Of a DNA stretch of 43,390 nucleotides, positions 1-43,390 are shown in pieces. This stretch comes from Micromonosporaceae bacterium (lineage in GTDB: Bacteria; Actinomycetota; Actinomycetes; Mycobacteriales; Micromonosporaceae): contig JBOGDG010000001.1 of the NCBI GenBank assembly GCA_050701655.1, positions 1 to 43,390 on the forward strand, written 5' to 3'. A model generated the notes under the pieces. That model was not told where the DNA came from. It saw nothing but the letters and a program-made list of their open reading frames with translations, and did no database searches. Positions within the stretch are counted from its first letter, which is position 1, and each line of letters starts with the position of its first letter. The translations under genes and the position numbers were made by a program.

Positions 1-267
1 GGTGCCGGCGATGCGCTCGCCGTCCGGGCCGGTGAGCAGCTGCCCGGTCGCCGCCGCCGCGAGCGCGGTCTGCCGGTCCATGGCGCGGGTGCCTTTCGGC
101 CCCAGCACCTCGCGGGCGCTGAATCCCGGCACCTCGCGGTCGGCGCCGGCGCTCCCGGCCTCCCGACCGCCGGCGACCACCCCGCTGTGTACGCCGGCGG
201 CGAAGTCCGCGCTGGTCAACCCGTACGGCGAGACCGCCGACCACCCGGAGATCACGGTACGAGTCAT
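1..267 (-). CDS. Ketosynthase-like partner subunit (KS-beta/chain-length-factor type), 5' part only; the gene runs off the left edge
   Basis: My own reverse translation from the ATG at 267-265 gives MTRTVISGWSAVSPYGLTSADFAAGVHSGVVAGG...GPKGTRAMDRQTALAAAATGQLL. This N-terminus is typical of the second KS-like subunit of discrete (type II) ketosynthase pairs. Its ATG overlaps the upstream KS stop (ATGA, 264-267). It is absent from the ORF track because it is open at the window edge. Confidence 0.6.
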   Translation of the reverse strand, partial: MTRTVISGWSAVSPYGLTSADFAAGVHSGVVAGGREAGSAGADREVPGFSAREVLGPKGTRAMDRQTALAAAATGQLLTGPDGERIAGT

Positions 268-1496
268 GCCCGGTCCTCGCATCGGCTCAGGATCAGCACA
301 GCGTTGTTGCCGCCGAACGCCAGCGCGTTGTTCTGCACCACCCGCAGGTCGGCCTCGACCGCCGTGTTCGGTACGCAGTCCACCGGGCACTCGGGGTCGG
401 TCTCGACGTGATTGATCGTCGGCGGGATGAAGCCGTGGGTGAGCGCCAGCGCGCAGCCGGCCGCGGCCAGTGCGCTCGCCGCGCCGAGGGCGTGCCCCAG
501 CATCGACTTCATCGACACCGTACGGGGCGGCGTGTCCCCGTACACCTGGCGGATGGCGCCCACCTCGACCACGTCGTTGGCCTTGGTGGCGGTGCCGTGC
601 GCGGAGATCAGGTCGACCTCGTCGGGGCTTACCCCGGCGTCCTGGAGCGCCGAGGCGATGCAGCGGGCGACGCTGTCCTGGTTCGGCGCCACCGGGTGGT
701 CGGCGTCGCAGTTGAGGCCGAACCCGGTCAGCTCGGCGTAGTTCCGGGCGCCGCGGGCCCGCGCCGACTCCAGCTCCTCGACCAGCAGCACCCCCGCGCC
801 CTCGCCGGTCAGCATGCCGCCGCGGTCCTTGTCGAACGGCTGGCACCGTTCGGGCGCCATCGCGCCCAGCCGGTAGAAGCCGGCGACCGTCTTGCGGCAC
901 AGCGCGTCGGCGCCGCCGCACACCGCGAAGCTGACCTCGCCGGCCCGGATCGCGTCGACCGCGTTGCCGATCGCGTAGTTGCCCGCCGCGCAGGCGGTGG
1001 GGATCGTGACCGCCTCGACGTCGGTGAGCCCCAGCTCGCGGGCGACCGCGGCGGAGAGTCGGCCGGCGCTGATCCGGCGGGCGATCGTGCGGTCGCGGCT
1101 GTCGGGGCCGCCGGTGACCTCCTGCTCCACCAGCCGGTCCAGCTCGCGGGTCTCGCCGTTGGTGGTGCCGATCGCGACCATGCCGCGCCGCCCGGCCAGC
1201 TCGGCGCCGCCCACCCCGGCATCGGTGAGCGCCATCCGGGCCCCGGCGACCGCGAACTGGCTGGCCCGGCCCAGCTCGCCGACGGGCAGCCGGGTGATCC
1301 ACGGCGCCGGGTCGAAGTCCACCACCTCGCAGGCGATGGAGTGCTCGTACCCGTCGGTAGGGAAGCCGGTGATCGGCTTCGCTCCGTTGCGGCCGGCGCG
1401 CAGCCCGGCGAGGAAGTCATCGGTACCGACGCCGATGCTGGAGATCACGCCGAGCCCGGTCACCACGACCCGGCGCGCTCGGTGTACGGCGGGCAT
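264..1496 (-). CDS. Beta-ketoacyl-ACP synthase (KAS I/II, FabF-like elongating ketosynthase)
   Basis: Part of ORF 264..1718(-). The likely start is the ATG at 1496 (MPAVHRARRVVVTGLGVISSIG). Motifs present: TACAAGN (active-site Cys), DADHPVAP and SAHGTATKAND (the two His), and a GFGGNNA-type C-terminus. It lies 5 nt downstream of the ACP gene. Confidence 0.9.
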   Translation of the reverse strand: MPAVHRARRVVVTGLGVISSIGVGTDDFLAGLRAGRNGAKPITGFPTDGYEHSIACEVVDFDPAPWITRLPVGELGRASQFAVAGARMALTDAGVGGAELAGRRGMVAIGTTNGETRELDRLVEQEVTGGPDSRDRTIARRISAGRLSAAVARELGLTDVEAVTIPTACAAGNYAIGNAVDAIRAGEVSFAVCGGADALCRKTVAGFYRLGAMAPERCQPFDKDRGGMLTGEGAGVLLVEELESARARGARNYAELTGFGLNCDADHPVAPNQDSVARCIASALQDAGVSPDEVDLISAHGTATKANDVVEVGAIRQVYGDTPPRTVSMKSMLGHALGAASALAAAGCALALTHGFIPPTINHVETDPECPVDCVPNTAVEADLRVVQNNALAFGGNNAVLILSRCEDRA

Positions 1497-1501
1497 CGCG
1501 C

Positions 1502-1765
1502 TCAGCTGGCCTGCTCCCAGCCCGCGGCCTCGGCCACGACGGCGTACACCCCGGCGAGGTTGACCATGCGGACCAGGTTGGTCTCGTCGATCTTGATCTC
1601 GAAGGCCTGCTCCAGCCACGCCACGATCTCGACCATCGCCATCGAGTCGGCGCCGTGGTCTTCCCGGAACAGGCTTTCGTCGGTGAGCTCGTCCGGCTCG
1701 ATCTCCAGGACCTCGCACACGACGTCCCTGACCTGCTGCCTGCGATCCTCGATAGTCCCGGTCAC
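1502..1765 (-). CDS. Acyl carrier protein
   Basis: This is the C-terminal 87 aa of ORF 1502..2116(-): VTGTIEDRRQQVRDVVCEVLEIEPDELTDESLFREDHGADSMAMVEIVAWLEQAF. The D-S-M motif is the phosphopantetheine Ser. GTG start at 1765, preceded by GAAGGG. Confidence 0.85.
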   Translation of the reverse strand: MTGTIEDRRQQVRDVVCEVLEIEPDELTDESLFREDHGADSMAMVEIVAWLEQAFEIKIDETNLVRMVNLAGVYAVVAEAAGWEQAS

Positions 1766-1831
1766 GAGGTCACCGCCCTTCCGACCGACAACGCGGGCAC
1801 CGATCGAATCTAGGGTGACGCCGGAGTAGCC

Positions 1832-1882
1832 GCTACCACGGTGGCAGGTAGCTGCCGCGCCCGTAGGTCGGGTGGCTACGGG
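1832..1882. promoter_or_regulatory. Two inverted repeats in the divergent promoter region between the ACP and EamA operons
   Basis: IR1 is GCTACC (1832-1837) with GGTAGC (1847-1852), and has an inner CCACgGTGG palindrome. IR2 is CCCGTAG (1860-1866) with CTACGGG (1876-1882), spacer 9 nt. Read directly from the sequence. The regulatory role is inferred. Confidence 0.3.
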
Positions 1883-1992
1883 CCGGTGTCGGGGCGGAGT
1901 CCTGGCATCTTCCTGCCAGCCGGGTCGGAGCGCGCCGGGATCCGGTGATGATGGGCGACAACCGCCCGCAATTAGGAGGCGCGAACAGCCGC

Positions 1993-3018
1993 ATGGAACC
2001 AGCGACCGGAACCCGGCCCCGTACCGAACGGCTGGCGTTGCTGGCCGCGGGCGTGACGGTGGTGCTCTGGGGGTCGGCGTTCGTATCGATCCGCAGCGCC
2101 GCCGCCAGCTACTCACCCGGTGCCCTCGCGCTGGGCCGGCTGCTGTTGGCCAGCGCGGTACTCGGCGTGATCGTGACTGTACGCCGCGAGGGCTGGCCGG
2201 TACGGGCCGCCTGGCCGGGGATCATCGGCTCCGGCGTGCTGTGGTTCGGCGTCTACATGGTGGCGCTGAACTGGGGCGAGCAGAGTGTCGACGCCGGCAC
2301 CGCCTCCATGGTGGTCGGCATCGGGCCGCTGCTGGTGGCGCTGCTCGCCGGCTGGCTGCTCAAGGAGGGGTTCAGCAGCCGGCTGCTGGCCGGTATTGCG
2401 GTGGCGTTCGCCGGTGTCGTACTGGTCGGCCTGTCGATGTCCGAGGGCGGCCGGTCGTCGGTGGTGGGCGTACTGCTCTGTGTGGTCGCCGCGGTGTCGC
2501 TGGCCGGCGGCGTGGTGGCGCAGAAGCCCGCGCTGCGGCACGGCTCGCCGTGGCAGATCACCACGTTCGGAGCGGTGGTCGGGGCGATCGCCTGCCTGCC
2601 GTTCTCCGGCTCGCTGCTGTCGGGCCTCGCCGAGGCGCCGCTGTCGGCCACCCTCAACATGGTCTACCTCGGGCTGTTCCCGACCGCGCTGGCGTTCACC
2701 ACCTGGGCATACGCGGTGACGCACAGCACCACCGGCAAGATGGCGGCGACCACGTACGCCATCCCCGCCGTCGCGGTGCTGCTCTCGTGGGCGTTCCTGG
2801 GTGAGGTGCCCGGCTCGCTCACGCTGCTCGGCGGTGCGTTGTGCGTCGCCGGGGTGGTGGTCGCCCAGGGCAGCGGCGCCCGCCCCGCGAAGCCCGCGAC
2901 CGAAGCGAGCGCGGCCGACGCGGGCCCCGGGGCCAAGCCAGACGCCGCGACCGAGGTGGAGGCCGAGGCCGGGCGGGTGCCCGACGAGTCCCCCGTGGTG
3001 GCGAAGGACCAGGCGTGA
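1993..3018 (+). CDS. EamA/DMT-family transporter (putative exporter)
   Basis: ORF 1945..3018. The protein has about ten hydrophobic helices and the N-terminal motif LWGSAFVSIR, typical of the EamA family. ATG 1993 is preceded by AGGAGG (1974-1979, 13-nt spacer). The alternative start GTG 1945 would place an in-frame TTA codon at 1972. The stop overlaps the next gene start (GTGA). Confidence 0.8.
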   Translation: MEPATGTRPRTERLALLAAGVTVVLWGSAFVSIRSAAASYSPGALALGRLLLASAVLGVIVTVRREGWPVRAAWPGIIGSGVLWFGVYMVALNWGEQSVDAGTASMVVGIGPLLVALLAGWLLKEGFSSRLLAGIAVAFAGVVLVGLSMSEGGRSSVVGVLLCVVAAVSLAGGVVAQKPALRHGSPWQITTFGAVVGAIACLPFSGSLLSGLAEAPLSATLNMVYLGLFPTALAFTTWAYAVTHSTTGKMAATTYAIPAVAVLLSWAFLGEVPGSLTLLGGALCVAGVVVAQGSGARPAKPATEASAADAGPGAKPDAATEVEAEAGRVPDESPVVAKDQA

Positions 3019-3866
3019 CCTCGGGGGTCGACGCGCGCTGGTTCCGGTACGAGGGCGGGGAGCCGACGGCCCCCGTACGGATCTTCTGCTTCCCCCACGG
3101 CGGCGGCGACCCCAGGGCGTACGCCGAGTGGCAGCCGCACCTGGACGGCACCGCCGACCTGCTGGCGGTACGGGTTCCCGGTCGGGGCTGCCGCGGCGAC
3201 GAGACCCCGCCGGGGAGCATCGCCGAGCTGGCCGACCAGGCGGCGGAGGCGGTTGCGGCGGCGGCGGACCGGCCGAGCTACCTGTTCGGGCACAGTCTCG
3301 GCGGGCTGGTGGGGTTCGAGGTAGCGCGCCGGCTGCGACACCTGCCGGAGCTGCGGCACCTGGTCGCCTCCGGCTGTGCCCCGCCGTCGCTGCTGCCCAC
3401 CGACTACCTGCGCTGGGCGGCGCAGCTCGACGGCCCCGCCTTCGCCCAGGCGATGGGGACCTTCGAGGGCATGTCGCCGGAGATCGTCGCGGATCCGGAG
3501 CTGCAGGAGCTGCTGCTGCCGGACCTGCGGACCGATTGCGTGCTGATCGCCGGGTACGCGTACCGGCCGGCGCCCCGGTTGGCGATCGGCCTCACGCTGG
3601 TCAACGGGCGGGATGACTGGCGGGTCGGCGACGACCTGCTCGGTCCGTGGCGCCACGAGGTGGTCGCCGAGCCGGCCCGGCACTGGCGCGACGGTGGCCA
3701 CTTCTACTTCGCCGACCGGCCCGCGGCGGTGCTCGACGTACTCCGCGCTCTGATCGCCGCCGACTCCGCCGGCCCCGGCACCGCCAAGGCCGACCCCGGC
3801 ACGGCCGAAGCCGACCCCGCCGGCGCAGGCACTTCCGAAGCCGACCACCACGTCGAGCTGATCTAG
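3015..3866 (+). CDS. Type II thioesterase (alpha/beta hydrolase)
   Basis: From ORF 2841..3866, with GTG 3015 overlapping the EamA stop. Motifs: IFCFPHGGGDPRAY, GHSLGG (nucleophile elbow) and a late GGHFY. These are typical of editing or releasing TEII enzymes in PKS/NRPS loci. Confidence 0.85.
   Translation: MTSGVDARWFRYEGGEPTAPVRIFCFPHGGGDPRAYAEWQPHLDGTADLLAVRVPGRGCRGDETPPGSIAELADQAAEAVAAAADRPSYLFGHSLGGLVGFEVARRLRHLPELRHLVASGCAPPSLLPTDYLRWAAQLDGPAFAQAMGTFEGMSPEIVADPELQELLLPDLRTDCVLIAGYAYRPAPRLAIGLTLVNGRDDWRVGDDLLGPWRHEVVAEPARHWRDGGHFYFADRPAAVLDVLRALIAADSAGPGTAKADPGTAEADPAGAGTSEADHHVELI
3773..3844 (+). repeat. Imperfect 21-nt tandem repeat in the 3' tail of the thioesterase gene
   Basis: The units are ccccggcaccgccaaggccga (3773-3793) and ccccggcacggccgaagccga (3794-3814), 18/21 identical. 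A longer third unit ends in gaagccga. The repeat encodes PGTAKAD/PGTAEAD/..GTSEAD. Confidence 0.7.
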
Positions 3867-3875
3867 GAGTCGATC

Positions 3876-4796
3876 ATGGACGGCGACCTCGGGCGACCGG
3901 TGTTCCTGACCACGCCGCGGTACGTGATCGGGGAGATCGAGGAGGACCATGCCGCGGTGGTCAACCTCGCCGAGCGGATCGCGGAGCTGCGGATCCTGCC
4001 GCGGGCCGACTTCTGGGGCTGGGGGAAGATCCGGCGTACTGGCAAGGACATCGCGGCGCTGGCGGTGGAGAGCGGCGCGGCGACGCTGCGCGCCGCGGGT
4101 GGCCCCGAAGTGGACGCGCTGGTGCTGTGCTCGAGCACCTTTCCGGAGGGTACGGGCAGCCACGGCACGCTGGCCCAGACGGTGCTCACGGGCCTGGGGC
4201 TCGACGACGTGGACTTCTTCGGCGTGACCCTGCACAGCTGCGCGAACCTGCTCTCCGGCGTCCAGACCGCCGACGCGATGGTGGCGAGCGGCCGCTACCG
4301 CAGCGTGCTCGTCATCGGCGCCGACCGGGTCACCGACGAACGGATCCGGATGGAGAAGTTCGCGCTGTTCAGCGACGGCGCCGCGAGCGCGCTGGTGACC
4401 GCCGACCAGGGCGACTTCGCGCTGGAGGGCTGTGCGGCGGCGCACAGCGTACGGGAGCTGGACTGGTCCAGCGAGATCAGCTCCGATCTGGCCCGCCGGG
4501 TCAACGAGCGGCTGCACAAGCGCACCGGCGTGGCGCTGGAGGAGGTTCGCGGGCTGCTGCACGCCAACATCTTCAAGCCGATCATCGTGCTCAAGGAGAT
4601 GCAGGCCGGCTTCACCGGCGCGCAGCTCTACACCGACAACATCGCCCGGCTCGGCCACTGCTTCGCCGCGGATCCGCTGATCAATCTAGTCGACCGGATG
4701 GCGGCCGGGGAGATCGAGGACGACGCCCACTACATGCTGGCGTCCAGCGTGCCGGGGATCCGGATCGCCGCCGTACTGAGGAAAGTGCCGCGATGA
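3876..4796 (+). CDS. KASIII (FabH)-like thiolase-fold enzyme
   Basis: ORF 3876..4796, with AGGAG 6 nt upstream of the ATG. FGVTLHSCANLLSGVQTADAMVASGRYRSVLVIGAD aligns by eye with the FabH Cys112 region. FSDGAASALV, LLHANIF (His) and ARLGHCFAADP (the FabH Asn position reads His) are also present. Confidence 0.75.
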   Translation: MDGDLGRPVFLTTPRYVIGEIEEDHAAVVNLAERIAELRILPRADFWGWGKIRRTGKDIAALAVESGAATLRAAGGPEVDALVLCSSTFPEGTGSHGTLAQTVLTGLGLDDVDFFGVTLHSCANLLSGVQTADAMVASGRYRSVLVIGADRVTDERIRMEKFALFSDGAASALVTADQGDFALEGCAAAHSVRELDWSSEISSDLARRVNERLHKRTGVALEEVRGLLHANIFKPIIVLKEMQAGFTGAQLYTDNIARLGHCFAADPLINLVDRMAAGEIEDDAHYMLASSVPGIRIAAVLRKVPR

Positions 4797-6946
4797 TGGC
4801 GCACGGCTTCACGCTTCCGGACACGCTGACCTGCTCGCCGCTGGCACGGTGGGAGTTCAGCCCCGCCACCCGCGACCGGGCGGCGGCGGTGCTCGCCGGC
4901 GGCCCGGAGGCGATCCTGGCGCACCTGCTCACCGACCAGGAGTCGGAGTCCTGCCTGCTCACCGCCAAAACGGTGGTCGACGCCTTCCTGGCCCAAGCAC
5001 CACCCGCCCCCGACGAGATCGTCGCTACGACCCGCGAGCAGCTGGTACGCCAGCTCGCCCCACTGACCACTCTGGAGCCCGAGCTGCGGGAGGCGGTGCT
5101 GCGGCAGCGCGCCCCGATCAGCCTGGCCGGCGGCTGCTGGCTGGACGTGGTCTCGCAGCCCGCCACCCAGCCGTCGGTGATCGTCAACGACCTGTTCCGG
5201 CAGCACTACCGGCTGAAGGGCGAGGGGAGCACCCAGCGCTCGGCGTACCACCGGCGGAAACGGACGCTTGAGGAGAACGGCGTCGAGCTGCCCGAGCTCA
5301 CCGCGAGCGACTTCGGGCGGCGGGCGCACACCCGGCCGCTGACCGCGCTGCACACCGTGTTCTACGTGGCGCTGTCGCGGCTGCCGGCCAGCTACCTCCC
5401 CGAGGTGATCGGGGTGCACTACGCGTTCCACGCGCTCGGGGTGGACGACCTGCTCACCGGTGACGACCCGGTGCTGGACCCGGACGAGCCGCGCGCCGTG
5501 CTGGACCGGTACCTGCTGCTGTGCGGGGACGCCGAGCGGCGCCGGCTGCACGCCGCCGTGGCGCTCACCACGCGGCTGGAGACCGAGCACGTCGCGCTGC
5601 TCACCGAGCTCGCCGACTGGTTCGCCGGGCTGTCGCGGGACGCGAAGGTCGCGGCGATCATCGCCCGGCACGCCCCGTACGCCGGGCGCCAGCACGGCCG
5701 GGTACGGGTCGGCGGCGAGCCGCTCACCGAGACGTTCGCCGACCCGGAGTTCGACCTGACCGCCTTCCTGATCCGGCTGCGCCGCTCCCGCCAGCTCAAG
5801 CCGCTGCCGTCCGGCGGGTGCCGGCTGCTGAACGCGATCCGGTTCGGGGGGCCGATGTTCGGCATCTTCGACGAGCGGGAGGCGGCGACGCTGCGGGAGT
5901 GGGTGGCGGCGGTGCAGGCGGGCAGCCCGGAGCCGACCGAGCTGCCGGTCAACAGGGTGGGCGACGAAGCGGCTCGCCACTGGTCCGACGCGATCGCCGG
6001 CTGCCGACCCGCGGGCGTGGCGTACGCCGATCCCGCGCACCACGACGAGCGCGAGCTGTTCTACCGGCTGGTCAACATCGAGCACTTCCCGAACACGCTC
6101 GCCCAGGCCCGGCACCGGGCCGAGACCGTGCTCGCCGACAGCGAGCTGCTGTTCGCGCACGGCGGCGACGGCGTCTACAGCGACGTCAGCTGGTTCGACT
6201 ACACCCCCGAGGCGCTGCTGGCCCGGGTCGACGACATCTACTGGGGCAAGCTGGTCGGGCCGTACCAGCCGCTCGCCGAGATCCCCGACCGGGACGAGGT
6301 GATCTTCGGGCAGACGCTGCTCGCGCTGGCGGCGCTGGTGGACGGCGCGTGGGCGTACCGGATCGGCAACCTGGGCCGCTACCAGCGGCGCAGCGACGGG
6401 CTGCTGCTCGGGGTGTACGCCGACGAGATGGGGCTCGGCGACGTACGCAAGAACCACATCACGCTGATCCGCCAGGTGCTCGACAACCTGGAGCTGCCGC
6501 TGCCACACATCCGCGACGCGGCGTTCCGCGACCAGGCCGAGCTGCCCGACACCACGTACGGGTATGCGCTGCACCAGCTGTGCCTCTCGCTGTCCCCCGA
6601 CACGCTCTACCAGGAGATCCTCGGCTTCAACCTGGGCATCGAGCTGTCCGGGCTGGGCCGGCAGCGGATGCACGAGGCCCAGAAGCTGCGCGCCCACGGG
6701 CTGGACACCACGTACGAGGACGTACACCTGTCGATCGACAACTTCTCCACCGGCCACGCCCGGCAGGCAGCCGACGCGATCGTGGTGTACCTCGACGACG
6801 TGGCGCGGGTCAGCGGCCCCGGCTCGGTGCAGGCCGAGTGGCGCCGGGTCTGGCGGGGCTACGCCAGCTTCGCGTTCTTCGCCGAGTACGAGCTGGTCAA
6901 GCGGCTCACCGAGAACGCCGGCGACGACGTCGAGCTGATGATCTGA
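4793..6946 (+). CDS. Tandem heme-oxygenase-like (iron-containing redox enzyme / HDO family) protein, 717 aa
   Basis: In-frame part of ORF 3647..6946, starting at ATG 4793 (ATGA overlap with the KASIII-like stop). The C-terminal half carries YADEMGLGDVRKNH (E-x9-H), GFNLGIELSG (E) and VHLSIDNFSTGH (H-x3-D-x5-H). This is the ligand pattern of the CADD/UndA/SznF-type diiron fold. The N-terminal half shows a weaker copy: KGEGSTQRSAYH, VIGVHYAFHALG and IARHAPYAGRQH. Confidence 0.6.
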   Translation: MMAHGFTLPDTLTCSPLARWEFSPATRDRAAAVLAGGPEAILAHLLTDQESESCLLTAKTVVDAFLAQAPPAPDEIVATTREQLVRQLAPLTTLEPELREAVLRQRAPISLAGGCWLDVVSQPATQPSVIVNDLFRQHYRLKGEGSTQRSAYHRRKRTLEENGVELPELTASDFGRRAHTRPLTALHTVFYVALSRLPASYLPEVIGVHYAFHALGVDDLLTGDDPVLDPDEPRAVLDRYLLLCGDAERRRLHAAVALTTRLETEHVALLTELADWFAGLSRDAKVAAIIARHAPYAGRQHGRVRVGGEPLTETFADPEFDLTAFLIRLRRSRQLKPLPSGGCRLLNAIRFGGPMFGIFDEREAATLREWVAAVQAGSPEPTELPVNRVGDEAARHWSDAIAGCRPAGVAYADPAHHDERELFYRLVNIEHFPNTLAQARHRAETVLADSELLFAHGGDGVYSDVSWFDYTPEALLARVDDIYWGKLVGPYQPLAEIPDRDEVIFGQTLLALAALVDGAWAYRIGNLGRYQRRSDGLLLGVYADEMGLGDVRKNHITLIRQVLDNLELPLPHIRDAAFRDQAELPDTTYGYALHQLCLSLSPDTLYQEILGFNLGIELSGLGRQRMHEAQKLRAHGLDTTYEDVHLSIDNFSTGHARQAADAIVVYLDDVARVSGPGSVQAEWRRVWRGYASFAFFAEYELVKRLTENAGDDVELMI

Positions 6947-8097
6947 TGCGTCACCTGGACGAGGCGATACTGCGGCTGCCGTTCTTCGCGCCGCGCCACC
7001 GCGAACTGGCCGAGAAGATCGACACCTGGTGTACGAAGCACGCGGCGCTCTGCCAGGGCCCGCACCCCGACGGCCCGCGCGCCCAGCAGCTGGCGATCCT
7101 GAGTACGCTCGGCGCCGACGGCTGGCTGGCGATGCTCGACACCTCGGGCGAAGCCCCGGAGCTGCGGTCGATCTGCCTGATGCGCGAGGCGCTGGCGTAC
7201 GCCGGGGACCTGGCCGACTACGCGTTCTCGATCCAGGCGCTGTCGGCCACACCGATCCAGCGGCACGGCACCGACCAGCAGCGGCGCCGCTACCTGCCGG
7301 GGCTCGCCGACGGCAGCCTGGTCGGGGCGTTCGCGGTCTCGGAGCACAACGCCGGCTCCGACCTCGCCGCGATCGCGCTGCGCGCGGAGCGTACCGGCGA
7401 CGGCTACCGGCTCACCGGGCACAAGGCGTGGATCGCCAACGGCGACATCGCCGACGTCATCTGCGTGGTGGCGCGCACCGGGGAGGGCCCCGGGGCGCTG
7501 GGGCTCACCGCGTTCCTGGTGCCGGCCGGCACCCCCGGATTCACCGTCGCCGAGCAGGTCGAGACACTGGCGCCCCGCGCTTTCGCGCAGCTGGAGTTCG
7601 ACGGCTGCGTGGTCGGCGAGGACGCGGTGCTCGGCCGCCCCGGCACTGGCTTCATCGTCGCGATGGAGCTGCTGGAGCGCTTCCGGATGACGGTCGGCGC
7701 GGCGGCGGTCGGCTTCGCCCGCCGGGCCGCCGAGGCCGCCCTGGCACACGCCCGCGGCCGTACGATCTACGGCGGCCGGCTGTTCGACCTGCCCACCGTC
7801 AAGGCGACGTTCGCCGACATCGAGCTGAAGCGCAACGCCGCCGCCCTGCTGGTGGCACGCGCCGCCTGGGAAGCCGACGAGCGTGGCGGGCGTACGGTGT
7901 CGAAGCACTCCAGCATCGCCAAGCTGTACGCCACCGAAGTCGCCCAGGAGATCGTGGACGCCTCGCTGCAGCTGTACGGCGCCGCCGGCCTGGTCAGCGG
8001 CAGCGTCACCGAGCGGCTCTACCGCGAGATCCGCTCGCTGCGGATCTACGAGGGCACCTCGGAGATCCAGAAGCAGATCATCGCCGGGTCCCTCTAA
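6946..8097 (+). CDS. Acyl-CoA (or acyl-ACP) dehydrogenase family flavoprotein
   Basis: In-frame part of ORF 5521..8097, starting at ATG 6946 (TGATG overlap with the previous stop). Motifs: AFAVSEHNAGSD, GYRLTGHKAWIANG and a C-terminal RIYEGTSEIQKQII carrying the catalytic Glu. Confidence 0.9.
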   Translation: MRHLDEAILRLPFFAPRHRELAEKIDTWCTKHAALCQGPHPDGPRAQQLAILSTLGADGWLAMLDTSGEAPELRSICLMREALAYAGDLADYAFSIQALSATPIQRHGTDQQRRRYLPGLADGSLVGAFAVSEHNAGSDLAAIALRAERTGDGYRLTGHKAWIANGDIADVICVVARTGEGPGALGLTAFLVPAGTPGFTVAEQVETLAPRAFAQLEFDGCVVGEDAVLGRPGTGFIVAMELLERFRMTVGAAAVGFARRAAEAALAHARGRTIYGGRLFDLPTVKATFADIELKRNAAALLVARAAWEADERGGRTVSKHSSIAKLYATEVAQEIVDASLQLYGAAGLVSGSVTERLYREIRSLRIYEGTSEIQKQIIAGSL

Positions 8098-8099
8098 GC

Positions 8100-8298
8100 T
8101 GGCCCGGCGCCCGGACCAGGCCGCCCAGCCCGAGCTCCAGGCCGGCTCGTTCCTCGGGGGTCAGCGCCTCGAACAGCATGGCGTGGACGATCCGGAAGTG
8201 GGCCCGCACCTGACAGCCGTCCGCGAGCAGGTGACGGGTCACCGCCCCGCCCTGCCGGTCGCTCCGGTGACCACGACCAGCCGTTCGTCAGTCCCCAC
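8100..8298 (-). pseudogene. Frameshifted, truncated relic of an NmrA/SDR-like gene
   Basis: The minus strand reads (V)GTDERLVVVTGATGRAGR, then a stop (8241-8239). One frame over it continues VTRHLLADGCQVRA, so the Rossmann N-terminus TGATGxxG..HLLADG.QVRA is split by a single frameshift. The continuation (HFRIVHAMLFEALTPEERAGLELGL) is not NmrA-like. Confidence 0.35.
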
Positions 8299-8445
8299 GA
8301 CGCCTCCAGCAGACGCGTACGGTGTTCCATCGCTCGGGCTTCGCCCGGCGGCGATGCGATCGATCAGTTCTGAAGAAGCGGCTGCCGACGGCGGCTTCCT
8401 AGCATGAGGGTTGTCCCCATCAGTACACGCAGAAAGCGACCTCCC

Positions 8446-8910
8446 ATGAAGGACAAGCAGAAGTCCACCCCGAGCGGCAAGGCCTACGAGGGATTCACCG
8501 ACGAGGAACGAGCCGCGATGAAGGAGCACGCGCAAGAGCTCAAGGCGCCCGCGCGCCGCGGATCGCGCGGCGCCAAGGCGGACGGGGAAAGCGCCGTGCT
8601 CGAGAAGATCGCCGAGATGCCGGAACCGGATCGCATCATCGCCGAGCGACTCCACGCCATCATCAAAGCCGCCGCGCCCGAGCTCTCACCGAAGACCTGG
8701 TACGGGATGCCCGCGTACGCCAAGGACGGCAAGGTCGTCTGCTTCTTCCAGAGCGCGGCGAAGTTCAAGACCCGATACGCAACGCTGGGCTTCGACGCCT
8801 CAGCGAACCTCGACGACGGCACGATGTGGCCGACCGCCTTCGCCCTGACGAAGCTGACCGCCGCCAACGAGGAGAAGATCAGCGCGCTCGTGAAGAAGGC
8901 GGTGAGCTGA
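8446..8910 (+). CDS. DUF1801 (YdhG-like) domain protein
   Basis: ORF 8404..8910. [33 protein letters not shown]...[32 protein letters not shown] matches the family as I remember it. No clear SD precedes either ATG (8404 or 8446), so the start is uncertain. Confidence 0.7.
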
Positions 8911-9068
8911 GGACCCCGGTTGGCGCGCCAGTGCGCGGGCGGCTCCGCTTCACCTGCGTCAGAGGTGGCGGCACGGCCCGTCGGACAGACTTGCGCGACG
9001 GTGCGAGCGCCCGGTCCCTGAATCGGGCAAAACGGCATTGAGGACCAGCCGGGGGCAGAGTCAAGTGC

Positions 9069-10283
9069 TCAGGGCCGGGCTGCGGGTGCGGTTGGTACGG
9101 CCGAGAGGCGTTGCTGCCACACCTGGTCCAGTGCCATCCGCAGCGCGCCGGTCAGCACGGTGTTCTCGGCCAGACCTGACAGCTCCAGGCTCGGCGGCGT
9201 CAGGGTGAGCTCGTCGAGATGGCGGCGGATGGCCTCCAGCAGTACGTCGCCTGCGCGCGCGATACCGCCGCCGATGACGATGGCGTGCGGAGAGAGCACC
9301 AGCACCGCGGGCGCGACCGCCTGTGCGAATGTCGCCGCCACCTGGTCGACCACCGCGAGTGCGACCGGATCTCCTGCCGCCGCCGATGAGAAGACGGCGG
9401 CCGCGTCCGTGACATCCCGCAACGCCGAGCCCGGGTGCCCGGCAGCTGTACGGCGGGCGAGTTCGGTGATCGCCTCGGCGCCGATGGTGCGCTCCAGGGG
9501 GCCGCGGCCGTTGTCGTCCGGCCGGCGTTGTCCGGGCGGCCGGATGAACCCGATCTCGCCGGCCTCGCCCGCTCCCCGGTGTACGCGGCCGTCGATGACC
9601 ACGCCCGCGCCCAGCCGCTCGCCCCACTGGACAGCCAGCAGGGTGCCATCACGCGCCCGCTCGTACGCCACCGCCAACGCCGCCAGGTTGGCGTCGTTCT
9701 CGACCCGGATCGGGCAGTCGAAGCTGCCGTGCAGATGGTCGACGAGGTTGATCGACGACCAGCCGGGCACGCTCGGCGCGAACAGGACCCGGCCGGTGCG
9801 CTCGTCGACGATTCCCGGGGTGCCCACGGCCACCATCGCGATATCCCCGGTCGGTACGCCGGCCGCTTCGAGCGTCTCCGCGGTGACCTCACGGATCACC
9901 GCGAGCAGCTGTTTCGCGCCGCCACGGCGTACTGGCCGATGGATCACGGCGAGCTGCTCGCCGGCGAGGTCCGCGACCCCGGCCGTGACGGTGTGTGGCC
10001 CGACGTCGAGGCCCAACACCGGGGCGGCCCGACCGTTCAGCGACACCCGGACCGCCGGTCTACCACCCAGCTGGGCCGATGTCGCGGCCGTGTGTTGGCG
10101 CAGCCAGCCGGACTCGAGCAGCTGGTCTACCGCCTGCGCCACGGTCGGCCGGGTGAGCCCGGTGAGCTCGACCAGCTCGGTGAGCCGTACCGGCACGGGT
10201 GCGCTGTGCCGTACCGCATCGAGGACCGTGGCGGTGTTGATCCGGCGTAGCACCCGGGTTCCCGCCGGATGCTGCTCAGTCAT
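9069..10283 (-). CDS. ROK-family transcriptional regulator
   Basis: ORF 9069..10319(-), with ATG 10283 preceded by GGGAG. It has an N-terminal wHTH (LRRINTATVLDAVRH...LTELVELTGLTRPTVAQAVDQL) and a ROK sugar-kinase-like body (GLDVGPHTV, GTPGIVD, ENDANLAAL). Confidence 0.9.
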   Translation of the reverse strand: MTEQHPAGTRVLRRINTATVLDAVRHSAPVPVRLTELVELTGLTRPTVAQAVDQLLESGWLRQHTAATSAQLGGRPAVRVSLNGRAAPVLGLDVGPHTVTAGVADLAGEQLAVIHRPVRRGGAKQLLAVIREVTAETLEAAGVPTGDIAMVAVGTPGIVDERTGRVLFAPSVPGWSSINLVDHLHGSFDCPIRVENDANLAALAVAYERARDGTLLAVQWGERLGAGVVIDGRVHRGAGEAGEIGFIRPPGQRRPDDNGRGPLERTIGAEAITELARRTAAGHPGSALRDVTDAAAVFSSAAAGDPVALAVVDQVAATFAQAVAPAVLVLSPHAIVIGGGIARAGDVLLEAIRRHLDELTLTPPSLELSGLAENTVLTGALRMALDQVWQQRLSAVPTAPAARP

Positions 10284-10439
10284 CTGCACTCCCTGCAGCC
10301 GGTCCGATCCGGTGCGCACGCGACAACCCTAGTGTTCCGCGCCGTCTAGAAGATTGCCTTGACCGCACCGCACCGGGCTGCAACTATCCTTCACAGAACC
10401 TTTCTAAAGATCCTTTCATAACCTGCGGAGGTACGGGCC

Positions 10440-13400
10440 ATGACGTGGGATGCCGCTCGGGGTCAGCGCTGGCTCGGCCGATCAGTGCGATGGTCGCCCC
10501 GGTTGCGACCGCTGATGGTGGTCGCGCTGCTCGCCGCGTTCGCCGGTGCGTCGTTCGGGGTGGTGCCGGCGGGCGCTGCCCTGGCGCTGGAGCGGGCTGC
10601 CGCCGGTTTCGACAGCACACCGGCGCGCGACGCGCTGGTACGGCTCGTCGGTGCCTCGCGGGCCGGCCAGGTGGCCCTGCACCCGCTGGAAAGGGGCGCC
10701 GGCAAGGACCGGTTCACAGTCTCCGCCGAGGGTGGCCGGCTCGTCATCGGCGGCACCACACCGGCGGTGCAGTTGACCGGGTTCGGCTGGTACCTGCGGC
10801 ACGTCGCCCACGCGGACATCTCCGTCAACGGCTCACAGACGAACCTGCCCGAGCGGCTTCCGCTGCCGGCGGAGAGCGTCGAGCGGGACTCGTCGGTGGA
10901 CCACCGCTTCGCGCTCAACGACACCAACGAGGGGTACGCCGGCGCGTACCTGAGCTGGCCGGAGTGGCAGCGCCGGATCGACGTACTCGCCCTGCACGGC
11001 ATAAACGAGATGCTGGTGTACGAGGGCCAGGAAGCCGTCTACCAGCGCACCTTCACCGAATTCGGCTACTCCGCGCAGGACATGCGGGAATGGATCCCGC
11101 AGCCCGGCCACCAGGCGTGGTGGCTGCTGCAGAACATGTGCTGCGTCGACAGCCCGATCTCGCAGCAGCTCATCGACCAGCGGACCAGGCTGGGTAGGAA
11201 AATGGCCGACCGGCTGCGCTCGCTGGGCATGACGCCGGTGCTGCCCGGCTACTTCGGCACCGTTCCCACCGACTTCGAGGTGCGCAACCCCGGCGCGAAC
11301 ACGGTCCCGCAGGGCACCTGGAACCTGCTCGAACGGCCCGACTGGCTGGACCCGACCGACCCGTACTTCGACCGCGTGGCGGCGAGGTTCTACCAGGTGC
11401 AGACCGAGCTGTTCGGCGACAGCACGATGTACAAGATGGACCTGCTGCACGAGGGCGGCAGGGCTGGGAACGTCGACGTGCCCGACGCGTCCCGGGCGGT
11501 CCAGAAGGCGCTCGACACGGCCCACCCGGGCGCGATCTGGACCATCCTCGGCTGGCAGCGCAATCCGCTGCCGGCGACGCTGCAGGCGATCGACCGGTCG
11601 AAGATGTTCATCGTCGACGGCATCACCGAGAAGCCGCACATCACCGACCGGGACTCCGACTTCTTCGGCACCGAGTACGCCTTCGGCACGATCTGGAACT
11701 TCGGCGGCCACACCAACTTCGGCGCCGGCCTCACCGTATGGAACGAGAAGTTCCACGCGTGGCTGAAGCGGCCCGGCAGCAAGATGAACGGCATCGCGTT
11801 GATGCCCGAGGCGATCGACAACAATCCGGCCGCGGTGGCGTTCTTCGCCGACATGCCGTGGCAGGACGGCCCGGTCGACATGGACGAGTGGTTCGCGGAC
11901 TACGCGACCGCGCGGTACGGCGCCGCGGACCCGCACGCGACCGCCGCCTGGCAGACCATCGCCCGCACCGCGTACAGCTGGCCGGCCGGGGCGGACACCG
12001 TACACGTGACTGGTCTTTTCAGCGACCAGCCCGGGCTCGGCAACACCGGCACGGCACTGCGGTACGACATCGCCGCCTTCGACAAGGCGCTGGGCGAGCT
12101 GCTGCGGGTCGATCCGGCGCTGCGCGGCTCCGGTGCGTACCACTACGACCTGGTCGACGTGGCGCGGCAGGTGCTCGCCAACCACAGCCGGATCCAGCTG
12201 CCCCGGATCCGGGCGGCGTACGCGGCGAAGGACGAAGCGCTGTTCGAGCAGCTCACCGAGCAGTGGCTGGACCGGATCGCGCTGCTGGACCGGCTGCTCG
12301 CCACCGACGGCAACTTCCTGTTGGGCAGGTGGCAGCGGGAGGCCGACCGGCAGGCCGCGACCGCGGCCGAGGCGGCGACGCTGGACTACAACCTCAAGTC
12401 CCTGGTGACGCTCTGGGCCACCGGTACGGACCTGCAGGACTACGCACGCCGGGAGTTCAATGGGCTGGTCGGCCACTACTACGCCCACCGCTGGCGGCTC
12501 TACTTCGAAACCCTGACCGAGTCGCTGAAGACCGGCGAGCAGCCGGCCGCCATCGACTGGCTGGCGGTCGCGGAGGAGTGGGCCCGGGCCGGCACCCGGT
12601 TCCCCGCCGAGCCGCGGGGCGACGCGTACGCGGAGGCGAGCACAGTGGCGAGCCTGCCCGCGGGCGAGCTGGCGGTCGGCATCGACCACAAGGGCGTCCG
12701 GCCGGGCGGCACCGTGAAGCTCACCGCCACCTTCCGCAACGCCAACCAGCTGCGCCCGTCCGGTCGGCTCGCGATCGAGCTGGACGTCCCGGACGGCTAC
12801 CAGGTCACGGCGACCACACCGACAGAGGCGGACTCCGTACCCGCCGACGGGACGTTCGCCGCCGGCTGGGACGTGACGGTCCCCGCCGGGGCGGAGTCGG
12901 GCACGGTCGGCTCGTTGACCGCGACCGCGCGCTGGAGCTCGGGCGGCACCCCCGACAAGACCTCCGCCGGTACGGCGCTGCTGGTCGGCGGCACCGTCGG
13001 CGACCCGTACCGGACAGTGGAGAACACCCACGCTGTGTACGCCGAGCGCGGTGACGAGGTCAGTATCGCCGCCGGCGGTGACGACCTGTGGCGGGAGAGC
13101 AACGAGTACGCCGCCGTCTACCGGGAGGCCGCGCTCACCGATGGTGCCGCCGTGGCAACCCGGGTGGTACGCCAGCACGGCTCGTCGGCGTACACCCGGT
13201 CGGGGTTGATGGCCGGCAACGACCTGTCGGCGGCCGGAACGGGCGGCTTCGCCAACATCGCTGTCGCCCCGGAGCACGGCTGTATGTTCAGCTGGGACTC
13301 CGACGCCGACGGGCAGCTCGACTCGTACACCGAGATCGGCGGGTTCGCCCCCGAGGTGCACGTACGGCTCGCCAAGTCCGGGGACCAGCTCACCGGCTCC

Positions 13401-13994
13401 TGCAGCAGCGACGGCAGGAACTGGGCCGTGGTAGGCACCGGCACCGTGCCGGATGCCGCGACCACCGAGGACGTCGGGATGTTCGTCAGCGCGGTCAACC
13501 GGTACACCGGCCAGGAGGCGATCGCCACGTTCGCCGGCGGCATCGCGGACTCACCGTCGACATCGCGCGACGGCTCCGGCGACACCCTGCAGAGCCTGCG
13601 CAAGCCGGTCACCGCGCTGAACTACGAGAACGGCCGGCCACCCACCGCCGCCAACGACGGCAGCCGTGCCAACCGGCCGTACTGGGGTGGGCCGCTGACC
13701 CTCGGCAGCACCTGGTGGCGGGTCGACCTCGGTGCGGTGAACGACGTGTCGCTGATCAACGTCCGCAACTACGTCGACGGCACCCGGTGGTATACGTACC
13801 GCCTGGAGGGCAGCCTCGATGGCACCCACTGGTACACCCTGGGCGGCCGGAGCGGGCCACGTCCGGCGACCGACGCGGGCGACACGACGTACACGGAGGC
13901 GCAGGCCAGGTACGTCCGGGTGGTGGGCTTCAGCAACACGGCCAACAGCACCTTCCACCTCACGGAGGTGAGCGTCTACGGCACCCCTAGTTAA
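10440..13994 (+). CDS. Secreted alpha-N-acetylglucosaminidase (GH89/NAGLU family) with C-terminal accessory domains
   Basis: ORF 10440..13994, with GGAGG 8 nt upstream. The N-terminus has a signal peptide. NAGLU-type blocks are present: FGWYLRHV, YAGAYLSWPEWQRRIDVLALHGINEMLV, WWLLQNMCC, DLLHEGG and FGTIWNFGGHTN. The C-terminus has a concanavalin/DUF1349-like region and an F5/8 type C (discoidin) domain (YVRVVGFSNT..FHLTEVSVYG). Confidence 0.9.
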   Translation: MTWDAARGQRWLGRSVRWSPRLRPLMVVALLAAFAGASFGVVPAGAALALERAAAGFDSTPARDALVRLVGASRAGQVALHPLERGAGKDRFTVSAEGGRLVIGGTTPAVQLTGFGWYLRHVAHADISVNGSQTNLPERLPLPAESVERDSSVDHRFALNDTNEGYAGAYLSWPEWQRRIDVLALHGINEMLVYEGQEAVYQRTFTEFGYSAQDMREWIPQPGHQAWWLLQNMCCVDSPISQQLIDQRTRLGRKMADRLRSLGMTPVLPGYFGTVPTDFEVRNPGANTVPQGTWNLLERPDWLDPTDPYFDRVAARFYQVQTELFGDSTMYKMDLLHEGGRAGNVDVPDASRAVQKALDTAHPGAIWTILGWQRNPLPATLQAIDRSKMFIVDGITEKPHITDRDSDFFGTEYAFGTIWNFGGHTNFGAGLTVWNEKFHAWLKRPGSKMNGIALMPEAIDNNPAAVAFFADMPWQDGPVDMDEWFADYATARYGAADPHATAAWQTIARTAYSWPAGADTVHVTGLFSDQPGLGNTGTALRYDIAAFDKALGELLRVDPALRGSGAYHYDLVDVARQVLANHSRIQLPRIRAAYAAKDEALFEQLTEQWLDRIALLDRLLATDGNFLLGRWQREADRQAATAAEAATLDYNLKSLVTLWATGTDLQDYARREFNGLVGHYYAHRWRLYFETLTESLKTGEQPAAIDWLAVAEEWARAGTRFPAEPRGDAYAEASTVASLPAGELAVGIDHKGVRPGGTVKLTATFRNANQLRPSGRLAIELDVPDGYQVTATTPTEADSVPADGTFAAGWDVTVPAGAESGTVGSLTATARWSSGGTPDKTSAGTALLVGGTVGDPYRTVENTHAVYAERGDEVSIAAGGDDLWRESNEYAAVYREAALTDGAAVATRVVRQHGSSAYTRSGLMAGNDLSAAGTGGFANIAVAPEHGCMFSWDSDADGQLDSYTEIGGFAPEVHVRLAKSGDQLTGSCSSDGRNWAVVGTGTVPDAATTEDVGMFVSAVNRYTGQEAIATFAGGIADSPSTSRDGSGDTLQSLRKPVTALNYENGRPPTAANDGSRANRPYWGGPLTLGSTWWRVDLGAVNDVSLINVRNYVDGTRWYTYRLEGSLDGTHWYTLGGRSGPRPATDAGDTTYTEAQARYVRVVGFSNTANSTFHLTEVSVYGTPS
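12930..12982 (+). repeat. Copy 1 (inside GH89 coding sequence) of a 52/53-nt duplicated segment
   Basis: cgctggagctcgggcggcacccccgacaagacctccgccggtacggcgctgct is identical to 16116-16167 except for one extra C in the C-run. Confidence 0.9.
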
Positions 13995-14013
13995 GAAACC
14001 TAATCGATCAAGG

Positions 14014-14081
14014 CCAATGTATTGACGCTGTGTGGTTGACGCGCCACGATGCTTGACAAGTCCAATACAGCAAGGTATTGG
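14014..14081 (+). promoter_or_regulatory. AT-rich putative promoter/operator patch upstream of the peroxidase gene
   Basis: Three TTGAC boxes (14022, 14036, 14053). CCAATgTATTGa at 14014-14025. A perfect inverted repeat CCAATAC-N6-GTATTGG at 14062-14081. The line 13981-14040 is 28/60 G+C by hand count, against more than 70 percent elsewhere. Confidence 0.35.
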
Positions 14082-14478
14082 GCACCTGGGGAGGCGAGAT
14101 GGCCAGCGTCGAATCGGCCTGGCTGGGACAAGGTCAGGTCTGCGCCGAGAAGGCCAACGCTTCGTCGACAGGCTCGGTCACTGCCCGCCGACGGCATCAT
14201 CCAACGACGTACTGCTCCCTAGCCGGTCGCGCCTGCCACCACGCTGCCTGGCGCGGCTGACGGCCGCCTCGCGCCCGTACCCTCGCATGCGGGCGCGGGG
14301 CGCTCACGTCGCGTCAGGGTCGAACAGCGTCGGTACGCACCCCCGGCAGGAGATCCTGCGTGCGCAATCTCCCTGAACTTCAGAGCCGAGCGCGAGGTCC
14401 GCCACGCCCGGCGATCCATGGCGCGCGCCGACACCGCCTCCCCGGGGTCACCGGCACATCAAGCCATCGGAGACAGCC

Positions 14479-16062
14479 ATGGCAAGCCCAGACCAGGGAC
14501 TACCCACCATCGGTCGCCGCCAGTTGCTCGGCGGCGTCGGCGCCGGTCTCGCCGGCGCTCTGCTGCTCACCGACGTCGAAGCCCTCGCCGCCGAGGTCGA
14601 GGGGCCCGTCGCTACTGCCGCACCCGACCCCCGGTTCAGCCGGATCTTCCAGCTGCCAGCCTTCGCGGACCCCACCTCTTCGGCGGTACGCAACGCCATG
14701 CTCGAGATCGGAAAACCGGGTGGCCTGCTGGACGCCAAGGACCCCTTGCAGGAGGGCCCCGTCCGGCTGATCACCAACCCGGAGCTCAGCCCCAACAACC
14801 GCGACCAGAATGTCGCCGACATGACCGCCGGGACCACCTTCGTGGGCCAGTTCCTGGACCACGACATCACTTTCGACCTCACGTCCCGGCTCGGTGTGGT
14901 CGCCGAGCCCACCCAGACCCGCAACGTGCGGGACGCCCGGTTGGAGCTCGACGCCGTGTACGGCGGCGGGCCCTCGGTCAGCCCGCAGCTCTACCAGTCG
15001 TCGGACCGCGCCAAGTTCCGGATCGAGAGCGGCGGGCGCTTCGAGGACCTGCCCCGCAACAGCAACGGCACCGCGATCATCGCGGATGAACGTAACGACG
15101 AGAACCTGATCATCAGCGGACTGCACGCCGCTTTTCTGCTCGCCCACAACCGGACCGTGGACCACCGGCGGCAGAACAACCTGCCGGGGGACGTCTGGTT
15201 CTACTCCCGGCGCACGATCATCCACCACTGGCAGTGGATCGTGGTGAATGAGTTCCTGCCGCAGTTCGTCGGCCGGGCGCTGGTCGACGACATCCTCCGC
15301 AACGGCCGGCGGTGGTACCGGTTCAGCCGGCCCACGGTGCCGGTGGAGTTCCAGACCGGCACGTACCGGTTCGGGCACAGCATGGTGCGGCCCTCGTACC
15401 GGGCGAACCTGCAAGGCGACCCCGGCGGCGATCCCAACACGGGAGCGCCGGCGTTCTTCGGGTTCATCTTCGACCCGGCGGGCGAGGGCCAGACCGACCC
15501 GGTCGACCTGCGCGGCGGTGCCCGGGCGCCGCGCCGGTTCATCGGCTGGCAGACCTTCTTCGACTTCGGCGGAGACAAGACCCAGCACGTACGCCCGAAC
15601 AAGCGGGTCGACACCCGCATCTCGACTGCGCTGTTCCGGCTGCCGCTGCGGACGATCCCGGGCAGCGAGCTGACGATAACCGCGCTGCCGCAGCGCAACC
15701 TGCTGCGGCACCTCACCTGGTCGCTACCGTCCGGGCAGCGGATCGCCGCGCACACCGGCACGCCGGTGCTCGGCTCCGGCTACTTCCCGGAGCTCAAGCC
15801 CTTCGGGCTCGGGCTGGAGGCCAGCACCCCGCTGTGGTACTACGTCCTGCGCGAGGCGGAGGTCTTCAACGACGGCCGGCGGCTCGGTCCGGTCGGCGGG
15901 CGCATCGTCGCGGAGACGATCCTGGGACTGCTGAAGCTCGACGAGTACTCGTACCTCAACACCGGGTTCCGGCCGTCCCTGCCGAGCCAGACCCCCGGCA
16001 CCTTCAAGATCACCGACCTGCTGCGCTGGGCACGGGTAGATCCCGCCAGCCGCGGTCAATAA
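14479..16062 (+). CDS. Heme peroxidase (animal-heme-peroxidase superfamily) with twin-arginine signal peptide
   Basis: ORF 14479..16062. The N-terminus reads GRRQLLGGVGAGLAGALLL (Tat motif). The distal-His block is FVGQFLDHDITFD and the proximal-His block is TYRFGHSMVRPSY. Confidence 0.85.
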   Translation: MASPDQGLPTIGRRQLLGGVGAGLAGALLLTDVEALAAEVEGPVATAAPDPRFSRIFQLPAFADPTSSAVRNAMLEIGKPGGLLDAKDPLQEGPVRLITNPELSPNNRDQNVADMTAGTTFVGQFLDHDITFDLTSRLGVVAEPTQTRNVRDARLELDAVYGGGPSVSPQLYQSSDRAKFRIESGGRFEDLPRNSNGTAIIADERNDENLIISGLHAAFLLAHNRTVDHRRQNNLPGDVWFYSRRTIIHHWQWIVVNEFLPQFVGRALVDDILRNGRRWYRFSRPTVPVEFQTGTYRFGHSMVRPSYRANLQGDPGGDPNTGAPAFFGFIFDPAGEGQTDPVDLRGGARAPRRFIGWQTFFDFGGDKTQHVRPNKRVDTRISTALFRLPLRTIPGSELTITALPQRNLLRHLTWSLPSGQRIAAHTGTPVLGSGYFPELKPFGLGLEASTPLWYYVLREAEVFNDGRRLGPVGGRIVAETILGLLKLDEYSYLNTGFRPSLPSQTPGTFKITDLLRWARVDPASRGQ

Positions 16063-16076
16063 CTTCAGGCCAGCAC

Positions 16077-16104
16077 GGGGGTGCGCCCGCCCGGGCGCAC
16101 CCCC
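16077..16104. terminator. GC-rich palindromic hairpin between the convergent peroxidase and ArsR-like genes
   Basis: gggggtgcgcccgcccgggcgcaccccc has perfectly complementary 11-13-nt arms. It starts 15 nt after the peroxidase TAA. There is no U-tract, as is usual in high-GC actinomycetes. Because it is palindromic it could act in both directions. Confidence 0.5.
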
Positions 16105-16115
16105 ACTATCGGTGT

Positions 16116-16167
16116 CGCTGGAGCTCGGGCGGCACCCCGACAAGACCTCCGCCGGTACGGCGCTGCT
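16116..16167 (+). repeat. Copy 2 (intergenic) of the GH89-derived 52-nt segment
   Basis: cgctggagctcgggcggcaccccgacaagacctccgccggtacggcgctgct. It lies between the hairpin (16077-16104) and the ArsR-like stop (16192-16194). Confidence 0.9.
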
Positions 16168-16191
16168 ACGGCCCCGGCGGGTTGAGCGCGG

Positions 16192-16890
16192 TCAACTGCC
16201 CGCTTGCAGGCGTACGCAGCAGTGATCCGGCGTGGGGTCGAGCCGGGCACGCAGGCCGGTGGTGGCGAGGCCGTCCAGCAGCCCGCCGAGCAGGCATAGA
16301 TTCATGCCGCAGACCAGCTCGGTGTGCTGGTGCGCCAGGGTGTGGAAGGGGCAGTTGCCCAGCACCACGTCGGTGTTCTCGATGCGTGGTTCGAAGCCGT
16401 GCTCCTCCAGCACCCGCAGCACAGTGTCTCGGCCCTGGGCGGCGTCGTGTCCGGCGGTCGCCGCCTCGCCGAGCCGCTGTCCCAGCTCACGCGCGCGGCG
16501 GTGCAGCACGGTCCGCGGCGACTCGCTCGACTCGTCCGCCTCCTCGACGGCGGCGGCCAGCAGCCGTCCCGCGAGGTCGTACCGGCGTTCCGGGACCGAC
16601 ACGGCGACCTGCCGCCGCGACCGGTGGTACAGCTTCGCCGGCCGTCCCGCGCCCGGACCGGTGCGGCCGCTCAGTCGCTGGTACGCCACGTCGAGCAGCC
16701 CGACCTTCACCAGCTGGTCGAGGTGGAACGCCGCCGTCGTACGGGGGAGTCCCAGCGCGGCGGCCGCCTCGTCGCGGCTGACCGGCGTGGGCTGGCGCAC
16801 CACGTGGTCGTACACCCGGCGCCGGGTCGGCTCGTCGAGCGCCGCGACAGCGGCGACGCCCCACTCCCGAGCTTCGTCCACAGCGTTCAT
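16192..16890 (-). CDS. ArsR-like winged-helix transcriptional regulator with a C-terminal Cys/His cluster
   Basis: ORF 16192..16905(-), with probable start MNAVDEA at 16890. The HTH reads RRRVYDHVVRQPTPVSRDEAAAALGLPRTTAAFHLDQLVKVGLL, followed by GRPAKLY. The C-terminus reads GNCPFHTLAHQHTELVCGMNLC. Confidence 0.8.
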   Translation of the reverse strand: MNAVDEAREWGVAAVAALDEPTRRRVYDHVVRQPTPVSRDEAAAALGLPRTTAAFHLDQLVKVGLLDVAYQRLSGRTGPGAGRPAKLYHRSRRQVAVSVPERRYDLAGRLLAAAVEEADESSESPRTVLHRRARELGQRLGEAATAGHDAAQGRDTVLRVLEEHGFEPRIENTDVVLGNCPFHTLAHQHTELVCGMNLCLLGGLLDGLATTGLRARLDPTPDHCCVRLQAGS

Positions 16891-16967
16891 TCTAAAAACC
16901 ACCAAGGTTGACTGAAGAGAGTCTCACCTCTAACGTTAACCCATGTTGGTGTTAGAAGGAGGGCCAG

Positions 16968-17612
16968 ATGAGCGCCGTTCGTAGCGAGTTCGGGTTGTAC
17001 GAGGGCCCTGACCCGCAAGCCCCGCCTCGGCGACTGAAGGTGGTCCACGACCGGGAGGACATCGATCTGCCCGCCGCGGAGCGTGCGATCGCCGACCTGC
17101 TCGTGGCCCTGGGCCGCGATCCGTCCTCCGAGCGCCTGGCCGACACTCCGCGGCGGGTGGCCCGCTCGTACGCCGAGCTGCTCACGCCGCGGGAGTTCAG
17201 CCTCACCACGTTCCCGAACGACGAGGGCTACGACGAGCTGGTGCTGGCCAAGAGCATCCCGGTGCAGTCGTTGTGCCAGCACCATCTGCTGCCGTTTCAC
17301 GGCGTCGCGCACGTCGGTTACCTGCCCGGCGCACGGATCCTCGGGTTGTCGAAGCTGGCTCGGGTGGTCGAGCTGTTCGCCCGGGACCTGCAGGTCCAGG
17401 AACGGCTGACCAAACAGGTCGCCGACTGGCTGCAGGAGCACCTGGCGCCGAAGGGTGTCGGGGTGGTCATCGAAGCCGAGCACATGTGCATGTCGCTGCG
17501 CGGGGTGCAGGCCACCGGCGCCCGTACGGTGACCTCGGCGCTGCAGGGCGTACTCCGTCAGGACCCCCGTTCCCGGCAGGAGTTCTTCTCCCTGGCGGGT
17601 GTCGGCGGCTGA
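16968..17612 (+). CDS. folE: GTP cyclohydrolase I
   Basis: ORF 16968..17612, with GAAGGAGGG just upstream. The diagnostic block is SLCQHHLLPFHGVAHVGYLPGARILGLSKLARVVELFARDLQVQERLT. EAEHMCMSLRG is also present. Confidence 0.95.
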   Translation: MSAVRSEFGLYEGPDPQAPPRRLKVVHDREDIDLPAAERAIADLLVALGRDPSSERLADTPRRVARSYAELLTPREFSLTTFPNDEGYDELVLAKSIPVQSLCQHHLLPFHGVAHVGYLPGARILGLSKLARVVELFARDLQVQERLTKQVADWLQEHLAPKGVGVVIEAEHMCMSLRGVQATGARTVTSALQGVLRQDPRSRQEFFSLAGVGG

Positions 17613-17654
17613 GGCCTGACGAGACCCCTCTACCACAAATCGAACGGAGGAGCG

Positions 17655-18893
17655 ATGGAGATCGATCAGACCTTCGTGGTCGTCGGCGCCAGCCTGACCG
17701 GCGCCAAGGCGGCGCAGACTCTGCGCGAGGAGGGGTTCACCGGCAGAGTGGTCCTCGTCGGCGAGGAGCCTGAGCGGCCGTACGAAAGGCCTCCGCTTTC
17801 CAAGGGCTACCTGCTCGGCAAAGACGACAGGGCCAAGCTCTACGTGCACGACGAGGGCTGGTACGACAAACACTCCGTGGAGCTGCTGCTCGGCCGCCGT
17901 GTCACCGGCGTCGACCGCGCCGCACACCACGTACAACTCGATGACGGCGAGTCGATCGGCTACAGCAAGGTGATGCTCGCGACCGGCGCCTCACCGCGAC
18001 GGCTCGACGTGCCCGGCGCCGACCTCGACGGGGTCTGCTACCTGCGCCGGGTCGAGGATTCCGATCGACTCGCCGACGCGATCCGCGGCGGCGGCCGGGT
18101 CGCCGTCATCGGCGCCGGCTGGATCGGGCTGGAGACCGCGGCGGCGGCCCGGTCGTACGGCTGCGACGTGACCGTCATCGAGCCGCGGCCCGCGCCGCTG
18201 CAGGCCGCACTGGGCCCCGAGATGGGCGGCTTCTTCGCACAGCTCCACCGCCAGCACGGCGTAGACCTACGGCTCGGTCGCGGCGTGTCGGAGATCCGGG
18301 GCGACGGGGGCAGGGTCGCCGCTGTGCGGACCGACGACGGAGCCGAAATCCCCGCCGAGGTCGTGATCGTGGGAGTAGGGATCCGACCCAACACCGCACT
18401 CGCCGAACGGGCCGGTCTGCGGGTCGACAACGGTGTCCTGGCCGACCAGTCGCTGCGTACCGACGACCCCGACGTCTACGCCGCGGGGGACGTCGCCAAC
18501 GCCTGGCACCCGCGCTACGGGCAACGCGTCCGCGTGGAGCACTGGGCCAACGCCCTCAACGGCGGACCCGCCGCGGCCAGGGCGATGCTCGGCCAGCACG
18601 TGATCTACGACCGGATCCCGTACTTCTTCACCGACCAGTACGACATCGGGATGGAGTTCGCCGGCTGGTTCCCGCCCGGCGGGTACGACACCGTACTCAC
18701 CCGTGGGGATGTCGACGGCAAGGCGTTCTACGCGTTCTGGCTGGCCGGCGAGCGGGTGGTGGCCGGGATGCACGTCAACCTCTGGGACGACGGCATCGAG
18801 CCGGTGCAGCGGTTGATCCGTTCCACCCGTCCGGTGGACCGCAATCGACTCACCGACCCGTCGGCGCCCCTCGCCGAACTCGCCGAGGCGTGA
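17655..18893 (+). CDS. FAD-dependent pyridine-nucleotide-disulfide oxidoreductase (ferredoxin/rubredoxin reductase type)
   Basis: ORF 17655..18893. Motifs: VVVGASLTGAKAAQTLR, ERPPLSKGYL, VAVIGAGWIGLETAA and YAAGDVA. The C-terminal dimerisation region is typical of ferredoxin reductases. Confidence 0.9.
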   Translation: MEIDQTFVVVGASLTGAKAAQTLREEGFTGRVVLVGEEPERPYERPPLSKGYLLGKDDRAKLYVHDEGWYDKHSVELLLGRRVTGVDRAAHHVQLDDGESIGYSKVMLATGASPRRLDVPGADLDGVCYLRRVEDSDRLADAIRGGGRVAVIGAGWIGLETAAAARSYGCDVTVIEPRPAPLQAALGPEMGGFFAQLHRQHGVDLRLGRGVSEIRGDGGRVAAVRTDDGAEIPAEVVIVGVGIRPNTALAERAGLRVDNGVLADQSLRTDDPDVYAAGDVANAWHPRYGQRVRVEHWANALNGGPAAARAMLGQHVIYDRIPYFFTDQYDIGMEFAGWFPPGGYDTVLTRGDVDGKAFYAFWLAGERVVAGMHVNLWDDGIEPVQRLIRSTRPVDRNRLTDPSAPLAELAEA

Positions 18894-18943
18894 CCGCCGG
18901 TGCCGCGCTGACGCGGCTGTCGCCCCGTTCGGCGGCGGGTGGG

Positions 18944-19036
18944 TCAGCGTGACGCTCTCGCGAGCGCGAAGGACCTGGCCGTCTTAGCGAGCAGTGGCTC
19001 GACGAGGTCCCAGAACAGTTCTTCGCCGGTCGGCAT
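18944..19036 (-). pseudogene. 30-codon ORF with a consensus SD, probably a truncated gene start
   Basis: On the minus strand AAGGAG (19048-19043) is followed by a 6-nt spacer and ATG (19036). The ORF reads MPTGEELFWDLVEPLLAKTARSFALARASR and then stops. The first ~17 aa look like a conserved protein N-terminus and the rest looks out of register. Confidence 0.3.
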
Positions 19037-19087
19037 TCGGGGCTCCTTGGCTGGCCGCACGGACTGGGGCGGCGGTTGGGTGCGGGC

Positions 19088-19207
19088 TCAGCCGGTCGGT
19101 TGGGCCATGGCCTTGCGCAGCTCCTCGGCGTCGTAGATCAACTCTCCGCGTACGATGCGGCCGTCGCGGATCTCCAGTACTTCGGGCGCCAGCGGTACGT
19201 CGCTCAT
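19088..19207 (-). pseudogene. 39-aa ORF resembling only the C-terminal strand of a SnoaL/NTF2-like protein
   Basis: My own translation is MSDVPLAPEVLEIRDGRIVRGELIYDAEELRKAMAQPTG. The (E/F)-x-RDG(K/R)IV motif is the usual NTF2-like C-terminus. The ~100 aa that should precede it are absent. Confidence 0.25.
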
Positions 19208-19268
19208 GTCGCCGGCGCGCGCCTGTTCGCCGCGTTCGACCTGCCCGGCAGCCCGCCGTAACCGGGGA

Positions 19269-20483
19269 TCAGGTGCCTTGGTGCTGGTCTGGTCGGGCAG
19301 CGTCGGACGGCGCCGTGCCGGTCTCCACGTACGACTTCAGGCGCATCAGGTCTTCCCGCAGTTTCTGTCGTGGGTTGGCGCCGAAGAGGGTCGCCACCGC
19401 GTGGCCGGCGGCGCCGAAGACCGGGTTGTACGTGAGCTGGACCTGCACCCGGGTACGGTCGCCCGGTTCGGCGTCCAGCCGGATCGCGCCGGTGTGTGCG
19501 ATCGGCTGGCCGACGGCGGTCTTCCATGCCAGGGCGCGGCCCGCTTCGCGTCGGGTCTCGTGAGCCTGGAACCGGATCGGTGCCTCCGCCGGACCCGCGA
19601 TCGCCCAGTACGACATCGGGCTGTCCGGCTCGTGGCGTACCTCCAGGACGTTGGTCATGAAACGCGGGAAGTTGGCGTAGTCGCTGACCAGCTCCCACAC
19701 CTGCTGCGGCGGAGCCGCGACGGAGATCGCCGCCTGTACGTCGACCGCGCGCCCGCTGGCGCGGATCCCGACCAGTCTGCTGACCGGAAGATTGGTAGCG
19801 GCGCGCGCGGCCGCCAGCGCACCCACGGCCCGCAGTGTCCAGGCCAGCGGACGCGGTGCCCGGCGTGCGGCGGCCCAGGTCGCCAACGCCCCGCCTGCCA
19901 CGATCATCCGGGCAGCCGGAGACCAGTGCTGCTGCAGCAGCTCAGGCTGCGGCTGCCGGCGGCGGGACTCGCCCTGCAGGTTGGGTACGTCAGCCTCGTC
20001 GTGGACCCGCCAGCGCTCCTCCACCCGCATCACCCCGGGCACTCTCCGGACCGCGCGGCGGGCGTGGGCCGCGTCGGCGCGCAGCACATCGCCGGTCAGC
20101 GTCGCCACGCCATCCCGGATCTCCACGTGCACCGCGTGCGGATGGCTCACGTACTGGCCGAGCGTCGCCCGTACCCGTTCGTGAAGCACCACATCGTCGA
20201 CCGTCCTGCCCCGCACCTGGTAGCGGATGCCGTACAGCACGCCGCGACCGCGGTTGCCCGCATCCCGCGCCACCACGCCCAACCCGTCGTTCAGCTTGTA
20301 CGCGGTTCGTACGGCCTTGTCCCGCACCCGCGCCCGGCGAGCCCGCCCCCGGTCGATGTCTAGCAGGTACTCGATGGTGGCGCCGGCGGCCGCCCCGAGC
20401 ACTCCAGCTCCGACCGACTGCCGCACCGGCCACCGCTCCACCACGCCGGGATCCCGGAATCGTGTCGCGCGCATCGCCATCAC
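19269..20483 (-). CDS. BON-domain plus SRPBCC (polyketide cyclase/dehydrase-like) domain protein
   Basis: ORF 19269..20483(-). The BON-like block is VHVEIRDGVATLTGDVLRADAAHARRAVRRVPGVMRV. A hydrophobic segment follows. The SRPBCC block is AAPPQQVWELVSDYANFPRFMTNVLEV. Confidence 0.7.
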   Translation of the reverse strand: MMAMRATRFRDPGVVERWPVRQSVGAGVLGAAAGATIEYLLDIDRGRARRARVRDKAVRTAYKLNDGLGVVARDAGNRGRGVLYGIRYQVRGRTVDDVVLHERVRATLGQYVSHPHAVHVEIRDGVATLTGDVLRADAAHARRAVRRVPGVMRVEERWRVHDEADVPNLQGESRRRQPQPELLQQHWSPAARMIVAGGALATWAAARRAPRPLAWTLRAVGALAAARAATNLPVSRLVGIRASGRAVDVQAAISVAAPPQQVWELVSDYANFPRFMTNVLEVRHEPDSPMSYWAIAGPAEAPIRFQAHETRREAGRALAWKTAVGQPIAHTGAIRLDAEPGDRTRVQVQLTYNPVFGAAGHAVATLFGANPRQKLREDLMRLKSYVETGTAPSDAARPDQHQGT

Positions 20484-20569
20484 CTTCTTCGCTCATGGTT
20501 CTCTCGCTGCACGCGTACCCCCGGATTCGCGGACTATGCGGCTGTGTTCGATCCGTTGACGTGGCTGGG

Positions 20570-21718
20570 TCATGGCAACGCCGTCCGGCCGGGGGCTTCG
20601 TGACGCAGCGACGCGTGCTGGACGGCGCGGCTGATGTCGCTGGGCGAGACGATTCCGACGAGCTTGTCGCCGGCGACCACCAGCGCCCTGCCGTCGGCGC
20701 AGCGGCTCAGCCGGGGCAGCAGCTCGGTGAGCTCCTCGTCGGGAGCGGCGAGCGCGAGCTCCCCTTCGGGGCAGGCGATGTCGCGCAGCGCGACCTCGGC
20801 TCGGCGCTCCGGCGCGGTCTGCTTGATCCGGTCCAGCGTCACCAGCCCCACCGGTCGGCCGTCCTCGGTGAGCGGGAACGCCGAATGACGGAATTCCAGC
20901 AGGTAGCGGTCGATGAACTCGGCGACAGTCACGTCCGGCTGGACCGTCTGAGGCTCGCGGGACATCACCTGGCTGACCCGTACGCCGTGCAGCGCGCCGC
21001 CGAGCCGGGCCTGCCGTTCTTCCATGCCGGCCGCGGTGAACAGGAACCAGCCGATCATCGCCAGCCACAGCCCACCGAGGCCGCCGGCGGCGAAGAACAG
21101 CCACACCCCGAACAGGATCAGGGCGCCTCCGAAGACACGTCCGGCTCGTGCGGCTATGACCGCCGCCCAGGTACGGTCGCCGCGCAGCTTCCACAACCCG
21201 GCGCGCAGCAGCCGCCCACCGTCCAGTGGCGCGGCGGGGATCATGTTGAACACGGCGAGCAGCACGTTGATGCCGGCCAGCCACGTGAACGCCCCGAAGA
21301 GCAGACCGGTCTGCCCGGCGATGCCGAGCCCGGTGGCGACGGCGGCGAACCCCAGCCCGATCAGCAGGCTGACCAGCGGTCCGATCCCGGCGATCCGCAG
21401 CTCCGCCCTGGGGCTGCGGGCCTCACCCGACAGCCGCGCCACCCCGCCGAACATCCACAGCGTGATCCCCTCCACCGAGAGCCCGTTGCGCCGCGCCATG
21501 ACGGCATGGGACAGCTCGTGCGCCAGCAGCCCGAGGAAGAACACCACCGCGGCGGCCAGCCCCGCCAGGAGGTACGCCCAGGCCGGATGCCCCGGGTACG
21601 CGACGGGGAACCGGCCGGCGGACAGCCCCGAGGCGATCAGGACGAAGATGATCAGCACGCTCCAGTGCACGCCGATGTCCACGCCGGCGAATCGCCCCAG
21701 CCGAAAGGTCGGCCTCAT
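20570..21718 (-). CDS. Site-2 protease family (M50) zinc metalloprotease with a C-terminal CBS pair
   Basis: ORF 20570..21718(-). It has the HELSH zinc motif and multiple TM helices. The CBS-like tail reads VSQVMSREPQTV...LVGIVSPSDISRA. Confidence 0.9.
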   Translation of the reverse strand: MRPTFRLGRFAGVDIGVHWSVLIIFVLIASGLSAGRFPVAYPGHPAWAYLLAGLAAAVVFFLGLLAHELSHAVMARRNGLSVEGITLWMFGGVARLSGEARSPRAELRIAGIGPLVSLLIGLGFAAVATGLGIAGQTGLLFGAFTWLAGINVLLAVFNMIPAAPLDGGRLLRAGLWKLRGDRTWAAVIAARAGRVFGGALILFGVWLFFAAGGLGGLWLAMIGWFLFTAAGMEERQARLGGALHGVRVSQVMSREPQTVQPDVTVAEFIDRYLLEFRHSAFPLTEDGRPVGLVTLDRIKQTAPERRAEVALRDIACPEGELALAAPDEELTELLPRLSRCADGRALVVAGDKLVGIVSPSDISRAVQHASLRHEAPGRTALP

Positions 21719-21772
21719 AGCTAACGCGTACCCAGCCAGCCCAGAACTATCCCGGGTACGGGCAACGGGACG

Positions 21773-23227
21773 TCAGCCGCCGGCCAGCTCGGCCTCGGCG
21801 CGTTCGATCGCCTCGAACTCCTCTTCCGGTGCGTTCGCCACCAGGCGGTGGCGGCTGTAGAACCAGAAGTACGCGAGGAAGCCCAGGAAGATCAGGGCGG
21901 TGATGCCGGCGGCGACCTGGTCGACGAAGAAGGTGGCCACCAGCGCGGCGACCGCGAGCACCAGGGCGACGGTGGTGGTGGCGATGCCGCCGGGGGTGCG
22001 GTACGGCCGCTCCAGCTCCGGCTCCCGTACCCGCAGCACGATGTGGGCGAGCATCATCAGCACGTACGACGCCGTGGCGCCGAACACCGCGATGTTGATC
22101 ATCTTGGCGCCGTCCTCGGTGATCGCGGCGAGCAGGAAGCCGATGGTGCCGGGGACGATCAGCGCCAGGTACGGCGTCTTGCGGCGGCCGGTGACCGACA
22201 GCCAGCGCGGCAGGTAGCCGGCGCGGGAGAGCGCGAACAGCTGCCGGGAGTACGCGAAGATGATCGAGAAGAAGCTGGCGACCAGCCCCGCGAGCCCGAC
22301 GTAGTTGACGAAGCTGGCGAGCGCGTTGTTGCTGCCGTACGCGGCCCGGATCGCCTCCGGGAGCGGGTTGTCCGAGGACTGGATGGCGGCCGACCCGGAG
22401 CCGCCGGGCGCGGTCAGCAGGATCAGCGCGGCCAGCACCAGCAGCACCAGCATCCCGACGATGATGCCGCGCGGCATGTCGCGTTTCGGATCGCGCGCCT
22501 CCTCGGCGGCCAGCGGTACGCCCTCGATGGCCAGGAAGAACCAGATGCCGTACACCAGTGCGGCGAGGGCTCCGGCGATGCCGAAGGGTAAGAAGCTGCT
22601 CGCGCCCACCGCGTCGGTGGCGGGGATGTCGAGCAGGTTGCCGAAGCTGAACTTGGGGATCATGCCGACCACGAAGGCGATCAGCGCGATCATCGCGACC
22701 CCGGTGATGACGAACATCAGCCGCAGCGCTTCGCCGACCCCCCACAGGTGGATGCCGACGAAGATGGCGTAGCAGGCGAGGTAGATCGGCCAGCCGGTGG
22801 TGAGCCCGAAGAGGCCGAGCGCCTCGACGTACCCCCCGATGAAGACAGCGATCGCGGCCGGGGCGATGGCGTACTCGATCAGGATGGCGGTGCCGGTGGC
22901 GAAGCCACCGAGGGGACCGAGCGCGCGCCGGGCGAAACCGTAGCCGGCGCCGGCGACCGGAATCGCCGACGCCAGCTCGGCCAGCCCGAACACCATGCAG
23001 CTGTACATGGTCGCCATCAGCACCGTGGCGATCAGCAGGCCGCCCCAGCCGCCCTGGGCGAGTCCGAAGTTCCAGCCGGCGAAGTCGCCGGAGATCACGT
23101 ACGCGACGCCCAGGCCCGCCAGTAGCAGCCAGCCCGCCGCGCCGCTGCGCAGCTGGCGCCGGTGCAGGTAGTCGGCCCCGACCCTTTCGTAGTCGGCCCC
23201 GTGGATGTGTTGTCGCTGGTCAGCCAC
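21773..23227 (-). CDS. eat: Ethanolamine permease (APC superfamily)
   Basis: ORF 21773..23281(-). YLHRRQLRSGAAGWLLLAGLGVAYVISGDFAGWNFGLAQGGWGGLLIATVLMATMY is the characteristic Eat N-terminus. The likely start is GTG 23227 (VADQRQH); the longest ORF starts at 23281. It contains an in-frame TTA (22591-22589). Confidence 0.85.
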   Translation of the reverse strand: MADQRQHIHGADYERVGADYLHRRQLRSGAAGWLLLAGLGVAYVISGDFAGWNFGLAQGGWGGLLIATVLMATMYSCMVFGLAELASAIPVAGAGYGFARRALGPLGGFATGTAILIEYAIAPAAIAVFIGGYVEALGLFGLTTGWPIYLACYAIFVGIHLWGVGEALRLMFVITGVAMIALIAFVVGMIPKFSFGNLLDIPATDAVGASSFLPFGIAGALAALVYGIWFFLAIEGVPLAAEEARDPKRDMPRGIIVGMLVLLVLAALILLTAPGGSGSAAIQSSDNPLPEAIRAAYGSNNALASFVNYVGLAGLVASFFSIIFAYSRQLFALSRAGYLPRWLSVTGRRKTPYLALIVPGTIGFLLAAITEDGAKMINIAVFGATASYVLMMLAHIVLRVREPELERPYRTPGGIATTTVALVLAVAALVATFFVDQVAAGITALIFLGFLAYFWFYSRHRLVANAPEEEFEAIERAEAELAGG

Positions 23228-23400
23228 TGGATGCACCCCTCGTCGAGCGGATGGGCGGGGTCGCGGCCGCGGCTGGCGCAATGGGCAACGGTCGGACCTT
23301 TAACTATTGGATTGTGAGCCTGGCCCGCCGTGGTGGCCCGTGTCAAGGGGTAGCCGGCGACTCGTTGACAGGCCGGGCGGCAGGTGCTTCTATCGGTTAA

Positions 23401-23416
23401 TGGTCTGCTCTTAGAC
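23401..23416. promoter_or_regulatory. Candidate operator TGGTCTGCTCTTAGAC in the eat/glnA-like divergent region
   Basis: The GT...AC core fits the generic GntR-family operator shape. The motif is related to the one at 28459-28474: both read TGGT-N3/4-CTCTTA. It sits in an AT-richer patch 33 nt upstream of the GTG start. Confidence 0.25.
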
Positions 23417-23448
23417 TTTTGGATGTACGCCACCGGAGGGAGCCCACA

Positions 23449-24813
23449 GTGCGGCACACCGAGGGGATGCTCACCGTCGAACAGCTACGCGCGCTGATCG
23501 AGGAGGGGCGCGTCGACACCGTGCTGCTGGCCCTTCCCGACATGCAGGGCCGGCTGCAGGGAAAGCGGCTGTCCGCGGAGTACTTCCTCGAGGAGGTGCT
23601 CGACCACGGTGCCGAGGCGTGCAACTACCTGCTCGCCGTGGACGTCGACATGAACACCGTCGACGGGTACGAGATCTCGTCCTGGGAACGCGGGTACGGC
23701 GACTTCGTACTCAAGCCCGACCTGTCCACGCTGCGGATGGTGCCCTGGCAGCAGGGCACGGTGCTGCTGATCGCCGACGTGCAGTGGGAGGACGGCGCGC
23801 CCGTACCGCCGGCGCCCCGACACGTGCTGCGCCGCCAGTTGGAGCGGCTCGCCGAGCGGGGCCTGAAGGCGTACGCCGGCACCGAGCTGGAGTTCATGCT
23901 GTTCCGGGACAGCTACGAGTCGGCGTGGCGCAGCGGTTACCGGGAGCTGCAGCCAGCGAACGACTACAACGTCGACTACTCGCTGCTCGGCACCGCCCGG
24001 GTGGAGCCGCTGCTTCGCCGGATCCGCAACGCGATGACCGGCGCCGGCCTGTACGTCGAGTCCGCCAAGGGTGAGTGCAACCTCGGCCAGCACGAGATCG
24101 CCTTCCGGTACGACGAGGCGCTCACCACCTGCGACAACCACGTGATCTACAAGACCGGCTCCAAGGAGATCGCCGCCGAAGAGGGCATGAGCCTGACCTT
24201 CATGGCGAAGTACGACCAGCGGGAAGGCAACTCCTGCCACATCCACCTGAGCCTGCGCTCCACCGACGGTGAGGCGGTGCTCGCCGGGGACCGCCCGTAC
24301 GGGTTCTCGCCGCTGATGGAGCACTTCGTCGCCGGTCAGCTGGCCTGCGTACGGGAGCTGACGCTGCTGTTCGCGCCGAACATCAACTCGTACAAGCGGT
24401 TCCAGGCGGGCAGCTTCGCGCCGACCGCGGTCGCCTGGGGGCCGGACAACCGGACCTGCGCGATGCGGGTGGTCGGGCACGGTCACGGCCTGCGGGTGGA
24501 GAACCGGGTGCCCGGCGGGGACGTGAACCCGTACCTGGCGATCGCGGGGATGATCGCCGCCGGCCTGTACGGCATCGAGCACGAGCTGCCGCTGGAGCCG
24601 GCGTTCAGCGGGAACGCGTACCAGGCGGACAAGCCGCGGGTGCCGACCACCCTCGCCGAGGCGGCGGAGCTGTTCGCCGAGAGCAAGGTGGCCCAGGCGG
24701 CGCTCGGAGACGACGTGGTGGAGCACTACCTGAACGCGGCCCGGATCGAGACCGAGGCGTTCCAGTCCACGGTCACCGACTGGGAGCGGTACCGGGGGTT
24801 CGAGCGGCTGTGA
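23449..24813 (+). CDS. Glutamine-synthetase-family gamma-glutamyl ligase (GlnA4-like, putative gamma-glutamylethanolamide synthetase)
   Basis: ORF 23419..24813, with GTG 23449 preceded by GGAGGGAG. GS type I-like blocks are present: GTELEFMLF, AKGECNLGQHEI, NSCHIHLSL, NSYKRF and NRTCAMRV. The substrate assignment rests on the neighbouring genes only. Confidence 0.8.
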   Translation: MRHTEGMLTVEQLRALIEEGRVDTVLLALPDMQGRLQGKRLSAEYFLEEVLDHGAEACNYLLAVDVDMNTVDGYEISSWERGYGDFVLKPDLSTLRMVPWQQGTVLLIADVQWEDGAPVPPAPRHVLRRQLERLAERGLKAYAGTELEFMLFRDSYESAWRSGYRELQPANDYNVDYSLLGTARVEPLLRRIRNAMTGAGLYVESAKGECNLGQHEIAFRYDEALTTCDNHVIYKTGSKEIAAEEGMSLTFMAKYDQREGNSCHIHLSLRSTDGEAVLAGDRPYGFSPLMEHFVAGQLACVRELTLLFAPNINSYKRFQAGSFAPTAVAWGPDNRTCAMRVVGHGHGLRVENRVPGGDVNPYLAIAGMIAAGLYGIEHELPLEPAFSGNAYQADKPRVPTTLAEAAELFAESKVAQAALGDDVVEHYLNAARIETEAFQSTVTDWERYRGFERL

Positions 24814-25517
24814 GCAGGCCCATCATCGGCATCAGTACCTACTCCGAAGAGGCCCGCTGGGGGGTGTGGTCGCGTCCCGCGGCGCTACTGCCACGCCGCT
24901 ACCTGGACGCCGTGGTGGCCGCCGGTGGGGTGCCGGTGCTGCTGCCGCCACAGGCCGCGGCGCCCGAGGTGGTGACCGCCGTCGACGCGCTGCTGCTCGC
25001 CGGGGGATCCGACCTCGATCCGTCCACGTACGGCGGCGCCCGGCATCCGGCGCTGGGACCGACGTACCCGGAGCGGGACGCCGCCGAGCTGGCGCTGCTG
25101 ACCGCCGCGCTCGACGCCGGCAAGCCGGTGCTCGGGGTCTGCCGCGGGATGCAGCTGCTCAACATCGCGTTCGGCGGCGGGCTGGACCAGCACCTGCCCG
25201 ACGTGGCCGGGCACACCGCGCACCAGCCGGCCCCTGCCCGCTTCGGCACCACGGCGGTACGGGTCCGCCCGGCCAGCCGCCTCGCGGGAATCGTGGGCAC
25301 GGAGCTGACCGTGCCCTGCTACCACCACCAGGCGGTACGCGGCATCGGCGCCGGCCTGCTCCCCGCCGCGTGGGCGGCCGACGAGACGGTCGAGGCGATC
25401 GAGTACCCCGGCGGGCAGTACGTGCTGGGCGTGCAGTGGCACCCCGAAGAGGGCACCGACGCGCGACTGTTCGCCGCCCTGGTGGAAGCCGCCGAGAAGG
25501 AGTTGGCACACCGATGA
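24810..25517 (+). CDS. Gamma-glutamyl hydrolase, peptidase C26 / class I glutamine amidotransferase-like (PuuD-like)
   Basis: ORF 24810..25517, with a GTGA overlap onto the previous stop. GVCRGMQLLN carries the nucleophile Cys. VQWHPE carries the catalytic His. Confidence 0.85.
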   Translation: MSRPIIGISTYSEEARWGVWSRPAALLPRRYLDAVVAAGGVPVLLPPQAAAPEVVTAVDALLLAGGSDLDPSTYGGARHPALGPTYPERDAAELALLTAALDAGKPVLGVCRGMQLLNIAFGGGLDQHLPDVAGHTAHQPAPARFGTTAVRVRPASRLAGIVGTELTVPCYHHQAVRGIGAGLLPAAWAADETVEAIEYPGGQYVLGVQWHPEEGTDARLFAALVEAAEKELAHR

Positions 25518-26875
25518 AGCACGACGTGATCAACCCGGCCACCGAGCGGGTGGTGGCGACGATCGAGCTGGCCTCCGCCGAGGAGACCGACGAGGCGATC
25601 GCCCGGGCGGCTGCCGCGTACCCGGCCTGGCGGGCCGTCACCCCGGCTGACCGCTCCCGGCTGCTCCGGCGGTACGCCGACCTGGTCGACGCCCACATCG
25701 AGGAGCTGGCCGAGTTGGAGGTCGCCAACGCCGGCCACACCATCGGCAACGCCCGCTGGGAAGCCGGCAACGTACGCGACGTACTGCACTACTACGCGGC
25801 GGCGCCGGAACGGCTGTTCGGACGGCAGATCCCCGTCGCGGGCGGCCTTGACGTCACTTTCCGGGAGCCGCTCGGCGTGGTCGGGGTGATCGTGCCGTGG
25901 AACTTCCCGATGCCGATCGCCGGCTGGGGGTTCGCGCCGGCGCTCGCCGCGGGCAACACCGTCGTGCTCAAGCCGGCCGAGCTGACCCCGCTCACCGCGA
26001 TCCGGCTCGGCGAGCTGGCCCTCGAGGCCGGCATCCCCGAGGGCGTGTTCACCGTGGTCCCCGGTAAGGGGTCGGTGGTGGGGCAGCGGTTCGTGGCGCA
26101 CCCGGCCGTACGGAAGGTCTGCTTCACCGGCTCCACCGAGGTGGGCACCCGGATCATGGCGCAGTGCGCTGAGCAGGTGAAACGGGTGACGCTGGAGCTG
26201 GGCGGCAAGAGCGCCAACGTCGTGTTCGCCGACGCCGACCTGGCGAAGGCGGCGGCCGCGGCGCCGTACGGGGTCTTCGACAACGCCGGCCAGGACTGCT
26301 GTGCGCGTTCCCGGATCCTGGTGCAGCGGAGCGTGTACGAGCGCTTCATGGAGCTCCTCGAGCCCGCCGTCAAAGGGGTGCGAGTCGAGAACCCCCGGCT
26401 CACGACCTCGGAGATGGGGCCCCTGATCAGCGCGGCGCAGCGTACCCACGTGGCTGCTTTTGTTCCGGACGAAGCACCGGTGGCGTTTCGCGGACAGTGC
26501 CCCGACGGACCCGGGTTCTGGTACCCGCCGACCGTGCTCGCGCCGGTGTCCGAGACCGACCGCGCCGTCACCGAGGAGATCTTCGGCCCGGTCGTCGTGG
26601 TGCAGCCGTTCGAGGACGAGGCCGACGCGGTACGCCTCGCCAACGACACCCCGTACGGCCTGTCCGGGTCGATCTGGACCCGGGACGTGGCGCGCGCGAT
26701 CCGGGTGGCCCGGGCGGTGGAGGCCGGGAACCTGTCGGTCAACTCGCACGCCTCGGTACGCCACTCCACCCCGTTCGGTGGGTTCAAGCAGTCCGGGCTC
26801 GGTCGCGAGCTGGGGCCGGACGCCCTGGACGCGTTCACCGACGTCAAGAACGTCTTCATCCCCACGGAGGAGTGA
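25514..26875 (+). CDS. NAD(P)-dependent aldehyde dehydrogenase
   Basis: In-frame part of ORF 24866..26875, starting at ATG 25514 (ATGA overlap). Motifs: VINPATERVVATI, WNFPM, ELGGKSANVVF, GQDCCARSR (catalytic Cys) and EEIFGPV. Confidence 0.9.
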   Translation: MKHDVINPATERVVATIELASAEETDEAIARAAAAYPAWRAVTPADRSRLLRRYADLVDAHIEELAELEVANAGHTIGNARWEAGNVRDVLHYYAAAPERLFGRQIPVAGGLDVTFREPLGVVGVIVPWNFPMPIAGWGFAPALAAGNTVVLKPAELTPLTAIRLGELALEAGIPEGVFTVVPGKGSVVGQRFVAHPAVRKVCFTGSTEVGTRIMAQCAEQVKRVTLELGGKSANVVFADADLAKAAAAAPYGVFDNAGQDCCARSRILVQRSVYERFMELLEPAVKGVRVENPRLTTSEMGPLISAAQRTHVAAFVPDEAPVAFRGQCPDGPGFWYPPTVLAPVSETDRAVTEEIFGPVVVVQPFEDEADAVRLANDTPYGLSGSIWTRDVARAIRVARAVEAGNLSVNSHASVRHSTPFGGFKQSGLGRELGPDALDAFTDVKNVFIPTEE

Positions 26876-26877
26876 GC

Positions 26878-27642
26878 ATGCAGCGTTTGCGGGATCGGGT
26901 CGCCGTGGTCACCGGCGCGGCCAGCGGGATCGGCCTCGCCACCGCACGGCGGTTCGCCGAGGAGGGCGCGTACGTGGTGGCGGTGGACCTGAACACCGAC
27001 GCCATCGACGTACTCGCCAAAGAGATCAAAGGCGACGCGATCACCTGTGACGTGACCGACGAGGCGGCGGTGGAACGGCTCTTAGACACGGTGGCGAGCA
27101 CGCACGGCTCGGTGGACATCGCGTTCAACAACGCCGGCATCTCGCCGCCCGACGACGACTCCATTCTGGACACCGGGCTGGACGCCTGGCAGCGGGTCCA
27201 GCAGGTGAATCTGACCTCAGTGTTCCTCTGCTGCAAGTACGCCATCCCGCACATGCGGCGGCAGGGGAAGGGCTCGATCATCAACACCGCGTCGTTCGTC
27301 GCGGTGATGGGGGCGGCCACGTCGCAGATCTCGTACAGCGCGTCCAAGGGCGGGGTGCTGGCGATGTCGCGGGAGCTGGGGGTGCAGTTCGCCCGGGAGG
27401 GGATCCGGGTCAACGCGCTCTGCCCCGGGCCGGTCAGTACGCCGCTGCTGCGCGAGCTGTTCGCGAAGGATCCCGAGAAGGCGGCGCGCCGGCTGGTGCA
27501 CGTACCGCTGGGGCGGTTCGCTGAGCCGGAGGAGATCGCCGCGTCGGTGGCGTTCCTCGCCAGCGACGACGCCTCGTTCATCACCGCGTCCACGTTCCTG
27601 GTCGACGGCGGTATCTCCGGCGCGTACGTGACGCCGCTGTAG
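26878..27642 (+). CDS. Short-chain dehydrogenase/reductase (SDR)
   Basis: In-frame part of ORF 26497..27642, starting at ATG 26878, 2 nt after the ALDH stop. Motifs: VVTGAASGIGLA, NNAG and YSASKGG (the Y-x3-K motif). It has an in-frame TTA at 27082-27084 (Leu69). Confidence 0.9.
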   Translation: MQRLRDRVAVVTGAASGIGLATARRFAEEGAYVVAVDLNTDAIDVLAKEIKGDAITCDVTDEAAVERLLDTVASTHGSVDIAFNNAGISPPDDDSILDTGLDAWQRVQQVNLTSVFLCCKYAIPHMRRQGKGSIINTASFVAVMGAATSQISYSASKGGVLAMSRELGVQFAREGIRVNALCPGPVSTPLLRELFAKDPEKAARRLVHVPLGRFAEPEEIAASVAFLASDDASFITASTFLVDGGISGAYVTPL

Positions 27643-27651
27643 CCTGCGGTC

Positions 27652-28389
27652 ATGGCTGAGGTCGTCGTACCACTGAGCCGGGCGGACGAGGCGGTGTTCC
27701 GCCCGGTCCGGAGCGGCAACGCGTTCGAGGAGGCGGTGGAACGGCTGCTGCAGTCGATCAAACTCGGCGTGGTGCTGCCGGGGGACCGGCTGCCCCCGGA
27801 GCGGGATCTGGCGGCGCGGCTGAACGTCAGCCGGGTGACGCTGCGGGAAGCGATCCGGGCGCTGCAGCAGGCCGGGTACGTCGAGTCCCGCCGCGGCCGG
27901 TACGGCGGCACGTTCATCAACGCCACGCTGCCGACCCCGAGCCGGAAAGGGCTGCGCCGGCTGGCCCGCGAGATGGGGCCGGCGCTGGACGACGCGCTCA
28001 CCTTCCGGGACGTACTGGAGACCGGCGCGGCGGCGGCAGCGGCGGCCCGCGAGCTGACCGAGGCGGAGCACCAGTACCTGCGGGGCCGGCTCGCCGAGAC
28101 CGCCGCAGCCGATCTGGCGAGCTACCGGCGTACCGACTCGCGCCTGCATCTGGCGATCGCCGAGCTGGCCGGCTCGGCGTCGCTGACCTCGGCGGTCGCC
28201 GACGCCCGGATGCGGATCAACGAGCTGCTGGACGCGATCCCGCTGCTGGAACGCAACATCGAGCACTCCAACGAGCAGCACGCCGCCGTGGTCGACGCGA
28301 TCCTGGACGGCGACCCGGTGGCGGCCCGGGAGACGATGGCCGAGCACCTCGACGGCACCGCCGCCCTGCTCCGCGGTTTCCTCACCTGA
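27652..28389 (+). CDS. GntR-family regulator, FadR subfamily (FCD ligand domain)
   Basis: ORF 27652..28389. The N-terminal wHTH reads LPGDRLPPERDLAARLNVSRVTLREAIRALQQAGYVESRRGRYGGTF. The helical C-terminal domain contains DSRLHLAIAE and EQHAAVVDAI. Confidence 0.85.
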   Translation: MAEVVVPLSRADEAVFRPVRSGNAFEEAVERLLQSIKLGVVLPGDRLPPERDLAARLNVSRVTLREAIRALQQAGYVESRRGRYGGTFINATLPTPSRKGLRRLAREMGPALDDALTFRDVLETGAAAAAAARELTEAEHQYLRGRLAETAAADLASYRRTDSRLHLAIAELAGSASLTSAVADARMRINELLDAIPLLERNIEHSNEQHAAVVDAILDGDPVAARETMAEHLDGTAALLRGFLT

Positions 28390-28458
28390 CAGTGGTGGGG
28401 TGGCCCGCCCGGGGTGGCGCGAGGCGGTGAAGAAAAATTGCGGACTATTGCGGCCAAC

Positions 28459-28474
28459 TGGTACTCCTCTTACG
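28459..28474. promoter_or_regulatory. Candidate operator TGGTACTCCTCTTACG upstream of the ABC transporter operon
   Basis: It shares TGGT-N3/4-CTCTTA with 23401-23416. It sits in an AT-richer patch next to a direct repeat ATTGCGG x2 (28439-28456). Confidence 0.2.
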
Positions 28475-28523
28475 CTGTGCCCAGCGGTCTTGATCACCCT
28501 CCACGAGAGAGGAATCGAGCACC

Positions 28524-29607
28524 TTGACGCTGGTTCTTGACGACGTATGCGTACGTCAACGCGGGGAGATCTGGCTGCAGGACGTCAATCTCGAGTTCTC
28601 CAGCGGCATGACGACGCTGATCGGGCCGACCATGGCGGGGAAGACCACGTTGATGCGGCTGGTCGCCGGGCTGCTCCCACCCACCACCGGCCGGGTCCTG
28701 GTCAACGGCACCGACGTCACCTCCACCTCCGTACGGAAGCGGTCGGTGGCGTTCGTCTACCAGCAGTTCATCAACTACCCCTCGCTGACGGTGTACGAGA
28801 ACATCGCCTCCCCGCTACGGCTGGCGCGCGACTTCCCGAAAGCGAAGATCGACCACCGGGTACGCGAGGTCGCCGAGCTGATGGGCATCGACGCGCTGCT
28901 GCGGCGCCGACCCGCGGAGCTGTCCGGTGGCCAGCAGCAGCGGACCGCGATCGCGCGGGCGCTGGCCCGGCCGGTCGACGTACTGCTGCTGGACGAGCCG
29001 CTGGCCAACCTGGACTACAAGCTCCGGGAGCAGCTGCGCACCGACCTGAAGAGCATGTTCCACGACTCCGGCGGCGTGGTGCTGTACTCCACCGCGGACC
29101 CGGCCGAGGCGCTCACCTTCGCGGCGCCGACGGTGGTGCTGGGTGAGGGCCGGGTACGGCACGTCGGCGACCCGGCGACCATGTACGACCACCCCCCGAC
29201 GCTGGCGGTCGCGGCGACCCTCAGCGACCCCCCGTTGAACCTGCTGCCCGGAGTGGTACGCGACGGCCGTATCGAGTGCCTCGGCACCTCGTTCGCCGCT
29301 CCCGGGGCGCACGCCTCCGGCCGCCACGTCACGCTCGGCGTACGCCCGCACCAGGTGCGGATCGAACGGAACGCCGCCACCGACCTGGAGTTCCCCGCCG
29401 AGATCCGGGTCGCGGAGGTGACCGGCAGCGCCACCTTCCTGCACCTGCTGCTGGACGGCCGGCGGCACCTCGTCGCGCACCTGCCCGGGACCCAGCTGTT
29501 CAGCCCCGGGGAGCCCGCCGTCGCCTTCGTGGACCCCGGGCACGTCTTCGTCTTCGACGAGGTCGGTGGGCGGCTGCTCGCCCAGTCGGCGACGGAGGTG
29601 GAGCTGC

Positions 29608-29615
<8 letters not shown>
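28524..29615 (+). CDS. ABC transporter ATP-binding protein 1 (MalK/UgpC-like)
   Basis: ORF 28524..29615, TTG start. Walker A is GPTMAGKTT, the signature is LSGGQQQR and Walker B is LLLDEP. It has a C-terminal regulatory-type domain. Confidence 0.85.
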
Positions 29616-31697
<2,082 letters not shown>

Positions 31698-31703
31698 GCG
31701 GCG

Positions 31704-32549
<846 letters not shown>

Positions 32550-32551
32550 CC

Positions 32552-32827
32552 ATGCTCGAGTGGATGGTGTGGACCTTCCCCACCGCGATGGTGTTCATCA
32601 GTCTGGCCGTACTGCTGTGCGGGATGGCGGTGTGGGCGAAGCTCTCACCGCCGGTGGCCAGGCGGGGTTTTCTGCGGATCGAGACGGATCGGGGTGACCG
32701 GCTCTACATCGGCCTGATCAGCGCGGCCGTGCTGTTGGCCGGATGGATCACCGTCACCGACCTGTCGATGTGGCTGGCGCTGCTCTGCGCACTGTTGCTG
32801 GCGCTGGTGATCGGTATATGGGGATGA
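32552..32827 (+). CDS. Small integral membrane protein, DUF2160-like
   Basis: This is the tail of ORF 31757..32827, from ATG 32552. MLEWMVWTFPTAMVFISLAVLLCGMAVWAKLSPPVARRGFLRIETDRGDRLYIGLIS matches the DUF2160 signature (RKGFLPI.TTRGDRLFIGLL) as I remember it. Confidence 0.7.
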   Translation: MLEWMVWTFPTAMVFISLAVLLCGMAVWAKLSPPVARRGFLRIETDRGDRLYIGLISAAVLLAGWITVTDLSMWLALLCALLLALVIGIWG

Positions 32828-32861
32828 CATGCGCACGACGTCACGCCGAGAGGAGTCACAG

Positions 32862-34649
32862 ATGTCGTTGACATTCAGATGGGGGTCGGACGGGCGACCC
32901 CGGAACGGCCGATGGGCCACAGTCGGCGTGCTCACGTTGAGCCTGGTAATGGCCGGGTGTACGGGCCCCGGCAGCGATTTCAAAGAAGAGGACGGGCGCA
33001 AGGCCGCCCGTAAATGGGTCAGCAACGAATTCACCCCGAGCACGCTGTCCTCCGACGAGCAGATCGCCGAGCTGGAATGGTTCATGAAGGCGGCCGAGCC
33101 GTACCGGGGGATGGAGATCAACGTCGTCTCCGAGACCATCACCACCCACGAGTACGAGTCGAAGACCCTCGCGAAGGCGTTCACCGAGATCACCGGGATC
33201 AAGGTCAAGCACGACCTGATCCAGGAAGGTGACGTCATCGAGAAACTCCAGACCCAGATCCAGGGAAACCAGAACATCTACGACGCGTACGTCAACGACT
33301 CCGACCTGATCGGCACCCACTCCCGGGGCAAGTACGTGTTCCCGTTGTCGGATTATATGTCCGGCGAGGGCAAGGGCGTCACCTCCCCGACGTTGGATCT
33401 CGACGACTTCATCGGCAAGGACTTCACCACCGGGCCGGACAAGAAGCTCTACCAGCTTCCCGACCAGCAGTTCGCCAACCTCTACTGGTTCCGGTACGAC
33501 TGGTTCACCGACCCGAAGATCAAGGCGGAGTTCAAGAAGGAGTACGGGTACGACCTGGGCGTACCGGTGAACTGGGCGGCGTACGAGGACATCGCCGACT
33601 TCTTCACCAACAAGGTGAACGGCGGCGGCAAGATCGACGGCAAGAAGGTCTACGGCCACATGGACTACGGCCGGAAGGACCCGTCCCTGGGCTGGCGCTT
33701 CACCGACTCGTGGCTGTCGATGGCCGGCAACGGCGACGCCGGGATCCCCAACGGGCTGCCGGTGGACGACTGGGGCATCCGGGTGGAGGGCTGCCGGCCC
33801 GTCGGCTCGTCGGTCAGCCGCGGCGGCGACACCAACGGCCCGGCCTCGGTGTACGCGCTCACCAAGTACGTCGACTGGCTGAAGAAGTACGCGCCGAAGG
33901 AAGCCGCTGGGATGAACTTCAGCGAGGCGGGCCCCGTACCCGCGAAGGGTTCTATCGCACAGCAGGTCTTCTGGTACACGGCCTTCACCGCCGACATGAC
34001 CAAGGAAGGGCTGCCGGTCGTCAACGATGACGGCACGCCGAAGTGGCGGATGGCGCCCAGCCCGCACGGCGCGTACTGGAACGAGGGCAACAAGCTGGGC
34101 TACCAGGACGCCGGCTCCTGGACCCTGCTGCAGAACACCCCGAAGGAACGCCGCGCGGCCGCCTGGCTGTACGCCCAGTTCGTCACCTCGAAGACGGTGT
34201 CGCTGAAGAAGTCGATCACCGGCCTGACGTTCATCCGGGACTCCGACATCCGCAGCGACTACTTCACCGAGAACGCCGACAAGTACGGCGGCCTGATCGA
34301 GTTCTACCGCTCGCCCGCCCGCAAGCAGTGGACCCCGACCGGGACCAACGTGCCCGACTACCCGAAGCTGGCCCAGCTGTGGTGGCAGAACGTGGCGACC
34401 GCCGTCACCGGCGAGACCACACCGCAGCAGTCGATGGACAACCTCGCCAAGGAGCAGGACGAGGTGCTGTCCCGGCTGCAACGCCGGGGGTACGGCGGCA
34501 AGTGCGCGCCGAAGCTGAACCCGGAACGCGACGCCCAATACTGGTTCGACCAGCCGGGTGCTCCGGTGGCGAAGCTCGCCGACGAGCGCGGCAAGCCGGA
34601 GACCGTCGACTACGACAAGCTGATCGCCCAGTGGAAGGACGGCGGCTGA
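32862..34649 (+). CDS. Large ABC transporter substrate-binding lipoprotein (~595 aa)
   Basis: ORF 32829..34649, with ATG 32862 preceded by GAGGAG. The lipobox is LSLVMAGC. The rest has the composition of a family-1 solute-binding protein. Confidence 0.8.
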   Translation: MSLTFRWGSDGRPRNGRWATVGVLTLSLVMAGCTGPGSDFKEEDGRKAARKWVSNEFTPSTLSSDEQIAELEWFMKAAEPYRGMEINVVSETITTHEYESKTLAKAFTEITGIKVKHDLIQEGDVIEKLQTQIQGNQNIYDAYVNDSDLIGTHSRGKYVFPLSDYMSGEGKGVTSPTLDLDDFIGKDFTTGPDKKLYQLPDQQFANLYWFRYDWFTDPKIKAEFKKEYGYDLGVPVNWAAYEDIADFFTNKVNGGGKIDGKKVYGHMDYGRKDPSLGWRFTDSWLSMAGNGDAGIPNGLPVDDWGIRVEGCRPVGSSVSRGGDTNGPASVYALTKYVDWLKKYAPKEAAGMNFSEAGPVPAKGSIAQQVFWYTAFTADMTKEGLPVVNDDGTPKWRMAPSPHGAYWNEGNKLGYQDAGSWTLLQNTPKERRAAAWLYAQFVTSKTVSLKKSITGLTFIRDSDIRSDYFTENADKYGGLIEFYRSPARKQWTPTGTNVPDYPKLAQLWWQNVATAVTGETTPQQSMDNLAKEQDEVLSRLQRRGYGGKCAPKLNPERDAQYWFDQPGAPVAKLADERGKPETVDYDKLIAQWKDGG

Positions 34650-34662
34650 CCTAGCCGACCCG

Positions 34663-34700
34663 CGTGGGACCGGCCGGTGCACCACCCGGCCGGTCCCACG
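34663..34700 (+). terminator. Intrinsic-terminator-like hairpin after the ABC operon
   Basis: cgtgggaccggccgg / tgcaccac / ccggccggtcccacg forms a perfect 15-bp stem with an 8-nt loop. It starts 14 nt after the stop codon. No U-tract follows. Confidence 0.6.
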
Positions 34701-34719
34701 TCGTTCCGGGCCCGCATCG

Positions 34720-34837
34720 TCATGGCCATGATCATGAGCCCTTTGATGCCGCATAGCGACATGAAGGGAGCCATGATCATGAGAGTAGAGTGGGCGTGGG
34801 CTTGAATGTGGTCACACTACCGCGTAAGGTGGTCACA
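34720..34837. promoter_or_regulatory. Repeat and palindrome array upstream of the toxin-antitoxin operon (probable antitoxin operators)
   Basis: The 14-nt direct repeat gccatgatcatgag occurs at 34725-34738 and 34770-34783. Each copy contains the palindrome CATGATCATG. The 12-nt palindrome TCATGGCCATGA lies at 34720-34731. The 9-nt direct repeat gtggtcaca occurs at 34808-34816 and 34829-34837, 21 bp apart. The second copy overlaps the RBS and the ATG. Confidence 0.5.
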
Positions 34838-35088
34838 TGAGCAGTCCAGCCCCCCACCGGGGCGAGCACACGGTCGGAGTCCGCGACCTCTCCCATCACA
34901 CCAGCCAGATCCTCAACCGGGTCAAGGCCGGTGAGCGGCTCATCGTCACCGACCGCGGAGAGCCGATCGCTGTCGTGATTCCGCTTCGTCGCCGGGATAT
35001 GGCCATGCCCGCCACCGGGTACGCGCCCAGCGGCGATCCGGGCTGGGCCGCCCGGGCAGCGGAAGAGCTGAGCGGGTTCGGCGAGTGA
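34837..35088 (+). CDS. Type II antitoxin, Phd/YefM family
   Basis: ORF 34837..35088. VGVRDLSHHTSQILNRVKAGERLIVTDRGEPIAVVIP is the canonical Phd/YefM N-terminal fold motif. Confidence 0.85.
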   Translation: MSSPAPHRGEHTVGVRDLSHHTSQILNRVKAGERLIVTDRGEPIAVVIPLRRRDMAMPATGYAPSGDPGWAARAAEELSGFGE

Positions 35089-35531
35089 TCATCGCTGACA
35101 CGAGCGCGATCCTCGCCATCATCGATTCAGACGCCGCAGAGCATGCCGCCTGTCTCGAGATTCTCACGCACATCCGGCGCCCGATGCTCGTCTCGCACAT
35201 GGTCATTGCGGAGACCGACTACCTGCTGACGACCAGGTTCGGTGTGCCCACCGCCAACCGGTTCCTGGCCGATGTCGCCAGCGGCGCGTGGGAACTCGCC
35301 GAGAGCAACCCCGAAGACATCAACGATGTCATCACGGTGAACACCCGATACCAGGCGTTGAAGCTGGGGGCGACAGACTGCCTCAACATCGTGCTGGCTG
35401 CGCGGTACCTCACGAATGTGATGTTCACACTCGATCACCGCCACTACCGCGCCACCGCCCCACTACAAGGTGCGGCCGCTTTCATCCTGCTGCCAGCGGA
35501 TCGTGATCAGTGGCTGGCACCGGCCGACTAA
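35085..35531 (+). CDS. vapC: PIN-domain ribonuclease toxin (VapC family)
   Basis: ORF 35085..35531, with a GTGA overlap onto the antitoxin stop. The acidic PIN residues are IIADTS (Asp), IAETDY (Glu), GATDC (Asp) and TLDHRHY (Asp). Confidence 0.85.
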   Translation: MIIADTSAILAIIDSDAAEHAACLEILTHIRRPMLVSHMVIAETDYLLTTRFGVPTANRFLADVASGAWELAESNPEDINDVITVNTRYQALKLGATDCLNIVLAARYLTNVMFTLDHRHYRATAPLQGAAAFILLPADRDQWLAPAD

Positions 35532-35594
35532 CTGACCCGCAGGAGATCGATACTGCACTACCGCGGCATCGGTGGGGCGCGGCAGGATGGCGTT

Positions 35595-37160
35595 ATGAGT
35601 CGAGGACCGATCAGGGTGTTGTCTGTTGTCGACGGCGTGCCGGTGGAGGGCGCCCCGGGCGGCGAGTTCAGATCGACCAATCCGGCCCGTACCACCGAGG
35701 TGGTGGCTGAGGTCTCGTTGGCAGACGCGGAGACATTCGTGACCGCCTGTAAGGCCGCCAGGGCAGCCCAGCGGGAGTGGGCCGCCACACCGGCTCCGCT
35801 GCGCGGCCGTGCTATCGCGTACGCCGGACGGCTGGTCGAGGCCAACAGCGAGGCGCTGGCGCGGATCATGGTGCGGGAGATCGGCAAGCCCTACCGGGAG
35901 GCCCTCGGGGAGGTACGCGAGATCGTCGACACCTGCGACTTCTTCCTCGGCGAGGGGCGCAGGCTGTACGGCCAGACCGTCCCCTCCGAGATGCCCGACA
36001 AGCAGCTGTTCACGTACCGGAATCCGGTGGGCGTGGCGGCAATAATCACGGCGGGGAATTTCCCGGTCGCTGTGCCGGCCTGGTACATCGTCCCGGCGCT
36101 GCTGACCGGGAACGCGGTGGTGTGGAAGCCGGCGGAGTACTCCGCCGCGATCGGGCTCGCGCTGCATCAGGTGTTCGCTCGGGCGGGGATTCCGGCCGGC
36201 GCGCTCAACCTGGTGCTGGCGGACGGTCCGACCACATTCGCCGGGCTGGAGCAGGCGTTGGCCGCCGGCGTGGTGGACAAGGTGGGCTTCACCGGCTCCA
36301 GCGTGGTCGGCTCCGCGATCGGGGAGCTGTGTGGCCGGCACCTGCAGGCGCCGTGCCTGGAGCTGGGCGGCAAGAACCCGATGGTGGTGACGCCGTCGGC
36401 GGATCTGGACCTGGCGGTGGAGGGTGCACTGTTCGCCGGGTTCGGCACCGCCGGGCAGCGCTGCACCTCGCTCGGCACCGCGATCGTGCACCAGGGTGTG
36501 CACGACGAGTTCGTACGCCGGCTCACCGCCGCCACCGACAAAGCGGCGATCGGGGACCCGTTCCAGGACGTGCTGTATGGCCCGATGATCAGCGAGAAGT
36601 TCGCCGAGCGGTACGAGGGCTATCTGGGCTGGATCGCCGACCACCACCGGGTTTCCGGCTCGACGGCGCTCGGCCGGATCAGCGCGGCCAACCCCCGCGA
36701 CGGCTTCGTCGGGGACCCCGAGGCGGGGCTCTTCTACCACCCGGCGATCGTCGACGGGGTACGCCCGGACGACAAGCTCTTCTCGCAGGAGACCTTCGGA
36801 CCCATCGTCGGGGTGACCGCGTACGACACCCTGGACGAGGCGATCGAGCTGGCCAACGCGCCCGGGTACGGGCTGTCCGCCGCGATCTACACCCGCGACC
36901 CGCAGGACGTGTTCCGGTACCGCAGCGGCATCGGCGCCGGGATGGTCAGCGTGAACAACTCCACCTCGGGTGCGGAGGCGCACCTGCCGTTCGGCGGCAA
37001 CGGCAAGTCCGGCAACGGCGGCCGGCTCTCCGGGCAGTGGGTGCTGGACCAGTTCACCCGCTGGCAGTCGATGAACTGGGACCACTCGGGCCGGCTGCAG
37101 AAAGCCCAGATGGACGTCGCCGAGCCGGTCCCCGACCTCGACTTCCGACTGCCGGAATGA
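35595..37160 (+). CDS. Aldehyde dehydrogenase, ALDH7/antiquitin-like (semialdehyde dehydrogenase type)
   Basis: ORF 35595..37160. Motifs: GNFPVAV, ELGGKNPMVV, GTAGQRCTS (catalytic Cys), and VNNSTSGAEAHLPFGGNGKSGNGGRLSG, which resembles the ALDH7 tail [22 protein letters not shown]. Confidence 0.8.
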   Translation: MSRGPIRVLSVVDGVPVEGAPGGEFRSTNPARTTEVVAEVSLADAETFVTACKAARAAQREWAATPAPLRGRAIAYAGRLVEANSEALARIMVREIGKPYREALGEVREIVDTCDFFLGEGRRLYGQTVPSEMPDKQLFTYRNPVGVAAIITAGNFPVAVPAWYIVPALLTGNAVVWKPAEYSAAIGLALHQVFARAGIPAGALNLVLADGPTTFAGLEQALAAGVVDKVGFTGSSVVGSAIGELCGRHLQAPCLELGGKNPMVVTPSADLDLAVEGALFAGFGTAGQRCTSLGTAIVHQGVHDEFVRRLTAATDKAAIGDPFQDVLYGPMISEKFAERYEGYLGWIADHHRVSGSTALGRISAANPRDGFVGDPEAGLFYHPAIVDGVRPDDKLFSQETFGPIVGVTAYDTLDEAIELANAPGYGLSAAIYTRDPQDVFRYRSGIGAGMVSVNNSTSGAEAHLPFGGNGKSGNGGRLSGQWVLDQFTRWQSMNWDHSGRLQKAQMDVAEPVPDLDFRLPE

Positions 37161-39337
37161 GCGAAGAGCTCGACCGGCATTTCCTGGACTCGGTCGCCGC
37201 GCTGTCCCGGGGTGGTTCCGCCGACCCGGGTGATCTGACCGGCGACCGACTGCTGGAGCTGTTCGACGCGCAGCTCGCCAGCCGGCACCTCGACTTCGCG
37301 GCGCGGCAGTTACAGCGTGAGGGGCGGGGCTTCTACACGATCGGCTCGTCCGGACACGAGGCCAATGCGGCGGTCGCTGCGGCGTTGCGGCCCGATGATC
37401 CCGCGCTGTTGCACTACCGTTCCGGCGCCTTCTATCTGGTACGCGCGGTACAGCGCCACGGGCTGCGCAGCGGCATCCGGGACATCCTGCTCGGGTTGGT
37501 GGCCGCCGCGAGCGAGCCGATCGCGGGTGGCCGGCACAAGGTGTTCGGCCACGCCGATCTGCACGTGATCCCGCAGACCTCCACGATCGCCTCGCACCTG
37601 CCCCGGGCGCTGGGCGTCGCCTTCGCGCTGGGCCGCGCTCCGAAGCTGGGCGTGTCCTTGCCGTGGTCCTCCGATGCGTTGACCGTCTGCAGCTTCGGCG
37701 ACGCGTCGGCGAACCACTCCACCGCCGCCGGAGCGATCAACGCCGCCTGCTACTGCGCGCATCAAGGGTTGCCGTTGCCGCTGCTGCTGGTCTGCGAGGA
37801 CAACGGGATCGGGATCAGCGTGCCGACCCCGCCGGACTGGATCGCGGCGGCGTACCGGGGACGGGCGGGGCTGGAGTATGTCGCCGCGGACGGCACCGAC
37901 CTGGTGGCGGTGCACGAGGCGGCGGTACGGGCGGCGGAGCTCGTCAGGACCCGGCGCGCTCCCGCGCTGCTGCACCTGCGGATGGTGCGACTGCTCGGTC
38001 ACGCCGGCTCGGACGCCGAGCTGGCGTACCGGACGCAGGCGGAGATTGTCGCGGACTACCGGCGGGACCCGCTGCTGCGTACCGCTGAAATTCTTGTGGC
38101 ATCGGGGACCGTCACAGCGCAGGACGTCATCGACCGGTACGAAGCGATGCGCGCCGAGGTCGCGAAAGCGGCCGAGGAGGTGCGGGACGAGCCTGGGCTG
38201 GCCGACACCGCGCAGGTGATGGCTCCGCTGGCGCCCCGGCGGCCGGACCGGATCGCCCGGGCTGCCGCGGCCACTTCCGAGGCGCGCGGCGAGGCGTTCG
38301 GTGAGCGGCCGCCGGAGCAGGAGGGGCCGCTCACTCTGGCGCAGTCGATCAACCGGACCCTCGCCGAGCTGCTCGCCAGCCGGCCGAACCTGCTGGTGTT
38401 CGGGGAGGACGTGGCCCGCAAGGGCGGGGTGTACGGCGTGACCCGCGGCCTGCAACGCCGCTTCGGCGCGGCCCGGGTGTTCGACACGCTGCTCGACGAG
38501 CAGTCGATTCTGGGTCTGGCGCTGGGTCTCGGGGTGTCCGGCATGTTGCCGGTGCCGGAGATCCAGTACCTGGCGTACCTGCACAACGCCGAGGACCAGC
38601 TCCGGGGCGAGGCGGCGACGCTGCGGTTCTTCTCCCAGGGCCGGTATCGCAACCCCATGGTGGTACGGGTCGCCGGGCTGGCGTACCAGAAGGGCTTCGG
38701 CGGGCACTTCCACAACGACAACTCCGTGGCGGTGCTGCGGGACATCCCCGGGCTGGTGGTGGCGGCTCCGGCGCGCCCCGACGACGCGGCCGCGATGCTG
38801 CGTACCTGTGCGGCGGCGGCCGAGTCGGACGGGTCGGTCTGCGTGTTCCTGGAGCCGATCGCGCTCTACCACACCCGCGACCTGCACACCGACGGCGACG
38901 CCGGCTGGTTGTCGCCCTACCCGGCGCCCGGCACGGCCCACGCCCCTGTCGGCACCGGCCGGGTGTACGGAGACGGCGCCGACCTCACGATCGTGACCTT
39001 CGCCAACGGGGTACGGATGAGCCTGCGGGTGGCGCGCCGGCTCGCCGCCGACGGCGTACACGTGAGGGTGCTTGACCTGCGCTGGCTGGCACCGCTGCCG
39101 GTGGCGGACCTGCTGCGTGAGGCCGACGCGACCGGCCGGGTCTTGATCGTCGACGAGACCCGTCGCGCCGGCGGGGTTTCCGAGGGAGTGCTTGCCGCGC
39201 TCGCCGACGCGGGATTCGCGGGTCGGGTCGCGCGCGTGACCAGCGAGGACAGCCTGATCCCGCTCGGTCCGGCCGCCCAGCATGTGCTGCTCTCCGAGCC
39301 CGCCGTGGAGCGAGCCGCACGCACCCTGCTGCGGTGA
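37157..39337 (+). CDS. Thiamine-diphosphate-dependent 2-oxoacid dehydrogenase E1 component, fused alpha+beta subunits (726 aa)
   Basis: In-frame part of ORF 35777..39337, starting at ATG 37157 (ATGA overlap with the ALDH stop). The TPP motif is FGDASANHS...LLLVCEDNGIGIS. The beta-type region contains LVFGEDVARKGGVYGVT, FDTLLDEQSILG and GFGGHFHN, followed by a transketolase-C-like end. It has an in-frame TTA at 37310-37312 (Leu52). Confidence 0.85.
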   Translation: MSEELDRHFLDSVAALSRGGSADPGDLTGDRLLELFDAQLASRHLDFAARQLQREGRGFYTIGSSGHEANAAVAAALRPDDPALLHYRSGAFYLVRAVQRHGLRSGIRDILLGLVAAASEPIAGGRHKVFGHADLHVIPQTSTIASHLPRALGVAFALGRAPKLGVSLPWSSDALTVCSFGDASANHSTAAGAINAACYCAHQGLPLPLLLVCEDNGIGISVPTPPDWIAAAYRGRAGLEYVAADGTDLVAVHEAAVRAAELVRTRRAPALLHLRMVRLLGHAGSDAELAYRTQAEIVADYRRDPLLRTAEILVASGTVTAQDVIDRYEAMRAEVAKAAEEVRDEPGLADTAQVMAPLAPRRPDRIARAAAATSEARGEAFGERPPEQEGPLTLAQSINRTLAELLASRPNLLVFGEDVARKGGVYGVTRGLQRRFGAARVFDTLLDEQSILGLALGLGVSGMLPVPEIQYLAYLHNAEDQLRGEAATLRFFSQGRYRNPMVVRVAGLAYQKGFGGHFHNDNSVAVLRDIPGLVVAAPARPDDAAAMLRTCAAAAESDGSVCVFLEPIALYHTRDLHTDGDAGWLSPYPAPGTAHAPVGTGRVYGDGADLTIVTFANGVRMSLRVARRLAADGVHVRVLDLRWLAPLPVADLLREADATGRVLIVDETRRAGGVSEGVLAALADAGFAGRVARVTSEDSLIPLGPAAQHVLLSEPAVERAARTLLR

Positions 39338-39543
39338 TCTCAGTCAGTCCGTGACAGTCGGCACCACTTAGGTGATCCGCGACGACGCCCAGCACCACCC
39401 CCGTCTGGCTCCGCCCGCCGGCCTGACAAACTTCGATCCACCGCGTCCACCTGGAGAAACGCCGGCAGGAAAGCGGCCGTGATGGATCACCGTACGCAAC
39501 AGCCTGGCGTGCTATTGGAATGACGGTGCCGCCGGTATAGTCA

Positions 39544-41661
39544 TTGCGGCCGCACCCTACTCCGGACGATATAGCACATAGAGGGTGGTGGTTCGACTCA
39601 CCCAAGAATGAAACTCAAGTTACGGATCGTGGGCCTGTTGTGGGAGTATCGCTGATCTCATACGAAGATGTCGGCAAATGGCCAGGGGCACGCGGAGATC
39701 TCTTGACGGGTGGAGACGTGACAAGCCGACCTGACGCTGATGTCCTTGAATTCGATTCCCCTGGCGGTCTGGCGCGTGAGTTGCAGCGGTGGCTGAAGCG
39801 CCGGGAGCAGCGTGACGGGCGGAGTGTTGACAGGAACAAGCTTGCTGGCCGGGTCGGGGTTGCTCAGTCCACGGTCTACGCGTGGCTGAACGGGGAATCG
39901 GTTCCGCGGCGCGAGTTGTTGCTGTCGTTGCTGATCGATCTGGATGTGCCGGAGGCTCGTCGCTGGGCTGTGCTGGATGCCCGCGACGAGTTGGCCATGA
40001 GGGAGCGCCGGAGTCGCCGCCGGGGCGAGTGCGGACAGGGGACTCCTGAGTCGATCGAGGCGAAGTCCCCGCCGGTGGTGCCGTGGCTGGACGAATACCT
40101 GCGGATGCGCACGCTCATGGCGTCGGGGCGGGTCGAGGAGACCGTCGCGATGGCCAGAGAGCTCGCGGTAGCGGCCGATGACCCGTTCCGGGCGGCTCAG
40201 GCATGGCTGTTCGTTCTCGGCGGGCACCTCAATCTGCAGGACCAGTCGGCGGCATGGGCCGCGATCGAGGCGCCGTCGCTGGCACTCCGACACTGCCGTG
40301 AGCCGCGACTTCTTGGCGAGTTCCACAGTTTGGCCGCGTGGCTGGCGCACTCACTAGGGGCGCTGGAACGGTACGCGATGCACGTGGTGTCGGCTGAGCG
40401 GGCGCTGACGCGGATGACCGAGGTGAGCGTCGCGGCGTCGGATGCGTGGACAGATCTGGCTATCACGTATTCGGTGTTCGGTTTCCACGAGCAGGCCAAG
40501 GCCGCGTTGACACGAGGTCGTGAGATATCGGCGCTTCGTGGCGTGAGCGAGTGGGACGCCGGCGGCGGCATGGATGTCTTGGTGCGCTATGCGGTGTGGC
40601 TCGACCACTGCGGGGACACCGCCCGGTGTGTCCAGGAATTGGGTGAGGCAATGGCCCGACTACCAGAAGATCCCAAGTCTCTGGAGATCGGGAACTTGCA
40701 TTGGGCGCAGTTTGCCGCGAGACGTCTCAACGCTCTCGGCGTCCCCTGCGATATCGATTTTACTGATCTCCTGCCGGAAAGATGCGAGCATCGCTGCTGC
40801 CGCGATGTGGCCGTGCTCTCGCAGGTGTGCGAGGCAATTGCGGCAGGTCATGGTGCCGCGGCCATCCACCGACTCGACAGTTCCGAGATCCACCACGACA
40901 CGGTGGGCTCCCCTGAGCTGCATCGGCTGCGGTCACTCGCGTTCGCGGTCGCGGGCGATTACCGCAGCGCACTCGACGCGTCCGCACGGGCGACCCGCGC
41001 AGCGTCCGGTCAACTTAGCGAGTTGCGGACCATGGTGCTCAATCACACCCGAGCTCAACTCGACCAGGAACACCTACGCAGGACCGTAACGCGGCATGTG
41101 GATCATGCATATGCCGATCCGGTGACGGGGTTCCCGAATCGCCAGCGGCTCGATATGTTCCTCCAGGAGCTGGCGCATCTTCGGTCGCAGGCCATGATCG
41201 GCGCAGTCCATCTCGGGGCGTTCAAGTCGGCTATCGCCAACGAGTGTGACGTGTCAGCCAATATCCTCATGCGGCGGGTCGCAGGCATCGTGGCGAACGT
41301 CATCCGAGCCGGTCAGTTCGTGGCCCGATGCGATGAGGAGCACCTTGTTCTCGTGCTGCCGGATATCACGGCACAGGTGGCTGAGGGCATCGGCCGACGT
41401 ATTGCCGGGACCCTCCAGGACGAGGACTGGCATGCCATCATCCCGGCTGCGACTACCGTCACGGTCGACGTTGCCTGGGTGGCGGTGCCCGCGGGGGCAG
41501 GCTTCGATGCGCTGCGGCACGCCGCAGACCAGGCCATGTACCAGGCGCACCTGTCCGGTCGCCCTCGTGAGGCGGTGCGCCCGGTACGACCCGCTCCAGG
41601 CCTGGCATCACTAGCCACGGTCGCACCAGGCACGACTCCGGTTCCGAATACGACAGTGTGA
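39544..41661 (+). CDS. Multidomain regulator-like protein: XRE-type HTH, helical/TPR-like middle, degenerate GGDEF C-terminal domain
   Basis: ORF 39544..41661. The start is uncertain (TTG 39544 or GTG 39640, with no early ATG). The HTH reads RNKLAGRVGVAQSTVYAWLNGESVP. The GGDEF-like domain starts at DPVTGFPNRQRL (41116), but its signature reads RCDEEH (41326-41343) instead of RxGG[D/E]EF. The DxDxFKxxND block reads HLGAFKSAIAN. GC content is visibly lower than in flanking genes. Confidence 0.65.
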   Translation: MRPHPTPDDIAHRGWWFDSPKNETQVTDRGPVVGVSLISYEDVGKWPGARGDLLTGGDVTSRPDADVLEFDSPGGLARELQRWLKRREQRDGRSVDRNKLAGRVGVAQSTVYAWLNGESVPRRELLLSLLIDLDVPEARRWAVLDARDELAMRERRSRRRGECGQGTPESIEAKSPPVVPWLDEYLRMRTLMASGRVEETVAMARELAVAADDPFRAAQAWLFVLGGHLNLQDQSAAWAAIEAPSLALRHCREPRLLGEFHSLAAWLAHSLGALERYAMHVVSAERALTRMTEVSVAASDAWTDLAITYSVFGFHEQAKAALTRGREISALRGVSEWDAGGGMDVLVRYAVWLDHCGDTARCVQELGEAMARLPEDPKSLEIGNLHWAQFAARRLNALGVPCDIDFTDLLPERCEHRCCRDVAVLSQVCEAIAAGHGAAAIHRLDSSEIHHDTVGSPELHRLRSLAFAVAGDYRSALDASARATRAASGQLSELRTMVLNHTRAQLDQEHLRRTVTRHVDHAYADPVTGFPNRQRLDMFLQELAHLRSQAMIGAVHLGAFKSAIANECDVSANILMRRVAGIVANVIRAGQFVARCDEEHLVLVLPDITAQVAEGIGRRIAGTLQDEDWHAIIPAATTVTVDVAWVAVPAGAGFDALRHAADQAMYQAHLSGRPREAVRPVRPAPGLASLATVAPGTTPVPNTTV

Positions 41662-41674
41662 AACCACGGGACCG

Positions 41675-42454
41675 TCAGGCGGGACGTGCGTACGCACGGG
41701 ACAGCCGGTTGGCTTCTCTCAGTTCTCGTTTGGCGTACCGGCTTTGGCCGAGTGCGGCGAGGATCGCCCCGTGGGTGTAGAGAGCGCCGGCCAGGGCTTC
41801 GGCCATGTTGGGGTCCTTCCGTGGGTTGAACAGGCCACGTCTGATCCGTACGGCGTTGCCGGCGCGCGATTCGGCCTTTATCAAGAGGTGCGCGTCGGCT
41901 CGTTGGTCGGCGAGGTCGTGCAGACAGGCGCCGATAGCGTGTTCACAGTCGGCCAGGTCTTCGAGGTATCCCCGAAGCCCCGCCTGGGCTAGTGGCCGCA
42001 GCACCTGGGTAGCCTCCTGCAGAACAGACACCGCCTCTGTGTGGCGGCCCAGCTCATTGAGGATGCTGCCCTTGGTGTGCAACGCCTGCGCCCAGGACGC
42101 CCGGTTCTCCGGGGTTTCATGCTCTGACACGAGTCTGTGTCGAATGGCGACCGAGTCGCAGATCGCCGCGAGTCCCTCGTACGAGCGCCTCATACCGGTC
42201 AGGCCGATCGCCAGGTTGTGCAGCGCGGTGGCGTACTCGCCGAGGTAATGCGAGTCCCTGTCGACTATCCGGCGGTAGTAGGCGACCGCCTCCCGAGTCA
42301 GGGGCAGCGCCTCGTACGACCGACCGTGGTCGGACAGGCAAGCTGCGAGGTTCGTCAACGCCAGGGCCAGTTGCGCGAGCGCGGCCGGATCCCGGCGCAC
42401 CACCGCCCGCGCCTGCGCGGCCAACCGTTCGAAGTAAGACAGTTCATTGGACAC
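41675..42454 (-). CDS. Tetratricopeptide-repeat (TPR_10/12-like) protein
   Basis: ORF 41675..42454(-). It has repeated A..L.NLA..L...G...EAL modules: LALALTNLAACLSDHGRSYEAL, ATALHNLAIGLTGMRRSYEGL and AQALHTKGSILNELGRHTEAV. It is convergent with the previous gene, 13 nt apart. Confidence 0.7.
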   Translation of the reverse strand: MSNELSYFERLAAQARAVVRRDPAALAQLALALTNLAACLSDHGRSYEALPLTREAVAYYRRIVDRDSHYLGEYATALHNLAIGLTGMRRSYEGLAAICDSVAIRHRLVSEHETPENRASWAQALHTKGSILNELGRHTEAVSVLQEATQVLRPLAQAGLRGYLEDLADCEHAIGACLHDLADQRADAHLLIKAESRAGNAVRIRRGLFNPRKDPNMAEALAGALYTHGAILAALGQSRYAKRELREANRLSRAYARPA

Positions 42455-42613
42455 GGGAGTTCCCTTCGTTCACATGGGGGGCGGAGACGGCGAGGACGAA
42501 CAGTGCCGAGAGCCGGCCCGCGGTCGAGGTCGCGATCGCTCCACCATCGCGTCGCGTTGTCCTTGTCGACTTCGGTGCCGGAGCGCTTCGGACGAAACCG
42601 GAAGATCGGCTCC

Positions 42614-43075
42614 ATGGCACTGCGTGAATTGGCGCGTGTGTCGGTGGTGCTAGAACACTCGGGTGACTCTTCGATTCGTCGCCCAGGCCGCCTATGGCTC
42701 GACAACGAGGATGAAGACGACTGCGTGATAGCCGGCGTGGCCGAGTCGGACGACGGGGACGGATTCAGCCTGCTGTTCATGTGTGACTTCGAAGCACCCG
42801 ATGCGCAGAGCGTGTCGCTCGGCACGGACACGTACTGCCTGGTCACGCAAGACCAGGCCACGGCTTACGGCTGCGTACGTGAGGTCAGCCTCGACCAAGC
42901 TCTGCTCCGGGTCGTGCTCGACCCTGACTCAGTGGACGAACTCGGGCTGGACACACCGGTGATCGAAGCGGTGCTGCGTGCGCCGGCCGACGATGTGAAC
43001 CGGATGCGGCAGGTGCTTCGGCGGGTCCTCGCCTACGGCAGGGCTGATGCGCGCGTGTCGTTTGTCGGACTCTAG
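42614..43075 (+). CDS. Small acidic protein, possibly Imm10-family immunity protein
   Basis: This is the tail of ORF 42137..43075, from ATG 42614. The upstream part of that ORF is antisense to the TPR gene. DDGDGFSLLFMCDFEAPDAQSVSLGTDTYCLVTQDQATAYGCVREVSLDQALLRVVL resembles Imm10-type proteins as I remember them. This was not verified by any search. Confidence 0.4.
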   Translation: MALRELARVSVVLEHSGDSSIRRPGRLWLDNEDEDDCVIAGVAESDDGDGFSLLFMCDFEAPDAQSVSLGTDTYCLVTQDQATAYGCVREVSLDQALLRVVLDPDSVDELGLDTPVIEAVLRAPADDVNRMRQVLRRVLAYGRADARVSFVGL

Positions 43076-43076
43076 G

Positions 43077-43390
43077 TCACCGCGAGGGGGCGGGGCCGGT
43101 GGAGTCGCGTACGACGAGCTCGTGACCGGTGGAGCGGCGTCGCGATCGGGCGGAACGCGGTTTGCGGGCCATGGTGAGCGCGGTACGGCCCATCTCGGTC
43201 ATCGGGAGCCGTACGGTCGTCAGGCCTGGGGCGAGGTCGGCTGCGACCGACACGTCGTCGAAGCCGACCACCGACATCTGGCTCGGCACCGACACGCCGC
43301 GTGAGCGGAGCGCGGAGAGCACTCCGATCGCCATGGCGTCGTTGAGGGCGATGATCGCGGTGGTCTTCGGATGGTCGGTCAGGATCTGCT
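43077..43390 (-). CDS. LacI-family transcriptional regulator, 3' (C-terminal) part only
   Basis: ORF 43077..43334(-) continues in frame to the window edge (..TAIIALNDAMAIGVLSALRSRGVSVPSQMSVVGFDDV..LTTVRLPM). This is the typical LacI periplasmic-binding-fold core. The stop lies 1 nt from the convergent upstream gene. Confidence 0.8.
   Translation of the reverse strand, partial: QILTDHPKTTAIIALNDAMAIGVLSALRSRGVSVPSQMSVVGFDDVSVAADLAPGLTTVRLPMTEMGRTALTMARKPRSARSRRRSTGHELVVRDSTGPAPSR

Follow-up and report, generated by a model that had tools for sequence, protein, structure and literature searches.

Which metabolite is made by a compact locus in which the genes of a small type II polyketide synthase face, divergently, an operon for a transporter, a thioesterase, a KASIII-like enzyme, a heme-oxygenase-like (HDO) protein and an ACAD-family flavoenzyme? 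The locus occupies positions 1-8097 of the window, by which is meant the whole stretch of DNA analysed, a contig of 43,390 nucleotides from a Micromonosporaceae bacterium. An earlier note, made from the letters alone, could assign this gene set to no characterised pathway and favoured a fatty-acid- or polyene-derived product. The present analysis points instead to an N-N (hydrazone/diazo) metabolite. With a probability of about two in three, the window contains the right-hand third of a cluster of approximately 18 genes for HAA/HYAA (hydrazinoacetate/hydrazonoacetate) chemistry, belonging to the family of azaserine, thrazarine, N-nitroglycine and triacsin, in which a polyketide synthase (PKS) extends the hydrazone and the HDO protein N-oxidises it.

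The genes (Table 1) were called from a GC3 frame plot (GC at the third codon position) together with the translations, and the domains were assigned with Pfam and NCBIfam. Every gene in the region is backed by both the frame plot and the translation, and the genes, coordinates and overlaps as first described hold, the overlaps being seen in the sequence as ATGA at 264-267 (minus strand), GTGA at 3015, ATGA at 4793 and TGATG at 6944. The sole uncertain coordinate is the start of the EamA gene (1945, GTG, versus 2038), and the divergent intergenic region reaches 2037 if this start is 2038. The right border of the cluster is placed at about 8100, since the genes from 8.4 kb onwards are unrelated; no cytochrome P450 is encoded between the ACAD gene and these unrelated downstream genes of the window. 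The window and the contig are coextensive, so that the cluster breaks off on the left within the CLF (chain-length factor) gene, and the minus-strand set indeed runs past the window, as had been expected.

Table 1. Features of the biosynthetic locus in the window, with the evidence for each assignment
Feature	Position	Strand	Evidence
CLF partner of KS, N-terminal 89 aa	1-267	-	GC3 frame, CLF alignment
KS-alpha ketosynthase, highly reducing type II PKS	264-1496	-	Pfam, NCBIfam, PDB match, active-site residues
Discrete ACP, DSM phosphopantetheine motif	1502-1765	-	PF00550, 50.7 bits
Intergenic (promoter) stretch separating the divergent ACP and EamA operons	1766-1944	.	Frame plot: coding signal absent
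EamA/DMT-family transporter	1945 (GTG) or 2038 to 3018	+	PF00892, 132.7 bits
Type II thioesterase (TE), AzsB counterpart	3015-3866	+	PF00975, 133.6 bits
KASIII-like acyltransferase, AzsD/Tri13 counterpart	3876-4796	+	Weak FabH matches; pairs with HDO
Two-domain HDO, 717 aa, AzsE/ThzE/NngH counterpart	4793-6946	+	PF14518, fold, ligands
ACAD-family flavoenzyme, AzsF/Tri22 counterpart, last gene of the cluster	6946-8097	+	Three ACAD Pfam domains

The TE, KASIII-like, HDO and ACAD genes are found in the same order and orientation as those of AzsB, AzsD, AzsE and AzsF in the azaserine clusters (azs of Streptomyces fragilis and aza of Glycomyces harbinensis), and AzsD and AzsF are homologous to Tri13 and Tri22 of triacsin biosynthesis (PMC10445470), so that a characterised pathway family can be assigned after all. 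The KASIII-like protein gives only weak FabH matches in Pfam and NCBIfam; its cysteine is kept in all 81 homologues, and the position of FabH Asn274 is a histidine in each of them. AzsD and Tri13 move the hydrazonoacetyl (HYAA) unit between carrier proteins (PMC10445470; 10.1101/2021.05.12.443849). Being their counterpart, the KASIII homologue would be a carrier-to-carrier transferase, passing HYAA from the loading carrier to a second carrier, and not a Claisen priming enzyme. The window ACAD occupies the same position as azsF and shares 58-65% identity with the ACADs encoded after the HDO gene in azaserine-type loci; its best NCBIfam matches, below cut-off, include the carrier-protein-dependent RedW/PigA. 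AzsF/Tri22 oxidises hydrazinoacetyl-CP (CP, carrier protein) to the hydrazone (PMC10445470; 10.1101/2021.05.12.443849), and by analogy the window ACAD is a putative hydrazinoacetyl-CP dehydrogenase rather than a fatty-acyl dehydrogenase. Similarly, the TE would release the NRPS-bound ester, as the counterpart of AzsB, whose reaction has been shown in the literature (PMC10445470). The EamA/DMT transporter is a probable exporter; the thrazarine cluster also carries a DMT transporter, thzX.

How far this gene order is conserved was surveyed in 67 loci, all 20 kb or longer and each from a distinct other species. The KASIII-like gene lies directly upstream of the HDO gene in all 67 loci, a TE is present at the AzsB position in 63, and an ACAD follows the HDO in 48, being missing from the thrazarine-type class; GNAT and AAT genes occur together in 35 loci and EamA homologues in 36, azaserine-type ones among them. 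When compared with Table 1 of PMC10445470, Streptomyces sp. 11x1, S. inhibens and Actinophytocola show exact synteny with azsB-azsN. A KS/CLF/ACP/KR set (KR, ketoreductase) is found in 12 of the 67 loci, always in the architecture of the window, and also in the shorter contig L010, while the KASIII/HDO pair occurs without any PKS in the other 55. The gene order of this PKS class is AMP-ligase, CP, GNAT, AAT and LuxR-like, then, divergently, KR, CLF, KS and ACP, and then EamA, TE, KASIII, HDO and ACAD, the internal position of the PKS genes being constant across the 12 loci and L010. The hosts are Actinomadura, Spirillospora, Actinophytocola, and Micromonosporaceae and Streptosporangiaceae MAGs; this co-conservation of the divergent operons across several actinomycete genera and families bears out the earlier view that they form a single biosynthetic locus.

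Of the 12 PKS-class loci that reach 20 kb, 11 have the loading set (GNAT, AMP-ligase, carrier protein and C45/AAT peptidase); the exception is L005, in which the GNAT gene is truncated by the flank. The whole cluster is seen in two Actinomadura genomes, where it includes a Lys N-hydroxylase, a cupin, a DAO, a MetRS-like-CP protein and a Cy-A-CP NRPS, and in the syntenic clusters L087 and L088 the genes for hydrazinoacetate synthesis (Lys N6-hydroxylase, FAD oxidase, and cupin plus MetRS-like hydrazine synthetase) are at the expected position, the contig of the window stopping at the CLF gene. One PKS-class cluster is that of Actinomadura spongiicola, at about 677-700 kb of NZ_QVNQ01000005. The Actinomadura NRPS has the DGLVMD motif of AzsO and an A domain that is approximately 70% identical to those of azs/thz-type NRPSs; the NRPS of Actinomadura sp. 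LHW52907 is among the AzsO homologues in the supplement of PMC10445470. From the synteny with these relatives, which are 60-80% identical, we infer that the HAA, loading and NRPS genes are also present in the organism of the window.

With azaserine clusters, the syntenic relatives of the window share the HAA genes, AMP-ligase, CP, GNAT, C45 peptidase and Cy-A-CP NRPS. The window class differs in the addition of KS/CLF/ACP (in the window) and KR (in the relatives), in having the cupin domain as a separate ORF, and in the absence of the isocitrate-lyase-like AzsC, the P450 AzsG, AzsH/I, AzsJ and AzsK. AzsG, which is counted in the "minimal set" for azaserine by Shikai et al. (PMC10445470), is found in none of the 12 PKS-class loci and in neither L087 nor L088, as compared with 34 of 36 azaserine-class loci. 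In the HDO tree, the PKS-class proteins (14 members and L004) form a clade apart from the thrazarine-type clade and from the azaserine types. Because its HDOs form their own clade and the azaserine P450 is missing, the PKS class is considered, by sequence, to be a third, uncharacterised subclass of hydrazone-pathway clusters, in which polyketide extension as in triacsin is joined to NRPS and HDO steps of the azaserine type. In published genome-mining lists its members appear only as "azaserine-like", without an assigned product. A plainer reading would be that the cluster makes azaserine itself, or a trivially different O-diazoacetyl amino acid, and that KS/CLF/ACP/KR constitute a separate small pathway inside it. 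All the biochemically shown genes are matched (HAA synthesis, AzsS/P/Q/T/F, AzsD, AzsO and AzsB), the MetRS-like protein keeps its carrier domain and the NRPS keeps the ester-forming Cy motif. However, the fixed internal position of the PKS genes in several genera and families, the distinct HDO clade and the loss of the Azs functions named above, one of them from the minimal set, make this reading unlikely.

The reading in which the polyketide-extended hydrazone is N-oxidised depends on the HDO protein. PF14518 matches residues 515-687 only of this 717-aa protein (54.4 bits versus a gathering score of 28.9), as in the AzsE-type "iron-containing redox enzyme" (about 720 aa, C-terminal PF14518), which it fits; window-class HDOs share 54-57% identity with those of the azaserine type. 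No solved structure resembles the protein in sequence at a detectable level. The AF2 model (pLDDT 89, pTM 0.90) has SznF, HrmI, RohS and FlcD as its top Foldseek matches, with probabilities of 0.97-1.0, and all top fold matches are N-oxygenases. The predicted diiron site of the C-domain is complete, with D517, E545, H555, E617, H645, D649 and H655 as ligands, and this His/Asp/Glu diiron-type set is like that of SznF, RohS, HrmI and FlcD; the seven residues are invariant across 60 homologues, except that D517 is replaced by a glutamate in seven of these, and their spacing is that reported for ThzE. The tandem arrangement, invisible to Pfam, is detected when the two halves are aligned with hhalign (probability 90%, E-value 1.4e-6), and the AlphaFold model of the N-half alone matches SznF, RohS, FlcD and HrmI in Foldseek with probabilities of approximately 1.0, with BesC as a weak match at rank 30. 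In the N-half, two of the metal ligands have no aligned equivalents. These models support the tandem HDO of the earlier note, with the N-domain as a degenerate HDO-fold duplicate, and the protein differs from SznF, RohS, HrmI and FlcD in having two HDO-fold domains in one chain.

An AzsD-like transferase and an AzsE-like HDO (ThzE, NngH) are also present in the thrazarine (thz) and N-nitroglycine (nng) clusters, both of which are without a PKS; the thz cluster has no ACAD and uses threonine instead of glycine, and the nng cluster has a second P450 and a nitramine product. For the last step, N-oxidation to diazo or nitramine, AzsE/ThzE/NngH is the candidate that still awaits proof: AzsE/ThzE has been proposed as the diazo-forming oxidase, and a knockout showed NngH to be essential for nitramine formation. 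The two-domain HDO of the window is likewise a candidate hydrazone N-oxidase. Of the chemistries that had been listed for it, N-oxygenation is favoured; for decarboxylation of the UndA/BesC type or for C-C cleavage there is no support. The protein could instead serve as a scaffold, in carrier-protein docking or in carbon hydroxylation, leaving the product as a hydrazone or hydrazine; extensive attempts with AzsE in vitro gave no activity (PMC10445470), and the N-half, given its two missing ligands, might be non-catalytic. This is nonetheless improbable in view of the conserved C-domain ligands and the NngH knockout, and because the HDO is the only oxidase common to the azaserine, thrazarine and N-nitroglycine clusters and the window class.

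The KS has the N- and C-terminal ketoacyl-synt domains of Pfam and keeps the Cys-His-His triad. Its closest PDB match is 6kxd_A, from the KS-CLF structure of the ishigamide-type highly reducing type II PKS (540 bits, as compared with 334 for the runner-up and approximately 250 for FabF). The 89-aa partner can be aligned with the N-terminal ends of the complete CLFs from loci L001, L084 and L088, in which the active-site Cys and both His are missing. The two proteins are thus a genuine KS/CLF pair, of the type II class that is highly reducing, in agreement with the earlier note. Primary fatty-acid synthesis (FabF/AcpP) was considered and rejected on the basis of scores below the NCBIfam equivalog cut-offs (339.9 versus 493.75 bits for the KS with FabF, 44.2 versus 70.45 for the ACP), the CLF pairing and the secondary-metabolite setting of the cluster.

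Ishigamide-type systems have a similar KS, a Cys-less CLF, a discrete ACP and a KR; typical members also have genes for dehydratases and, in many cases, for more than one KS pair (L089, L090), the dehydratases of L090 being ApeI/ApeP-like. In contrast, the PKS of the window class is embedded in an N-N pathway, and the gene lists of the PKS-class clusters contain no dehydratase, enoylreductase or malonyl transferase; a 278-aa neighbour has a weak LuxR/GerE HTH match and is not a hotdog-fold protein. The window KS is 68-72% identical to the KSs of generic polyene/cinnamoyl clusters and to the same extent to other window-type KSs, and this identity comparison found no specific kinship to hydrazone-pathway KSs. 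The family of the KS, and the inclusion of UndA and BesC among HDO enzymes, with BesC as the weak N-half match, would suit a route in which the KASIII homologue primes a fatty-acyl or polyene chain built by KS/CLF/ACP, the ACAD introduces unsaturation, and the HDO oxidatively decarboxylates or cleaves the chain, giving an olefin or the like. Such a route is very improbable: the plus-strand enzymes match AzsB/D/E/F in position and sequence, and the homologues of these have hydrazino- or hydrazonoacetyl carrier proteins as substrates, the KASIII/HDO pair mostly occurs without a PKS, the clusters of the relatives include hydrazine-forming genes, the top fold matches are N-oxygenases, and the dehydratase for polyene formation is missing.

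In triacsin biosynthesis (tri; Kitasatospora aureofaciens and Streptomyces tsukubaensis), Tri29-31 and Tri22 generate HYAA bound to a carrier protein; Tri13 then takes it from Tri30 to the discrete ACP Tri20, where the KS/CLF Tri6/7 and the KR Tri5 extend it. The same four component types are found in the window, where, by analogy, the PKS may also be primed with the hydrazone; the discrete ACP is the probable acceptor of this starter, as is Tri20. These common components (transferase, discrete ACP, KS/CLF and, in the relatives, KR) would also fit a triacsin-type route, where release of the hydrazone-primed polyketide is followed by N-nitrosation with nitrite, yielding an N-hydroxytriazene, but this is the least probable of the readings considered. 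Judged by Pfam families, counterparts of the dehydratases Tri11/12, the nitrite-forming Tri16/21, the N-nitrosating Tri17 and the decarboxylase Tri9/10 are absent from the gene lists of L001, L084, L087, L088 and the window. Conversely, the window class has an NRPS, a TE and an HDO, which are mentioned neither where the triacsin pathway is described nor in the column of Tri homologues; the azs homologue table pairs neither the AzsE-type HDO nor the AzsO-type NRPS with a Tri protein.

The closest functional precedent for a polyketide-extended hydrazone that is then N-oxidised is the dob cluster of Nocardia ninae (4-diazo-3-oxobutanoic acid and diazoacetone), in which carrier-bound HYAA is extended with malonate by a PKS and a diiron enzyme then generates the diazo group. 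In that lineage, the hydrazone-to-diazo step is done by the ferritin-like diiron oxidase Dob3, the PKS is of type I (Dob2, TE-KS-AT-ACP) and there is no NRPS esterification, whereas the window class has a type II KS/CLF and a heme-oxygenase-like protein.

In the proposed pathway, HAA would be made from lysine and glycine by the Lys N6-hydroxylase, the cupin, the MetRS-like-CP protein and an FAD oxidase, which are encoded beyond the contig end and are seen in the syntenic relatives. HAA would be succinylated by the GNAT, loaded on a carrier protein by the AMP-ligase and CP, and desuccinylated by the C45/AAT peptidase, and the ACAD would convert HAA-CP into the hydrazone HYAA-CP. The KASIII-like enzyme, using its conserved cysteine, would transfer HYAA to the second carrier, by the Tri13/Tri20 analogy the discrete ACP, and the KS/CLF and the upstream-encoded ketoreductase would extend this hydrazone starter with malonyl units; as no dehydratase is encoded, probably only one or a few beta-hydroxy extensions take place. 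Since the MetRS-like-CP fusion of azaserine is retained, HYAA could also bypass the PKS. The AzsO-like Cy-A-CP NRPS would esterify the acyl group to serine, the TE would free the product for export by EamA, and the diiron site of the HDO C-domain would N-oxidise the terminal hydrazone nitrogen to a diazo or related N-oxidised group.

The novelty of the locus survives in reduced form: the pathway family is already characterised, but the combination with KS/CLF/ACP/KR has no known product. The locus is probably an uncharacterised variant of the azaserine/triacsin family with a small PKS, making a new diazo-type compound and not a fatty-acid-derived olefin. More tentatively, the product may be a polyketide-extended diazo or N-oxidised hydrazone amino-acid ester, for example an O-(4-diazo-3-hydroxybutanoyl)-serine-like compound or a longer homologue, with the tandem HDO as the hydrazone N-oxidase. 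The PKS class is the cleanest genetic system for proving the role of the HDO because, with the P450 missing, the HDO is its only unassigned oxidase; if the proposal is true, the azaserine family would have in the tandem HDO the hydrazone N-oxidase that has long been sought.

The genes proposed in the earlier note for positions 1-8097 are each backed by the frame plot of third-codon-position GC (GC3) and by the GC3-based gene call used to support genes in the window, and their families are confirmed by Pfam and NCBIfam. The raw ORF lists are uninformative, because the G+C content of the window is 72%. The gene overlaps described earlier are found in the sequence, being ATGA at 264-267 (minus strand), GTGA at 3015, ATGA at 4793 and TGATG at 6944. 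The start of the EamA gene is ambiguous: the GTG at 1945, chosen in the earlier note, adds an N-terminal extension of 31 residues whose coding signal is weak, and 2038 is the start preferred in the GC3-based call.

Genes of the cluster and the support for each of them
Gene	Position	Strand	Support
KS-like partner (chain-length factor, CLF)	1-267	-	GC3; gene cut by contig end
KS	264-1496	-	GC3, Pfam/NCBIfam
ACP	1502-1765	-	GC3, Pfam/NCBIfam
EamA	1945 or 2038 to 3018	+	GC3, Pfam/NCBIfam
Thioesterase (TE)	3015-3866	+	GC3, Pfam/NCBIfam
KASIII-like	3876-4796	+	GC3, NCBIfam sub-threshold FabH
717-aa HDO	4793-6946	+	GC3, PF14518 at residues 515-687 only
ACAD	6946-8097	+	GC3, Pfam/NCBIfam

The right border of the cluster is at about position 8100, because the genes from 8.4 kb onward are unrelated (DUF1801, ROK regulator, NAGLU glycosidase, peroxidase-like protein, GTP cyclohydrolase I, a gamma-glutamyl-polyamine-like catabolic set and ABC sugar transporters). 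On the left, since the window is the entire contig, the cluster is severed by the end of the assembly inside the CLF gene and not by the choice of window. Rfam searches at gathering thresholds gave no match anywhere in the 43,390 nucleotides. In the region right of the cluster, positions 10515-16062 encode a 1159-aa NAGLU-family glycosidase with NPCBM-associated and F5/8 type C domains, beside the ROK regulator, followed by a 512-aa protein with a partial animal-haem-peroxidase match. The block at 23449-28389 (glutamine-synthetase-like protein, Peptidase_C26, aldehyde dehydrogenase, SDR and GntR) resembles a puu-like set for gamma-glutamyl-polyamine catabolism and is followed by the sugar-type ABC transporter genes at 28.5-34.6 kb. 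The segment 39544-43075, encoding HTH-GGDEF, TPR and Imm10 immunity-like proteins, has a lower G+C content (about 65-66%) and a weak GC3 signal, which may reflect horizontal acquisition.

The 717-aa protein is one of a large family of actinomycete proteins; its full-length homologues are 54-70% identical and are named just 'iron-containing redox enzyme family protein'. Eighty loci from distinct species were fetched and scored with the proteins of the window and the left-flank proteins of its closest relative, and the counts are restricted to the 67 loci that are 20 kb or longer. In all of these, the KASIII-like gene is directly upstream of the HDO gene; the thioesterase is present in 63, the ACAD in 48 and a GNAT plus C45/AAT pair in 35. 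The KS/CLF/ACP set, with a ketoreductase (KR), is found in 12 of the 67 loci, always in the architecture of the window: AMP-ligase, carrier protein (CP), GNAT, AAT and a 278-aa protein, then divergent KR, CLF, KS and ACP, and then EamA, TE, KASIII-like, HDO and ACAD. These hosts are Actinomadura, Spirillospora, Actinophytocola and metagenome-assembled genomes of Micromonosporaceae and Streptosporangiaceae. The divergent operons, taken as a single locus in the earlier note, are co-conserved, because every locus with the PKS set has this architecture, across several genera; the missing co-conservation that the note had named as evidence against a single pathway was not what was found.

In the loci without PKS genes, the order is TE, PEP-mutase/isocitrate-lyase-like protein, KASIII-like, HDO, ACAD, P450, two saccharopine-dehydrogenase-like proteins, ATP-grasp, MFS, Lys N-hydroxylase, FAD oxidase and cupin-MetRS-CP, which is azsB-azsN of the azaserine cluster gene for gene when compared with Table 1 of Shikai et al. 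2023 (PMC10445470). In that pathway, and in triacsin biosynthesis, the ACAD counterpart AzsF/Tri22 converts hydrazinoacetyl-CP into hydrazonoacetyl-CP and the KASIII-like AzsD/Tri13 transfers the hydrazonoacetyl unit from carrier to carrier (PMC10445470; 10.1101/2021.05.12.443849). The thioesterase AzsB frees the NRPS-bound ester, and AzsE, the counterpart of the HDO, is an 'iron-containing redox enzyme' without demonstrated function (PMC10445470). The plus-strand operon is thus very probably the AzsB/D/E/F module of an N-N pathway. The loci lacking the ACAD gene correspond to thrazarine-type clusters, which are reported to be without AzsF and AzsG (PMC12376268). In window-type clusters, the genes of the left flank match AzsP, AzsQ, AzsS and AzsT. 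Further to the left, the regions reached through the AMP-ligase genes in two genomes of Actinomadura (L087 and L088) encode a Lys N6-hydroxylase, a cupin on a separate ORF, an FAD oxidase, a MetRS-like protein that ends in a carrier domain and an NRPS of the TubC_N-Cy/C-A-CP type. Because of these left-flank counterparts and further-left genes, the window-type cluster is a complete azaserine-type hydrazone pathway into which KS, CLF, ACP and KR genes are inserted. The cupin of the hydrazine synthetase is in these two clusters an ORF of its own of about 110 aa, with the FAD-oxidase gene between it and the MetRS-like-CP gene (L087:3168-6657 and L088:3258-6663), whereas in AzsN and Tri28 the cupin is joined to the MetRS-like domain in one protein.

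The AlphaFold2 model of the 717-aa protein, built from 60 homologues, is confident, with a pLDDT of 89.3 and a pTM of 0.90, and its Foldseek matches at a probability of at least 0.97 are all HDO N-oxygenases or structural homologues (SznF, HrmI, RohS, FlcD and 3BJD). Residues D517, E545, H555, E617, H645, D649 and H655 are invariant in the 60 homologues, except that D517 is a glutamate in seven of them, and they are spaced exactly like the ligands reported for ThzE (D575, E603, H613, E675, H703, D707 and H713; PMC12376268). The earlier description of the protein as a tandem HDO is supported, at the level of profiles and models, by the alignment of the N-half with the C-half (probability 90.4%, E-value 1.4e-6) and by the model of the N-half alone (pLDDT 84.7), which matches SznF, RohS, FlcD and HrmI, and then TenA, CADD-like proteins, BesC and PqqC. 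The N-half is probably a degenerate HDO duplicate, because Leu and Ala occupy its positions equivalent to E545 and H555 of the C-half. It also carries a set of its own, H187, E204, H209, E263, H266, H293 and H301, invariant or nearly so in the 60 homologues (residues 1-310, window positions 4793-5722). A search of PDB sequences with a profile built from 18 sequences for the 717-aa protein returned nothing meaningful (just ClpP at an E-value of 0.3), and no NCBIfam model matches the HDO. UndA/BesC-type chemistry was rejected for this protein, since the fold matches are N-oxygenases and the genomic context is against it. The fatty-acid or olefin product suggested in the earlier note is contradicted by the same fold matches, by the synteny with the azaserine module and by the 55 of 67 loci which carry the KASIII-like/HDO pair without any PKS, and it is now highly improbable.

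The enzyme converting the azaserine hydrazone into the diazo group was still unidentified up to 2026 (PMC11705231; PMC13061610). AzsE/ThzE has been proposed to be this oxidase (PMC12376268), and in vitro attempts with AzsE failed (PMC10445470); the substrate in these reported negative assays was released HDA-Ser and not a carrier-bound hydrazone. The related NngH was shown by knockout to be essential for N-nitroglycine and is a proposed hydrazone N-hydroxylase (PMC13274452). The P450 AzsG is the alternative candidate for forming the diazo group; it occurs in 34/36 azaserine-class, 1/18 thrazarine-class and 0/12 PKS-class loci, and is also absent from the full-length L087 and L088 clusters. Among the window-class oxidoreductases (Lys N-hydroxylase, FAD oxidase, ACAD, KR and HDO), the HDO alone is without an assigned role, leaving it as the sole remaining candidate oxidase. 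In the neighbor-joining tree, the HDOs fall into three groups that match the class of their cluster. One holds 14 members of the PKS class plus L004, a fragment of 5 kb that shares their right arm; a second holds the thrazarine type without ACAD (23 plus 3), and the azaserine types form the remainder. A different role of the protein, although unlikely, retains some weight in view of the failed attempts with AzsE.

The KS has the Cys-His-His triad, and the CLFs of its relatives lack the Cys and both His residues. Its best solved relative is 6KXD (540 bits; the next PDB match has 334 bits and FabF about 250), which is cited as a typical KS-CLF complex beside the highly reducing type II PKS paper of Du et al. 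2020 (PMC10698177). Primary fatty-acid synthesis was rejected, with a score of 339.9 bits against the NCBIfam FabF equivalog, below its cut-off of 493.75, and so was a cispentacin AmcF/AmcB type (199.7 against a cut-off of 325 bits and 31.4 against 80 bits, NCBIfam). The KS family has more than 6000 members, and the best non-window contexts examined (L089 and L090) are generic multi-KS highly reducing type II clusters of the polyene/cinnamoyl type, the latter with ApeI/ApeP-like dehydratases and an adjoining NRPS. The window KS is 69-72% identical to the KSs of these two loci and about 70% identical to the other window-type KSs, and this equality suggests, from sequence comparison, recent recruitment from the generic highly reducing type II pool. 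Triacsin KSs had been considered as nearest outgroup, but the contexts examined are generic, so that the KS phylogeny does not discriminate. No dehydratase is encoded in the window-class clusters; the 278-aa neighbor, considered for this role, carries a weak LuxR/GerE HTH instead. In the KASIII-like transferase, the nucleophilic Cys is kept and a His occupies the position of FabH Asn274 in 81/81 homologues; the protein thus has a Cys/His/His-type site in a FabH-sized chain, and its NCBIfam matches to FabH are sub-threshold only. The PKS-class NRPS keeps the AzsO DGLVMD motif, and its A domain is about 70% identical to those of the azs/thz-type NRPSs, with near-identical pocket segments when overall and pocket-region conservation are compared; the NRPS of Actinomadura sp. 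LHW52907 appears in the AzsO motif table in the supplement of PMC10445470.

Taken together, the preferred reading, with a probability of about 0.68, is an azaserine-type hydrazone pathway with a PKS extension and N-oxidation by the HDO. Genes past the contig end would make, succinylate, load and desuccinylate hydrazinoacetate, the ACAD would generate the hydrazonoacetyl-CP and the KASIII-like enzyme would shift this unit onto the discrete ACP. The KS/CLF and the KR would next add beta-hydroxy units to it, probably one or a few, because no dehydratase is encoded. An AzsO-like NRPS would esterify the acyl group to serine, the TE would release the ester, oxidation of the terminal nitrogen by the HDO would give a diazo group or a related one, and EamA would export the product. 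The first steps follow, by analogy, the published biochemistry of the homologues; we infer that the PKS acts on the hydrazone, how long the chain becomes, that serine is the acceptor and which reaction the HDO catalyzes. The dob cluster of Nocardia ninae is a functional precedent, as an analogous system, for PKS extension and diiron oxidation together: there a type I PKS extends the hydrazone unit and the ferritin-like diiron Dob3 makes the diazo group, but Dob3 is unrelated to the HDO. It is possible, with low probability, that plain azaserine is made and that the PKS insertion is unrelated; however, the PKS genes have a fixed internal position across genera, the PKS-class HDOs form a separate clade and five azaserine accessory genes are lost. 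A triacsin-type N-hydroxytriazene is highly improbable, because the gene lists of the class contain no nitrite or nitrosation genes.

The proposed pathway extends known biology and is not a new kind of system, because published work already covers the general family, assigns roles to three of the five plus-strand genes and reports such 'azaserine-like' clusters. Genome-mining tables name class members as predicted 'azaserine-like hydrazone oxidation' clusters, for example in Actinomadura sp. LHW52907 (NZ_QVNQ01000005) and Actinophytocola xinjiangensis (NZ_MSIF01000001). The azs clusters contain no PKS genes according to Shikai et al. (PMC10445470), and our literature search found no paper noting or characterizing the KS/CLF-containing subclass or its product. 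The window is a member of a coherent subclass which spans several genera and has so far been without specific attention. Fewer than 30 diazo natural products have been reported (PMC13061610), and these rare compounds matter in pharmacology and serve as carbene precursors. Because this subclass probably joins a triacsin-style polyketide extension of the hydrazone starter to an azaserine-style NRPS esterification, and keeps the tandem HDO as the one candidate oxidase, its product is probably a new N-N metabolite, and it provides a simpler and cleaner system for testing the function of the HDO.

Follow-up and report, generated by a model that had tools for sequence, protein, structure and literature searches.

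What does a diiron-type enzyme do when its gene is set between those of a KASIII-like protein and an acyl-CoA dehydrogenase (ACAD), and do both of its halves take part in the reaction? This question is raised by a gene on the forward strand (4793–6946) of the window, by which we mean the whole 43,390-nucleotide stretch of Micromonosporaceae DNA analysed here. Its stop-free translation gives a protein of 717 aa, for which more than 500 full-length homologues were found and an AF2 model with a pLDDT of 87.7 and a pTM of 0.89 was obtained. Its start codon, ATG at 4793, shares bases with the TGA of the KASIII-like gene at 4794–4796 (ATGA) and is preceded, 8 nt upstream, by the Shine–Dalgarno-like GAGGAAAG. 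At the other end, the TGA at 6944–6946 overlaps the ATG of the ACAD gene at 6946–6948 (TGATG), and because of this overlap the start of the ACAD gene was placed at 6946, not at 6943. Both overlaps confirm the translational coupling to the two neighbours that had been claimed in the first-pass annotation, and every motif string cited there was found in the 717-aa translation.

The protein consists of two fused haem-oxygenase-like (HO-like) domains, of which only the C-terminal one holds a full diiron ligand set. A degenerate N-terminal domain (4910–5626, approximately residues 40–278) is followed by a family-specific segment that serves as linker (5636–5917, approximately residues 282–375) and by the predicted catalytic C-terminal HDO domain (6017–6919, approximately residues 409–709), all on the forward strand. 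Pfam detected PF14518 (Haem_oxygenas_2) at residues 515–687 (E 1.8e-14; 54.4 bits, with a gathering cut-off of 28.9 bits), and the match was present in all 54 homologues. The two Pfam matches envisaged in the first-pass annotation were not obtained: each of the 54 homologues gave a single hit, and scans with Pfam and NCBIfam detected no second HDO match in the N-half of any of them. Because Pfam gives one hit per homologue, the duplication in the N-half is visible only to profile and structure methods. By hhalign, the N-half and the C-half were aligned with a score of 51.6 (E 2.6e-6, probability 88.6 %, 233 columns), compared with scores of 14–26 (E 0.014–0.5) for reversed or block-shuffled controls. 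An HMM of the C-half matched the N-half in 54 of 54 members, covering residues 76–217 of the window protein with 44.7 bits. BLASTP gave no match between the halves of the window protein itself (E 0.26); inside single distant relatives, the same comparison gave E-values of 1e-46 to 1e-8.

Structure prediction was consistent with the profile comparisons. The isolated N-half model (pLDDT 88.3) matched SznF, RohS, FlcD and HrmI in Foldseek at a probability of approximately 1.0 (TM 0.56 for RohS), with TenA, AetD, a CADD-like protein and PqqC as further matches and probabilities of 0.51–1.00 over the whole list. The full predicted model matched HrmI, SznF, FlcD, RohS, BesC and UndA with probabilities of 0.44–1.0, the N-oxygenases being at approximately 1.0. 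The AlphaFold and Foldseek comparison suggested at the outset thus returned HO-like folds for the full model and for the N-half, and both halves are predicted to adopt an HO-like helical fold. In PDB sequence searches with the protein, a full-length profile and an N-half profile, no meaningful match was detected, the best results being unrelated proteins at E-values of approximately 0.4–1 and 9pfw, which matched over 34 residues. The original proposal of two fused HO-like domains is therefore borne out by hhalign with its controls, by the C-half HMM and by Foldseek of the N-half model. Its description as unusual did not hold, since in most of the 629 representative clusters the N-half profile gave two matches, and a duplicated HDO is the rule within the family. 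A literature search on tandem HDO proteins yielded nothing relevant. Tandem duplication of one HDO domain gave rise to the AzsE-family proteins to which, as described below, the window protein belongs.

The predicted diiron site lies in the C-half, where YADEMGLGDVRKNH carries E545 and H555, GFNLGIELSG carries E617, and VHLSIDNFSTGH carries H645, D649 and H655; D517 completes a set of seven putative ligands. All seven were invariant in 35 of 35 diverse relatives, the set used for family-wide conservation (21–51 % identity). Among the 54 close relatives the only exception was D517, which is replaced by Glu in six. The published ligands of ThzE are D575, E603, H613, E675, H703, D707 and H713 (PMC12376268), and their spacings of 28, 10, 62, 28, 4 and 6 are exactly those of the window protein. 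The claim of an intact ligand set in the second half is upheld by both alignments, and the C-terminal HDO domain is predicted to be the catalytic, O2-activating half.

The N-half is a pseudo-enzyme domain that has kept the fold and lost the ligands. The strings previously read as an echo of the metal site were located at residues 142–153 (KGEGSTQRSAYH), 205–216 (VIGVHYAFHALG) and 290–301 (IARHAPYAGRQH). In the profile alignment, G143 and G145 are paired with G547 and G549. The residues at the ligand positions are thus L141 and A151 rather than E144 and H153; the latter two are kept in 35 and 25, respectively, of the 54 close homologues. The first string had thus been read in the wrong register. 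The suggested His-for-Glu swap stood in part: H213 does lie opposite E617, but it is present in only 33 of the 54. As for IARHAPYAGRQH, taken as the counterpart of H-x3-D-x5-H, it falls outside the aligned HO-like core and within the family-specific segment, and the third ligand helix of the N-half is absent or unalignable. The ligand columns L141, A151 and H213 are degenerate throughout the family, and no conserved canonical metal-ligand set was found in the N-half in the family-wide ligand-column table.

The segment at residues 282–375 was defined by its conservation in the 35 diverse members. Its family-wide invariants are H301, which is conserved throughout despite its place outside the aligned HO-like core, S332, G353-x-M355, E363 and W370. 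The GGPMFGIF loop holds G353-x-M355 and had a pLDDT of <50 at residues 352–357. H301, S332, the GGPMF loop and W370 are invariant in relatives that range from Actinobacteria to low-G+C, possibly proteobacterial, organisms.

The window protein belongs to the AzsE/ThzE/NngH/GvgC family, whose proteins are approximately 700–790 aa long with the HO-like Pfam domain at the C-terminus only. Members of this family are suspected of acting as oxidases on N–N groups in the pathways to azaserine-type antibiotics. Likeness to AzsE was judged by a proxy and the published description: the closest proxy for AzsE (WP_108953665.1), protein P0039 of the genome locus L001, showed 56 % identity across 99 % of the query, and identity to azaserine-type members in general was approximately 55 %. 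AzsE belongs to azaserine biosynthesis in Streptomyces fragilis, and both AzsE and ThzE (thrazarine) have been proposed as diazo-forming oxidases (PMC10445470, PMC12376268); the azaserine cluster also offers a P450 candidate. NngH is needed for N-nitroglycine production, as reported from a knockout (PMC13274452). Shikai et al. tried recombinant AzsE and AzsG and could detect no oxidation of the hydrazone with either (PMC10445470), and oxidation of a hydrazone or hydrazine in vitro has been demonstrated for no member of the AzsE family (PMC10445470, PMC13061610). AzsE-type proteins are the leading candidates, yet resistant to reconstitution.

The neighbouring genes, which on synteny do not belong to fatty-acid metabolism, point to the same kind of pathway for the window protein. 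The KASIII-like protein (3876–4796, forward strand; 306 aa; Pfam ACP_syn_III) is a homologue of AzsD/Tri13 by synteny and is 52 % identical to the product of the AzsD-position gene of L001, a locus with the gene order of azsB to azsN. The ACAD (6946–8097, forward strand; 383 aa; Pfam Acyl-CoA_dh N, M and C) is likewise a homologue of AzsF/Tri22, with 62 % identity to the AzsF-position product of L001. AzsF/Tri22 convert hydrazinoacetyl-CP to hydrazonoacetyl-CP, and the role of AzsD is hydrazonoacetyl transfer between carrier proteins (PMC10445470). In a comparison of the catalytic triad with that of E. coli FabH, which is indicative only, the KASIII-like protein keeps the Cys, and the Asn position is His in four of four homologues.

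Also on the forward strand are a type II thioesterase gene in the AzsB position (3015–3866; Pfam Thioesterase, E 2.9e-38) and an EamA/DMT-family transporter gene (1945–3018; Pfam EamA, E 1.4e-38), the stop codon of which is overlapped by the GTG start of the thioesterase gene. The transporter is a probable exporter, and its gene is kept at the same position in the related loci L005, L006, L087 and L088. The reverse strand encodes an 87-aa acyl carrier protein (1502–1765; Pfam PP-binding, E 2.1e-13; phosphopantetheine site GADSM), a 410-aa type II ketosynthase alpha (264–1496; Pfam ketoacyl-synt N and C) with its active-site Cys (TACAAG) present, and the N-terminal fragment of a chain-length-factor-like KS beta (1–267), recognized by translation and by synteny with L005, L087 and L088. 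The first position of the window falls inside the KS beta gene, and the cluster runs on outside the window.

Among the 80 genome loci examined, essentially all contained the KASIII–HDO–ACAD triad together with hydrazinoacetate-pathway markers, and most contained hydrazinoacetate-pathway genes. The complete PKS-type cluster was found in L087 and L088, syntenic relatives that have the hydrazinoacetate genes and an extra NRPS C-A-T module. Because the cluster in the window lacks its left part, we infer its hydrazinoacetate genes from relatives at 59–70 % identity. The window carries the right-hand end of an orphan cluster in which a hydrazinoacetate pathway is combined with an NRPS and a type II PKS. 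This cluster type occurs in named strains that can be cultured, among them Actinomadura spongiicola, A. rudentiformis, Spirillospora spp. and Actinophytocola xinjiangensis, and the HDOs encoded in PKS-type clusters, the window protein among them, group in a single clade.

We consider it likely that this duplicated HDO of the AzsE family, with an active C-half and a dead N-half, catalyses the O2-dependent N-oxidation of a hydrazone or hydrazine. The fold, the duplication, the conservation of the ligands and the genomic association are shown here, and from them we infer a scheme for what the enzyme acts on, what it catalyses and what the dead domain contributes. By comparison with the complete relatives, the cluster would make hydrazinoacetic acid and then load it on to a carrier protein. 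The ACAD would dehydrogenate the carrier-bound hydrazinoacetyl group to the hydrazone, the KASIII-like protein would pass the hydrazonoacetyl unit on, and the NRPS module and the type II KS/CLF/KR/ACP set would elaborate it. Oxidation of the hydrazone by the HDO would probably yield a diazo group, via a two-electron oxidation or via N-hydroxylation followed by dehydration; a further N-oxygenated group would be the alternative outcome, and a hydrazine may be the substrate instead. Packed on the active domain, the N-half would form an intramolecular pseudo-dimer with it, and it may in addition provide a docking site for the substrate or a carrier protein. No P450 gene occurs in the parts of the PKS-type cluster that were covered, a point in favour of the HDO here but no proof.

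The enzyme could instead be a general N-oxygenase that acts on an amine or another nitrogen and not on an N–N unit, for example in the N-hydroxylation of an NRPS-loaded amino acid or in the formation of an N–O bond as in the case of GvgC. The closest structures, HrmI, SznF, RohS and FlcD, are amine or guanidine N-oxygenases, and the extra C-A-T module of the PKS-type clusters could supply such an amino acid. GvgC, reported to be 27 % identical to AzsE, is needed for an aminooxy compound; since its pathway makes an N–O and not an N–N bond, the chemistry of the family may be N-oxygenation in general. However, the 80 loci tightly link the HDO to hydrazone-making genes, its gene lying directly between those of the transferase and the dehydrogenase and being translationally coupled to both, and in the thrazarine cluster ThzE is the sole candidate oxidase for the N–N group (PMC12376268). 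With this evidence on both sides, we regard a general N-oxygenase as possible but doubtful.

An UndA/BesC-type HDO would act on a fatty-acyl or polyketide chain supplied by KASIII, ACAD and KS, forming a terminal alkene or related product by oxidative decarboxylation or C–C cleavage. Such an activity would agree with the KS/CLF/KR/ACP, thioesterase and ACAD genes of the cluster and with the presence of UndA and BesC among the Foldseek matches of the full model. These two, however, were at ranks 31–46, well below HrmI, SznF, FlcD and RohS; the same triad also occurs in azaserine-type clusters without any PKS; and hydrazinoacetate-pathway genes are found at nearly every locus. The flanking KASIII-like protein and ACAD are syntenic homologues of enzymes acting on hydrazino- and hydrazonoacetyl thioesters, which makes the acyl-ACP or acyl-CoA substrate implied in the first-pass annotation unlikely. 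A fatty-acid or olefin (UndA-like) role was rejected on genomic context, and we judge this route very improbable.

Least probable of all is that both halves are active in two successive oxidations, with the N-half binding metal through non-canonical residues: H187, E204, H209, E263, H266, H293 and H301 are invariant or nearly so in the 54 close homologues, and a four-electron oxidation has been proposed for ThzE (PMC12376268), but in the 35 diverse members E204 and H301 alone are conserved while H187, H209, H213, E263, H266 and H293 vary freely, the canonical positions L141 and A151 are hydrophobic, and E204 pairs with E608 of the active half, which is not a published ligand, so that the second site was rejected.

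Returning to N-oxidation of the hydrazone or hydrazine by the C-half alone, we offer a more speculative extension, which we hold to be rather unlikely as a whole. The ligand-less N-copy, together with H301, S332, the GGPMF loop and W370, might form a recognition module that docks or gates a carrier-tethered hydrazonoacetyl group; the family might be the missing non-ferritin hydrazone-to-diazo oxidase, working on-line; and the window clade might place a diazo group on a new hybrid peptide–polyketide. Two features offer concrete starting points for designing constructs, for mutagenesis and for structural work: the duplicated HDO with one dead copy throughout the family, and the short set of invariant residues off the metal site, namely H301, S332, the GGPMF loop and W370. 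In addition, the window marks a distinct clade tied to the orphan hydrazinoacetate, NRPS and type II PKS cluster type, the product of which is possibly a new diazo or other N–N metabolite.

Compared with the known systems, the window protein is closest to AzsE, ThzE and NngH, with which it shares a length of approximately 720–780 aa. PF14518 is C-terminal only in both AzsE (528–706) and the window protein, and the ligand pattern is shared, spacing included, with ThzE. The genes of AzsE, ThzE and NngH adjoin those of a KASIII-like transferase and an ACAD, as in the window, although thz-type clusters are without an AzsF homologue, and they belong to a gene set within the hydrazinoacetate pathway, as in the relatives of the window. 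What sets the window HDO apart from these three is its membership of a separate clade, one that is tied to clusters containing type II KS/CLF/KR/ACP and C-A-T NRPS genes. Azaserine clusters have Cy-A-CP NRPS, P450, isocitrate-lyase-like and saccharopine-dehydrogenase genes, all of which are missing from the clusters of this clade.

Among proteins of known structure, the central domain of SznF, HrmI, RohS and FlcD share the predicted HO-like helical fold and are the best structural matches of both halves; the likeness extends to a His3/carboxylate diiron site to which an auxiliary helix contributes one more carboxylate. Each of them contains only one HDO domain, to which SznF adds a cupin, whereas the window protein has a ligand-less second copy and a 90-residue invariant segment ahead of the active domain. 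UndA, BesC and CADD have the HO-like fold and the general ligand arrangement in common with it, but they are single-domain proteins, match less well than the N-oxygenases, and differ in genomic context and chemistry (C–C cleavage or pABA synthesis).

A functional parallel would be Dob3 of Nocardia ninae, a ferritin-like diiron enzyme for which hydrazone-to-diazo oxidation has been demonstrated and the sole such oxidase shown (PMC13061610). The upstream hydrazone-forming logic is the same, a PKS extends the hydrazonoacetyl unit and the enzyme is an O2-dependent diiron protein (PMC13061610), but the Dob cluster has a type I PKS and the window cluster a type II set. The AurF/CmlI-type ferritin-like fold of Dob3 is unrelated to that of the window HDO, and any reaction common to the two would therefore be convergent.

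The reading frame at 4793..6946 (+) translates into 717 residues, in which all of the motifs quoted in the first-pass annotation were found. The window has a G+C content of approximately 70%, and the frames of the HDO (heme-oxygenase-like diiron oxidase) gene and its neighbours are backed by third-position G+C. The ATG start codon at 4793, with GAGGAAAG a few bases 5′ of it, shares bases with the stop codon (TGA) of the preceding KASIII-like gene in an ATGA overlap, and the TGA stop codon at 6944–6946 overlaps the ATG (6946) of the downstream acyl-CoA dehydrogenase (ACAD) gene. Because of these overlaps, the two-sided translational coupling proposed earlier is real. A GTGA overlap at 3015 couples the thioesterase gene to the EamA gene in like manner.

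These genes belong to a cluster that spans the leftmost 8.1 kb and is truncated by the window start. The minus strand carries a CLF fragment (1..267), KS alpha (264..1496) and an ACP (1502..1765), and the plus strand carries an EamA transporter (1945..3018), the thioesterase (3015..3866), the KASIII-like protein (3876..4796), the HDO (4793..6946) and the ACAD (6946..8097). The KASIII-like protein and its homologues from three other loci (L001, L003 and L005) have retained the Cys of the active site, and carry His (GHCFAA) at the position of the catalytic Asn of FabH. Since His replaces this Asn and the Cys is kept, an acyl-transferase rather than a condensing role would fit this protein.

Beyond the cluster, the window contains unrelated primary metabolism and regulators. 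One unusual grouping (14377–18893) comprises an animal-haem-peroxidase-like protein (14377..16062), a divergently transcribed HTH regulator, GTP cyclohydrolase I (16956..17612) and a ferredoxin-reductase-like flavoprotein (17613..18893). An apparent gamma-glutamyl-polyamine utilization operon (23419–34649), which seems to be ordinary primary metabolism, encodes a glutamine-synthetase-like protein, peptidase C26, aldehyde dehydrogenase, SDR, a GntR regulator and an ABC transporter (two ATPase genes, two permease genes and a 606-aa binding protein).

In the C-terminal domain of the HDO (C-half), residues 515–687 match Pfam PF14518 (Haem_oxygenas_2; E 1.8e-14). Across 54 aligned full-length homologues (54–71% identity), E545, H555, E617, H645, D649 and H655 were invariant and position 517 was Asp or Glu throughout. 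All seven ligands, including D517, were invariant in 34 further relatives (21–51% identity), and the complete ligand set claimed for this half was thus borne out by both close and diverse relatives.

A Pfam scan of the N-terminal domain (N-half) gave no match in any of the 54 homologues, so that the two Pfam hits expected for a tandem protein were not obtained. Four independent lines of evidence identify the N-half as a divergent duplicate of the C-terminal domain, supporting the two fused HDO-like domains of the first-pass annotation. First, profile–profile alignment of residues 1–420 with 421–717 gave 88.6% probability (E 2.6e-6, score 51.6, 233 columns), compared with scores of 14–26 for reversed or block-shuffled controls. 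Second, an HMM built from C-terminal halves alone matched each of the 54 proteins tested a second time, within the N-half (residues 76–217 of the window protein, 44.7 bits). Third, BLASTP of N-halves against their own C-halves in distant relatives gave E values down to 1e-46, with approximately 30% identity over approximately 280 residues. Fourth, the N-half modelled alone (pLDDT 88.3) matched SznF, RohS (TM 0.56), FlcD, HrmI, TenA, AetD, a CADD-like protein and PqqC in Foldseek, with probabilities from 0.51 (PqqC) to approximately 1.0 (N-oxygenases). When the N-half profile was searched against 1.84 billion representatives, most hits contained two matches per protein, and in some proteins the best match sits in the C-half. 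In the AzsE-family papers surveyed, the N-half is not described as a degenerate HDO copy.

In the HMM register, L141, A151 and H213 of the N-half stand opposite E545, H555 and E617, and the glycines G143 and G145 are aligned with G547 and G549. The first N-half motif noted earlier therefore lies in the right region but in the wrong register; E144 and H153 were rejected as ligands, being off the ligand positions and poorly conserved. The replacement of Glu by His in the second motif holds (H213), though in only 33 of 54 homologues. IARHAPYAGRQH, the third motif, does not correspond to the ligand helix, as profile and HMM alignments gave no alignable N-half counterpart of H-x3-D-x5-H. The N-halves of some distant members retain more of the ancestral ligand set, one of them (P0172) having E, H, Y, H, D and P at the six ligand positions, a pattern that fits the gradual decay of a copy that was once active. 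We infer that the most plausible role of the dead copy is that of an internal partner to the active domain, and possibly also that of a docking surface. The structural insight of the first-pass annotation was correct, while the tandem arrangement, considered unusual, is ordinary within the family.

The only family-wide invariants outside the metal site are E204, G207, R251, H301, S332, G353, M355 and W370, most of which fall in a family-specific segment (approximately residues 282–375). This segment includes GGPMFGIF (5846–5869, residues 352–359), which is invariant in the 54 close homologues; family-wide, G353, M355, F356 and F359 are conserved in 31–35 of 35 sequences, with G353 and M355 invariant. 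The loop has the lowest confidence in both the full-length and N-half AlphaFold models (pLDDT below 50), and may be a mobile lid or binding loop.

The closest HDO homologues (66–70% identity) share the gene arrangement of the window. Traced leftward in Actinomadura spongiicola and one soil contig, starting at a GNAT anchor, the complete PKS-type cluster comprises lysine N-hydroxylase, a stand-alone cupin, DAO, a MetRS-like protein with a carrier domain, an NRPS C-A-T module, AMP-ligase, carrier protein, GNAT, C45 peptidase and a 278-aa unknown protein, then KR, CLF, KS and ACP on the opposite strand, and finally EamA, thioesterase, KASIII-like, HDO and ACAD. Among 89 tabulated sequences (the window and 88 fetched loci, a few redundant), 54 were azaserine-like, 15 PKS type, nine NRPS only and nine too short to class; the remaining two, the complete clusters L087 and L088, duplicate PKS-type loci. 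The KASIII-like gene and markers of the hydrazinoacetate pathway were present in nearly all of these loci. In a neighbour-joining tree, the HDOs of PKS-type clusters formed one clade that included the window protein. The hydrazine synthetase is split in PKS-type clusters (L087:1437–4842, L088:1448–4909) into the cupin (112–115 aa) and the MetRS-like protein with its C-terminal carrier domain (~660 aa), with the DAO gene between, whereas these parts are fused in azaserine-type loci (L003). The ~278-aa protein, conserved between the C45 peptidase and KR genes in every PKS-type cluster examined, had no Pfam match (L005:2895–3731, L087:11656–12489, L088:11677–12513).

The window protein adds a member to the AzsE family, and its clade is tied to an orphan cluster type. 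Its full-length AlphaFold model was confident (pLDDT 87.7, pTM 0.89), and the top PDB matches were the HDO N-oxygenases HrmI, SznF, FlcD and RohS, with BesC, UndA and TenA below them. Based on this resemblance to N-oxygenases, the close and conserved linkage, with translational coupling, to the genes of the hydrazone-making enzymes, and the genetics of related pathways, the most likely function is predicted to be O2-dependent N-oxidation of a hydrazinoacetate-derived hydrazone or hydrazine. The same structural matches may also reflect a broader, though less likely, N-oxygenase role; action on acyl chains in the manner of UndA is unlikely, UndA ranking below the N-oxygenases. For the N-oxidation of the hydrazone or hydrazine, the product would probably be a diazo group.

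A word-indexed search gave more than 500 full-length relatives, and at 50% identity the family comprises 629 representative clusters. Its members have already been put forward as candidate oxidases. In Streptomyces sp. 11x1, the order is thioesterase, isocitrate-lyase-like, KASIII-like, HDO, ACAD, P450, two saccharopine-dehydrogenase-like, ATP-grasp, MFS, lysine N-hydroxylase, DAO and cupin/MetRS, which matches the order from azsB to azsN in the azaserine cluster (PMC10445470). A similar azaserine-like arrangement was observed in the triacsin producer Kitasatospora aureofaciens ATCC 10762 (NZ_JPRF03000045.1), in which an AzsE-family gene at the contig end is followed by ACAD, P450, saccharopine-dehydrogenase-like, ATP-grasp, lysine N-hydroxylase and DAO genes. 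The azsE product was annotated as an "iron-containing redox enzyme" with an HO-like domain at residues 528–706 only; AzsD (KASIII-like, Tri13 homologue) moves the hydrazonoacetyl group between carrier proteins, AzsF (ACAD, Tri22 homologue) converts hydrazinoacetyl-carrier protein into the hydrazone by dehydrogenation, and the final oxidation to the diazo group was proposed for AzsE and the P450 AzsG, of which reconstitution was unsuccessful (PMC10445470). Hydrazone-to-diazo oxidation was shown for the unrelated, ferritin-like Dob3 in a 2026 Nature paper, according to which the azaserine oxidoreductase is still unidentified (PMC13061610). NngH is reported to be essential for N-nitroglycine (PMC13274452), and GvgC, with a reported 27% identity to AzsE, is needed for 4-formylaminooxyvinylglycine. 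ThzE is the sole such oxidase candidate in the thrazarine cluster, and its predicted site (D575, E603, H613, E675, H703, D707 and H713) has exactly the same spacings as the C-half ligands of the window protein (PMC12376268).
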